Below, piece by piece: positions 1 to 64,000 of a stretch of DNA of 64,000 bases (positions are counted from its first letter, which is position 1; each line of letters begins with the position of its first letter). Under the pieces are notes generated by a model that had not been told where the DNA came from, did not search any database, and worked only from the letters and a program-made list of their open reading frames with translations. Source of the stretch: Paragordius varius (lineage: Eukaryota; Animalia; Nematomorpha); assembly GCA_964247055.1 (NCBI GenBank), contig OZ176053.1, positions 11,098,001-11,162,000 of the forward strand, written 5' to 3'. Made by a program: the position numbers and the translations under genes.

Positions 1-125
1 TGGTTGCTTTTTTTCAAAAAAATCTTGTCTTTTATATTTACGTTTTATCTGTATAAATTTAATTTTTACTTTAATATTTCGGTTTAATTGTATAAGAATG
101 CATATTATTTATTTAAAAGATTAAC

Positions 126-3100
126 TTGAGTTGGTTCCAACATCACCATATAATTGCCTTTCGCATCGGCCGGCCTAACTGTGAGCCCAGTGTAATCTAC
201 TAAGAAAGGGAAATCGAAGAAGGGAGCTTCTGGGCAATTAACTATATAAACGTACCGTTTTCTATTGCAAACAAAAAAATGAAATTATTAGATATCTAGT
301 GATTATGTTATAAAATTATTTTAAGATGTTGTTAATATTGTCAACGCGAATGAATATTTATTATATATAATAATTTAAATTTTTATCATGTAGCGATAAT
401 TTTGAGTATAGTTTAATTTTGTAATTTAATTTAGATTATTATTTTATTGTTTTGTTGTTTCAAATATTTCGGTATATCTAAGATATATTACTTATGATAA
501 TAAAAAATAACTAGAGAGTCTTTGAATTCATTAATATACATGGATAAAAATATGATGCATTATTTACAACTAAAAAATAAAATTTTAAATAATATTTATA
601 TTGCTTACCTATTCAAAAAAATTGCATAAGTTCAAAATCCTAAAAATTATATACTGGAAGTTTAGACACACTCTAACAATATTTAAATATTCCACAATAT
701 ATAACATTATATCATACTATACATAGATTTATTTATGATTTTACGAAAAAAAATTAATTATACGAATTTCTTTAAATACGATAAATCACCATTAAGTAAA
801 TATATTATGTTTATTTAATTAATAAGATAATATGAAAAACTATTAACCATGATATGTGTGTGTGTGTTATAAGCTAGTCATGTAGTGACTCTTGGCTTTC
901 TCATAAATTAAAGTCCATCTTTGACGATCCTGTGATTCTCTCAACAATTGAGGAAAGTTCGGTTTGTTATTGATTTTAGCATGTCGATCCACCACTTTTT
1001 GGGTCGGCCCCTTCTGCGGGTGCCATATATTAACCCAAAAAGTATGTTTTTTCTAGCGAGTCGGATGCAGGATTTGACCAACATATTTTAGCTGTTTGAA
1101 GATTATTAAATTGTGAAGTAAAAATTCGGATTTGATGAGGTTGAGGATGTAATTGGAGATGTGGGCTTTCCAGGAGATTCTCAATATTTTCCGAAAGCAC
1201 CACATTTGAGAGTTTATGCGGGCTTTGTCAATGGATTTGCATATCCATGATTCGGACCCATAAATTGCCACGGGGTATATCATCGCCTTCAGGATGGCAA
1301 GTTTGGTTGGAAGTCTTATGACCGACGAGTTCCAAATTTTGGACAGATAACCCATAGTAGCACGTCCTAATGCTAGCCGTGCTCGTATGTCGGGATTCGA
1401 GCTACCGTCGGATGTAATTATGGAGCCTAAATATTTACAGTGGTTAGTTAGTTCGATGGTGGAGTTATGGATTGTAAATGGTAGTTGTGGAGCGTTTAGG
1501 ATTATTCTTTTAGATTTTGCTTTTTGTAATATTTTTCATATTAATCTATTTACATTTTATACTAAATCCTCTCATAATTGTGTTGCTATTTTGGGCTCCT
1601 ATGAATTCCCCAAATATCAAATGTTCTAAAAATTGGAAATCTTAATCTGCAGGGATACCAAAATTTGGACTTCACCAGTTAGCCATGAATAACCACACTA
1701 TTGCAATTATTGGATTATCAGAAACCCATATAATGAACAAGGGATATATAATTAATAACAACTATATATTATACCATTCCTGCCATCCTAATCTCAGAAG
1801 ATACGGTACAGGCATCATTATTCACAAATCTTTCGATTCGCTGACGAACCCAATTTTATCAACGATAGAATCATGAAAATTACATTCAATACACTTCCAT
1901 TGAAACTTAATTTGATCCAAGCATATGCTCCTACCAGCAATTCCTCAGAGGAAGATATTGAACAATTCTACTAGCTTCATAACACAGTCATAAACTGCAA
2001 CAAAAACGAAATAATAATAATATTATCTGGAGATCTTAACGCTACCCTAGGTTCTGAGGTTGAACGTAATGTCACTGGTGGATTCGGTCTTGGGAAAAGA
2101 AATCTCCGTGGTGACAAATTGATTAAATTTTGTGACCACAAACTTGCCATTACCAATAACTTTTTATATATTCCCCTCAGAAGAAGATATACGTGGGTTT
2201 CTCCAAAAAATACCCGTTCACAAATTGACTTTACCCTCATCCAACAAAAATGGCTCAAATTTATTATAGGAGCTAAAACTTTCCCAGGAATCGTAATAGG
2301 CTCCGATCATCAACTTCTAGCTATTAAACTTAAATTTAATTAAGTTAGGAACTAAATTACACAAAAAACTAAAAACCGCTTCGACTTTTCCAATGTTACA
2401 AGTGAATTTATATTCAAACTGAATACTTCCCAAAGTAATATCAATACTAATAATCTGAAAGTGAACAACCACTGGCATCAGACCTTGACTGCAATCAACG
2501 AACTAATACCCAAGCACTTCCCACTCCAACGAAAACATTCTAACAATCCTTGCCTCTCAAATGATATTGTCTTGGCCAATAAACGCAGATTGGCTAAAAT
2601 GAGCAACAACATTACTGATTACCGCACATTAAATACTCAATTCAAGATACAATCCAAGATTGATATCAATTTACACTACCTAACTATTTGCAAAGAATTA
2701 GAACTGGCTCACGCCAAAAGCCAGAACATATACCAAAAACTACATTTACTTGTCCCTCACAACTCCAAAAATTTGGGGAACATAAGCAACATGGATAATG
2801 TAATATTAACAAATCTAAATGAAATTATCAAACGCTGGGAAGAATTCAGTACTTCTCTTTATCATGTTGACTCTATTCCACATTCATCCATCGGCACATT
2901 CCTTAAAGCTTCTGAACTTGATCCCCCAATTTTACCTGATGAAGTTCAATACGCCTTAAAACAATTTTCATCCTCCAACTTAGGTTACAATGAAATTCTA
3001 CACACGATCCCCCTCTACTTCTTTACTGATCTTTTACAAAAAGTTTTTCAAACCTGTATTTGGCCGGATGATTGGATTAAATCTTTTCTCCTACCCTTTT

Positions 3101-6100
3101 TTAAAAAGGGAAAGCCCCGTCTCTGTCAGTACTATAGAATGATTGATATCACTAATAAACTATCCAAACTTCTTCTCAAGATTATACTCAAAAGAATCTC
3201 ATCCTCACTGGACTTTGAAATATCTGAGGTGCAGGCTGGCTTTAGAGCAAAGAGAAACACTGCTAATTACATAATAAATCTAAATACAATAATTCGAAGA
3301 TACAATGAATTTGGGAAAAGTCTATACTGATCCTTTTTAGACTTCAGTATGGCATTTGATACAGTCAACCACGATTGCCTATGGAACATATTACGATCCT
3401 CCGGAGTTTCTCCGCACATAACACTCTTGCTTCAATCGCTGTATTCTTCTCCGGTACGCCGACGACACCATCCTCTTGTCAGAATCCCACACGGATATGA
3501 CCTATCTTTTATATAATCTCACCATCGAAGCAAGTTTGATGGGTCTTAAGCTGAACCCAGCTAAATCTAAAATAATGATCCTAAACGCTCCACAACTACC
3601 ATTTACAATCAATAACTCCACCATCGAACTAACTGACCACTGTAAATATTTAGGCTCCATAATTACATCGGACGGTAGCTCGAATCCCGACATACGAGCA
3701 CGGCTAGCATTAGGACGTGCTACTATGGGTTATCTGTCCAAAATTTGGAACTCGTCGGTCATAAGACTTCCAACCAAACTTGCCATCCTGATGGCGATGA
3801 TATACTCCGTGGCAATTTATTGGTCCGAATCATGGATATGCAAATCCATTGACAAAGCCCGCATAAACTCTCAAATGTGGTGCTTTCGGAAAATATTGAG
3901 AATCTCCTGGAAAGCCCACATCTCCAATTACATCCTCAACCTCATCAAATCCAAATTTTTACTTCACAATTTAATAATCTTCAAACAGCTAAAATATGTT
4001 GGTCAAATCCTGCATCCGACTCGCTAGAAAAAACATACTTTTTCGGTTAATATATGGCACCCGCAGAAGGGGCCGACCCAAAAAGCGGTGGATCGACATG
4101 CTTAAATCAAAAACAAACCAAACTTTTCCTCAATTGTTGAGAGAATCACAGGATCGTCAAAAATGGAGAACTTTAATTTATGAGAAAGCCAAGAGTCACT
4201 ACATGACTAGCTTATAAGACACACACACACAAACTTTTAAGGACCTAATCAATATGTAATTAACCCAAAAAACCCACAAACCAAATCAAAAGCCTATTTG
4301 TTAATAATATATTTCGGGATAAAAAATTTTGGCTGGCCTCATACCACAATACATAGTACCAAATTATTAATAATTAAACCAACCATTTCATTAATGGTTA
4401 ATATCTCTTAAAAAATTATTCTATTAATGTGAACATATATGTATGTACGGAAAAAATAAAAATTTACGACCTAAAAATTTGAAAAGTGACAACATTTCTC
4501 AAAAAGGAAGACAAATCACAATAGTATTCCGTTACAAAAAAGGTTTTCCGTAATTTTCAACAATATAGTACATATACCTTGGTTCAATTGGTAAAGATAT
4601 CTCCCTCATATTCATATCACTCCCTAGACCAATCATTCGAGCTATCTGTCCAGAGTTTGGACCGCCTGCTATCACACAATGACTAAATTGAATCAGTTTG
4701 CGTCTCATAACACCATCCCCGTGATAATCTGCATTAATCTGCAAGTAACAGGCATTAATAATTGTCCGTAAAAAGACAATTTACTTATTATATAATCATT
4801 AATTTCTTTCGCTCAAGGAATTTTTATCTCAAGAACAAAAGGATTATAGCAATTTTATGGCTAGGGTATTCAATTTCAATTTGATCCAAATTTATTTAAC
4901 GTTTTCCGAAAATTTGTTTTCAACCATATATCAAAGAAAATATTATAAAAATTCTCATGCCCAACATTTGTGCAGGTATACTTATTAATAACTTTACTAA
5001 ACAGTGGTGTTTAAAAATTTGGTAAATGCAAAAACCGAAGGGTAAAAATAATTTTACAATAGCTTTGGAGGGAATGGTGGCATCAAAAAAGTTTTGTCGT
5101 TTAGCATCATACAATCGGGCCATGTTCATTTCCGTGAAACCGAGTAAACGCCCCTGAACAAAATGCGTATGGTAAAAGGCACAATAGTGTTTTAAGTGAT
5201 CCATTAATTTACAGGGATTATACCAACCCTCTTCGGACGAAGGACCTGTTTATGTACAAAATTGATTGGAATAAAATACGCATACGAGAGATATGTAAAT
5301 ATTTAGCATTATATTAATTTTCAAAGTTATTTTTAAAAACTGAATATATTCATTAATTATAAAAAGCAAAATAATAGTCATATATAACCATTTGTGAAAA
5401 AGGTTTAAAAAAAATTAAGAAAATCAAATGTTAAAGAGGACTATGATGTAAGAAAAAAAATTTAATTTATCATAAATGTGTGTAAATTTTTGAAAAATCA
5501 ATATTTTTATGAATTACGAGATTTAACTGAAAAAAAAACCATTTGTTTACTAACTATATGTGTACATCGTTTGTTTAATATGACTAAACTAACCTAAAGC
5601 GGCCAATTTAATGCCATGTGAATTGATCCAAGGATATTTATTTTCAAATTGTTGCGTGGTTAATATTTTAGATTTGCAATTATAATCCCTTCATTACATA
5701 TAAGAATATACCTTTGAATTTGATAATTCATTTTTAGTTGTTCGGCACCCTCGTCTGATGCCAAAACCAAATGTCCTTGAGAATGTAAATCGATGTCAAA
5801 GTCATTTATTATATGATCTAATTATAAATATAATAGTACCATTGATCGGTAATCGCAAATAATCAGACGTATTTTTTAAAAAATGAGAAGTAAAACGAGA
5901 CATTAGTATGTTTTCTGGTAGGGAATATGATTGTCTAAAACCACCCATTGATAGTGTAGAGGTTGATAAATTGTTCTAAAATTAAATTTATTATACATTT
6001 ATATCCTGATCAAGAATAGTAATTTTCATGTCTTTCTGTATAAAATATCTAAACCAGAAGGCGGTAGAAAGACCCATTAGACCACCGCCAATTATTAAAA

Positions 6101-6344
6101 TATCTGTTTCAAATGGGAAATCATAGTCATCGTGGATATAAGACAAGGGCTTAAAATCAACTTTTTTCGGTTGATAATCCAAATTTATCAAATTTTTAAC
6201 CCCCGTAAATATCCTTCCAAATGCCTCCTTTTCATGTCGAAGAGATCTTACAATTTTATTCCATGGATGATCGTTAAATGGAAATTCTGAATCGATGTTA
6301 GAAAATGACCTATATCGAATTCTAAAAAGAATTGATCTTGACAT
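126..6344 (-). CDS. FOXRED1: FAD-dependent oxidoreductase FOXRED1 (complex I assembly factor), 7 exons visible, 3' end beyond the left edge
   Basis: Exons 6344-5997, 5975-5840, 5817-5712, 5688-5594, 5245-5058, 4738-4578 and 261-126 join in frame at GT-AG sites. They give GxGxxG (IIGGGLMGLSTA), STLSMGGFRQSYSLPENI, GHLVLASDEG, KYPWINSHGI, EEGWYNP and LPIEPRKRYVYIVNCP, all collinear with the human FOXRED1 sequence as I recall it. Confidence 0.93.
855..1517 (-). mobile_element. 5'-truncated RTE/BovB-like LINE copy (RT C-terminus plus (CA)n tail), inverted relative to its neighbour
   Basis: Reverse complement of 3563-4231 with scattered substitutions. Encodes LAILKAMIYPVAIYGSESW and the RRRGRPKKRW region. 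(TG)n at 855-866. Confidence 0.92.
1520..4231 (+). mobile_element. Near full-length, inactivated RTE/BovB-like non-LTR retrotransposon (AP endonuclease plus RT)
   Basis: Endonuclease motifs LKIGNLN, IIGLSETH, IQAYAPT, SGDLNA, SQIDF and GSDHQL. RT motifs PFFKKG, QAGFR, DFSMAFDTVNH and LRYADDT. C-terminal YWSESW and RRRGRPKKRW. (CA)n tail 4220-4231. Several stops and frameshifts, and the QG..LSP segment is deleted at about 3448. Confidence 0.95.
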
Positions 6345-7631
6345 TATAAAAAATAAAATTTTATTTTAAGTTTTTTTTAAAGCATGGACCGTTTAAAAAA
6401 AGATAACACATGCTGATAGTACATTATATTTGTATATAGTGTCCATGAAACTATATACTCTGATAAGAAAATCTATTGGGAGTATCATAGTGCTTTTGGT
6501 TTAGTCACCTAAGAGTGATAGAATGTAATTTACCCTATTATAAATTCTTTTTATCAGAAAATAGAAAGATTTGCTTTAAAAATTTTCTGCGTGGCTAATC
6601 ACCAAAAAATAGCACCACAAATATACACTAAATACACCAGTGGCTCTCATCCTTTTTTGTTCACGTCCCACCAAATTGAAAAAAATTCTTACGCCCCATT
6701 TCCTCCCTCCGAAATAGCATGGATAAAAAGCAAAATAAAATATGTATGAATGTATTGATACATTTAAGTCCATTTCCATAATGAAGTATTTTTATCTTTT
6801 CACTATTTTATTATATACTATTATATTATGTAGGAACAAGTAAATGAAAAAACAATTAAATACAATGTGTATATTTAACAATCTAAAAATGAATACTTCC
6901 CAACTTTACATTTTAATTTAAATATAGCAGATAAACCAATTTACCAATAAATATTAAATATAATATTTATTAATATAAAAATCATTTCTCCAAATTTTTC
7001 GCACCTTTAAGAGTATTGCTCCCCTTATGGGAGCTACTGACGTACAGATTGTCCACAAAAAAACCCATAAATATGTAATATATATATATATATATATATA
7101 TACTGATAGGAACTCGTATTAGGTTTATCCCTGGTCTTGGTTTATTGAATCTTGCGAATGATTTAGCATAGGTCCTGTTGGGGTACTTTTATATCCCAGA
7201 GCGATTTGAGTTTTTAAAAAACATGATATTTGGCTTAATTAAAAATATGACTTTTTAGAGCGCATAAAATAAAAAATATTTTTTAACAAATGTAAATTGT
7301 AAAAAAAGCATCATTTCAAACTTTTTGGCCATCATTTTTTTCTTACATTTAAATCGCTAACACAATAGGCCAATAAATGTATATTATGTTTATAAAATGC
7401 AAATTTGATTCCAATTGACCTATCCAAATACTCCAGACAATATAATATTTTTAAGGTTGCAATTTAAATATATTCTTTTATCCTAATAAAAATATAAATA
7501 AGCCACAATTTAAAAATAATTTTTTGAAGTAGATTTGCGTATCAAACTACTTGGACACCTTTGAATCACTTTTTTGAAAACATCGTGTTTATTTGATTAT
7601 AAGCCTAAAGATAAGTTTACTTTTTTATTAA

Positions 7632-9047
7632 AACTATATTTGATACCGCATCCATTTCAGTCCTTCAATTCAAACTGGGGTAGTTGGATACCCCTGGCCT
7701 GTTTAAAATTAAATAATTCAAAAAATATGGAATGAATTGAAACCATGGCAAATTGCCATTTATAACCTTAATGAACCGAATAATATAAATAATTTTATTC
7801 AAAAATACTAGATATTAATTATTTTTGAGTAAAACCCCAAGGTAAAAATTTAGTCAACATTACATGTGTGCATAAGCTAATTTTAAAATAATACAAAATT
7901 AACCACTTTTTCTGTTTCCATCAATGTTAGATAAAATTTTAATAAAAAATTAGCTTTTATTTTGGCTATAAACTTAAATAAACACGATATTTTGCAAAAA
8001 TGTTGTAAAATAAAAATGGTGTCGAAGTAGTTTGATATGAAACTTTTTCAAAACCAAGTTTTATTTAGATATTTTGGCTTATTTCTATAACTTTTACTAG
8101 CGTGACGACTATGTTCGGCGCAATCGAAAATAAGACAAAAATCATATTTGGAATGATCCAACACGTTCTCCAGAAAATTGTCTCAAAGACACGATATCCG
8201 TTTTTCACACGGGGTGGGCCCGAACTAGGGGTCTATTTCAAAAAAAGGGCGAAGCTATTGTCGGGGAATTCATTAATGATTATATTTTTTCGATGTTTGT
8301 ATTTGAATGGGTCTACCGGTTTTCCGGTACCAGATCACAAAGCAAGCATTTTCCATTTTTATAAATATGTAGATTACCATAAATAATGTTTTATTATCCA
8401 TATATTTTTTAACATCCTATACATATGATAGATACTCCTTACTAAGCAGCTATCATCAAAGAAACGCTTGACTAAAATTTTTGCCTTTAACAGGGAACAC
8501 GTGGAATCCATATTAAATTTTTACGGTCTCATACCTAGGGCGAAAAATAGATTTAAAAAATTATTTTTGTGGACTTTGTTTTTTGAAAAAATGACATTTT
8601 ACGGGGATAGCGGATAAAAAGAGGGCCTAAATCATAAAAGTGAATCGACTATGTTCGGCGCAATCGAAAATAAGTAAACAAAAATCATATTTAAAATTGA
8701 ATGATCCAACACGTTCTCCAGAAAATTGTCTCAAGGACACGATTATGGACTTCTGTTTTCAAAATAACCCGTTTTTCACACGGGGTGGGCCCGAACTGGG
8801 GGCCTATTTCAAAAAAGGGCGAAGCTATTGTCGGGGTCTTCATTAATGATTATTTTTTCGATATTTGAATTTGAATGGGTCTACCGGTTTTTCGGTACCA
8901 GATACAAAGCCAGCATTTTCCATTTTTATAAATATATAGATTAGGATAGAAGCATATTAAATTGGGACCGTTTCTTTCAGTAGTTTTTAAAAAATTTAAA
9001 TTTAAATATAGTCTGGGGTATTTTGATACCCGATTTAAATCGAAGTG
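7632..9047 (+). mobile_element. piggyBac-type MITE (about 570 bp) interrupted by a Helitron
   Basis: Collinear with the 36719-37277 copy once 8097-8940 is removed. Right end ...CGAAGTG|TTAA (TTAA at 9048-9051). Left end degenerate. Confidence 0.75.
8097..8940 (-). mobile_element. Non-autonomous Helitron (core-linker-core)
   Basis: On the minus strand it starts A|TCtatatattt (8940) and ends ...gcgccgaacatagtcgtcacgCTAG|T (8097), with a subterminal hairpin and no TSD. The empty site matches the uninterrupted MITE at about 37165. Confidence 0.88.
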
Positions 9048-9149
9048 TTAAACTTGATATAAACAGATTAAAAGGTATATTTTGCTTATTTTTATATTTA
9101 GCTAATGCACAGGTGTCTTGTTGGCAAATTTCTGTGAATTTTATTTCTA

Positions 9150-9338
9150 AAAAAGTAATATCAAATATTTTTAGTAAATTTTTTTCATATTTTGGTTTAT
9201 TAATTTTATATAAGTACAAACTTTTGCCATGGTTTCAATTTATTCCATATTTTTTAAATCATTTAATAAATAAGCCCGGCGCATATAACTACCCCAATTC
9301 TAATCGAAGGACTGAAATGAATGTGTTGTATCCAAGTG
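9150..9338 (-). mobile_element. Partial piggyBac-type MITE, inverted
   Basis: Ends ...GTATCCAAGTG|TTAA (9339-9342), the reverse complement of the TTAA|CACTTGGATAC terminus at 36715-36729. Left boundary approximate. Confidence 0.65.
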
Positions 9339-10945
9339 TTAAATAAGTTTTCGGTTGCATTTTATCAGCAAAAATTTGGTAATTATATATTTTAAAATGA
9401 GCTGTTTAACTCAATCGTGTTTTGGAGGTGTCCTCAATTCAGATTCCGATGTTACAAAATTGTAATAATATTAGCCTTTTTTGTCTAATACAAGTGAAAA
9501 ATATTATATAATTCAATATTAACATAGCTTCCAAAACAATAGTTATTTACAAGATTGAGCTCTGTGATAAACTACCCCAATATGTCATCGCGGGAAAAAA
9601 AGTGAAACGGTCATGAAGGGAAGAAAGTTAGTGATGCTTTTTTTAAGTGCTTCATACCAGAAAATATCATTTGCGCACATTTTTTAAAATAATTTATATG
9701 CTGCAAGCTAAATGTTACATTCCAAAAAATATCAAAATATCTCATAAACTTTATTTAAAAAGCAGAACAAATTTTTTTTAAAAATTTAATTTTTAGATAT
9801 GAGTTCCCAGGGTTGCAATTTTTTGCTCCAAAATGGGCTAGTTTGTTTAAAGTTAACAGAATGCCAAATTGTGCTAAAAAAAATTTCTAACAAAGTATGG
9901 GCTATTTTGCTATTTTCTGATATGGAGCAGCTACCACATTATGAATGCTTTCTTGCATCACTCCTAAAGGCCAAAACTGAATGCACTATTATAATTCTGA
10001 TACTTTTCTACCAGAATATATATATTTCATCAAATTTTTATACCCCCGATTTCAGGCGCATATATTTTACTAATTTTTTGGAATAAAACATTTAGCATAT
10101 TACCAATACTTTTTCATAAAGAGCGATTACCAAAAAGTTGCAATAACTTTCTTAAATGTAAGGCTTTAAAGCAAAACCACGAGCATTAAATGATTTTTTA
10201 ATCAGAAGATATGTTTAATATTTTTGCACCACCCGATTTTGTTAGTGTAATATATATGCGAGTGATTAATTTATATTATAACTGCTTTTATACTTATAGA
10301 TCATTTAAATACCTATAAATTATATATTTATATAAATTGTCGTGGGTTTTTCTTATGATCATAATGAAAACACCAAAGTTAGAGTTCAGTTTCACCGATT
10401 AATCCTTAAAATAATTTGAGAAATCAGGGCTTGTACAGAATAATTATATATTTTGGCTGGATATAATTGGTAAACTTTTTTTAACCATATTAAATAAATT
10501 TTTAATGGCCATCGCCCAGATGGGTTGATGGATTTATTTACATGTATATTTAAAATTATATGCGCAATTCCTTTTAAAAACTATAGACACCGGTTTCCTT
10601 TTTGAATATAATCAATTTATTTAATAAACTCATATCCTCTTAATTTTTGTAATTTTTATCGGCTTTGATGACGTATTTTAAATTGAAATTCTCCTGAATA
10701 TGCTATGTCCCTAGCATGCTGTGCTCATGACATAAGCTTAGTAATTAATACCGTCTGAAGACGCAAAGTAGAGTTTTCTTTTTAATCAGTAAATTTATAT
10801 TTTAAATGATTAAAATTATATTTGAAGATAGATTTATATATCACATTTGTAAACTTTGATATATATTATTTATACTATAAACTATAATCCCTGTTGACAA
10901 CATTTAAAATGTGTGCATTTTCGGTAATGTAATATATCATATTAA

Positions 10946-11776
10946 CTATATCATGCTTTTACACATGTCTATTATGCTTAAGGTGTTTGCATCTTGATTC
11001 GGCATTTGTGAATTCATTTGTGCAAAATTGTTTTGAGCGTCGTGGTTATAATCTATGGATTTTCTGTGAGATCGCGTCTCTTTTTCAAAGGCTCTTACTT
11101 CATGATTTCGAAGTTCACGGTTTTCAGGCGTATACATTCTCCTGTCTGCTTTTTGTTTTTGTATGCTATCCGGATGAGATGCAATACGATCCCGTGCTCT
11201 TTGTCGATCCTGCAAAGCTTGATTCATCATAATATGATTTGAGTCGAGATCATTGAAGAATACCAAATCTTAAAAATAATTATAACAAGATAATTATTAT
11301 ATAATAATTGGTTAATGTTTAATAATTCATTTATTAATAAAAATAAATGGAATATTGTTGATTTCTGTATGAACCAATTACATAACCAAGAGTTTAATCA
11401 TGAAAAATTTTCCTAATATTCTATATACTATCCCTTGAGAATCCTCATCTTTAATCTGGCAATAATAATTTCTAATGATAGTCCAAAGTTTAAATATTGA
11501 ATTAGAAGAACCTGTCTGATCTGGAGTCCTGTGACTAACACCACGGGTTGGGCTCACACGAGATTTATTTTTTGACTCCTTGAGTTTGAGTGGGATACTA
11601 ACTCTCCGCATATCATTAACCGACTGTGGCTTATTGGCACCTCGGTGACTTTTATGAGGTTGATCTAATGCATCCATTGGACTAGCTTCTTCAGCGATAG
11701 CTTTTGTGGATTTATCAGAAAATCCAGTGGCGCCCGTGCGGGCAACAAGTGAAGCTGGTGTTTTTGTGGGATTCAT
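10946..11776 (-). CDS. Orphan S/T/K/P-rich protein, probably two exons (11776 to about 11390, and about 11270-10946); junction unresolved
   Basis: Two GC-richer open frames (132 and 106 aa) in AT-rich surroundings. The first is paralogous to the exon at 16043-15758 (24 of 52 identities by hand alignment). No family recognised. Confidence 0.6.
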
Positions 11777-12955
11777 ATCTAATTATAGGAATATGATGAC
11801 AATATTATTATATTATTATGTAAGACGCTTTCATTTGCATACTTAAAACAATACACCGCGATTATTATGAATACGCACAGTGTAAATATAGATCTCAAGT
11901 TGCCTCGAAAATATCAAAACATGTCCCTTTTCGGTGCCTACACCTCCTCGTAGTCAAAACAATCAAAACTCATATTGCTTAAAATTAAATTATATATTTA
12001 CTATGTGAATAACCGATCTTTCATCGATATTAATTTTGGATTTCAAGTTTATATATAATCAGATAACAACTTTAACACGATAAAAAAGCGAGACATTTAT
12101 GTAAGTATCTTCGTATACGCATTCACACGTGAGTTAATTTATAATGGTCAACTTCAAAACTAGTTTAACAAAAAGCACAGCCTTATTCAAAAATTAATTA
12201 AAAATAATGATAGGACGGAAAGTAAAAATATTTATCACAAATTTACTATATTATAAAACGGTTTTGTCCCTTTGATACTCACAAAATATAATTATTTTTA
12301 CGGGATTCATTTATTGATTAAAAAAATAGCAACGTTTTTATTTGGAAATATTTTATAGTTCAGGAAAGACCTGATAATATTAGAGTTTTGTATTGATATA
12401 AGGAAATATCAAAACTTTTAATTAATTTATTAAATTAAGATAAAATTTATAATTATAATTATATTTATGTGTATAAATTACTAATACCTGAATTAAATAT
12501 ATGAATTAAAAAGGAATAATATTATGCCATGCGATGTCAAATTTGTTTTTATTCAAGGTTGCCAATAATTTTGTTTTATACGCCGAAGGCAAAACCCCAT
12601 AAAATCAATAAATAAATGAATTTTAATGATAACATAGCACAGAAAATTTGGCAGTAATGATAAAAATATATTTAATGATATACAATGGGTGTCGTTTGTT
12701 TATATTTGTTAATTATTTTAAAGAATTAATAAATATACTTATTACGCATTTGATGCTTTTATTGACCGTTTTTCGGCAGTGTTTGTTGGTTAATATGCCG
12801 CTAAGCTGGTGCATTCAGCTATATTTTAAAAACAAAAAAAGTATTTGAATTAAAAGGTATTATATACGGATGATTTCAGATAATGTCTTTTAAAAGCCTA
12901 AAGTGTGTAAACACATTTTTTAACACCAATCAATGTGTTATTAATATTATTATTA

Positions 12956-14015
12956 ACAGATGGACTCACAAGTTTTACCGGTTCGGTAAAACATGTATTA
13001 TTTAAGGAATTTTCTTTATTTTATTCAATATATTTTCCGGCTTTTACAAATTTCGCCTATCTCTCAGACCATATTAGATTAGATCCCTAGAAACTCATGT
13101 TTGTCACATCATCCGGCAAGCCATTTTCTAGCGTCTTCTTAATCATTTAAGTGCTGCTCTGCGAGCGTGTGCCTCATTGATGCACAAGTAATAGTCAGGT
13201 GGAGACTATTAGAACACGGGATGCAGAAATTTTCAAGCGATATAAGGTGTCTTTCTCGGTTGTGCTCTGTTAGGCTGATCATTAATATAGAAAAATGACT
13301 TTGCCATATCATCTGGCGTATTTTAATCGTTTATCGGTTAATTGTTTAAATTAAGAATTGTTTGGCTATAGCGTTGTGTGTTTATTTAATACCGCTTAGC
13401 TCCAATTAGACATCCTGTATAGTATTCTTGCCGAAGCGATTGACCTTGGTGCTTATGGAGCGGCTTTATAAAGGTGAAAGCCACGACTTTTCCCGCTTTA
13501 TATGTCCAAAATAAAGCTAATTCTCATCACCCGTCACATTTCGAAGCAAAAATTTCCTCTCCTTTAACGTTCATTCGAATTGTGTGGGAACTTATTAAAG
13601 AGTTTATTAGTCTATTCATTGCTCGTAGATGTTTTTGGAATGTTTTTTTGATAGATGTGCTTCTGCAATTGTCGTTGAGTTTGAGTTGGATCATCATCCA
13701 ATAACTCTTGCACTTTATTGTTTTCGAAGTTATATCACATTTAAATCCTAACTTTAAAATATTCGGAATCATGTTTAACAGATTTAATCAATTGATGTTT
13801 ACCATATAGTCTAACACCCAAACGAAAACTTCAGCTCTTTTCTTCTGTAATAAGAAAAGTTATGCATGCCGTAAAGGTTCTTTTTCAAATAGAAAATTTG
13901 ACACTATTATAAATGTAAAACACTAATTTTTTGGCCTACACCATGAACAAACGGCTGCTTACTTAACGCCTGTGCCTTCTTTTAAATTAAACGGTAATGA
14001 CTTATGTCTTGTTTT
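12956..14015 (-). mobile_element. Degenerate mariner (DD34D) transposon remnant
   Basis: Fragments VQELLDDDPTQTQRQL, VTGDEN, INTQRYSQ, SPPDYYL and ASMRHTLAEQH...RKWL resemble Mos1-type transposase, with stops and frameshifts. TIR-like CAGATGGACTCACAAGTTTTACCGGTT at about 12957. Right end approximate. Confidence 0.82.
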
Positions 14016-14849
14016 TAGCGTAAAAATATTTTTTATTAAATATCAGTTATCCTAAAATATATTATAAAACCCGATTAACTACAAATATTTATAAAATTTA
14101 TGACAATTTTAAAATATATACTATGCATCAAAGTCAAATAGTTTTTATTATAAAAAAATATCCAGGCATTTTGGTGTTAAAATAACATAGCGGTCTACAT
14201 ATAACATTAATAAAATATATACTTTTTTATTTCATCCATGTAGCCAATAATTGTTATATAAGGACATTATATATTATGAAAAAAGAAAATACATTAAAGG
14301 CCATAGATTTTTTGCCAATTTTTATATTTTTTCCAATTATACAGAAACTTTTTTGATCAAGTTATATTTAGGGTTTATATATGATGCTTATTAATTTAAT
14401 ATGGTATTTAGATGATACATATATTTTAATCAATATGTGTAAAACATTTATTGGATATGAATGATAAAAATTGCTAATCAAAATAATTATGGTATAAATC
14501 ATTAAACAAAATTATAATGTTCTAATTAAAATAAATTGGGACAGTCATTAAAATAATTTATGTACATATTAAGTATATTATATATAATGAACAAAAAAAC
14601 TTAAAATGTACAATAATAAAAGTAATAATATAGTTAAAAATTTAATTTTTATTTCAATTATTGGGCGCCCGACTAGATAAAATCTTTTATAAAATAATAT
14701 TATAGAGCATAGGGTGTAGCAACAACATATGTACAATATGGCCACGGCTAAATTAATACTGAGTGGTAAAAAAACGTACGGGCAAGCCAGCCATAAAAAA
14801 GCACGCTAAAAAGTTTTTATGCATTTTATTAATTCTTTTTCGCACGTGA

Positions 14850-16519
14850 TTATATCATTCTAATATATTTATCTGTGTCATCATCATTATCATCCTTTGG
14901 ATCACGTTTCTTCTTTTTATGTTCCTTTTTCGCTTTATTTTCTAGGCTAATATCATTTTTATTGAGTGAGGCAGGGCTTTCCTCATTTTTGGCCTGCTTA
15001 TCAGCTTGGGTATTAAAATCAACCATTCCAGTTTCACACTTTAAATCTTCCTCAAACACATTATCATTTTCACCTGCCGTGGGTGACTTTTTTTCTTCTG
15101 TGCCAACAGAATCTGAGGCAGGAGAAGTTTGAACAACAACCCTAGGAATAGTGGGTACAGTGTCTTCGGGTGAAAAACATTTTTTTATTGGGCTTTCTTG
15201 ATGCACCATCTCTGTGTCCATAGTTATGTTGTGTTGGATAATTTCTTTCTCCAGGCTTGCTGTACGCCTTTGTTTTTCGGGTGACATGTTAAGTGATTCA
15301 TCGATGACAACTTCATCTATAAAACGTGTTGTTGCATATAAAAGAATATAAAAATGTTGATAATATTATGGAAATCAGTTATAGTAAAACAGATGAAAAA
15401 ACTTGTTTAATATGTTTTTTTCAGTGGATAAATAAAAAGATAAAGGTATTGCAAATATTGATGATTCTGTAATTATGTTTAAAAAGGGATAGGCATCGGA
15501 ACGGTTAGCATTTCTTCGAAACTGTCTCAAGAGATACCAGAGCCAAATAAATATTATAATAAAAATTTAAATTACGGTTCCAGTTCATGGTTGAAAGCCT
15601 TATCAAAAAACTTAACTAACTATCTTTTCAAATACGATGGCCAAACACCAAATAATCCTACATTCTTGCTTTACTTCTAACAAAATTATTCATTGCAATC
15701 ATAAATCAAACAACCGGCTAAAATGAATTCAAGTAACAAAATTATAAAAATCTATACCCTTTTGTACATCAGTTAAAGTTGGTGGTTTGGTATCACCCGT
15801 AGATGATTTATTTAGAGTGTCCGGTTGACCAGGTAGGTTTTCTTCCGTGTCCTCGAGTTTTATCGGGCTGGGCCCATGGGAATCCAAAATGGATTGTCGT
15901 TTATGAGCTCCTTTAGATTCATCCGTGGGTTGTTGAGCCAATTCCTCCATAGGACTTGTTTCAGAGGCCAAAACGGTGGCAGATTTAGGAGGGAATCCAA
16001 CTACGTCCGTCCGTGCGGTGATTGATGCTGAGGTAGGTTCAACCTTTTGGTTTTAATTTTGTGATATAATATGTTAACACCATTAATTGTTCTAACAATC
16101 TTTATGTGTAACAATTGAAAGCAGGAAACCGTGATTAATGAATTTCATGAGAGACTGCTATTTGGAAAGGCACACGGTGATCAATAAAAAAAGTGAACTT
16201 GTTTTTTTTTCGAAAAAATTAGTCATCAAATCATTTAAACAAAAACATACCGCATTATATATATATATATATTGCATAACCAGTGAAATATATCAGATAA
16301 AAAAATAAATATACTTTTTTATTAGTATCATCAGGGAGGCCGCCGCTGCCGCCGCCCTTCTCCGATTTATTTGATGTTGAGGATTTCGAACTTGAACGGG
16401 ATTTCGTGGATGCTGACGATGAGCCCGAGGAACCACTTTTTTCTGAAGACGAAGATTCTGAGTCGCCAAGAGCTCGTTTTTGTATGGAATATGCACCGCG
16501 TTTCGCTTCAGCCATTTCT
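14850..16519 (-). CDS. Three in-frame low-complexity exons (16519-16315, 16043-15758, 15316-14850): either a C-terminal extension of IDE or a separate orphan gene starting at ATG 16527 or 16515
   Basis: Phase-compatible GT-AG junctions (phases 0 and 1). Ser/Gly-rich, then S/T/P/E-rich, then K/D/E-rich sequence ending at TAA 14850. The acceptor at 16520 is in phase with the last IDE donor. Confidence 0.75.
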
Positions 16520-17108
16520 CTAAACATTAAATAATTAATAGCAAAATTGAGAGAATTACGTGTATTATATATTATGAAATTTATGAAAAATTAAGCTGAA
16601 ATGTGTATCTTTGACTAGAAAAGTCGAAAATTAAAATTTATATTTTTCTAAGATACGCATTCTTTCATAAAATAATTAAATTGCGTAAAGACTAAATACA
16701 GGTATTCATTTAATACTAATTAAAAGAGTGTGAACAATATCCCTTGAAGAATAATAATTATTTATATTACGCAATTTATTTAATTATTAGTACTAATGCG
16801 ATAGGGAAATTAGTTTGTAAATTGCGTAAAATTACTAAATGTTGTATAGATCAAATACTAAAAAAGTCGAAAGAAGATAAACGATTCAGCGCTTAATAAA
16901 TATGGGTAAAAATTGGAAAATGTTTAATAAAATTTAGATTATAAAACCATACGTATATAATTTTATAAAAATCAAAGACATATAAAATTATTACATGCAA
17001 TTTGGCCGATAAAAATGGTAAAGGTTTTAAAATATTTAAAATCCATAAAAATGAATAACTTTAAATAAGGATGTTTTATAAGTAATAATCGTATGTAACG
17101 TAACATAC

Positions 17109-17469
17109 CTTTGACTTTCCTCATCAAGAGCACCCTGATAAGTGTATTTAGCTTTGAGACCGGCACTCCCTACATCCAGGCACGGTTTTGTGAGAGGATA
17201 CAACCCTAAGCCAGATTTGAATTGATCCGGATCATTTATGTATCGTGATTTTTTCTAATATATTATAAGCATAAATTTTTAAGGAAAAAACGTATCGGTA
17301 TTATATTAATATTTATCGATTTCCTGTTGGGATATTTTAAAAAAGATCATAGAACAAACTGGTATAGGTTGCCGAAAAAATATAGTTTCAGTTATTGTTT
17401 ATAATGGCCAAATCATTTCGAAATGAAATGTGAAAAAAAGCCCAAAAAATATAAACTGTAAAATTACAT

Positions 17470-17505
<36 letters not shown>

Positions 17506-20500
17506 CTGTTTTCTAAAACAAGTAAAAACCTATGAAATATAAATAAGGTTGAAATTTTTAAGATAATTATCACCGCCGTTAATTAAATTGTCAATTATAC
17601 CTTTGTAACTTTTAAAATTTCTGTATCATTTGCGGTAAATTCCTCGCTGGAGGGGAGTACGTGTGTAGCTAATCGTTTTCTAGCATCAGATTCTGGTGAA
17701 AAATATTCCTAAACATGACAAAATAGTTTTGATAACAAAATAGAAAGATATGAATATTTTAATAATATATACCTGATAAAACTTTATTAGGTCATCTTTG
17801 GTTAGCTTTTTGATTTCTAAAATCTCCAATTCGTCTAATTATACAAAAAAATAAATATAATATTTAAGATAAAATGCGATATAATTTAGATTATATGCCT
17901 ATTTATATGAGAAAAGCATTAATGATGAAAAAAAGAACCTCTATCAAAATTATATTGATTGGATGTTATTTCGCCCCAATATCTGTATGATTGCTCAATC
18001 ATTTTCTTGGGTTTTTCACTTAACTTGTTAATAACGGATTCTACATTCTTTTGCCAGGCAGTATCATTCATTTCAATGATATAATTCTATAAAAAAATTA
18101 TGATAATGAAAAATCTGATGTTTTTAATTGATCACTATACGATTCATTTAAACTATGTAGGTTATTTAAATGGAGAAATTTTGCATGTTAAAAAACAGAT
18201 TATATTATGGAAATGAAAATTATTCAGTTATATACAGCGTTTTATTGGAGCCCAGTTTTTATTTTCCAATATAATATACATAAATTAAAACTTAGGTTTT
18301 TTTAAAAAAATACTAAGAATAATATATATATATATATATATAGCCAGATAGAATTAAAAATTAATTATTTATAACGAATTATCTCATCTTATTGTGCATA
18401 TAAATTTGTTATTGTATATAATTAATTTTTTCAAATGTATAAAAGGGTAATATTTTGAATATTTAACAACACGAAAGTATTATAAACTATCTCTGTAGTA
18501 TACTTCCATACGTAACAAAAATGCTTCCACGCGTGAATCTAAGAATGAAGGCATTCGATCACTTTGAATTATTATACGTAAACCATGGACACTATTTGAT
18601 TGTCGAATGGTACACATACATATATAACCTAAAATATTTGATATAATTAAATAAATTACACAAGTAATGGATTGATCTCAACCAGCTTATATCAATTATA
18701 ATTTATATGGTTAACTTCGTTTTTGATTCAATTAAAAATATATTTGCCGTTTGTAGTATTTATTAATGATTTATAGCAGTTAAACCGCTCACCATGTTTT
18801 TGAAGGGTTAGAAATTCGCACAAAGCTATTTATTATATTATAGTTTTAAATATTATGAGATAAAATGTTTGATATATTAAACCTAATTGTTCCTTTGTTC
18901 GAAGAATATCAAAACACGGCTCTCCAATAATTTGTGAAACAAGATCTAGCAAAGCTACACTTCGAACATCCCGTAAACCGATTTGATAGTAAGAATCGAT
19001 GGCAGTTGATTTATGGACCGGGTTATCAACTTGATTTATATAGTGAGCTCCTATACAAGAATATACGGTAAAAATAAGAATGTAAACACAATAAAGCATA
19101 AAAAATAAAAGCTAATAACATATTTTTTCATACAAAACACCAAAATGTAAATTGGTAACATATTCTATATATGTGATCATATATTATAAAGAAAAATGAA
19201 GATTAAATTTTATAAAAAAGATTGGCTTTAATTTTTTTTAAACTTTGGAGATCATTTTCTACCTAATATTAATTTCAAAACTTTATAAATTTGTAAAAAC
19301 AACCTCAAAATATTTATATAAAACATTTTAAAAAAGTATATTGTCCGAAGAGAATATCAAACACAATTATTTTACTGTGAAAAATTAAAAGCGTGCGTTA
19401 TCTTTCCATTTAATCAAAAACTTTTGCATCCATTTAAAAATTTACCCATAGGTATAACGTGTTCCCGGCTCTTAACAATTTGCGATGTGAACAGTGGTCG
19501 AGATTTCTCAAAATTTTTATCCATAATTTGAGCTATGACATAGGCTTGATCAGTTGTAAAGTTTCCGTAAACCATGACATTCAAACAAAATCGAGCAAAT
19601 AAACGTGGTATAAAATTTTGTACATCGGTATATGTGATTTCTACAAATGTTTATTTAATGAATAAATAAAATTTAGGCTATTTTTAACACGTATTTTAAT
19701 TATAGCATAAAAAATGATATTTCAGAAAAGCATCGTATAATGATAATTTGTTGTTCAATAGTTTAGTTTTTTGTTATTATTTTACATTTAATCATAATAA
19801 AACTTTCTGCTGAATATATTCAAATATACACCAAAAATCCATTTAGTTACCAAAAAACAACAGAGAATTTTTTGGTTAAATTATTAAAAATCAAAACCAT
19901 TTAAAAAAATTGTTTTTAGAAAAAATGTAAATAGACCTAACTATAAAAAATAGATTCGAAAAAAATCAGGCATCCTTGCTCTTTTAAGGCACAAACAATT
20001 TTTTAAAAAAGTAAAAAAAAACCTTCCAAGGATTCAATCAATTCATCTTTACTCCAATGAGTATCATCAAGTAACGAGTTTGTAAAGTATATGGCATGAT
20101 GGTATGGTAATTCAGCAAAGAAATTTTTCAAAAACCTCATATACTAGAGGAAAATAAAAATTGTATTGAAACATTTTTTAAAAAAAATATATGATAAATA
20201 TATACCGTTTCTTTAATAATTTCAAAACGTTTTGGATCAATGATCAAATCTTTCATTTTGGCAAACAATTCATCCAAGAAAATAAGTTGTTTTTGATTGA
20301 AACCACGAACATATAACTAAATATTATGAGTAAAAAAATTAAATCATTATTCAGATCGTGTATATGATAAATAGGAAAAAATAGGTTTAATAAATAAAAA
20401 ACATGTACATTTATGCCCTGTTTAGTGTTTTCTAAATTGTATGATAATCCTGCTAGTTCGGCATTGTAAGCATATTCAGTTATGGTGTCTTTGAACATTT

Positions 20501-23500
20501 GAACATACAAATATGTCATATTGCAATTGGAAGGATCCAAATATGCCAAAGGACTAATAAAATAATATAATACAATACAGAATCATTCAAAAATGGTAAT
20601 ATAATATTTATATATTTGAAATTTTAATTTTTAAACATCGGATGGACCTACATAACTTATAAATGTATGTTTCATACAATACTTACGTTAAAAATTCAAA
20701 ATGCAGAAATGATTTGGGTAGTAGAAAGGTGTCATCTTGTCTAAACCAAATGCGGATTTTAGATTCATCCTTAAATGTAAAAATAAAATAAAAATGTTTA
20801 TAAACATTCATTATCAAATTTTTTCAAGTAATTTGCAATATAATTTAAACTTTTATTAGATATGGATAGGGGCTGGGTTCAGATCGACCAGTTTTAGCAA
20901 AAATAGTGAAATCATTTGGTATAAATGGGTTGGGTTTAGGCAAGTGTAATTTAGGATTTTTTCCAGGATCTTTCCATTTCTAAAATTATAACATAGGAAT
21001 GTATAACACTAAAAAAAAATCAATTATTATTGAACCTTAATTAAATATGCCTTGTGGCGTATAAAACGAAAAATTTAGAGAAGTAGATAAATTAATACTT
21101 AATTATCGACATTTTATTAGTTAAATATATTAGTGTTTTTAAGATAAAAATGTGTAATATTTTTTTATAAAAAATTTCACAATATTTGATTTTTAAAGTT
21201 TGATATTTAATTACGAATTAAAACTCCGTGTATTAAAATTTATTAAAAATGTAATACATGTAATGTTAAATTGGTACATATTTAAATGTTAAATAAATTT
21301 TAAAGTTTTCCGGTATATAAGTAATTCAAATTAAAACATTTAAAAAAAAATATTTTACATTTAATGTTTCTTCAGGTATGGGTTTAGCACTATAATCCGT
21401 CCCATACCATGGTTCCTTTTGATCAGTTTGACCTGCAAACGTTTGAGCAACTACATAGTATCTATTAAAAGTGATAAATGAAATTGATTAAATACCATTG
21501 AAAAATTATTTTTGTTTTGGTTTATTATAACACTTTAAAACTAACATTTTAATTAAAAATAAATGTAATGTATATTATAGTTTGTTTGGAAAGCGAAAAT
21601 CGGATAAAATTAGACATACATGATTATAATTACGAGGATTTATAAATTTAGGAAAAAGGCGAAACTCGTATCAAAATATAAGGGAAACAATTAAAATAAA
21701 TCAAAAAAATAAGAAACCTCATACGTTCTGGTGTTAAACAATCCAAAACTTTGAAAACAAGGTCGGGTCGATATTCCGTTTGAATATAATCGCAAGACAA
21801 AATATCAACTAGGGGATAATCCTATAGAAACAAAAATAACCTTAAAATTTGAACAAACATTATATTACAATTTGATTAAATATATATTGCTAGCAAATTA
21901 TTAATTATTGCCAAATAGTATATGCAACAAAGAGAATTATTATTGGATAATAATAGTAAAAAGTAAAAAAGCCAATAATACTGCCCTTTGTTGTATATGC
22001 TATTCGGCATAACTGTCTAACAATGTATACTTACTCATATTGTAATTTAATTTGGTAAAAAAAACTTTTTACTTGTAATTTGGATGCAACATCAGAAACG
22101 TAAGAGTCTGCGGCTTTTTTATCATGATATTTGAATTGCAAAGCACCAATATCCTAGGAAAGAATAAAATATATATGTTTTCTTTAAAGAATAAAACGAT
22201 AAAATCTAATTTCTAAGTATAGTTGCAAAAAAGCAACATTCATTTTTTTGAACATTATGCTATGTTTTCCGACTTTTATGGTAATATACTTATGAAAATT
22301 TAATTACCATGAATTTATTAAATTTAATCACGGTTATTATTTGGAAGTAAATTAAAACAAACGTATCAACAATGATTATGTCCCAATAAACAAAACTACT
22401 GTTGTATTACAATTATTGGCTAAATTTTTTAACTTTCTTATTATGACATAAGGGTAAGGCTATTATATTCAAAATTTGTTAAATTATAATAAAATAAATA
22501 TATTTTGAAAAAAAAAGCATCCTAGAAATATATAAAAAACTTTAATATTTGTTTCTAAAATTCTTTTTGACATTTATTGGCTAATGAAATACAATAATAA
22601 GTATTTCGTCGCAATAAATTAAATGATTACTCTGCATTCTTCAAATATCCAGGGTTGTGGCCATTCCTTCTTTAAAAGTTCAATGTATTGGAAAACGGTT
22701 GTAATTATTTCATCCAAATGATCTAACAAGCAAAAAAATCGATATAAGTTAGTCACTCTGTTTAATATAAATTATCTTTTTTGAAAAAATTTGCTTTAGT
22801 ACTTTGACCTATTTTTACAGTAGAATTAACTAGTAATTACATATTGTATGATATAAATGACCAAAAAATATTATGAAAAAGGATAAATTAACAAAAATCT
22901 AATCAAATCTAAGATAGTTTTTGCTTTGCATTACACCAAAACAAATTAAAATTTAGGTGCATTATTAGGATAGATAATGAAATATCGTTTTTATATAATA
23001 TTTTGTTGATTATATACAAATCAAACGTGGTCATATCCATTTTATAACATAAGTATCAATGAAATATTTTGAAAAAAAAGTCAATTGCAAAAAAAGAATT
23101 TAAAAACCGTCTTAATAAACTTAATTCGACTTACCGATTCCGGTTTCAGTCAAATCGCCGCTTATGCTAAAAAACATATAACCACGTGCTCCAGGTTGAG
23201 TTCCCCCACAAATACTGCTAATCCAACCCTTATTTTTTAGCAGTGATAAAACACTTCCCTCCCCCTCGTGTGCAATTAAGTGACCAATTATATTTCCTGG
23301 CTATAGAAAATGTATGAAATAAATTTTACTTTTGTTTTTTTTTGCTGACATTTTTTAATATGCTAATTCCTTTTTAATTTATTGCAGTAAAAATTAAAAT
23401 TTTACGGATAAAACGTAAAAATGTCAGACAAATATTTTTTTATAAGACAACCATACTTTTTTATATTCTAATTTTTTCTTATAGAAATTATCCAATTACA

Positions 23501-26495
23501 AAAAATTACATTATTGATTGTGTTAATAATTTATATCTCTATTTCCCAATTTCCAATTAAAAATAGGGTGTTATATATAAAAAATCAAGTTAAAAAAAGT
23601 AAAGTGATCTTTTGAGAATTATTTGTCTTTATATTACGTTTTGTCCGTAAAATTTCGACTATAAATGTAACATTATAGCCAAGTTAACATAGTTTTTGGA
23701 AAATATTAATTTCATCATTACAATTCACTGTATTATCAAAACAGGATAAAACTTAAAAATAAATGCGTCAATTAAAATATTCACTTCAAATAATTATTAT
23801 TTTTTCCTAATAATATATGATTCTACCCATTAAAATTTTATTGTTAAAATCCTTTATAAAAAACTAAATTGTTTAACCGCTTTTGTATTAACAAAAATAA
23901 ATAAAGAGGAATCACTTACACTTGATTTGTAGTATTTGGTCAGATCGGGTATGGGAAAACTCATGTAGAAATAGCGCAAATCTTTCACTGGTAATACATT
24001 GATACGAAGCTATAAAAATGCAGAGAAAATAGGGATAAAAATTTTGATAAAATACCTTTAAAAAATCTTCTGTTATTGGATTTTCATGCCATTCAGGTAT
24101 GGTAATATCCTTATTAGCTACGCGCCCAAACAAATTTACGGCCCATTCGGTTAATGTGTCGATTGATTCTAAAAAATGAATTCAATACAGATAAGGAAAC
24201 GATTTTTCTGCATACAATTGAAAATATTTAAAACTAATAGATGAAACCTTTGCCCAAAATAGCAAGTCCCATGATGTTTGAGGAATACCATTGTTCATGG
24301 AATTTCAACAATTCTTTGCGCGTGTCTATGCCTTTTGACTTGGGTGTTGTTAACAGTGTTTTCTTGCTCCCTAACGAATATTGTATGACAAATTGAATTT
24401 ATGTGGATATGCAAAAAAAACAGTTGGACCTCTTTTTGTAGCAAAAAAAACATACCGGTTTGTAAAATAAAATTAACAAAGTATATTTGGAATCATACAA
24501 TACACTAATTGTCGGTTACTTTAAAAGCATTAATTAATTTTCACAAAAAAATATTGAAACATCATTTTTGTCAGTTTATGAAATAGCATTGTATTAAAGA
24601 TAGCTAAGAAAAAAAACACATAAAACGGGGCGGTCTATCATTCTTAGAAAATGAGTTTAAACTGTAAATTATATCAATTTAGCTTTTTTTATATAAATTA
24701 AGTTAAAAATAAATCAATTATCCAACAAATTTATATCCTATATACCGGTTCCAAATTTGTGATAATCCTTATCCGGACTGCACAAATGTCGATCGAGTTG
24801 ATGAAAACGCCAAGAATCTTGTTGCAAATTTTTATCGTTTTCTGAGTTGACGGCTTTAGCCTCACGTTCCGTACTGCTTGGGTTAAACAGGGGACAAATG
24901 AAAAACTCGGAAAATCTAGCACAGATAATGTAAAAAAAGATGTAAAATTCTAATACCGTCTAATAATAATAATAATAATGTAATATTTATCAAACGTTTA
25001 TCGTTAGCGATACTGTGAATGATATTTAATACTGATAATCAAGGGTGACTTTATCATAAAATGATTTTTAATAAGATTTAGCATGCAATGTTTATAGTAT
25101 AACAACAGGTCCTACGGATTAATATATTCGATTTTGCAATCTGTAGTAAACGTTAAAAATTAAATGTTCAAAAATAAAATAAATGAGTACCAAAAAAATA
25201 TAATTTACTAAAATTTACCTGTCCAAAGCTCCTTTCAAGTGTTCAGGTGCAACCTCAAAATAATAGTTTGTATGATCGTCACATGTATATGCATTGGAGG
25301 AGCCATTATGTTCATTCAAATACTAGGGAAAAAATTAAAAGATTAATTTTATTGGACAAAAATACATGTGTCTCATTATCCGTATCAAGACTTGACTCTT
25401 TTACAAAAAAAATAATTTTATAAAATTAAATTTTTACCATTATTTTTTAGGCAATTTTTATCATAGATTAGATATTAAAAAATGACATCGAAAAGCTAAT
25501 TGAATGTATTTTTACCAAAATTTCATACCAAAAAAATAAAAATTAATTTGGCATGAAAAAATATTTTATGGGCATTTTTTTAAAAACACGATTTATGAGA
25601 GTGAAGAGAATCGTAAAAATATTTGCCACCATAATTTATAAAAAATGTTTCCAATATTTCCTTTATGTAATGTACCTTGGAGTATTCATTTTCGCTAGGA
25701 AATTTTTTAGTGCCCATAAATAACATGTGTTCACAAAAGTGTGCGATCCCAGGAACTTCGACAGGATCCTTCAAATTTCCTAAAATTCGTAAAATTGACT
25801 CCATTTAAAAATATTAGACTGCTTACAAAATTAAATAACCAAAAAAATTAAAATTCCTAATTCCGTTGAGGTGCGAAAAATATATTTTATTAAATACATT
25901 GGGCCTACCTATATCTAATTTTATCAAAAAATTATTCCCAAGCATGATTAAAATTAAATGTTTTATTATAAAAATTAGGCAATTCAGCGGTACATAATGT
26001 TAAATAAATATTACAAAATAAATAAATTATAGTATACCAATATGGACATCCAATGCAGCAGCGGCTTTATCAGATTCGGGATCACTTATGACCATTACTT
26101 TCATTTTGTTTGATAATTCGAGTCCTCGATAGATTAATTTATCTGTTTGTGATTTGGTTATATGATCCTCAAAATTTACGACATAATTGGTAAGGTCTGC
26201 ACTTAATGAGAGCCGACGTTTTTGAATTGGGGACATGACATTATTACCAATAATTTTGACATTTGAGCTGAGATCTGATGGATTTATATCTTGGATTTCA
26301 TTCTCAATTCCTAGGACATTGTTTGCCCCACCTGCACTACCACCATTTGCGGCAAATATTTCTTCACGATTGTTCAACTTTTTTTGTTGATTGTTTGAAT
26401 TATTGGTATCCAAATTTTTGGCCAAAGTGATATAATTAGACGGATCATTGGGATTCAAAGGCGCTGATGATGACATAATACGTTTTACCAAAAGC
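17109..26495 (-). CDS. IDE: Insulin-degrading enzyme (insulysin, peptidase M16A), more than 20 exons
   Basis: Hand-spliced exons give [29 protein letters not shown], the inverted zinc motif [71 protein letters not shown] and [13 protein letters not shown], collinear with human IDE. A further 5' exon is implied by the acceptor at 26496 but was not located. Confidence 0.96.
17473..17502. repeat. (TA)n microsatellite (others at about 7079, 16257, 18324 and 56010)
   Basis: Directly visible dinucleotide run. Confidence 0.9.
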
Positions 26496-29016
26496 CTGGA
26501 AAAAAAGACGATTGTATATAACTCATTTATATAATGTAATGTGAGAATATATACAAATGTAACGTTAAAATATAGCTACTTATTTATATTGTTTTTTACA
26601 TATTTTTATTGATCGATTTTTGGTAAATAAGACCTTGAAAAGATATGTGAAAAAACGGGTAAAATATAATGCATATATAACATACGAAATATGTTGATGT
26701 TGTAATAGAATCCTTGTTTGATATAATAAGGGTATGCTAGCATTTATATATACCATAAAAAATTTAAAAATTAAATCATTATAAAAAACAAAGTATTAAC
26801 CATTTGGTATTAGGCTAGGAAAAAATAACAAATTAGTGCAATATTTTACTCCAGAATATTTTTAGGGGGCTTACCACGCGAGAAATTGAGTTTGCGAAAA
26901 TTAAATACTATTATTGTGAATTTATAATTAACACTATTCACCTTTTTATATATAAGGAACTTATTTGGAGGATCATTATTCACTCCCAGGGTTACTGTGT
27001 AAAAAATAATAATGATAGGCATGAGTTACAGTCTATGAATGATAAAACTTAAAATTTCAATTGAATTGTATGGTCTACAGTAGGGACCCCAATATTTAAA
27101 TTTATCACTTTATTACCTTTTATTTTTTTCCTTGTTTACATATTGGGGTTTTTTATATCCCAAAGCTCAATTTTTAAATAAACTACTGTTGAAAGTAATT
27201 AAAATTTTATCAAACATAGTTCGCATTTTTAAGATAAACTTAGTTTTGTGACTTCTATAGTCTCAAATTGGGATACCTTCAAAACACGATTGAAACAAAC
27301 AGCTGATGTTGTAATCAAAATATATCAAGTTTTGCTGGTAAAATATAGGCTTAAAGCTTCATAAAGTTAATTATTTATATTTATTAACATATTTAGCCTT
27401 TAGCCTGTTGCATGCCATTTAAAAAATTACAAAAAAAGGCGGCTAAAAGTTAGAGATGAGGATTACAATTTTACATTTTTAAAAAATTTATAATGCGCCT
27501 GGAAGGGCCAAAGAAAATGTGAATTCGGCATCCTAAATACTTTAAGATATTTAAAAATCACTATGGGATACAAAACTACTCCAAAGGTGGAGTGTTAAAA
27601 TTTTTCAATTAATAGGCGTATAAGAAAAAAAAACAGTAGATATTATTTTTCTGAGCAAATGACATGCACACTTTAAAATTTTTAAATGCAGAGATTAATA
27701 TTTATTCTTTTATTTTACAAGATTTAATAATATTTTGCACATTATACTTTGATATTATTTACTACTAAATTTTCGTTGTCAACACTGAATGTCGTGGGCA
27801 GCTGGAACACCACTGGTCTACAATCATATCTACTTCTAAATGCATTTCGCACTGATATAAATATAATATAAGTGAGTATTTCAGTCAAAACGAGACCAAC
27901 ACGCCATTACCTTTTCATCTCTTTTGACAATTACATTTTGTGATAGTATACACTGGAGCTTAAATTTGTAAATAAGCCTCCCATATACGGTTGAAACAAG
28001 CAGCTGATTTTATCAATTATTAAAAATTTGTCGGTAAAAACAATTAGAAAGTTCTCTAGCGTTAATTTTTTATATTTATAGAGCGTAATTATTATTTTCC
28101 TGCTGTATTATCGACTAAAAAACAAATTAAATGGTGTCGAATTTGAGATGGGGGTTTTCTCAATATTCAAAAAATTATATTATAAAAAAAGAGAATGCAT
28201 ATTTTTAAATTTGACTTATAATCTCTAATACAATACTTTTTGAGATATTCGAAGAAACAAAAATAAATTGGGACCTTTCATTTTAGGAGTTTTTCATTTG
28301 TATTAATTTAAGTTCGCCAATGGTACCAGTTGACACAATTTTCCAAGTATGACATGCTGTCAAAATTTTAAACCAGTCATACTCACTAAATATATTTAAA
28401 AGGCCATAATACCGATAAAATTACCATCTATTTGATACATTTGCAGATAATTATACTCCAAATAAGTATTTAAAAATTAAATAAAACACTAATAAAAAAG
28501 CACTTTTAGGGGTGTATGTTCCCCATGAGCCGCTGTTTGAGTATCCCTGTTTTATCTGGCTTGAGAATTGCAAACTTTATATGAACCAAATTTGGACAAA
28601 CTTTTATTTAACTCAGTCATCTTCATTCCTTTTTGATATTTATTATAATAATATTTTATTAATTATATAACAGAGTTAGGCACTACCAACTGTTTTGAAT
28701 CAAAAGATTTATCTGATAAAATAAAAGTTTGTATTTATTATTCTTATTTATTAAAACGACTGAGTCACCATAATCTGTGAAAATCAATATTTGAATCATT
28801 TGTGCTGGAGTAATAATTGAGTTAAATCTCCAATATTTATAGGCGTCCGTTAAATTTTTTAAGAAAGCAGCCCTCAGAAAAAAGGGTGGCCACTCATGAT
28901 ATAAGTGCTAAAATATAAATTTAACCTAAATTCTACAAAAAAATCTACCATGCTGTTAAAATTTTTGTTTTGGAATTATTTTGAATGATTCGACCTGTAA
29001 GAAAAACAGAGGGATA

Positions 29017-31001
29017 TCTATATGATTATAAAAATGGTGAATGCTGGCTTTGTGATCTGCTTCCGGAAAACCGGTAGACCCATCATCCAATTTTCGAAAA
29101 AAAATAATCATTAATAAATGACCCGACAACAACTTCGCGCTGTTTTTGGAATCGGCCCCCAGTTAGGGACCATCCCGTGTAAAAAATGGGGTTTTTTTTC
29201 AAAGTCCACAAAATCGTGTCATTCATTTCAAACGTGTTGGACCATTCGATTTCAAATATGAATTTTTTTTTATTTTTATTCAATTGAGCCGAACATAGTC
29301 GTCTCGCTTTTTATTTAGCCCCTCTTTTTACGCCCACTCCCACTCTTCACAAAAATAAGTTTTTGAATCTATTTTTTTCCAAAGGTATGAGACCGTAAAA
29401 ATTCAATGAAGATACCAGGTATTGCCTGTTAAAAGGCAAGTCGTGCGTTTTATTTTTATTGGCTGCAAAACTGCCCCGGCATATCTAAATAGCCTGCCTT
29501 TGGGGCTAAATTTCAGAACCTATCAGGCCATATCAGTTCAATAGGTGATTAAATATTACCCGTAACAAGGCAATTTAGGTCGTGCGGTTTTTAAAATTAG
29601 CCGTCAATTAGGCCCTTCACGCATTGAAACGCCACCATATAATGAGTTTTCATTTTTGAGGCAATTTTTCCGAAAACTAATGAGAGCAAAGTATTCTCCG
29701 TAAAAAGGCAAAACTTTTAATTAAGCACTTTTTTGTATCAGCCACTGAGTAGGGAGCTACCCGCCTAAACTGCGCCATCATATCTATATTGTGTTGTTTA
29801 GGAATTAATTTTCAGAAAACTTATCAGGCCACATAAGTTTGTGAAAAATTAAGGCAAAAATTTAAGTCGAGCGGTTTTTTAAAATAAGCCGTTAATTAGG
29901 CCCTTTAACCCTAAAAATGCGCTATCATTGAACTATTATTTTGATTTGAAGCCATTCTTCCAAAAACTATGAAGAACACATGGAATGAATGATGATTCCA
30001 GGTATAGAGGCAAAATTATTTATTGAACGTCCTTTTTATATTGGCCTCTGGTTAGGGGGCTACCCGCCTACAACTGCGCCACCATATCCATACAGCGTGA
30101 CTTTTCAGGCAAATTTTAGAAAAATTATCAGGCACATGAGTTCAAAAAGGGCTTGAAATATTACCCGTAAAAAGGATAAATTAAGTAGGGCGGTTTATTA
30201 AATTATCCCTTAATTAAACCCTTACCCTGGAAAATGCGCCATAGAATTACTTTTTGGTTTTGAGGCAATTTTTCGAAAATCCCACCAGGGCTTATGGAAT
30301 TAATTATGATTACACGTATTACCCGAATTAAGGCAAGAATTTTAATTGTTTTTTGTTACGCCCCTGGTTAGGGGGAACCCGCGTACTGCGTCACCATATC
30401 ATACAGCATGCTTTGGAGCCAAATTTCAAAAAATATGTTATTTGAGGCTAGGAATCATTCTTCTAATGATATCTAAGCACTATTGGGAATCAGGGTTAGG
30501 CCTAGCAAATTATTTAATGATCATAGGCTTTTAGGAATTGGCCAGGTACGCACATTACTTACTACAGCGTAGGGTTTTTTATAATTTTACGGCATTACAA
30601 GAACAAATTACACCTATTAAAGCGATCAACCATTACAGGTTATGCATTTATTTATTATACAAATGTGTGTAATTCAAACCTCGTAACTTCATCAGGACAA
30701 AATTATAGATGTCTTTTTTATTATTTACATACCCGTCAAAAATAAAGCTTTTTTGCGCTTCACTCAATAATTGCTTATGTTTTTTTATACTAAGATCATT
30801 GCTGAATAAATATTTTTTGTTAACATTGTATAAATTTGGTGTGTTTGGGGCCTTTATACCCTTAAACTCGCTCAGCGATATGTTGAGGAAATTTTTCGCC
30901 AAAATTATGAGATCATAATAAATTATTTGGAATCAAAAAAATTTGCTCCCCAGAAAATCCGAAGGATTTACCCGGGCTGCTACACAGCTCGAGTACGCTA
31001 G
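29017..31001 (+). mobile_element. Non-autonomous Helitron, about 2 kb, with internal degenerate tandem units of about 300 bp
   Basis: A|TCtatatg start at 29017. Ends with hairpin CGGGCTG-ctaca-CAGCTCG, then agtacgCTAG|T (30998-31001). Same 5' core as 8097-8940. Subrepeats begin near 29416, 29688, 29998 and 30312. Confidence 0.88.
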
Positions 31002-31792
31002 TAAAATATAAATATTATATTTTATAAAAAAAATTTATATGTAAAAGCCATAATACGGATCAATGGAAAACATTAACGAAAAGTGCTATATAAGCATTCT
31101 CTTACCACGATAAGACTTAATATTACATTTAATTAATTCAAAATGTAAAAAAGAATTTGGTATCGCAATTTTCGGACCCAACTTAGTTATCCTTTAAACT
31201 ACCAATGTTTTTGTAACTGTATAAAGATAGGTCATTTGATTATTCCAATCATAGTTGTTCCGTGTAGTACAATATTTCTGGGCTAATTCATAAAACACAT
31301 TTAACAAGTAACATTTATTCCATGTCTCACAGGTTAACCTATAGATATTAGATACAATTTTTGTGGCAGTTTTAGTTTTTTAGGTCCTCTAAAAATTTGT
31401 CATTCATTTAAAATTTAGCTAACAGAAAAATAGCAAATTATGCGTATGGTAAAAAAAATTTCCGAAAAGATATTTTTAAAATATTAATCAAACTAGTATG
31501 GTAGGAAATTGATTTTAATAAGTGTAATATTTAAACTTTTTTAGAGAATCATGGTGATGCGGAATATATCACTTTCTTTTTAAAATTTGTTTGGTGCTAA
31601 TTGCCTATACTGATTTAATAATTTATCCCAATTTTAAATGAAATTTTATGGCAAAAACTAGTGATTCATCAAACATATCATATATTTTTTATATAAAACA
31701 TTATAAAAATTTATTTAACATTAATATAAATATTATACAATGGTAAAAAATCATTAACTAGATAATAATAAATCATTAAATTTCAAAATAAT

Positions 31793-33385
31793 CTATGTTG
31801 TGTAATGTGTGTGATGGTTGTTTGAAGTGAAAGGAAGATTGTAAGGTTGTGAGTAATGAAGGTGTTAGGTAGAGGAATGAATGGTGTAAGGTAAATCCAA
31901 AATTATAAAGATAAAAGTGGAAATGGTATGTAAATGTTGATTGGTAAAAATAGAGATATGTGTTGAGGTAGGAGAATAGAGTTGATAAAAAAAATCAAAA
32001 AGCTTAGAAAAATAAAAAGGGTTGATGTATAATGAGCAATGTAGTATGAGTTGTAAGTTGAGATGATAAATGGTAAGTGTTTGGGTTTTTGTGTGTGTTG
32101 ATGTGGGAGATATAAAAGAGTAATATAAAAAAAATGTATGGGAGTGTAGGTTAAAAGAAGCTGTGGAGATAAAGAATAGATGATGCAAAGATTGAAGCAA
32201 TAGAAGGTAAGATTTGAGGTGATGTAAGTGAATATTGTATTCACTGAATAAAAATAAATTAAAGAAAGTATTCAAAAGTACAGATGATATGATGAGGTAA
32301 GATGTGTATAAATGTGTCGTATAAAAATGTAGGTGGTTTGGTAATGAAGGTATTAATGGTGTATGTAAAGTAAGGGTTAAAAAGTTAAAAAATGGTTGTA
32401 ATATAAAAAAGTATCAAAAAAATAAAGATGATGTGATGAGATGAGATATGATGTGAAATGTAAGTGTAATGTGTGGTTTATAAAGTGTAGATGAGGTAAC
32501 GTAGGTATAAAAGCGTTGAAGTAAGGGGTTATAATATAAATCCAAAAATAGAATCGTCAGTTTTGTGTGTATGTATTAGATGAGGTGTAGTGTAAAATAA
32601 GTGGTGGATGAATCGGTAATGAAGATATTTAAGTTTTGAGGTAATGTAAGGGTTAAAAGTAATCAAAATAGTTGTACTATAGGAAGTATCCAAAAAAGAA
32701 TAAAATATGATGAGGTGTGATATGCAAGTATGATGTGTGATATATAAATTGTAGGGAATTGGTAACGAATGTATAAAGCAAAGGTTATAAAGTTAAAAAG
32801 TTGTAGATAAATATCCAAAAACAAAGATGATGTCAGGAAGTGATATGTAAGTATAATGTGTGGTATATGGTGTAGGTGATTTGGTTAAGAATGTATATGA
32901 TGTGTTGAGGTAAAGTAAGGATGGGAAAGGTAAAATAAATATTTGTAGTATAAAAAAGTATCCAAAAATGCAAAGATAAGGTATAATGAGGTGTGTAAAA
33001 TGTAAGATAAGTTGTAGGGTAAAATAAATGATGGGTGATTTGTTAAGCAGGAAGCAAGGATCAAAAAAATGTGATGAGGTGATGTGATGTGATAGTGCAA
33101 ATAAATTGAAAAATGTTTTAATATAAGATGATGATAAAAAATAAATATATAATATGTAAGGTGATAGGTGTGGGAGGGTGTGTGTGTGTGTAAGGTATGT
33201 GGTGTGTATGATTGGGTGAGTAAATGTGCATGTTGATATGAGAGAAGTGGAATAAAAGTAGTAGAAGAAATGTAAAATATATAAATTACAAATTTATATA
33301 TATTATATATACATATATAAATAGATATATAAATGTAATATAAATATAAATGTTGAATGATTGTTATTGTAATATAAGGGCCAAT
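31793..33385. repeat. Strand-asymmetric (G/A/T-rich, C-depleted on plus) degenerate tandem array, copy 1
   Basis: For example 32341-32400 has 16 G and 0 C. An anchor resembling gtatccaaaaa recurs near 32265, 32410, 32538, 32684, 32810 and 32957, alternating about 145 and 127 bp apart. Confidence 0.85.
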
Positions 33386-33527
33386 CATTCATTCAAACAT
33401 CAATCTCCCAATACGTCGACGCTATATTAAGAAATAAATTAATATACTGATCTAGATTTTATAATTATTGACCCTTTTTGGGGTATTATAAAGCTGCGTC
33501 TTATTGATAAAACATGCGATATAATTT

Positions 33528-35680
33528 TTAAATAAAAGAAAAATAATATTGCAATTTACTGTATGTTTCGCGCAACAAACACTTTTCCTCCCCACATGTG
33601 CTATCCTCGCACTCCATTAAATTTATTTCTGGAAAGCCTGATTCAGAAGGCGGTTCTTCACATGGTGATGGTGTCCATGTAAAATACTGAAGTGTTTCAC
33701 AGAAAGTAACTCTTTTTGGAATGTTTGGTTCTATAATAGGAATCAATTTTTGTTAGATTTTAAGAGATATTAAGTGATAATGATATATTTATTTTTACAA
33801 CAGTTGATTAAAAAAATTTAAACAATTTTGAGATTAAAGATATGCTTATATATCGTATATTTTTTACCCTAGGATTACATATTAATTTTTTGATTACCGT
33901 TTGATTCGACCAGAACACCATCTTTCTCGCTTGTGTTATCCTCGCATTCAATTGAATTCACTTCTGGCCAGCTAGGATCTGGATAAAAAAGTTCTCCAAT
34001 AGGTGAGACAGGTGTCCAACAAAAAAACTCAAGCTCGTCATTGAAAACGACCCTTTTTGGTATAAGTGGTTCTAATTTTACAAATTTATAATTTTTACAA
34101 AGGGTTGGTGCATTAGTTGACTAAATTAATAATAATAAATCATTAAATATGGAAATATAATAGTATTTTAAATACCGTTTTCGCATACATTTGGGCTTTT
34201 CATATTTGATTTTTTCTTTTGAGACGCATCAGGCCTTCCAGAACCCGCTAATTTAAAGAAATTCATATAAATAAAATAACGGTAAATCAAAAGATTTAAA
34301 GTAATTGTTTTAAGTATTAATATAAAATAAAGTATTATATTATTTTTTTGTCAAATTATTATGTTGAGAAAAATCATTTAAAAATAAATTTATATACCAT
34401 TCAAAGCTTCTTCATCGGGCGCTCCAAAACAAGGAAATACACGCATCAACCATTTCAATATTTCTGTTAAAATAATTATTATTAATTTAATTTGTCTAAA
34501 AAGATTAAATTTCTTGGTCTTTAGCTATAAGTGTATATTAGGATTAATATAAAATAAAGGTTATAAGATTATTTTTATTTTTTTTTAATTTATATAAATG
34601 TCTTTTTAACGATTTACCTGTAAATTTGTTATGGATGGACTTTTAATTATCTATGGAAATTCTATTATTTAGGCAAAAATATTAAATTAAAAAGCTTAAT
34701 AACTGACGCAATGATTTTATTTATATCACAAACACAGAAGCAAATCAGCTACCAAAAGGTTTTAACATTAATTATAGTATATTTATTGGTTATAAAATAA
34801 GTAGCTTTTCAATTCTAGAATTAATGAGGTTTTTAACATGATTGTTTTATGAGGGGTTATCGATAAAATATATATAGTAACGAAAAACAATAGGATTGAC
34901 ATAAAGCCCTTTAATTTAATATAAAATCTCATAATTTTAGCGGTCATAATCAATTACACTTAACCAATTTTCTAAATAGTGATTGCAAATTTTCAATGGT
35001 CTAAAATTAATTAAATAAAAGGAACGAATGTCTGTATAAAATTATTTAGCTATATCATTATCTGACCTATTCGTTTTGCAATTATGATAATAAACTAATA
35101 CAAATCTATGAAATTGGGTTTATTGCTTATTTAAAGACTTAGGCTATAATACGATGAATGGATTTAAGAAAACAAAACTTTGGATTTAGCAAACCTCAAA
35201 AACACTATTTGCATAAATTAAAAAAATTGCATCATGTATGTTTTGACTTTTTAAAGCACTTAGTCAATTTAAAAATTGAATAAAAGCGCATTTCATGTTA
35301 TATTTTATAACCTAATTATTTATAAACAGCTGTCCTGCGGATTTCGTTCATTACATTTATATTTCTTATATGGCGTTTTACCGGCATTATTGAAAACCCG
35401 TCTTTCAGTGCTAACATTTTGAAATTTAAAAAACGGAACGGAACCCGAAATTTGACATATTATATGAGATATTTTATAGCTCAAGTAAATGTAGGCGATA
35501 TGACCATACATATATTAACATAAATGAATATATAATCAACATATGTAATGCCCTTTTCAAATTTATAGTACCAATTGACCAATTGCATGTGTATATATGT
35601 CAAAATACAAATAATTGCAATTTACCTGTTCCAATCACTCTTTTGTCGCAATTTTTCTTCTTTTTACTCCAAAAATTCAT
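33528..35680 (-). CDS. Unknown small protein with two RVxF (PP1-docking) modules, copy A, at least 5 exons
   Basis: Exon 1 is 35680-35626, followed by exons near 34460-34398, 34245-34175, 34120-33898 and 33730-33528. Product MNFWSKKKKNCDKRVIGTEILKWLMRVFPCFG...EPLIPKRVVFNDELEFFCWTPVSP...EPNIPKRVTFCETLQYFTWTPSP. The exon 3/4 junction needs an alternative donor in this copy. Confidence 0.72.
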
Positions 35681-36021
35681 GATATTTTTATAATCAAATA
35701 AGTTTTAATGAATAAAATGAGTTTTGTAATTCGATTGTTGATTTATTAAAATAGAACAATGTTTAATTAATTTTATTATGGCATTCTAATATATAATGCT
35801 ACGTACGCTATTGATTTGGTTTATAGAATTGTACTATTATGAAAATAAAAATAGGTACATAATTGAATTAAAATCTAAAACATCCATATATTTCATTGCA
35901 AATTAATCAACAAGGTCTTACTGTTTTGTCTTAAAGGTTTCATGTTTTTAAAAATAAAAATCAACCATATTAGCAACGGCATCCTTCTATTCATACGTCC
36001 AAAATAAAAATTGTTGTTTGA

Positions 36022-36576
36022 TACTTCAAATCAAAGAGGGGTATCTAAATACCAAAGACTATTTTTAAGTTGATATCTTTGAAAACTACTGAACGAAACG
36101 GTCCCTATTTTATGCTTCTATCATTGTATAAATAAGCGATATTTTAATAAAATATAGTTTTGAAAAAAAAATCCCATATCAAACTACTTCGAAGCCATTT
36201 TTATTTTCACCATTTTTGCAAAATATCGTGTTATTTAATTTTTAGGCTAAAAATGATAATTTTTTATTTAAATCACGTATAACATTGATAGAAACAGAAA
36301 AAGTGAGTTATTTTGTATTATTTTATTAGCTAATGTACACATGTCATGTTGACTAAATTTTTACCTTGAGGTTTTACCTAAAAATAGGTTATGTCAAGTA
36401 TTTTTATGTGAACTTCTTTATATTTTTCGGTTCATATCAAAGTTCTCTAAGTGCAAATTTTTGCCATGGTTTCTATTCATTCCATATTTTTTGAAATATT
36501 TAATTTTAAACAAGCCCGGGATCCAAATACCCCAATTTAAATCAAAGGACTGAAATGAATGTGTTGTATCCAAGTT
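36022..36576 (-). mobile_element. piggyBac-type MITE, inverted copy with degraded termini
   Basis: Reverse complement of 36719-37277 along its length. TTAA sites degenerate (ttga, ttat). Confidence 0.75.
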
Positions 36577-36718
36577 TTATGATGTATCTCAGCCAAAAAA
36601 ATGTATGAAAATGTTTATTAAAAAGGAGTTTTATTTGTGCATGCACCCCAAGCGTCCATTTATATATATGTGGGACATTTTGTTATCCAGATAAAGGGAA
36701 AAGTTAATTCTAGATTAA

Positions 36719-37277
36719 CACTTGGATACAACACATTCATTTTAGTCCTTCGATTCAAATTGGGGGAGTTAAATACCCCAGGCCTGTTTAAAAATAAATA
36801 TGGAAGGAATCCAATCCACGGCAAAATTTTGCACTTATATAATATTAATAAACCGAAATATATAAAAAAATTTATTAAAAATACTTGATATTACTTATTT
36901 TAAGCTAAAATCGAAAGGTAAAAGTTTGGTCACCATGACATGTGTGCACTGGTAAAATTAAAAAATAATACAAAATAAACCGCTTCTTCTATTTCTATCA
37001 ATGTTAAATGTAATTTAAACAAAAAATAGCTTTAATTTTACCCATAAAATTAAATGAGAACGATATTCTGCAAAAATTTTGTAATATAAAAATGGCGTCA
37101 AAGCAGTTTGACATAGAACAAAACAAAATTTTATTTAGATATTTTGGCATATTTATAAAATTTTTATCAGGATAGAAGCATAAATTTAAATCGGTACCGT
37201 TTCATTCAGTAGTTTTTTAAAAATCTTAAATCAAATTTAGTCCGGGGTATTTAGATACCCCAATTTGAATCGAAGTA
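36719..37277 (+). mobile_element. piggyBac-type MITE, 559 bp
   Basis: TTAA on both sides (36715-36718 and 37278-37281). Starts CACTTGGAT, like piggyBat-type ends, and ends ...CGAAGTA. Inverted subterminal motif CTTCGATTCAAATTGGGGG at both ends. No ORF. Confidence 0.82.
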
Positions 37278-37809
37278 TTAATAATAATTAATGCCTGTTT
37301 TTTCTGTTACTTAAAGAGTATATTTTAACCATAAATTTTATTTACCCAATACAATCCACGCTATGATCCATATTTATTATCCAATAACTGCAATTACCAG
37401 GAAGTTTTATTATTACAAAAATTAAAAGTATAATCTAAAAATTACACAAAAAAGCGCGGCCGATAAAATTTATTTGATTTTTCTTTTAAATTCAATGATT
37501 TTCATGAGATGGGAAAAATAATGTTTTAGCCTAATTATCCTTAATTGTATTATGCAGCATTATTATTAATATTACCCATAACACATTAAAAATAGGTTTA
37601 ATTAAAAATAGTGCATCTTAGCGGAGCTCTATTTTACGAAATATGGATAATTTTTATATAAAATTTTCAAGAAAATAGAGTTAATACTAAAAATATTTTT
37701 CAAGGGTTTCATATAAAATATACGGTATTTTCGCCTTTAGGATGCTAATTAAAAAAAACTTATTTATACATTACTGTATGCATAGGATATCTCTTCAGCG
37801 GTTAATTTG

Positions 37810-38290
37810 AATAAATGAATGAATACCAGCGTACTTGAATATTCAACTTTTTGCTGGACTTCACGGACAAATTTTTTGTAGGCTGATCTGTCTAGGGTAT
37901 TAATCAAATTGGAGATTGTAGGGCGGGTGTGGCCTATTGATTTTTTTGTCCATCTTTTTTTATCTGCCTCTTTTTTGCTTACGCTTTACCAAACCCAGTA
38001 TGATCTTTTCTCCAATCTATTGTTGCGGATGACATGGCCAAAGTAGCCTCGTCTCCGTTTTGTTATCATTTGGAATAATGTATGGGTAAATTATATTGCG
38101 CATCCATTCATTAGGAATTTTGTCCGTTAATTTAGTAGCATGGGCCAGCAAGCTTGTATATAATATTTAGGTCAGTGTTTTTGCAAACCCAGCTTTCAGA
38201 ACCATAAGTTGCGAGATATGATAAAATTTAGGATTTCATTTTAGTAGCTTTGGTTATTTTGTGTGACTACTATATCAAAATAGTCTAAAT
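37810..38290 (-). mobile_element. Degenerate 3' fragment of a second RTE-clade LINE
   Basis: The minus strand reads TYGSESW, YFGHVIR and KRGR.KKRW with stops, followed by an (ATTC)n-like tail. Boundaries approximate. Confidence 0.75.
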
Positions 38291-39725
38291 TTTTATATTA
38301 CTGGATACAGTTAAAACCCTTATTCTATTTGTACGGTTTCGTAAGGCGACGTTTTTTAGGTACTACCTAACATCCAATAAAAACGCTAAGCTAAATATTT
38401 TGCATTTACCTAGGCTAAAACCATTCTCAATTGGATATGTCTCATAATTTGGGCAAATAACTACTTCTTCGGCACCTATTTCTTTGCATAATATAGCGGC
38501 TAATAATAGGGCCTACCTTAAAAATTATTCGATTTTAAAATACTATTATTGAATTTGAATGGGCCTACATGTTTTCCGGAAAATTGTCTCAAAGACACAA
38601 TCTTTTGGGACTTTAATTTTTTTGAAACCCTATTTGTATACGGGGGGCGCAACATAGAGCCTAATTCAAAAAAAAAGTCTCGAATGTCGGTGAGTTAATT
38701 AAACTTTCCACTTTTGAGTCATGACATCAGAATAACGATTAAAATTCTGTTTTAAAATGCTTTTAAAATTGATTTGCATGTAAGGAACAATATGTTTTAG
38801 CAACAGTTTTTCTATATACAATTTCTGGAAACAACCGTTTTGTGGCCCTGATTCCGGTTCAACTATTTCAAGTATCGTCCGGGATATAAGAGCGTTAATG
38901 CAATATAACTTGCATTTAATATTACTATTTATTTGCAATTATGATTTCCTCGGACATTTAAACTTTTTAATATAGAAAATGTAGAATGCCCGAAAATGTT
39001 AAAAAAATATTTTAAATTTAAAAATAATTTTTGAGTTTTATTGTTGAACAATTTTTTTGCATTTATTTTCATTGTTATGGTTGGAAGGAGTTTGGTTGGA
39101 GTTAGACATAAAATATGTGGAAATTAATTAAGAAGAATATTTAAATTTAAAGTTCTGCACTTTTAAATTCTTTTTTTGATAATATTTAGTAAGTCGGGTT
39201 TTTACATGAATGCCATTAACACAAACAAATCATATAGATCAATTTAAATTTGCTTGAGAATTGCAGACTGCACTGCATATGAATCAAATTTAAAACACTT
39301 AAATCAAATAAATTCCATGTTATTTGATAAAATAAAAGTTAGTGTATGTAAAAAATATTCATAAATAATTATTTTTCTCAATATTTATTTTTAAAATGAC
39401 TGAGTCACCCAATCTATGAATATGTATATTAAATATTTGAATGTGTGCTGGAGTAATAATTGAGTTGAATATCCAATATTTTTTGGCGATAATCAAATTT
39501 TTTTGTAAAAACAGCCCTCGCAAAAAAACGTGGCCACCCATTATATATATAATAACATCTAAAATATAAATTAAACCTAAATTCTACAAATAAATTACCA
39601 TGCTATTAAAATTTATGATTTTTAAAATAATGGAAGAAATGCCAAATTATTTTAATTGATTCTACCTCTAAATCCAAAACAGATGGTTTTAATAATCTTC
39701 TACAAATAATTTATTTTATAGAATA

Positions 39726-40450
39726 CTAGCGTGAATCTCGTGCTGCTACGCAGCCCGAGGAAGTCCTTCGGACTTCTGGGGGGGGGGGGGGGGTTCGAAG
39801 TTTGGATTTGAATGGGTCTACCGTTTTTCCTGTAGATCACAAAGCCAGCATTTTCTATTTTTATAAATATATAGATTACCATAAATAATGTTTTAATATC
39901 CATATATCTTTTAACATGCTATACATATGATAGATACTCCTTACTCAGCAGCTATCATCAAAGAAACGCTTGACTAAAATTTTTGCCTTTTAACAGGGAA
40001 TACGTGGAATCTTTATTGAATTTTTACGGTCTCATACCTAGGGCGAAAAATCGATTTAAAAAATTATTTTTGTGGACTTTGTTTTTTGAAAAAGGTGGCA
40101 TTTTACGGGGGGAGCGGGTAAAAAGAGGGCCTAAATCAAAAAAGTGACTCGACTATGTTCGGCGCAATCGAAAATAAGTAAACAAAAATTATATTTAAAA
40201 TTGAATGGTCCAACACGTTCTCCGGAATATTGTCTCAAAGACACGATTTTGTGGACTTGTGTTTTCAAAAAAAAACCGATTTTCACACGGGGTGGGCCCG
40301 AACTGGGGGCCTATTTCAAAAAAAGGGCGAAGCTATTGTCAGGGCATTCATTAATGATTATATTTTTTCGAAGTTTGGATTTGAATGGGTCTACCGGTTT
40401 TCCTGTACCAGATCACAAAGCCAGCATTTTCCATTTTTATAATATATAGA
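39726..40450 (-). mobile_element. Non-autonomous Helitron, 725 bp
   Basis: On the minus strand A|TCtatatatt starts at 40450. Ends with hairpin CTCGgGCTGC-gta-GCAGCaCGAG, then attcacgCTAG|T (39726). Shares the family 5' core. Confidence 0.88.
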
Positions 40451-41187
40451 TTTTATGTGTAAAAGCGATAATACGGATCAATGGCAAACATTAATTAAAA
40501 ATTTTATATTAAGTATTCTCTTATCACGTTTATTTAAGACTTATTATTACTAAATATCTCAAAATGTGAACAAGAATTTTAATACGGTAATTTTCGGACC
40601 CAATATAATTATGTCCTCATCAATATTATATTTTTTCATTGGAAGATAGTAAATTTCGTCTATTCAATTGTCAAGTACAATATTTCTGGGCTAATTCATA
40701 AAACGCATTTTACAACTACCTTTTATAGTAATCCATGTCTCACAGGTTAACCTATGGAGATTAGTTATAATTTTTGTGGTAGTTTTGATTTTTTAAGTTC
40801 TCTAAAAATTGTCATTCTAAAATTTAGCCAATAGAAAAATAGCAAATTATGCGTATGGAAATCTTCCGGAAAAGATATTTTTAATTAAAACTAGTAATGG
40901 TAGGAAATTGATTTTTATGTTTGTAATATTTAAATTTCCTTTTTAAAAACATAGGGTGATGCGGAATACATCATATTTTTTATTGGTGCTAATTGCCTAT
41001 CACACTGATTAAATGGTTTATCCCAATTTTCAATTAAATTTTATGGCAAAAACTAGTGATTCATCAAACATATCATATATTTTTTATATAAAACATTATA
41101 AAAATTTATTTAACATTAATATAAATATTATACAATGGTAAAAAATCATTAACTAGATAATAATAAATCATTAAATTTCAAAATAAT

Positions 41188-42730
41188 CTATGTTGTGTAA
41201 TGTGTGTGATGGTTGTTTGAAGTGAAAGGAAGATTGTAAGGTTGTGAGTAATGAAGGTGTTAGGTAGAGGAATGAATGGTGTAAGGTAAATCCAAAATTA
41301 TAAAGATAAAAGTGGAAATGGTATGTAAATGTTGATTGGTAAAAATAGAGATATGTGTTGAGGTAGGAGAATAGAGTTGATAAAAAAAATCAAAAAGCTT
41401 AGAAAAATAAAAAGGGTTGATGTATAATGAGCAATGTAGTATGAGTTGTAAGGTGAGATGATAAATGGTAAGTGTTTGGGTATTTGTGTGTGTTGATGTG
41501 GGAGATATAAAAGAGTAATATAAAAAATTCAAAATGTATGGGTGTGTAGGTTAAAAGAAGCTGTGGAGATAAATGATAGGTGATGCAAAGATTGAAGCAA
41601 TAGAAGGTAAGATTTGAGGTGATGTAAGTGAATATTGTAATCACTGATTAAAAATAAATTAAAAAAAGTATCCAAAAGTACAGATGATATGATGAGGTAA
41701 GATGTGTATAAATGTGTCGTATAAAAATGTAGGTGGTTTGGTAATGAAGGTATTAATGGTGTATGTAAAGTAAGGGTTAAAAAGTTAAAAAATAGTTGTA
41801 ATATAAAAAAAGTATCAAAAAAATAAAGATGATGTGATGAGGTGTGATATGTAAGTCCAATGTGTGGTTTATAAAGTGTAGGTGATTTGGTAACGTAGGT
41901 ATAAAAGCGTTGAAGTAAGGGGTTATAATATAAATCCAAAAATAGAATCGTCAGTTGTGTGATGTATTAGATGAGGTGTAGTGTATAATAAGTGGTGGAT
42001 GAATCAGTAGTGAAGATATTCAAGTTTTGAGATGTAAGGGTTAAAAGTAATCAAAATAGTTGTAATATAGGAATTATCCAAAAAAGAATAATATATGATG
42101 AGGTGTGATATGCAAGTATGATGTGTGGTAAATAAATTGTAGGGAATTGGTAACGAATGTAAAAAGTAAAGGTTATAAAGTAAAAAGTATGTCAGGAAGT
42201 GACATGTAAGTGTAATGTGTGGTATGTGTAGGGGATTTGGTTAAGAATGTATAAGATGTGTTGAGGTAAAGTAAGGATGGAATAGATGAATAAATATTTT
42301 TAGTATAAAAAGTATCCAAAAATGCAAAGATAAGGTATGATGAGGTGTGTAAAATGTAAGATAAGTTGTAGGGTAAAATAAATGATGGGTGATTTGTTAA
42401 GGAGGAAGCAAGGATCAAAAAAAATGTAATGAGGTGATGTGATAGTATAAATAAATTGAAAAATGTTTTAATATAAAATGATGATAAAAAAATAAATATA
42501 TAATATGTAAGGTGATAGGTGATAGGTGTGAGAGGGTGTATGTAAAGTATGTGGTGTGTATGATTGGGTGAGTAAATGTGGATGTTGATATGAGAGAAGT
42601 GGAATAAAAGTAGTAGAAGAAATGTAAAATGTATAAAATACAATTTATATATTATATATATATATATATAGATATAGATATATAAATGTAATATAAATGT
42701 TGAATGATTGGTGTTGTAATATAAGGGCCA
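41188..42730. repeat. Strand-asymmetric C-depleted degenerate tandem array, copy 2
   Basis: Paralog of 31793-33385 with the same composition and anchors. Confidence 0.85.
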
Positions 42731-42875
42731 ATCATTCTTTTCATACATCTATCTCCCAATACGTCGACGCTATATTAAAAAATAAATTAATAAATTGAAC
42801 TAACTTTTATAATTTATGACCCTTTTTGTGGTATAATAAAGCTGCGTCTTATTGATAAAACATGCGATATAATTT

Positions 42876-45081
42876 TTAAATAAAAGAAAAATAATTTTGC
42901 AATTTACTGTATGTTTCGCGCAACAAACGCTTTTCATCCCCACATGTGCTATCCTCGCACTCCATTAAATTTATTTCTGGAAAGCCTGATTCAGAAGGCG
43001 GTTCTTCACATGGTGATGGTGTCCATGTAAAATACTGAAGTGTTTCACAGAAAGTAACTCTTTTTGGAATGTTTGGTTCTATAATAAAGGAATCAATTTT
43101 TGAATGGGGAGAGATATAAAATTAGCGTGATAATTGATGGTGCATTATTTTTACAACTGTTGTTTAAGAAAATTTAAACAATTTTGATGTTTACTGATAC
43201 ATTTAAAAATATTTCGTAATTTTTACCCTAAGATTACATATTAATTTTTTATTACCGTTTGATTCGGCCAGAACACCATCTTTCTCGCTTGTGGTATCCT
43301 CGCCTATTGAATTCGCTTCTGGCCAGCTAGGATCTGGATAAAAAAGTTCCCCAATAGGTGAGACTGGTGTCCAACAAAAAAACTCAAGCTCATCATTGAA
43401 AACGACCCTTTTTGGTATAAGTGGTTCTAATTTTACAAATTTATAATTTTTACAAAGGGTTGGTGCATTAGTTGAATAAACTAATATATTAAATCATTAA
43501 GAACTATAATAGTGTTTTAAATACCCGTTTCACATGCATTTGGGCTTTTCATGTTAGACTTCTTCTTTTGAAACGCATAAGGCTTTCCTGGACCCACTAT
43601 TAATAATAAAATAACGGTAAAACAAAAAAAGATTTGCAGTATTTGTTTTAAGTATTAATATAAAATAAAGTATTATATTATTTTTTTGTCAATTATTATT
43701 TTAAGAAAAATCATTCGAAAATAATTTATATACCATTCAAAGCTTCTTCATCCTGCGCTCCAAAACAAGGAAATACACGCATCAACCATTTCAATATTTC
43801 TGTTAAAAATATATATTATAATTAATTTATTTTGTCTAAAAAGATTAAATTTCTTGGTTTTTCATTAAACTATAGGTATTTTAGGGTTATTGGAAATAGA
43901 ATAAAGGTAATAAGATTATTATTTTATTCCATTTTGTAATTTACTTAACTCTCTTTTTAATGATTTACCAGTAAATTTGTTATAGATGAACTTTTAATTA
44001 TCTATGTTTCTATATTCTAGACAAAAATATTAAATTAAAAAGCTTTTAACGGACGCAAAGATTTTATCACAAAGACAGAAGTCACAAATATTTTAAATTA
44101 CAGCTACTAAAACGTTTAAACATTAATTTTAGTATAACTTTTATTAGTTATAAAATAAGTAGCTTTTCGATTCTAGAATCAATGAGGTTTTTAACATGAT
44201 TGTTTTATGTGGGGTTAGATTAAATATATATAGTAACGAAAAACAATAGGATTGACATTCAAGCCCTTTAATTTAATATAAAATCTCATAATTTTAGCGG
44301 TCAAAATCAATTACACTTAACCAATTTTCTAAATAGTGATTGAAAATTTTCAATGATTTAAAATTAATTAAATAAAAGTAACGAATGTCTGTATAAAATT
44401 ATTTAGCTATATCATTATCTGACCTATTCGTTTTGCAATTATGATAATAAACTAGTACACAAAAATCTTTGAAATTGGGTTTATTGCTTATTTAAAGACT
44501 TAGGCTATAATACGATGAATGGATTTAAGAAAACAAAAAACATTTATGCTAATTATCTAAAACATTGTAAGCTTGAATGGTTGGATTAACAGACTTTGGA
44601 TTTAGCAAACCTCAAAAACACTATTTGCATAAATTAAAAAAATTGCAACATGTATGTTTTGACTTTTTAAAGCACTTAGTCAATTTAAAAATTGAATAAA
44701 AGCGCATTTCATGTTATATTTTATAACCTAATTATTTATAAACAGCTGTCCTGCGGATTTCGTTCATTACATTTATATTTCTTATATGGCGTTTTACCGG
44801 CATTATCGAAAACCCGTCTTTCAGTGCTAACATTTTATTTCAAAAACGGAACGGAACCCGAAATTTGACAAATTATATGAGATATTTTGTAGCTCAAGTA
44901 AATGTAGGCGATATGACCATACATATATTAACATAAATGAATATATATTGAATATGTAAGGCCCTTTTCATTTATGGATACAATTGTATGGTATTATATG
45001 TCAAAATACAAATAATTGCAATTTACCTGTTCCAATCACTCTTTTGTCGCAATTTTTCTTCTTTTTACTCCAAAAATTCAT
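42876..45081 (-). CDS. Unknown small protein with two RVxF modules, copy B (all junctions phase 1 and consistent)
   Basis: Exon 1 is 45081-45027, followed by exons near 43800-43735, 43590-43525, 43478-43256 and 43079-42876. Frame open throughout. Differences from copy A include an in-frame indel (NSIECED vs NSIGED). A further short last exon is possible. Confidence 0.78.
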
Positions 45082-46224
45082 GGTAATGTTTTGATTTTTA
45101 TTCAAAATAAATTTTAATGTATAAAATAAATTTTGTAATTCGATTGTTAATATTTTAAAATAGAACAGGCATTCTAAAATTTATACAATGTTACACTATT
45201 GATTTGGTTTATAGAATTAGACAATTATTTAAATAAAAATAGGCATACAATATAAAATATATCATCTCTATATGACGTTGAAACTTAATCAATGTAGCTT
45301 AATATTTTGTCTTATGTTTTTATAAATATTTAAATGAACTATAATAGATGAAATTTTCGTTACCAAGGGCCTAAAAAGTTTATAAAAAGATGTATTTCGA
45401 AATACACCCGAGTGCGTACAGATACGACCTCGGACATCCAGATAAGAGGGACCTAATTTAACTTTAGGTTTTAATATTTATTACCCTAAGTGCCGTTACC
45501 TTAAAAACTAGGTTTTATCTATAATTATAAATTTAATTAACCCAATACAAGTAATAAGGTGTTTCAAAAGTGTTACAAAAGTGTATATAAGTGTCCAAGA
45601 TGTGGCCCGCGAAAAATTTCAGATTGCTAAATAAAGTCTACAATTATGAAATTATGGTCGCAAAATCTTGATATTTATTAAATTAATTTTCTGAGTTGTC
45701 TTTCTAATTAGCAATAAACTAGCAAAAATTAGTGAAATAAATAGTGGTTATTTTTTGGCATTTTTTCACAGGCTTATGTTTAAAATGTAATAAATATTTA
45801 TTTATGCCTCTATATTTTTATAAAGGCTTTTTGTATTAAATAAAAAATGGTGTACAATGCTTTTGACTTTTTTTAGAGCACTTAATAATTTGGTAAATTA
45901 AATAAGAGTTTTAACCGCCTACTTCATATTTTAAATATTAAAATATTTTTTAAACAGCTGTTGCACATTGTTTTTTACACTTTATGACGACAATTTTCGG
46001 ATACTCAAAACCCATCTTTCACTTTTCTTTTATTTTAAGTTTTCCAAAGCAAAGCGGAACCCAAAATTATCATGATTTATATTGTAAAGTTTAAGTAAAC
46101 ATAGAGACCTGGTTTCTAATGACCATATATTAAATTAGGTTTAATTGAAATTATGATGGCCCTTTTTAATTGGGTAAATCAATTGTATACAGAGATATGT
46201 TAAAATCCAATAATTGCAATTTAC

Positions 46225-46276
46225 CTGTTCCAATCACTCTTCTTTTGCAATTTTTCTTCTTTTTCCAAAAATTCAT
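46225..46276 (-). CDS. Third copy of exon 1 of the RVxF gene (MNFWKKKKNCKRRVIGT), with no downstream exons of its own
   Basis: ATG plus an intact G|GTAAAT donor. Flanking intron and upstream sequence are homologous to copies A and B over about 45790-46440. Confidence 0.6.
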
Positions 46277-48207
46277 GACAATGTTTATGTTTTTTTATTT
46301 AACAAATAAGTTTTATTGAATAAAATAAGTTTTGTAATTCGATTGTTGATTTATTAAAATAGAACACGTATATATGATTTATATGACATTTCTAAAAATT
46401 ATATGTTAACCCATTGGTTTAATTTATAGAATTATATTAAATAAACTTATCGTACACTGGACACTTACTAAAAGTAGCATATACTTTTGTGTGAACATTT
46501 GGGAAATTCCTAATAATTAAAATTAGGAATAAGGTATGGTCAGCCTTCCATTGATCCTGCCATGGAATTTGGTATATCCAAGTTTTTACCTATAAGGTTT
46601 TAGTTCTAAGATGTATGAAAGGTTTGCATTTATTTTATGGTTTTTTATGTTGTTTTTAAAAGATCCGAATTATACCTCAAAAAAAATGCTGTTGTCAATA
46701 ATACTGATTTAGATGCGTGATTTAAAAAAATAAGTTATAAAAAAAAATACGGCTCGCTACTATTTATAGATGCTAGCCAAACTCATTACTGTTTAAAAAT
46801 TGGCTATTGATGCGGCAGCACTTACTCATTTTTATGGTATATTTTAATACTATAAAGATCATATTTTTGATCTTATATTTTTATATAATTTTTTTGATTT
46901 ATAAAAGTTTGTATATACAGTCGACAAAAAATCTGATGTTTCAGGATTAGTATGGTGTTTTGGGTTTGGGTCTTACAAGTAATTTGATAAATTTTTATCT
47001 TTGAAGAAAACTGGCTCATAAATATAACATGGCAATTACGCACATTTTTGTAAATAAGTATTTGGTCAAAAGTTATATGCTCTACCTAAATATCATCAAA
47101 TTATAAAGTACATATAAAGAGAATAAACAATATTTTGATGAAATTTTAATTTTAAGTGTGACGAAAAGTCCTTGCCTTTAAAATGGGGGAGTTCTCCTAA
47201 AATAAACGCGAAAATGCAGAATTGTAAGTTAAGAATAAATATTCTAAATTATAACATAAAAAAATGCTTTTTCACAAAATCATAATTTTTGCCTAAAAAT
47301 TTAATATACTGTAAAATTTTCGAGATTTATGGTATTTGGAAGTAATAGGGTAACGGTAAATAACGTTTTAATAATTAAAACGGTTTTTTATGTAATTAGA
47401 TGATGCTAAACATTTTTATCAAGAAAAAATTTAAATTTAGTGTTTGTTAACTTGCAAATTTGGGTAAAATTTGAACACTTTATATTTAGCATATATTTTA
47501 AAAAGAACGAATATTATAAATAATAATCGAGATTGAAATGTTCAAATAAAAATTATCTAGAAATAGTGTTTTTGTCATATAATAAAAGCGTATTTATATG
47601 GTTTGCATCTTACCTCAATACAGGATCAAGTATTCTTCAAATATTTTGTTAAAATTAAATTTTTGAATACTTATTTCCCAAATATTCCCTTTTGATGCAA
47701 TACTAGCACATCTTTATTTTAATTGCAAAATCCGGACATTTTGTCTTTATTACAACTTATATTTACAAGAGGGAAAAAATTTTGCTATTTTGAGGTCCAA
47801 CAAATTTTTTTTTTAATATTATTTTGTTTTATGTGTTATAATATTTTTTAGCAACATTTTTCACCAAAAAATTATTTAAAACTTTTTTTTGATATGCACT
47901 TACCACAAAGTGTAAATAACTTTGGGCCAAACCAAAAGCAACCTGATAATACCGATACATCTTATCAGAATATATGTATTTCAGGATTTTTTTCTTTGGA
48001 CATTGTGTTAGATAAACATCAAGATAAAAGACAAATAGCATAAATTTTTTTATTTTTTCCATATATATAATCGCCGTTTTTTTCTTTTAATATTATTTTT
48101 AAATTTGTCATTAATATCTTGAAGTATTTAGAGTATATAATAAATTACACATCTGCTGTGTCTTTTATTAAACAAAAATCTGGATTTTCACACTCTCCTC
48201 TGCTAAC

Positions 48208-48598
48208 ATGCCCATCCTCACCTTGTACACTAATTTACATAAAGAGAAAATTCCAACGACTTTAACAAGTGAATTATCTGCTCTCATAGAAAAATGTTTG
48301 AACAAACCCGAATCGGTATAAGATTTTTACAATACTAGTATATATGCGTAATAGTTATACCAGATTGTAACATGATATTTGGTGGAAGTCATGAGCCATG
48401 TGGAATTATTAACTTAACATCTATTGGACAATTGGGTCGTAATAATAAATCACATTCACAAAATATTTCGCAATTTATTGAACATAAATTGGGTATATCA
48501 CCCTCTCGGTAAATATTAAATATAATCGTAGAATGTACATTAATTTTTATGATTCTCATCCTAATGATATTGGCTACAATGGTTCTACATTTGGATGA
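48208..48598 (+). CDS. MIF: Macrophage migration inhibitory factor (tautomerase), 114 aa, 3 exons
   Basis: Exons 48208-48315, 48339-48508 and 48532-48598 give MPILTLYTN...NKPESYICVIVIPDCNMIFGGSHEPC...SIGQLG...LGISPSRMYINFYD...IGYNGSTFG. Catalytic Pro1 and the Lys32 equivalent are retained. Intron positions match the usual MIF three-exon layout. Confidence 0.95.
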
Positions 48599-48619
48599 TA
48601 TGGCCATCTTCTTAATTAT

Positions 48620-50026
48620 TTAAAAATAATTCCATATGGATGAAAAAAATGTTTTAATTTTACTCTTTATTCTTGTGTCAGTAAATATTGCAATATAACA
48701 CAATACTGCTACAAATAGTGAATCGAGGTTTTCTAAATAACCATCGATTTTTATGAGATTTGTTATTTTTTTTCTGTATAATTCTTCATAGTTGTTTATT
48801 TCAGAAGGAATTACGTTCCACACATGTTTGTCTAAACAAGTAACGTTAATATATGAGGACTGATTATCCATGATTTTGCATAATTCTGGCATATCGATGA
48901 GTAGTTTTTCGGTTTCTTTGTTATTGTATTGCCTAGTAAGATAAATTTTGGGGGCAAAAGTTCTTATATAATGTTTTCTCATAAAAATTGTAATTGATGT
49001 TGGAGTGTAGCAGAGCAAAAATAATAGGAGGTACAAAATTGATGAGATATTTTTAATAACATAACCTCTGATATGTTTTTTTCGATTACCTACTCCCCTA
49101 ATATTGGAATTGTTTATGGATTCATTCATATCATAAATGGATTGCCTGCTTACATTACCAATGTCGCTGATTTTATTAGTTTTTATATTTGGTTTTTGTA
49201 TTATAGATAATTCTTTATTTTGGACCAATTTATGGTCAAAAAATGCATTCTCTGCTCCATGTGATGACGGTGTCACACGTCTTATTTTCATTTTAATTTG
49301 TTGTATGCGTTCTTTTTTAGATAAAAATTTGCTTAAAGATATTGTGATATTTACTACCAGGAACAGTATTATAAGAGACGGTATCATGCAAAACAATACT
49401 TCACTTATAACTTCCATGTTTATTCTCCAGGTATCTGTTAAACTTGGTAAACCAATTATTTGACGGTAATACATAGTTCGTTGTTTTTTAATATCCCAAC
49501 ATTCCAGAAATTCGTAGTATTTGTCGGTCATAAAAGAAAATACAGTGATAGCTCCAATTAAGACCCAGGGTAAAAGATGTTTATACTTTCGACTCTGATA
49601 CTTGATTAGACCGTGGGGATTATTGATAGATAGATAACGGTTGTAAAGGAGAAAACATAGCAAAACACCCGACGTATCATTGAAAATAGAATACAGAATC
49701 CATTGATACCGTGTTATAAATACTAACCATCTCCTGTTTTCCACAAAAATTTCGATCCTAGTATCATGAATCAACATTGATAGCAATCGCAAAGAATCTA
49801 TTATACATCCAATCATATTACATATCATGATCCAAGATAAAAAATAGTCATGAAGTGTTGTACTTTTCAACCGCTTTATAATAAGGAGTACGGTTAAATT
49901 TGCAAAAATGCCTGTTAACACCAACGGTGTTGTAATATAGCGTTCGATAATGTTGAGAATGGGATCAAAATCGATCTCAGTAAGATTAGATGAGCAGATA
50001 GTTTTAACATTTAGATTCTCTGACAT
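48620..50026 (-). CDS. Orphan rhodopsin-like (class A) 7TM receptor, intronless, 468 aa
   Basis: Seven hydrophobic segments: TM1 GIFANLTV, TM3 YNRYLSINNP (DRY-like), TM5 CMIPSLII, TM6 FLLCYTP (CWxP-like). Long ICL3 and ECL3. Confidence 0.85.
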   Translation of the reverse strand: MSENLNVKTICSSNLTEIDFDPILNIIERYITTPLVLTGIFANLTVLLIIKRLKSTTLHDYFLSWIMICNMIGCIIDSLRLLSMLIHDTRIEIFVENRRWLVFITRYQWILYSIFNDTSGVLLCFLLYNRYLSINNPHGLIKYQSRKYKHLLPWVLIGAITVFSFMTDKYYEFLECWDIKKQRTMYYRQIIGLPSLTDTWRINMEVISEVLFCMIPSLIILFLVVNITISLSKFLSKKERIQQIKMKIRRVTPSSHGAENAFFDHKLVQNKELSIIQKPNIKTNKISDIGNVSRQSIYDMNESINNSNIRGVGNRKKHIRGYVIKNISSILYLLLFLLCYTPTSITIFMRKHYIRTFAPKIYLTRQYNNKETEKLLIDMPELCKIMDNQSSYINVTCLDKHVWNVIPSEINNYEELYRKKITNLIKIDGYLENLDSLFVAVLCYIAIFTDTRIKSKIKTFFSSIWNYF

Positions 50027-51556
50027 AGTTAGATATCGGGAAAATATGATATATCTAATTTTTTATATTTAATAGCATTATTACTAATTATAATCAATTA
50101 GTATGATTAAAATTATTTATTCAGAAAATTATATTATGGGATATAATCAAAATCAATTACATTATTTATAGTATTCATACTTAATCATTTTCTTTTAATA
50201 AGCCTGATATCAAAAAGGCTGAATTATTTAAAAGCGTTTAATTAAAACCTCTTTAGACGTTACGTCTCAAGTATTAAAAGAAATAAATATTTATACCCAG
50301 AAATATAAAGTTTTAGCCTTGAGGTCAATATCAATTATTGATCGGCAAAGTGTAAATAAACTCTTTTTGGGCAACGGATATTAGAACATGAAAGATGCAT
50401 CCCAAATATCTTATTTTTTTGGAAATAATTTTAGCATTATATGTATTCATTTATAAGATTTATTTAAAAGATTTTTTGCGCAAATTTCAGCATTCTATTT
50501 TTTATCTTGCAATCTCTCATTATTAGGTTTACCTATTTTTGTCTTGGCATATTTTAGTTGAAGGGATTTATACCTAAAGATTATTGAAAAAAGCTCTATT
50601 ATAAATTTGATTGCATCCAGAAAATAACTAAAATTGTTATCTAACAATTGCGAAAAAATCTGCTTAATTTGATAAGTGGCGTATTTAACATAAGGTTGAT
50701 CCTACTCATATGCATATCTTTATATCTGCCAAAGTTTGACCTTTATACAAATATTTGAAACATAGGTTTATATATGGTTTCATAGTTTATCCAAAAAGTT
50801 AATTCAAAGTCACACTTTACCATATGATTTAACTAATCCTGTCTACTTCCGACGAATATCCCGCTCACAATATTATAATTTATTTTTATCTCATTAATTA
50901 AAAGACATAGGGATCCACATACTAAAAAATATTATCTAAATTAAAAATAATAATTTAAATCCATTAATTGTTAAAAACCTACATTGACAGATTCCGACAC
51001 CATTTATATAAAAAAGAAACTAATAATGAAAAATATCGATTACACCTCGCTAAAAACACGGGTCCTTCCCAATTACAAAATTAAAATAGAAATATAAACA
51101 GCAGTATATGGTTAAAAATAAAGTAGTCATAAAATATGCAAAGATTGTTAAATATAAATAAATTTGTCTACTTATGCTACTGTATAACCAATCTTTCCCA
51201 AAAACCTCTCATTTAAAAAAGTTTAATTACTAATGATAATCATAATTATTAAAAAATTTTTTTTAAAATGTAAATTTCTATAACTTTATATATAACTTAC
51301 ATTTATATTAGATTAAATCAAACTTTTGTAATCAATGCCCCATGAAGGCTATGCTGTGAAGGGGATTGGGGAGTCTTGTGCAGACTGAAACTGTCAAGTT
51401 AGATTGATCTTGTTTCACCCCTGATACTGATACTGATACTGGTCTTACCAAGTGGTAAATTAAAAAAACTCAAATTTTGCTTTTATACTTTCTATAACTC
51501 TTCTTTGGGTAAAAAAACATTAAAAATATTTTGTGAGATAAAAGGGCTAATTTAGA

Positions 51557-51730
51557 ATGTCCCGATGTTCGGCGCATACTAAAAAAAGGAAAAATCAATT
51601 TATTAAAAAATTGGGATGTTATTCAAAAAAAATTCTTTTCAAAGACATAATTTTCGGGCTTCGCTTGTTTAAAATATTCCTATTTTATCACGGGGTGGGG
51701 CTGCTGACAGGTTTGTTCAAAACGGATATT
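51557..51730 (-). repeat. Degraded copy of the Helitron core
   Basis: Contains gatgttcggcgca, tcaaagaca and cacggggtgggg motifs collinear with the family core. A similar remnant lies at about 38545-38700. Confidence 0.55.
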
Positions 51731-52430
51731 TGGCTCATTTATAAATATATGAAATGTCATAAATAAGCTTAGTACACGTTTCCCCGAAAATTGCAAAACC
51801 AACATCATGCGCCTCCATATTAATTTTCGTTGAAAATAAAGAAAATGGAGTGTTAAAAAAACACAGGGATGTACATAATAAAGCTTTAAAACATTACAAT
51901 TATTACCTAACGTTACTAAAGTTTTTACCATAAACAGTAACCAATTATATTAGTATTATTTGACATGGTCATTTAACGAATCATATACTCTTTTTTATCT
52001 ATACGGTACTTAAAAATTCTCGGATTAATCAGCAAAATATTGTTTTGTAAAATTATATTTGTTTTAATCAGTAATAATCACAAAATGAAGGGCCGAAAAA
52101 AATATTTTTCTTATATAAAGGATAAGGCACCGTATAACCAATTAACATTTCATAACTGTTAAGGAAGTTTGCAGATATTTATTTTTTATAATTTATTCAG
52201 GGCCATAAAAGCATTTTTAGGGTTGCAGTTTGAGTCTAACACGTTTAAATTAACGAAATACATTTTGTATAGTAAGGATTTTGGTAGATGCTTATAACTC
52301 TCTTTATTTAATGAAACATGCAAACATAAACTATTTATTGCCAAATAAATATAAAAAATGTTGTATCAAAATAGTTTGGATATAAGAAATGCATGTTTAA
52401 TAGTAATTCAAGGATTGACTCATATATGAT

Positions 52431-53196
52431 TTAATTGGGTTGGTTGAGTAAATGGCCAAACCCCTTTTCCAAAGGCCATCGACAAACTGGACAAAAACTT
52501 TTGGTCCTTAACCAACCATCAACACATTCCGCATGAAATTGATGAAAACATTGCAATCGGCGGACATATTGCCCTTCGCTAAAACTTGGACTAAGGCAAA
52601 TGGCACACGTATGCTCCATTTTTTTGTTGGTCTAATAGTTTAAAAACAATAAATTATACTGTTTAAATGAATATATAGTAATTAATCTTTATAAAGGCGC
52701 CAAAAGAATACGCAATACAAACCCTACGATTATAATACATTAAAATCTTTATTCACTATTAACGGTTGTAGGTAAAAGCAATTATCTATATACCTCCGAA
52801 AAAGGATATATAAGCGTAAAAGACTTCAAGCTCATATAAAAATCTTCATCTGATTTAAACTCGTTCTCGCATTTCTAGGCTATATTATATTTATACTGAG
52901 ACAATATCGTGTGGATTGTGTGTTGTCCGAAAAAAGGGAAAAGTTGCAGGATTGTAAAGATAGGAACTATTCATCATGGATAGTATATAGGGGCATCTTA
53001 TATGGGAAAATCTAAAAATGTATAAAGTATTTTACGTATTTAAAGACTGATGCCGTCTTTTAGATTCAGCGATTCCAACTTGACTCTTATAGAGATTTTG
53101 AAACTGATTGTTTAATTTTCTTTTACCTATCCTTTCAATAGGAATTGGCTCATTGAAAGAAAAATTTTTATTATGAGATCCGTAATAATTGTTCAT
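52431..53196 (-). CDS. RING-H2 (C3H2C3) finger protein, probable E3 ligase; the RING exon 52631-52431 is secure, upstream exons are tentative
   Basis: CAIC-x16-CFHQFHAECVDGWLRTKSFCPVCR. Upstream, an open frame from ATG 53196 is restored by 24-nt and 22-nt GT-AG introns, but I could not join it to the RING exon. Confidence 0.7.
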
Positions 53197-55319
53197 TTAA
53201 TCGAGATATTAAACAGATGTATAACATTTCTGCTTTAACTGGATCTTGCTGGTTTATACTAACAATTTCTCTGTTGTTAAAATACATTGATTTATATATA
53301 TATATTTATATATATATGCATTTATGATATAATTACAAATTAATTTTACTTAAAATATTATTCAAAATAAAACTTTAATAGTTTTCCAGAACTGAATTCG
53401 TATTTTAGCGCCCGTATTATTAGATGTCCAGAATCGTTTACTGGCCACGTTCGCAAAATAGATGGCGTAAGACCGAATAGTCGTAAATTTCATCTAATAA
53501 ATATTTATTTTAACAATTTGCCAGCTGATTCGAAATTCGGGAACAATTATTAGAAAATTGAATTTACTTAATAATTCTAAAAGGGAAATTTTCATCATAT
53601 CCTCTTATTTTTGACTTTGAAATTTTTCGTGCGATAAATAGGCGGTCCCCATGCGGGCTTTTCTTAAATATTCAGTATTAAATTATAATTTATAAAATAG
53701 AATAATTATTTTATTTGTTAATAAATAAAATTCCTACACTGCCAAATCTATATGAATTAGCATTAATAAGTTTTTCATAGCTAAAATATTTTTTGATGTT
53801 AAAGACTAATCAGTGGTAATCAAGCTGCGGCTCTAAAAGTGCTTTTTAATGGCCCTAAATTATTTATTAAATATTTTCCGTATAAAATACAAATATATGC
53901 AAATGTGTTAAACAACTACTAAATTTAATCGGTATTATATGGTGCACGGCAGGACTCATCCCATAAAGGTAATAAATTCATATGCGAAAAGACTTTAAAT
54001 TTCATAAACAAAAACTGTCTCCGTTTTTCAAAAGCCGCCAATTTCCAAAAAACCAAACATATACCCATTTAACATTTAAATGCTGACGTAAGATTTCGCC
54101 GAATTTCTCATAGCCAAAAACCTTGCGAAAATAATTGTCATTGACTCAGACTTTAGGTTAAAACCGTATATTATGTTGAAGCAGCTAAAATCGTGACATT
54201 GTGTAAATTAATACGCGACTACTTACGTGTCCGTGATATCATATATAACATTTCCCGAATAGTCGACCGGCTTTGAGATAATTATTGCTCAACTAGCACA
54301 CTCCCTGTATATGACACATAGGACGTTCTAGAGGTCCCTTAAAATGAATGGTCATTTTTGGTTTGTTTAATAGGAATACCCAAAAAAATAATTCTCATCC
54401 AAAAATTCAAATAAATAACCTGATTTAACAAACCTAAAAAAGATATTCTAAAGAAATGCCAACCTTCGTCTATAAATATTTACAGTTCACACCTCATCAA
54501 CAGAAAAAAACGATTAATCGCCGAAAACAATAACATCCTAATATTTTTTTAAAATATTTTAGAGATAAAAGCAAATTATTAATAACAAGGGTAATAAACT
54601 TTCCACCATCAATCAACATGCTATTTAATAAAAATATTGTGCCACATATTCAACACATAGATCTTAAAAGGCGATCCATATTTCGGAAAATACTCAGACT
54701 TATCAATGAAAAAATTGGTGATACAAAATCACGAAAAATTCGGTAAACAGAACTTTAATATTGATCTCCTACAAAATGCAATTGGACAATTTTAATTATT
54801 CCAAATTGATTAATTTAGGCATAAGCTGAGATGGATTTTTAATATATTCGAATAATATTTTATAACGACCCAGGCAGCGACTGGTTGTCTTTATATAAGT
54901 TATCAATAACGCCCCACCGCAAATCCAGCCACATTACGTATTAAATTGATATTAAACAATCATCTTCTGGCACTCTATTCAAGTTAAGATCTTGAGACAA
55001 TCGTACCGCTTGACAGGAACAACAAATTTGCTATTTTAAAAACTTAAGTTAATCATTTTGAACAAATGTCTCCCATTATTTGGCAGCATTTCCCATACGA
55101 CCGAACCATATCATTGAGCATCCAAATAAATGCTTTGATAAAGTATGCAACTTTTTAAAACAAATCAATATTCTGCAAAAATGTTTTAAAATAAAAATAG
55201 CGCCGAAGTATTTCATATGGAGATGTTTAAATATTTTGGCGTTGTTATATAATTTTTAATATAAGCATGAAAATGGAACAACCCCTTTCGTTACGTTTTT
55301 TACCGTTTTTCGGTTTAAG

Positions 55320-55750
55320 CAACAATTTTTCAAACGCAACATTTCAAGCGACGATTGCGTTTGGATGGAAAAATGTTTTTTTTGCCAAAGTGGCGTTTGG
55401 TTGATAAAATGATGCTTTTGAGTGAAAAATGGCATAATGAATCAATTTAAATTTGGTCTGAGGTCACTAGCTACTCCAATTTAAATCGAAGTGTTACACA
55501 AAACAAAGAATTATCCGAAACTTAAATGAAACAAAATCGAACTTTCAAAACTGATCAATCATACTTTTTTCAATCAAAAGCAACACTTTTTGAACCAAAG
55601 GTAACAATTTTTCAAACAAACGCAATATTTCAGTTATCTTTCCTTGAAAAATTGTTGTGTTTGGATGAAAAAAAATGTTGCGTTTAAAAAAGTGATGCTT
55701 TTGACTGAATAATGGCGTATAATAAATTTTGTTTAAATTTAAATTTGAGG
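55320..55750. repeat. Two related short palindromic (MITE-like) repeats
   Basis: TCAATCAAAAGCAACACTTTTT at about 55570 pairs with AAAAAGTGATGCTTTTGACTGA at about 55690. A similar copy lies at 55320-55460. Confidence 0.5.
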
Positions 55751-57003
55751 CCTCTCTTACGGTAGCCCTGAGTGGGATTGTTTAATCTTGCGGTGGAATT
55801 TCGCCCCTGCGCGAATGCTGCATTCATAAGCGGGTTCGACAGGTTTACCCAACCCCATTTATAATTTGAGCAGAAAATAAAATATTAATCAATTAAAAAT
55901 AGGTTATGTTTTTTACGGCAAAATAAATATTTTTTTACAAATGCGGGTTATTTTAACTCTATCAAATTCTACAATAGTTTTTTATATACGTAAAAGTTAA
56001 CCAATATATATATATATATATTTATAAAAATTTAATTCTTTTTAAAAAAGCAGTGCAGATGTTAGCGCAGTACGGGCAGTTTTTTTGAAAACCCAGTACT
56101 GTACTTCGAAAAACAGCCTATCCAATAAACTATGTGATTCTAAGCCTGATAGTGGCTTGCAAACCTTGCTCGCTGCCTGTATATTGAAGTGCATTACCTT
56201 AAGAACTATTTGGCATTTTTGAATTCTGTAAGATGATAAATATAATATTAGGTTAAATTCCTGGCACAAATTTGTTTAAATCCCATTAATAAATTTATGA
56301 TTAATAATTAAAAATGCTTACACGTGCTTTAGGTAAAAACAATCAACAAGAAGGTTTTAATTTGTAGCTATCATAGAGTATAATTTCGATATTTGTATGA
56401 AACTTTTGGGAAAAATTTGTTGCATAATATTTATCATATTTTGTCGAGAATCGTTTGGAACCACATCTAAAACTTGAAGTTTTATAATATATAGTTTTTA
56501 ATATATTTAAGTGATATTTTTGGAATTAAGGATTTATATTATACCAATTTTTTTTTATTTAGCACAGTTACCAAAGGGTAAACTTTCTTTATCTCTGTAA
56601 GGCTCAAAATCAAAACCAGAATTTTAACACATTTATTTATATCAGCATATTTTTTGTGTGTATTGATAAACGGCGCCTTTCTAAGTAACTTTTTTTTACT
56701 TGTTGAATGGGCCTACACGTTTCTGGGCCTTAAAACCAACATTCTATATTAAATTACATTTTTCGAAAACGCTAAATTTTTCTATCAAAAAAATTTAATG
56801 ATAAATTAGCTTTATTTTATATATAAGTATTTTGCTTTTTTTTCTAAATTATAAGTGGAAACAATTTAATTAAAAATCAGATGGATTTATTGAGCGAAAT
56901 TTTTAAGCTTTTTATTTTGCCACTGACATGATTCAACCACTGGCTTAAATATTATTGGTGTATAAGCAGAGTCTTTTTATAAAAATAAAATTTTTAATTA
57001 AAA

Positions 57004-58404
57004 TATATATATTTATAAAAATGGAAAATGCTGGCTTTGTGATCTGTTTCCAAAAAACCGGTAAACCCATTTAAATCCAAATGTCGAAAAAATATAATAG
57101 TTAATGAATGCCCCGACAACAATTTTGCCCTTTTTTGAAGTAGGCAGAAACGTGTTTTTTTGAAAACAATAGTCCACAAAACTCGTGTCTTTAAGACAAT
57201 TTTCCGGGACACGTGTTGGATCATTCGATTTTAAATATGATTTTTTTTACTTTTTTCGATTGCGCCGAACATAGTCGGCTCGCTAATTTAGGCCCTCTTT
57301 TTACCCGCCCCCCTTAAAATGCCACCACAAAAATAATTTTGTGAATCTTTTTTTCGCCCAAGGTATGGGACCGTAAAATTCAATGAGGATTCCAGGTATT
57401 TCCTGTTATAAGGCAAAAATTTTAGTCGAGTTTTTTTATGCTGGTTGCTGAGTAAGGAGATACCCGCTAGAAAATGCCCCGTCATAACGAAATAGCGTGC
57501 CTTTGGGGTTAAATTTCAAAACCTATCAGGCACTATGAGTTCAATGTACGGTTTTTTAATATTAGCCTTTAATTAAGCTCTTCACGCCCTGAAAAATGCG
57601 CCACCATAGAATGATTTTTCAGTTTTGTGTCAATTTTTCCAAAAAGAGAGCTTATGATATCAATCATGATTCCAGGTATTCTCCGTAAAAAGGCAAAAAT
57701 TTTAATAAGGCATAATAAAAATTTATGAAGCCATATGAGGTCATTAAAAGCTTGAAAAGTAACTAGGTAAAAATTAAGGTCAAGCTTTTTTATATAAGCC
57801 GTTAATTTGGGGCCTTTATGCCCTAAAAATACGCTATCATATAACGATTATTTAGTGTTGAGGTATTTTTCTAAAATAAGATAAGACGATGGTATCAAAG
57901 ATGATTCCAAATATTTATAAAGGCAAAGAATTTGACTCAGCGCGTTTTCCATATAGTCTATGGGTAGGGATCTACACGTTTAAAACTGAGACGCCATACA
58001 AAAATGGCGTGGTTTTGGAGAATTTTCAAAAAACTTAAGAAGCCATACGAGTTTAGTTAAACACATTTCTGGGGAATTCTTATAATATCATTCTTTCCTT
58101 TAAGGGACCACAAATGATTCACTTTTTATATCCCTTGATCCCAGCTGTTTGATAACAATTTCAAAAAAAACTTTTAACCATGATTTTGTAAAATAAAAAT
58201 ATTAAAATAAATCCAATGATAGTTGAATATTAACTTTGTAAACAAGATTTGAACCTATGTAAAAACACGTAAAAGAAAAATTAAAGACATTCTTTTTATT
58301 AAATATGTTTTTATATATTATCCCCATTACCTATATTTATTGTAAATAATAAAAATAATTATCGGTGAGACTACGTCACAGCGAAGCGTGACAGGGCCAA
58401 CTAG
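57004..58404 (+). mobile_element. Non-autonomous Helitron, 1.4 kb
   Basis: Family 5' core, with TC mutated to TA at 57004. Internal degenerate units shared with 29400-30400. Ends with hairpin GTCACaGC-gaa-GCGTGAC, then agggccaaCTAG|T (58401-58404). Confidence 0.85.
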
Positions 58405-59147
58405 TATTTATATTTTATGGCTCAGGTCAATCTTAAATACTTTGTATTTTTATCAAATATTGATACTTTTGGAGCCTATATAAAATTAAAGTTAAACCAT
58501 GGTTTGTTATACAAATATGATTTGTAAAAAGGGCCTTCTTGAGTTTATTTTTAGAGAGAATACTTTACCAGGTTCCGGAAAAATTGCGATCACGCTGCTT
58601 ACAATAAAATCCCAACTGATTTTAATCAATCACCCGAATATAATTTTTCGTAATGAAATAATAATTTAAAATGGCTGAATTTACAAATCAATAAACTAGT
58701 ATCTACCTATGCTGATAATCAATATTTATAATTGAGTCAATGTATATCATTTTTTTCAACATAATTAAAATATTTATATATTATATTAAAATTGTTTAGA
58801 GTTGTCGTCAAAAATCTGACTAAAATATGAGTTTTTACAAATATTTTATAAACCGGCCACCCATTTTTATAAAAAAACAACGAAATACTAAATATTTATA
58901 CCTTTATTATTATCACAATGCCCTACATTTAATCATTATTACTTTAAGCTCGGTATGTAAAATCTAGGCCTCCAAATTTATCGGCGTATGAATCCAGTTA
59001 TAAATCAATATGGATGAACAAATATTTTAATGTGAGATAACAATGAAATCTTCGCTGATACCTTTAAGTAACCGCTAATTGCGTAAATTATTATAAAAGG
59101 TTTGATTTAAATTTTTCAATGGAAATAAAAGCTCTCTTGCTTAATTA

Positions 59148-60232
59148 CCATAAATATTCATATATCATTACGGTTTAACTAAGAGACGATGTCAGTGAAA
59201 ATTACTCACCTGATTAAATTGACACAGACTATATTTCGTTTAAACATCAAACGACAAACATTCGCAAGTGTAATTCGCTAAAAACTAGCCCATAATTTTT
59301 AAGCATGTCAAAATATGTACCCGAAAAATAACACTGTGACTATTTTTCTATTAGTAGAAAAAGAAAATTTTTGGTGAACCATATGAATATGCTCCATCGA
59401 TTAACATATGTGAAACATGGTTTGGCAAATTTAAAAGCTGCGATTTCATTGAAGAGAGTGTGATCTTTGCTAAAACACACAACCACGAAGTCGATTGTGT
59501 ATAAGAGTAATCAAAAAAATCAGTAGACGACTATTTGCAGTAAAGACCAATTAACTCAGTAAACGGTCCTAACACAGAATTAACGTTAAATCAAAAATCT
59601 AAAAAAAGACTTGTGAAATTCTGATTTAACGAATGTGCCAAAGCGGGAAAAATCGTGGCTTTTACGTTATCAGCTGGCTAATCAACACCATGGTCAAATC
59701 ACTTTAGCAAGAAGATCATGCCCTGGGTCTGGTGGAATCAGAACGCATTGGGTATTAAAAATCTTTGAAGCACGGTAAAATGAATATGCAGAACGTTATC
59801 GCCAACATGCCTAATTTAAACCATGTATTTATTAAAGAACGACCGAAATGAGTTAGAAAACATGGCAAAATATTTTTGCTGGATGACGATTCATCGTCTC
59901 ACGCAGAAAAATCCGTGAAAAAAACCTTATAATAACTTTAATGGAATTTTTTGCCTCCGCTGTACTCTCGTCGCCTAGTGCCATCTGGCTATTACCCCTT
60001 CGCATCAATAAGTACGCGCTAGCAGAACAGTTCAATAATTTTGAAGTTTTGAAGGCTGACGAATAGTTTAAAGACAATCAGTTTTTTGCCATAACATTTT
60101 CATTAGATGAGAGAGGTGGTTGAAATGTGTAGAAGCTGTTGAACAATGTTTTAACAAAAGATAATTAATAATTTTCCTTCAAGATTTTGTAATGTTTATT
60201 AAAAAAAACCAGTAACCTATGAGTACATTTGG
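59148..60232 (+). mobile_element. Degenerate mariner transposon remnant
   Basis: ATG 59305 MSKYVPEK; ETWFGKFKSCDF; VWWNQ; KERPK; LYSRRLVPSGY (YSPDLAPSDY-like); ERWLKCV. Right TIR ...ACCAGTAACCTATGAGTACATTTGG|TA. Confidence 0.85.
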
Positions 60233-61176
60233 TAGCCATATCAACAATTCAAATAAACGTATTTCGAAATTAATCGTCATTTAAAATCTTCATAAGTTCT
60301 AAAAACTGTGACATAAACGAGTTGAAGAAAAGATTTTAGGAAATGCATTTAAGTTACCTTTTTAGCTCGATGAAACAAGTGCCATCTAATATTAGGGCCT
60401 TGCATATGAATCGTAGAAATATGCAATTTCAGGTTTGACTTTATAGTCTTATGGTAAATTCATACAAAGTATACATGCTGTTTTATATAGCGCACAAGCA
60501 GAAAGTTATCAATTAAATTATGGTTTTAGGTTTAATGCCAATTTTTACAAGGTTATGGGAACTTGTGAGGGAGAAAGTTTTTGTAGTAGATTGTTAAAAT
60601 TATTTATTTTGTTATTATAAACCAAGTATGGAAAGGGACATGTGATTATAATAAAATTGTAATTAGGGCTACAATCGAGGCATACGAAACAGCGCAGTGT
60701 TATTAAATTATATAATATAATTGAAATTATAATATTATATTTATAATATTGGCATGTAAAATATTGAAACAAATTTACTCGAAATAGGATTTGTAAAAAG
60801 AAAACTTATTATACAAAATAAAAATCACACAATTTAAATCTGTTTAATATTATTAATATACAATTTAAGAGTAGTTTTTTGCATACTAGAACAATACTTG
60901 GGACCGTTTTTAGTTTACAAAAAAAAAGATTTTTGTTTTGAATAATATCATATTTTCAAGAAATATTATGTATGATACATAGATAATATGCAAATGATAA
61001 TGGGTAAAAATACAATACAAATAATTATATTTTCCAAATATGCGTTTTATGTACAATGGAATCGAATAATTCTTCATATATTGTACTGCTTAATAAAATT
61101 GGCAATTTTTAGTTTTCCGTAGAGGATTTTGAGGAGGCGTTCATGGTGATTGATGTGTTAAAAGATGGAAATGAAT

Positions 61177-63845
61177 TTATGCGTCATCGCTACCATGTGT
61201 TATGAGATGGGCTAATTTGGCGTAATCGAAGAAACCGGCACCATCAGTGAAAGGAGCATTTTTTAATAAATCTGATACCTAAAAAATGTTGAACGGGTGT
61301 GGAATTAAAATTTATAGTTTTAAATTTTTTTTACAAATGATAAAAGTGATAAGACATTATTGATAAAATAAAACGTGTCAAAAAAATGATATATAATTTG
61401 ATAAAAATAGACAAAGAATATGTAATAACTAATATTAGATGGTAAGACACTCAAGAATCATTATATAAAGGGTATATCATTTTTTAATCAAAGTTCTCAA
61501 AAATATGAGGTATTTAATCAAATATAAATTTATGAAATAGTACTTCATCTTGAGTCATTCGTTCACCCATTCCTGTTAAGGCGTCTCTTAGGCTAAATAA
61601 ATAATTTTTTAATAGATATAAATAATCAAATTTCAAATAAAATTGTTAACAATTAATGCATACACAGATTCTTTAATCTTTCCATCGCCCTTTTCATCGA
61701 TAATTTTGAAGGCATTCTTTATCACATCTTCTGTATCGGTTCCTATCAGATAATTAATGTTTTTTGGATTCATAAAAAATACCAAATTATCAATCAAAAG
61801 AGTTAATTAAAAATTAAAAAAAAATGTAAAATAAATTATTTTTTAGCTTTAATACGTTTATACCAAGGCTTGGAACTACAACAATTAGCCTTTTTGAAAT
61901 CACATTACCAAACAAATATGCCAAAAATATATAAACCATTACCCAAAACTGAGACCGCGGCTTCAATAAAATGAAATCTATCTCTTACTAATTTTTAAAA
62001 AGTTGACGACTTTGATTGTATAAAGAATTTTAACAAGTTTTATACTCGTCTGCCAGGACCGAGAGTGATGTTCAAATAATTCCACAGTTTGGGATTTGAA
62101 CAAAAACACACAAAAGTACGCTCACAATTTTTTCGAAATAAATTGTAGTCTTATTTTAATACTGTTTTTCATATTATTAAAAATGTACATTATTTATGGA
62201 CTTTCTTCAAATAAACGACAATATGTTTAAATTCAGTATTTATATTCTATAATAAAATAATTTAGCCGGTAATTTTAAAAATCGATATTAAAATTCATTT
62301 CATATAAACAATAAAACGGGGTTCATTTGGTTAAAAGCCCTCTGTTCAAAAAATATGCCGAAAGATACACTGGAATGAGAACCACCATTGAAAGCGGTGG
62401 TTCGGTTTTAATCCCTGCCTAGTCTTCATTTACCACAATTTAGTTTGCAAATAGTAATTTTATTGTTGATACTTTAAAAATTTGGTTTTTTTTATACCAT
62501 ACTTATGTTTTCTACCTGATAATTTATCACCGAACAGGGTCAAAAACATGGTGAAATTTATAGGGCCTGGAGCTTCACTCAACATTTCTTCAAGGTCACG
62601 GTCTCTGGCATCTTTACCTAAGGAAGCATACATATCTTTCAAATCTTCTTTGCTAATAAATCCATCTCTGTCTTGATCAATTAATGTAAATGCCTATAGT
62701 TATTATAGAAAATATATTTTGTCATTTTATCCAAATATAATATAAACATATCGAATTAATTATTTATTTAATTTCGTAGCGAGCGCTCTAAAGCCGTCAA
62801 AATTTTGAATCGAGAGAAAACATTGAAATTTATATTTCAGTATATAATGTAAATTATCATTTCGTTATATTTTTCTTTCATGGATAACATCGATTGTTTT
62901 CATGCGATCGATTGATAAATATTAATTGATTCTTCCTTCTTATGCACATCGGCTTATGCCTTCCTTATTGTTGGCACACAGATAAACATTGAAGGTCAAA
63001 TCAAATATTTATAATGCAAAAAATATGAAAATAAAACTATCATTAAATAAAATCTTAAAAACATATTTAAATATCTTGATATATTTTTTTAAAAGCGACA
63101 AACATGATATTAGGGGATAAATAATTTTTAAAAAAGGGTCATTTTTGGATTTTATCTAGATTGTAAATCGAACAAAAAACCATATTGAAGCTTTTATACC
63201 TTAGGGTTTTTGCAACATTTAAAAAAGATTAGAAAATAAAACTCTCGAAAAAACAAGTGTTTATTGAATTCATATTTTTTTAATTTTAATGATCATCGGT
63301 AAACCTAAAAAATAATGCATTATTAAAACCAATTATTGTGATTAAACAGAGAATCTATGGACTAAAACAGATTTAGTCTATTACTCCCAAAATCGTTTAG
63401 AGTCAAAGGAGAAACACGTCTAAAAATAGAAAACACCTATTTTTGCAATCAATGATGGATCTAAGACCTAAAGGGTTGTGCTAGAGAATAATTTAGCTTT
63501 TTTAGCTTATTTAGACGAAACTCGTGAAAAAAAAACAGTTAACGCTCTTTGCAAAAGTTTACGTATGAATGAATATATATGAATTGCTAAGTTGCATACT
63601 TCTTTGAATTCTTGTATTTGTTGTTGACCGAACATGGCAAAGACATTAGAGGTGGCTCTTTGAGCTCGCATTTTCTTTTTGCCGCCCGCCGCCGCCGCCG
63701 AGGAAGCAGGCGCCGCTGAAGCCGGAGGGGGAGATTCCTTTTTGGCGGGAACTGGTTCAGGCTCGGGTTCTGGTTCCTTAACTGGGGGGACTGGCGTTTC
63801 TCTCTCCTTGTCTTTATCCTTATCCTTGTCCTTACTCTTCTTCTT
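61177..63845 (-). CDS. Myosin regulatory light chain with long N-terminal extension; start codon exon not located (upstream, probably beyond the window)
   Basis: Exons 63845-63600, 62693-62516, 61742-61664, 61592-61544 and 61278-61177 give [15 protein letters not shown]-hand [35 protein letters not shown] and [13 protein letters not shown]. Confidence 0.94.
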
Positions 63846-64000
63846 CTATACGTATGCAACAACCAATCAAGGATTACGTATATTACGTATAAAAATACAA
63901 TATAAAGTAGATTATTTTGAAAGTGTGTGGCAAAAGCATATAATGATAAAAAATAAAATCACTAATGGATTCATCTCTTTGGTTTTTAATTATATTTAAT

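Follow-up and report, generated by a model that had tools for sequence, protein, structure and literature searches.

Three probable introns of 21-23 nucleotides at ancestral sites in the FOXRED1 gene of a horsehair worm

A FOXRED1 gene in the 64-kb window (the window being the whole stretch of 64,000 nucleotides analysed here) is interrupted by three segments of 21, 22 and 23 nt. Judged from the DNA, these segments are real and very probably spliced out. The explanation we strongly favour is that they are ancient U2-type introns that shrank to 21-23 nt in a horsehair-worm lineage, and that the major spliceosome still removes them so that a normal FOXRED1 results. FOXRED1, or FAD-dependent oxidoreductase domain-containing protein 1, is a complex I assembly factor. 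An earlier note on this DNA had described the segments as spliceosomal micro-introns that coexist with a 4.3-kb intron. Going by their sequence, they appear to be genuine and obligatory introns of the spliceosomal type, and they are shorter than the 30 nt usually taken as the lower limit in animals.

Gene model and reading frame of FOXRED1

The gene lies on the minus strand. Coding exon 1 (6344-5997) encodes 116 aa, runs from the ATG to the FAD-binding GxGxxG and covers Pfam DAO 1-31; in a Pfam search of exons 1-7 this was the only exon to match DAO, and exons 2-7 gave no match. It is followed by micro-intron 1 (5996-5976, 21 nt, phase 0), exon 2 (5975-5840, 136 nt; Gordionus residues 131-175), micro-intron 2 (5839-5818, 22 nt, phase 1, within an Asp codon), exon 3 (5817-5712, 106 nt), micro-intron 3 (5711-5689, 23 nt, phase 2) and exon 4 (5688-5594, 95 nt). 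The remaining introns are longer: intron 4 (5593-5246, 348 nt, phase 1), intron 5 (5057-4739, 319 nt, phase 0) and intron 6 (4577-262, 4,316 nt, phase 2). They separate exon 4 from exon 5 (5245-5058, 188 nt), exon 6 (4738-4578, 161 nt) and exon 7 (261-126, 136 nt), the last of which matches Gordionus residues 356-400 at 24 of 45 positions. The gene continues past the start of the window. The coordinates, lengths and GT-AG ends given for the micro-introns in the earlier note prove exact on this strand, and the 4.3-kb intron that it placed in the same gene is intron 6.

Two repeat structures were observed in and near the gene. Intron 6 contains LINE-like reverse-transcriptase remnants at 855-1521 and 3559-4229. 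They lie in inverted orientation, 97% alike over 568 nt and with flanking arms in addition, and could pair in the pre-mRNA. Upstream of FOXRED1, a direct duplication of about 570 nt (8106-8948) is accompanied by inverted arms (7649-7752 and 9223-9323) and resembles what is left of a DNA transposon.

All three micro-introns have GT..AG termini and a GC content of 0.10-0.22, that is, 78-90% A+T. Phases 0, 1, 2 and 1 link exons of 348, 136, 106 and 95 nt without a stop, and the frame predicted by these cuts is the only one in which each exon is open. The earlier note had expected a stop in frame if the 21-nt intron were retained, and three are found. Retention of micro-intron 2 shifts the frame into a stop within 13 codons, and retention of micro-intron 3 does so within 18. 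We searched for alternative GT-AG cuts from about 40 nt upstream to about 80 nt downstream of each micro-intron. For introns 1 and 3, the cut in our model is the sole stop-free GT-AG option nearby; for intron 2, alternative cuts of 64 and 85 nt would cost 14 or 21 residues, a conserved strand included. The chance of finding GT..AG at three gaps defined by homology is about 1e-7, with three register slips permitted. Ultra-short introns have been defined as those shorter than 30 nt, located at conserved exon junctions and carrying reduced splice signals (PMC13644364), and the three FOXRED1 introns belong to this class.

The position of the gaps is fixed by homologous proteins. Exon 2 alone, searched against 1.84 billion representatives, has as its top match a FOXRED1-like protein of the horsehair worm Gordionus sp. 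m RMFG-2023 (62% identity, 44.8 bits), with a bird protein as runner-up (40.1 bits); seven of the eight matches looked up were FOXRED1-named or unnamed eukaryotic relatives. The same exon had no match in the PDB. The Gordionus protein XP_065322315.1 is the best FOXRED1 match. Among the 120 listed animal homologues it ranks first for five of the seven exons and has a summed score of 818 versus 597 for the next, a comparison based on one gene. From these exon scores, the source is very probably another horsehair worm, and by the names of its best matches and its shared intron positions, the host gene is an ordinary FOXRED1. No spliced FOXRED1 of the source species appears among the 120 homologues listed for the Gordionus protein.

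The Gordionus FOXRED1 is one uninterrupted reading frame without introns (L001:3001-4554), which makes it a natural spliced reference; being intronless, it says nothing on whether short introns occupy these sites in a second hairworm. We searched and aligned the spliced model exon by exon, and neighbouring flanks were joined only for stop tests and split codons. Junction 1 falls between Gordionus residues 130 (end of exon 1) and 131 (start of exon 2). At junction 3, exon 3 (15 of 34 residues identical to Gordionus) ends at residue 208 and exon 4 begins at residue 210, the split codon being 209. Of 119 further homologues, 116 fit junction 1 exactly and 112 fit junction 3 exactly. Junction 2 falls within a variable loop where the model already exceeds Gordionus by two residues, leaving no space for retained sequence. 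When five homologues were compared by tblastn, all five showed a 7-residue gap at intron 1. Removal of the three segments thus restores conserved FOXRED1, as the earlier note had held, both in the exon-by-exon match to homologues and in the stop-free chain.

Ancestral sites and other genes of the window

We compared the intron sites with the FOXRED1 loci of six other animals, whose introns were derived by exact spliced matching. Site 1 (phase 0, residue 131 in Gordionus numbering) is occupied by introns of 733 nt in a termite, 207 nt in a fish, 8,710 nt in a snail, 2,959 nt in a spider and 2,122 nt in an acorn worm. Site 2 (phase 1, residue 176) holds introns of 404 nt in the snail and 1,950 nt in the spider, within an Asp codon as in the source gene, and site 3 (phase 2, residue 209) holds introns of 88-2,752 nt in the termite, fish, snail, spider and acorn worm. 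FOXRED1 introns 4, 6 and 7 also coincide exactly with ancestral sites, and intron 5 lies within about four residues of one, in a poorly aligned stretch. The Priapulus locus, compared in the same way, has no site in common. Since the sites match ancestral introns in both codon and phase, the micro-introns are old introns that shrank rather than new insertions.

Two of the reference genes have unusual structures of their own. The Gordionus FOXRED1 is intronless, whereas at least seven ancestral introns are present in this genome; this suggests that the Gordionus gene was replaced by a retrocopy or underwent wholesale intron loss. In Priapulus (L002:501-15371) the gene has six introns, none at sites common to the other bilaterians examined, and its 3' half is one exon. 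It is possibly a retrocopy with newly gained introns.

Very short introns also occur elsewhere in the window. A MIF gene on the plus strand (48208-48597), likely highly expressed, has two 23-nt GT..AG introns (48316-48338 and 48509-48531), and its exons correspond to Pfam MIF 1-35 and 36-90. Its neighbour, a rhodopsin-family GPCR on the minus strand (48620-50026), is a single exon of 468 aa that lies tail to tail with it, the two stops about 25 nt apart. A candidate RING-H2 gene on the minus strand (53196-52431) reads without a stop through introns of 24 nt (53035-53012), 22 nt (52896-52875) and 162 nt (52793-52632), with homology for its last exon only (zf-RING_2, 1e-13). The start of an IDE gene, also on the minus strand (26476-24056), is without a micro-intron: its first coding introns measure about 256, 352, 304, 374 and 80 nt, with approximate boundaries. 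An acceptor-like sequence stands directly ahead of the apparent IDE ATG.

In total, the window contains five firm micro-introns and two candidates, versus at least eight longer introns. Both FOXRED1 and the RING gene have their tiny introns ahead of the longer ones. This order is not strict, and IDE counters a simple rule of distance from the start, because its first intron (about 256 nt) lies 441 nt past the apparent ATG, versus 633 nt past the ATG for FOXRED1 intron 3. We tentatively consider, as a possibility that is less than even, that single genes follow two size regimes, in which ancestral introns near the transcript start are 21-30 nt long and later ones reach hundreds to thousands of bases and bear transposons. 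A position-dependent splicing route would permit and select such an arrangement. An example is perhaps cap-proximal, co-transcriptional intron definition, maybe with altered U1/U2 factors.

Splicing of the micro-introns and alternative explanations

We infer that the micro-introns are removed by the major spliceosome. Each tiny intron would be recognised across its own length, that is, by intron definition. The 5' signal would be reduced to GTA plus an A or T base, the branch adenosine would sit in a YAAT motif just 5-7 nt ahead of the 3' end, and the AG acceptor would have a scant or absent pyrimidine tract. U1 and U2 would act sequentially and not together, as proposed for Stentor and myxobolids, and the lariat loop would measure 15-18 nt. 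The same machinery would also splice the FOXRED1 introns of 319-4,316 nt.

Several features of the sequence can be set beside this model. The three FOXRED1 and two MIF micro-introns begin with GTA plus A/T or C. All five contain YAAT with its A 5-7 nt from the 3' end (the branch-like A lies at -7, -5 and -6 in FOXRED1 micro-introns 1, 2 and 3) and 15-18 nt from the first G. Shuffling gives a product of probabilities of 3e-4 for this motif, but p is 0.14-0.27 for each intron, and the motif was picked after looking. Both micro-intron candidates of the RING gene misfit the YAAT pattern. A search of the 64-kb window against Rfam gave no match and no snRNA.

Published systems offer a precedent for such signals. 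Introns of myxobolids and Dicyema show weak A residues ahead of the AG and a 5' signal cut to GTa, and myxobolids retain the canonical U2 branch-pairing region and U2AF1/2 (PMC13644364). Stentor retains all snRNAs and SF3B1-6 and has its branch A at position 10 of 15, although it is without some peripheral proteins and its Cwc25 plug is altered (PMC9505925). By analogy with the myxozoan and Stentor precedents, with the core conserved in both, the reduced or altered snRNPs that the earlier note had put forward would be possible but not required. We also tried a U12-type assignment for the three micro-introns and rejected it, as the RTATCCTT 5' site and the TCCTTAAC branch are both absent; micro-intron 3 opens with GTATATTC, which is no more than a resemblance.

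Alleles from other individuals bear on whether the segments are what they appear to be. Three runs, X1, X3 and X4, from three samples and two studies, were compared over 4240-6500 (2,261 letters); they were classed as DNA because they cover the introns. A 444-nt contig of X4 spans 5566-6004, across all three micro-introns; it differs by four substitutions and a single insertion of 5 nt. The insertion follows position 6 of intron 2 and creates a 27-nt allele that keeps both ends and puts a stop in frame if retained. X1 has the same allele as its second haplotype, at a depth of 176 of 384. X3, from another study, crosses intron 3 at near-equal length (contig 5599-5818, with a 1-nt gap somewhere along it). 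The SNPs of intron 3 lie in its middle, at positions 7, 8 and 11, and spare both ends. Among the listed differences (the best-supported 40 of 168, where alleles sharing a haplotype are not independent), 9 of 11 exonic SNPs are synonymous versus 24% expected (P about 8e-5), including all eight in exons downstream of the micro-introns, such as the four in exon 5 and the three in exon 6. The best-supported 12 of 60 indels are all intronic. For the X4 contigs 5566-6004 and 5080-5255, the listed differences are the full count. Heterozygosity is high: across 367 nt of intron 5 and its flanks, 36 substitutions and 15 gap letters set the second haplotype of X1 apart. By the sequence evidence, the alleles show a FOXRED1 under purifying selection, whose protein would be possible only if all three pieces are removed.

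These alleles weigh heavily against two other explanations. FOXRED1 might be a pseudogene or a dying copy, its segments being unspliced insertions or introns too short to remove. A search of sequencing runs listed none of RNA for this region, the RNA-like run X6 has no sequence on FOXRED1, and the four runs compared show no splice joint. A splicing efficiency of about 25% is cited for the tiny introns of microsporidia, so partial retention would be plausible. However, the seven exons are free of stops, GT..AG is kept in every allele seen, no exonic indels are among those listed, and MIF shows the same micro-intron pattern. We therefore regard a dead gene as very improbable. Even less credible is an assembly artefact in which ordinary introns were collapsed or mis-joined to 21-23 nt. 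The run with the best DNA coverage may be the very sample behind the window assembly, but X4 is a different sample, and its contig across the three introns excludes assembly collapse; the intron 3 crossing in X3 comes from another study. Together, the 27-nt allele, the SNPs in mid-intron 3 and the synonymous downstream SNPs indicate neither a pseudogene nor an assembly error.

Other alternatives accept removal and question the machinery. An IRE1- or tRNA-type endonuclease and a ligase could act in place of the spliceosome, and XBP1-type introns are indeed similar in length to the 21-23-nt segments. Yet the segments have GT..AG at ancestral spliceosomal positions, one tolerates a 5-nt insertion in mid-intron, and stable junction hairpins were not found: folding around the FOXRED1 junctions was no better than in shuffles (z 0.28-0.74), which argues against this route. 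We give it hardly more credence than the artefact. A more serious candidate is that these are real introns whose splicing depends on a lineage-specific change in the spliceosome, acting alongside an ordinary route for long introns; this is compatible with our preferred explanation of shrunken U2-type introns. Factors of the U1/U2 snRNPs or of branching might have been lost or trimmed, or short introns might have a factor of their own, like human RBM17/SPF45; jointly, we rate these forms as possible but on balance doubtful. In their favour, 21-23 nt is far under the 50-90 nt of the shortest class in most animals, and two regimes coexist, because the gene also contains long introns, of which the longest carries both a CTAAT motif and a pyrimidine tract; the missing peripheral proteins and changed Cwc25 plug of Stentor also point this way. 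Against them, myxobolids splice 22-nt introns with the canonical branch-pairing region of U2 and with U2AF1/2.

Comparison with known systems and significance

In a 51-genome animal survey of September 2026, introns shorter than 30 nt were found only in myxobolids and Dicyema, and further cases were expected in parasites (PMC13644364). The precedents for such introns listed in the earlier note lacked the myxobolid myxozoans, with medians of 22-27 nt (PMC13644364). These myxobolids (Henneguya salminicola, Thelohanellus kitauei and Myxobolus rasmusseni) resemble the present case closely: their introns are 20-27 nt long, GT-AG, with 5' GTa, little pyrimidine tract and A residues near the 3' end, and short introns occupy ancestral positions and are clustered, in a parasitic animal (PMC13644364). 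Unlike them, the hairworm is an ecdysozoan, from a different phylum and with an independent origin of short introns. Myxobolids have reduced genomes in which the median intron is itself 22-27 nt, whereas the hairworm micro-introns stand beside introns of 319-4,316 nt in a repeat-rich region, where the first introns of the neighbouring IDE gene measure about 250-370 nt.

Dicyema japonicum (PMC13644364; see also PMC2222250) is likewise a parasitic bilaterian with introns of similar length and reduced splice signals, but it is a spiralian mesozoan with short introns genome-wide, in contrast to the mixed sizes in the hairworm window. The 15-16-nt introns of Stentor coeruleus share the GUA start, the AG end, a branch A some 6 nt ahead of the 3' end and AT-richness, and the Stentor snRNAs are conserved (PMC9505925). 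Stentor, however, is a ciliate whose introns are shorter and nearly one size, with a fixed branch position, whereas in the hairworm the candidate A ranges from -5 to -7 and even alleles of one intron differ in length. Human short introns that depend on SPF45/RBM17 are similar in forming a short subset beside long introns in one animal; the model intron there (bioRxiv 10.1101/784868) is 56 nt long, more than twice the length of the FOXRED1 micro-introns. What sets the FOXRED1 micro-introns apart from those of myxobolids, Dicyema and Stentor is their lineage and the presence, in the same genes, of multi-kilobase introns that bear transposons.

A literature search outside most subscription journals turned up nothing published on short introns in hairworms, and the word "intron" is absent from the main texts of the hairworm genome papers examined. 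New here are the ancestral position of the three sites, the intronless hairworm reference and the allele evidence. The hairworm would be the third independent animal case of introns shorter than 30 nt, and the first in an ecdysozoan. Because tiny and multi-kilobase introns share the same gene, the shortening cannot simply follow from genome compaction. Internal controls, including natural alleles of one intron of 22 and 27 nt, would be at hand for studying how short an intron the animal spliceosome can sterically accommodate. It is also a reasonable inference that the default minimum intron size used in annotation may cause gene finders to miss or break such genes, and broken annotation of this kind bears on claims of gene loss in the hairworm phylum.

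Follow-up and report, generated by a model that had tools for sequence, protein, structure and literature searches.

Candidate PP1-docking modules in a duplicated, unannotated gene of Paragordius varius and its paralogues

The question raised by this locus is whether two neighbouring copies of a small gene, lying in the window (the whole 64,000-nucleotide stretch of Paragordius varius DNA that was analysed), are genuine genes and, if so, whether their products dock on the PP1 catalytic subunit (PP1c). The first part can be answered plainly: the window genes are real, since splice sites and reading frames are intact in all copies and pN/pS is approximately 0.4, and the gene proposed in a preliminary description is thereby confirmed, as an unannotated one, in both copies. 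With regard to the second, the genes belong to a real orphan family whose members, to judge from motif conservation and a modelled complex, are probable PP1-docking proteins.

Structure and divergence of the two gene copies

A blastn self-comparison of the window reveals two units, both on the minus strand, with 89-93% identity (Table 1). In unit A, gene copy A is accompanied by some 2.2 kb of 3' flank, which includes a C-poor array. The tandem duplication originally described holds in so far as two adjacent copies are present, but these are not strictly head-to-tail, as about 4.8 kb of unique, repeat-bearing DNA separates them. Both units lie amid dispersed repeats and carry the C-poor array, which has no blastn homology to an array of similar composition found 3' of a single-module gene (see below).

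Each unit contains one five-exon gene, of 189 codons in copy A and 188 codons in copy B, with four introns, every one in phase 1. The limits first set for the locus fall at the copy A stop codon (33528) and the copy B ATG (45081), and all of the peptides then quoted were found on the minus strand where they had been placed: KRVVFNDELEFFCWTPVSP starts at 34057 (A) and 43412 (B), KRVTFCETLQYFTWTPSP at 33716 (A) and 43064 (B), and WLMRVFPCFG at 34452 (A) and 43788 (B), whilst KKKKNC is at 35665 (A) and 45066 (B), with a third copy at 46264. Exon 1 is 100% identical between the copies, and its end, [KR]RVIG[TQ], is common to the window genes and L005, one of the paralogues on contig C3; a homologue of exon 2 (LKKWW.R.F.CFGK...DAL.G) was found in six C3 paralogues. 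Exon 3, a fifth coding exon that was absent from the preliminary description, has the same length and frame in copy B and is conserved in the C3 paralogues (L005 reads VECPPGKPDTIQKKSNIKGRNGCKN). A third copy of exon 1 lies 1.2 kb upstream of that of copy B, in a region where blastn aligns 46195-46433 to 35595-35830 with 81% identity; it is either what remains of one more duplication or a first exon used alternatively.

Table 1. Features of the duplicated locus, in window coordinates; a slash marks the exon boundary at a splice site
Feature	Coordinates	Strand	Remarks
Duplicated unit A, 4.6 kb	31266..35855	-	blastn 89.5-92.6% identity to 40674-45243
Copy A exon 1	35626..35680	-	ATG 35680; MNFWSKKKKNCDKRVIGT + 1 nt; donor G/GTAAAT
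Copy A exon 2	34398..34463	-	Phase 1 to phase 1; EILKWLMRVFPCFGAPDEEALN; basic/aromatic, conserved Cys
Copy A exon 3	34176..34247	-	Phase 1 to phase 1; AGSGRPDASQKKKSNMKSPNVCEN, basic linker
Copy A exon 4, module 1	33898..34071	-	EPLIPKRVVFNDELEFFCWTPVSP..., acidic tail at end
Copy A exon 5, module 2	33528..33730	-	EPNIPKRVTFCETLQYFTWTPSPCEEP...RETYSKLQYYFSFI; stop TAA 33530-33528
Duplicated unit B, 4.6 kb, with gene copy B	40674..45243	-	blastn match to unit A
Copy B exon 1	45027..45081	-	Identical to copy A exon 1
Copy B exon 2	43734..43799	-	EILKWLMRVFPCFGAQDEEALN
Copy B exon 3	43525..43596	-	VGPGKPYAFQKKKSNMKSPNACET
Copy B exon 4, module 1	43256..43426	-	3-nt deletion relative to copy A
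Copy B exon 5, module 2	42876..43078	-	Stop codon included
Third exon-1 copy	46221..46275	-	MNFWKKKKNCKRRVIGT + 1 nt; GT donor intact

Exons 1, 2, 4 and 5 are identical at 483 of 495 positions between the copies (97.6%), compared with about 93% for the introns. The earlier statement that the modules are unchanged is, accordingly, correct for the motif cores, which are identical, but not for exons 4 and 5 as a whole: exon 4 carries seven substitutions and one 3-nt deletion that keeps the frame, and exon 5 three replacement changes. The dN/dS ratio between copies A and B, a check that had been called for at the outset, is 0.46, which, given so few coding differences, constitutes weak evidence. 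In exon 3 (80.6% identity), the differences are mostly synonymous (6.5 at 13.5 synonymous sites versus 6.5 at 55.5 replacement sites), and pN/pS is 0.40 when pooled over 28 pairs of the eight C3 paralogues.

Spliced joints were not seen in the runs examined: of those guessed to be RNA, X4 and X6 contain none of the window, and X5, X7 and X8 have next to no words in common with it. The best matches are to X1, X2 and X3, the kind of which is unrecorded; of these three, X1 is the one with depth in every bin, and its coverage of introns and exons is alike.

Relatives in this genome and elsewhere

The two copies are not an isolated pair: genome-wide, there are 12 two-module genes (eight on contig C3, two in the window and two on C5), together with a related cluster at C4:3.38-3.46 Mb that gives at least seven single-module matches, so that the family comprises about 19 genes, restricted to this species. 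The window copies and the C3 paralogues have in common the five-exon, all-phase-1 structure, TAG/ acceptors and G/GTAA donors, and their modules are 45-57% identical. In both C5 genes the motif of module 2 is lost, reading KNDIF in the one read. The single-module C4 family is more remote, with profile E-values of only 2.5e-4 to 7e-2. Like the window genes, it has a homologous module, EP[KR]KSVTFSEVNQYHSWTPVSP, with the same phase-1 acceptor and the motif KKSVTF...YHSWTPVSP; a similar version of the N-terminal W-x-R-x-F-x-CF exon (GWRKYLCRISFCCFKK, resembling LKKWWNRLFSCFGK of the window-type genes); and acidic downstream exons. It differs in possessing one module rather than two, in C-terminal exons that bear acidic Trp repeats, and in a motif that fits the stringent consensus discussed below.

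Elsewhere, the queries were either single exons or a read-through frame left unaltered. No Pfam family was found by hmmscan with six exon translations at E-values up to 10; a word-index protein search with the 154-aa read-through frame of L005, containing both modules, returned nothing, and neither did a profile of 22 modules against PDB sequences (E up to 10). Against 1.84 billion representatives, the same profile gave 12 marginal matches (E 2e-5 to 8e-4), all of them artefacts: translations of repeat ORFs from bacteria (FNPRSPCGER), repeat domains of the bacterial 'FSWTPS' type and a single low-complexity stretch that is acidic. A scan of metagenome contigs produced 125 pattern matches, of which none was confirmed. 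By language-model features, the nearest ESM-Atlas clusters carry Pfam PP1c_bdg, with scores of 0.80-0.82 that are below the reliable range. The contigs of 'Organism B' either match the window almost exactly or show the states of copy B, and, therefore, afford no orthologue comparison.

Docking modules and their comparison with known PP1 partners

Exons 4 and 5 encode homologous modules, EPxIPKRV[V/T]F-x5-[FY]F-x-WTPxSP, which bears out the original reading of two RVxF-type modules per copy, each with a hydrophobic pair and conserved TP/SP sites. The invariant columns in 22 modules are E1, P5, K6, F10, F17, P21 and S22, where F10 is the F of RVxF and F17 the second residue of the pair; over 30 paralogous modules, the motif is the best-conserved part. 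The module tails are acidic, with conserved Cys patterns (e.g. ECKGCTCDY...C in module 2). In the window modules, the pair is FF or YF at +6/+7 from the motif F; a hydrophobic pair C-terminal to RVxF adds a strand to PP1 β14 (PMC7599070). Neither the Arg nor the Trp element of the extended RVxF-ΦΦ-R-W string is present in the window modules, and module 1 has no Arg downstream of the pair in either window copy.

Two consensus sequences were taken from PMC4794898: a loose form, [RK]-x(0,1)-[VI]-{P}-[FW], and a stringent six-residue form, [KR][KR][ACHKMNQRSTV]V[CHKNQRST][FW]. The former, present in about 25% of all proteins (PMC4794898), fits 28 of the 30 modules genome-wide, including all four in the window. 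The latter does not fit the window modules (PKRVVF and PKRVTF), which have Pro at the first position and, in module 1, Val at x; it does fit module 2 of the C3 genes (K[KR]TVRF) and the single-module family (KKSVTF). Among the window motifs, only KRVTF conforms to the five-residue Meiselbach form. On its own, the loose pattern has 382 matches in the six-frame translation of the window (128,000 residues), whereas the composite [KR][KR][VI]x[FW]-x5-6-[FYW][FYW] has four; as these four occurrences are precisely the window modules, the combination of RVxF and hydrophobic pair is not due to chance.

Other candidate motifs were rejected: where exons 1 and 2 join, EILK of the window copies might have been a second, SILK-type PP1 motif, but it misfits [GS]IL[KR] and the C3 paralogues read GLKK; a MyPhoNE motif gave no fit by eye; and a C-terminus acting as a class I PDZ ligand, or resembling PTS1, is inconsistent across the family (-SKF in seven of the eight C3 genes and -SFI in the window genes, with L003 and a C5 gene misfitting). 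After the basic/aromatic stretch there is a conserved Cys, in [FS/P]CFG of the window and C3 genes and CCF of the single-module family; the exons contain no evident transmembrane segment.

Module 1 was modelled in complex with a divergent, intronless PP1 paralogue of the same genome, which matches human PP1α in the PDB with E = 1e-149. The model scored 0.84, compared with 0.00-0.01 for three controls (best 0.01). Of 78 solved complexes, 51 attain that mark, as do 2 of 108 mismatched pairs. No alignments were used in folding and, as there are solved structures for this class of complex, the model may have reproduced what it had learnt. At least 46% of contacts are common to the three runs, with a partner pLDDT of 50-54. 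The confident contacts involve partner residues 6-21 (KRVVFNDELEFFCWTP), where the confident interface ends, and the PP1 equivalents of human I169, D242, L243, R261 and 288-299, residues reported to form the RVxF groove (Egloff 1997); residues 14-17, in the region of the hydrophobic pair, touch the equivalents of 293-297. Thus, in the complex-modelling check that the preliminary description had proposed, module 1 is predicted to occupy the canonical RVxF groove and to run beside strand β14.

A comparison with Ki-67 and RepoMan (CDCA2) had been drawn; their docking region likewise has a KRV[ST]F motif followed by an acidic/Leu stretch, a hydrophobic pair and nearby proline-directed sites. Membership of that family was not upheld: neither protein was recovered by the profile or PDB searches, the spacing of the hydrophobic pair differs, and protein size and architecture are wholly different. 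The PP1c_bdg proteins (PF10488; GADD34/PPP1R15 and viral ICP34.5/DP71L-type) are also short RVxF and hydrophobic-pair recruiters of PP1; no window exon matches the PF10488 profile at E up to 10, and the sequence of the window proteins shows no apparent counterpart of the eIF2α-recruiting element that lies downstream in PF10488 proteins. In spinophilin, PNUTS, PPP1R15A/B and Phactr1, a basic RVxF-type motif is followed, as here, after five residues by a hydrophobic pair, in a similarly predicted-disordered context (PMC7599070); unlike these proteins, with which there is no sequence homology, the window modules lack the Arg motif, and the Trp motif at the known spacing, and occur as a tandem pair within about 190 aa. 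Finally, KNL1-type sites have Ser/Thr at or beside x, as do KRVTF, K[KR]TVRF and KKSVTF, and phosphorylation at such positions of known RVxF motifs inhibits PP1 binding (PMC6715587). The basic residues upstream of the window-type motifs would suit a basophilic kinase; unlike KNL1, module 1 (KRVVF) has no Ser/Thr at x, and the downstream TP/SP sites are of the proline-directed type.

Competing explanations and significance

We lean slightly towards the view that the window genes represent a lineage-restricted family of small, largely disordered proteins that dock PP1c. In each product of about 190 aa, exons 4 and 5 would each supply one putative docking module: the basic motif, PKRVVF or PKRVTF, would fit the hydrophobic RVxF groove, and the FF or YF pair, five residues later, would add a strand beside β14; directly after the pair come the WTPxSP candidate proline-directed sites and then the acidic, Cys-containing tail. 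Upstream, the basic/aromatic segment LK[KW]W.R.F.CFG, with its conserved Cys, may hold the protein at a membrane, conceivably through a lipid anchor, palmitoylation being a guess. Were PP1 actually bound, the proteins might either target or inhibit it, and phosphorylation of the KRVTF Thr and of the TP/SP sites may regulate the interaction. The two modules may bind two PP1 molecules or raise avidity; here bivalency is guesswork, as is a role in germline or sperm.

The family could instead be real and expressed, with a module conserved for some other purpose and an incidental resemblance to RVxF: the module might bind another partner, serve at WTPxSP as a substrate of proline-directed kinases or a site for Pin1/WW recognition, or form part of a small, Cys-containing metal-binding fold. 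The loose pattern is, after all, very common (PMC4794898), the stringent consensus fails in the window modules, no known PP1-binding family is matched by sequence, the WTP-SP residues are as invariant as those of RVxF, and the tails conserve their Cys patterns. We nevertheless consider this rather unlikely: the basic residues, V/I, F and aromatic pair are kept together at the right spacing in 28 of the 30 modules, which come from two very divergent families, the composite has no background occurrences in the window, and it is these very residues that the model, unlike its three controls, docks in the PP1 groove; an autonomous fold is disfavoured by the low partner pLDDT.

That the copies are instead untranscribed or decaying duplicates, with frames held open by youth alone, appears very unlikely. 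The runs examined lack RNA support, copies A and B differ at only 13 coding positions in exons 1, 2, 4 and 5, the units sit among dispersed repeats with their C-poor array, and there is an orphan exon-1 relic; four module-2 matches on C3 were, moreover, reported with an internal TAA, but on inspection the match ends with this TAA, which is the stop codon. Against decay, frames, splice sites and phases survive in paralogues whose proteins are no more than 45-57% identical, and in the single-module family as well, the pooled pN/pS of the C3 pairs is 0.40, the exon 3 differences are chiefly synonymous, and the deletion in exon 4 of copy B preserves the frame.

A bolder version of the PP1-docking reading, which we regard as unlikely, would see a hitherto unseen, lineage-specific superfamily of small PP1 regulators, at least 19 in number, that grew by docking-exon duplication and in which a symmetric phase-1 docking exon (RVxF, hydrophobic pair and phosphosites) stands behind a lipid- or membrane-anchoring exon, and the two-module members act as bivalent, phospho-switchable membrane clamps or scaffolds for PP1. 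If so, PP1 regulatory diversity would have arisen de novo, and expanded by tandem gene and exon duplication, in a parasite-like worm.

The specificity of PP1 comes from its partners, hundreds of mostly disordered proteins that have little in common beyond short docking motifs, and, to our knowledge, the origin of new partners is poorly documented outside model organisms. If the window proteins do bind PP1, they would provide a clean case of a young regulator family grown by exon and gene duplication around a constant docking motif, complete with natural variants: one module versus two, Thr or Ser at regulatory positions, and a copy from which the motif has gone. Should they fail to bind it, the family would serve as a warning of how persuasive a conserved RVxF look-alike and a confident complex model can be. 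Either way, these unannotated genes belong in the gene set of this genome.

Two gene copies and their coding status

The window (C4:11,098,001-11,162,000) is AT-rich (~28% GC) and belongs to a eukaryotic assembly of 110.5 Mb. Comparison of the window with itself reveals two units, 31266-35855 and 40674-45243, that match at 89-93% identity and are separated by ~4.8 kb of unrelated DNA containing repeats; the preliminary description had proposed a tandem gene duplication here, and every peptide that it quoted was found where it had placed it. As read from the sequence, each unit holds one five-exon gene on the minus strand (copies A and B), in which all four introns run GT..AG and are in phase 1, and the products comprise 189 and 188 residues, respectively.

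Features of the gene copies, the single-module cluster and the PP1 genes (exons in window coordinates; G000, this genome's assembly; C and L numbers, its contigs and extracted loci)
Feature	Position	Strand	Location in genome	Content
Exon 1	A 35680-35626, B 45081-45027	-		copy A encodes MNFWSKKKKNCDKRVIGT
Exon 2	A 34463-34398, B 43799-43734	-		copy A encodes EILKWLMRVFPCFGAPDEEALN
Exon 3	A 34247-34176, B 43596-43525	-		copy A encodes AGSGRPDASQKKKSNMKSPNVCEN
Exon 4	A 34071-33898, B 43426-43256	-		module 1
Exon 5	A 33730-33528, B 43078-42876	-		module 2 and stop
Third exon-1 copy	46275-46221	-		donor intact
Single-module gene cluster	loci L051-L056, L026		G000:C4:3382839-3458663	RVxF-WTPxSP exon and N-terminal W.R..F.CCF exon
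PP1 paralogue	L024:706-1797	-	G000:C2, ~8.878 Mb	intronless, 363 aa
Canonical PP1 catalytic-subunit gene	L021:1534-1896		G000:C1, ~5.003 Mb

Between copies A and B, exons 1, 2, 4 and 5 are 97.6% identical and the introns ~93%; the earlier claim of unchanged modules and diverged introns is true of the motif cores. At 80.6% identity, exon 3 departs from the other exons, with length and frame kept and changes mostly at synonymous sites. This pattern is consistent with older duplicates that have undergone patchy gene conversion. The dN/dS ratio between the copies, a check that had been proposed, is 0.46, from just 13 differences. The paralogues offer stronger evidence for gene status: at both module exons, all eight two-module genes on contig C3 keep the TAG| acceptor and the G|GTAA donor, six of them contain the exon-2 peptide LKKWW.R.F.CFGK, and in one (L005) the full five-exon phase-1 structure is readable, with exons 1 to 3 also represented by homologues. 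Moreover, pN/pS pooled over 28 C3 gene pairs is 0.40. On these grounds, we regard the family's members as genuine protein-coding genes. The sequencing runs that contain the stretch are all of unrecorded kind, and in X1, the one of them with depth in every bin, introns are covered as well as exons. The two compared runs that were guessed to be RNA contain none of the stretch, and no spliced joints were seen.

Several other elements accompany the genes. Inside each duplicated unit, beginning ~140 nt 3' of the gene, lies a 1.5-kb array nearly free of C on the plus strand (31793-33385 and 41260-42748; 45 C in 1593 nt). A compositionally similar array stands 3' of the single-module gene L026, with no homology to those of the window by blastn. 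Within the spacer, a dispersed repeat at 36418-36888 recurs near the canonical PP1 gene on another contig (L021:219-390), the translations being alike (NTPGLFKNKYGRNPIHGKILHLYNINKPKYIKK and LKLNSLKYGRNRNHGKNLHLYNSNKPKYIKK), and a second repeat, present twice (38549-38698 and 40144-40449) with translations containing LNGPT..PE.CLKDTI.W, is probably a short mobile element. Elsewhere, two adjacent ORFs of 289 and 183 aa at 2461-4027 (plus strand) look, by eye, like the broken reverse-transcriptase region of a non-LTR retrotransposon, and a 468-aa ORF at 48620-50026 (minus strand), which has no introns and several hydrophobic stretches, looks like a seven-transmembrane receptor-type gene.

The conserved module and its family

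Exons 4 and 5 encode homologous segments (46% identity). Across an alignment of 22 modules, E1, P5, K6, F10, F17, P21 and S22 are invariant, and N11, T20, P23 and three Glu nearly so, which defines the constant core P-K-[KR]-(x)-V-x-F-N-x-x-x-x-[FY]-F-x-W-T-P-x-S-P. The loose RVxF consensus fits 28 of the 30 modules extracted genome-wide, and by eye a 29th (EAKKCVTF); in the one module 2 read on contig C5 the motif is lost (KNDIF). This consensus is present in ~25% of all proteins (PMC4794898) and has 382 matches in the 128,000 six-frame residues of the window. The composite [KR][KR][VI]x[FW]-x5-6-[FYW][FYW] has four in the same residues, all at these modules. The stringent six-residue consensus (PMC4794898) fits module 2 of the C3 genes and the single-module family, but not the motifs in the window.

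Beyond the window copies, six-frame searching of the assembly located eight two-module arrangements on C3 (1.61-1.94 Mb) and two on C5 (7.40-7.42 Mb), and a profile search of the genome added seven matches clustered at C4:3.38-3.46 Mb. In the latter genes the single-module exon reads EP[KR]KSVTFSEVNQYHSWTPVSP behind a phase-1 acceptor, as in the two-module genes, and the upstream exon (GWRKYLCRISFCCFKK) is similar to exon 2 of the window genes. Because the RVxF-WTPxSP exon and the N-terminal W.R..F.CCF exon are common to both, we regard the two sets as one superfamily, with a membership of at least 19 genes. Among the eight C3 paralogues (L003-L010), seven end in RETYSKF, and the window copies end in SFI; the -SKF and -SFI ends match the class I PDZ-ligand pattern (S/T-x-hydrophobic), to which L003 and the C5 gene are exceptions.

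Predicted docking on PP1

The genome contains four matches to the PP1-type N-terminal domain. The canonical gene, L021, is split by introns, one of which, a 24-nt GT..AG intron (GTATTCAATCAAATAATTTTTTAG) within the invariant metal-binding motif KICG|DIHG, confirms that ultra-short spliceosomal introns exist here beside kb-sized ones. Another of the four, L024, matches human PP1α in the PDB (E = 1e-149), carries a ~45-residue Ser/Gly-rich N-terminal extension and looks like a retrogene-type extra isoform.

Since L021 is intron-split, residues 60-350 of L024 served as the target for module 1 of copy A in the complex prediction that had been suggested as a check. The complex scored 0.84 (best of three controls, 0.01); in calibration, 51 of 78 solved complexes reached the mark, as did 2 of 108 mismatched pairs. 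For a kind of complex whose structures are already solved, however, such a score may echo what the predictor has memorised, and it indicates likeness, not binding. Contact agreement between runs was at least 46% and partner pLDDT at least 50. The confident contacts link residues 6-21 of module 1 (KRVVFNDELEFFCWTP) to PP1 residues whose human equivalents, with the numbering shifted by a constant 43, are I169, D242, L243, R261 and 288-299. These residues make up the RVxF groove and strand β14. It is at β14 of PP1 that the hydrophobic-pair motif contributes an extra strand (PMC7599070). Overall, we lean slightly towards the proteins binding PP1.

Phospho-regulation of the modules is plausible, because the x position or its neighbour is Thr or Ser (KRVTF, K[KR]TVRF and KKSVTF) and the invariant TP/SP falls on the margin of the interface in the model. 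PP1 binding by known motifs is inhibited when the RVxF site or residues close to it are phosphorylated (PMC6715587). Palmitoylation or membrane anchoring, from the conserved Cys after a basic/aromatic stretch, is a guess, and so are the binding of two PP1 molecules by the two modules, a targeting or inhibitory action and a germline role.

Relation to known PP1 partners

The homologue searches that had been proposed yielded paralogues in the same genome (C3, C5 and C4) and none beyond it: a Pfam scan, a word-index protein search, a PDB sequence search, metagenome contigs and a profile run against 1.84 billion representatives gave no relatives, although split genes of unsampled relatives could escape the last, as its library was built from ORF calls. 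The gene model was queried exon by exon, the one query to cover more than a single module being the unaltered read-through frame of L005. The ESM Atlas gave a weak lead (score 0.82) to clusters carrying Pfam PP1c_bdg. Given these searches, the family, as modelled, behaves as a PP1 partner of the RVxF plus hydrophobic-pair type, yet falls outside every known family. Spinophilin, PNUTS, PPP1R15 and Phactr1 use an extended string with Arg and Trp elements, whereas the window family has neither. The comparison with Ki-67/RepoMan drawn in the preliminary description holds for the motif and does not extend to kinship, no known family having been matched.

The copies, peptides and modules first observed are thus upheld, and their interpretation is borne out in part: the PP1-docking-type core stands, and the isolated duplicate gives way to a superfamily. 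Overall, judged by its sequences, the family is species-restricted and so far unannotated, with a conserved core that we read as a PP1-docking-type module.
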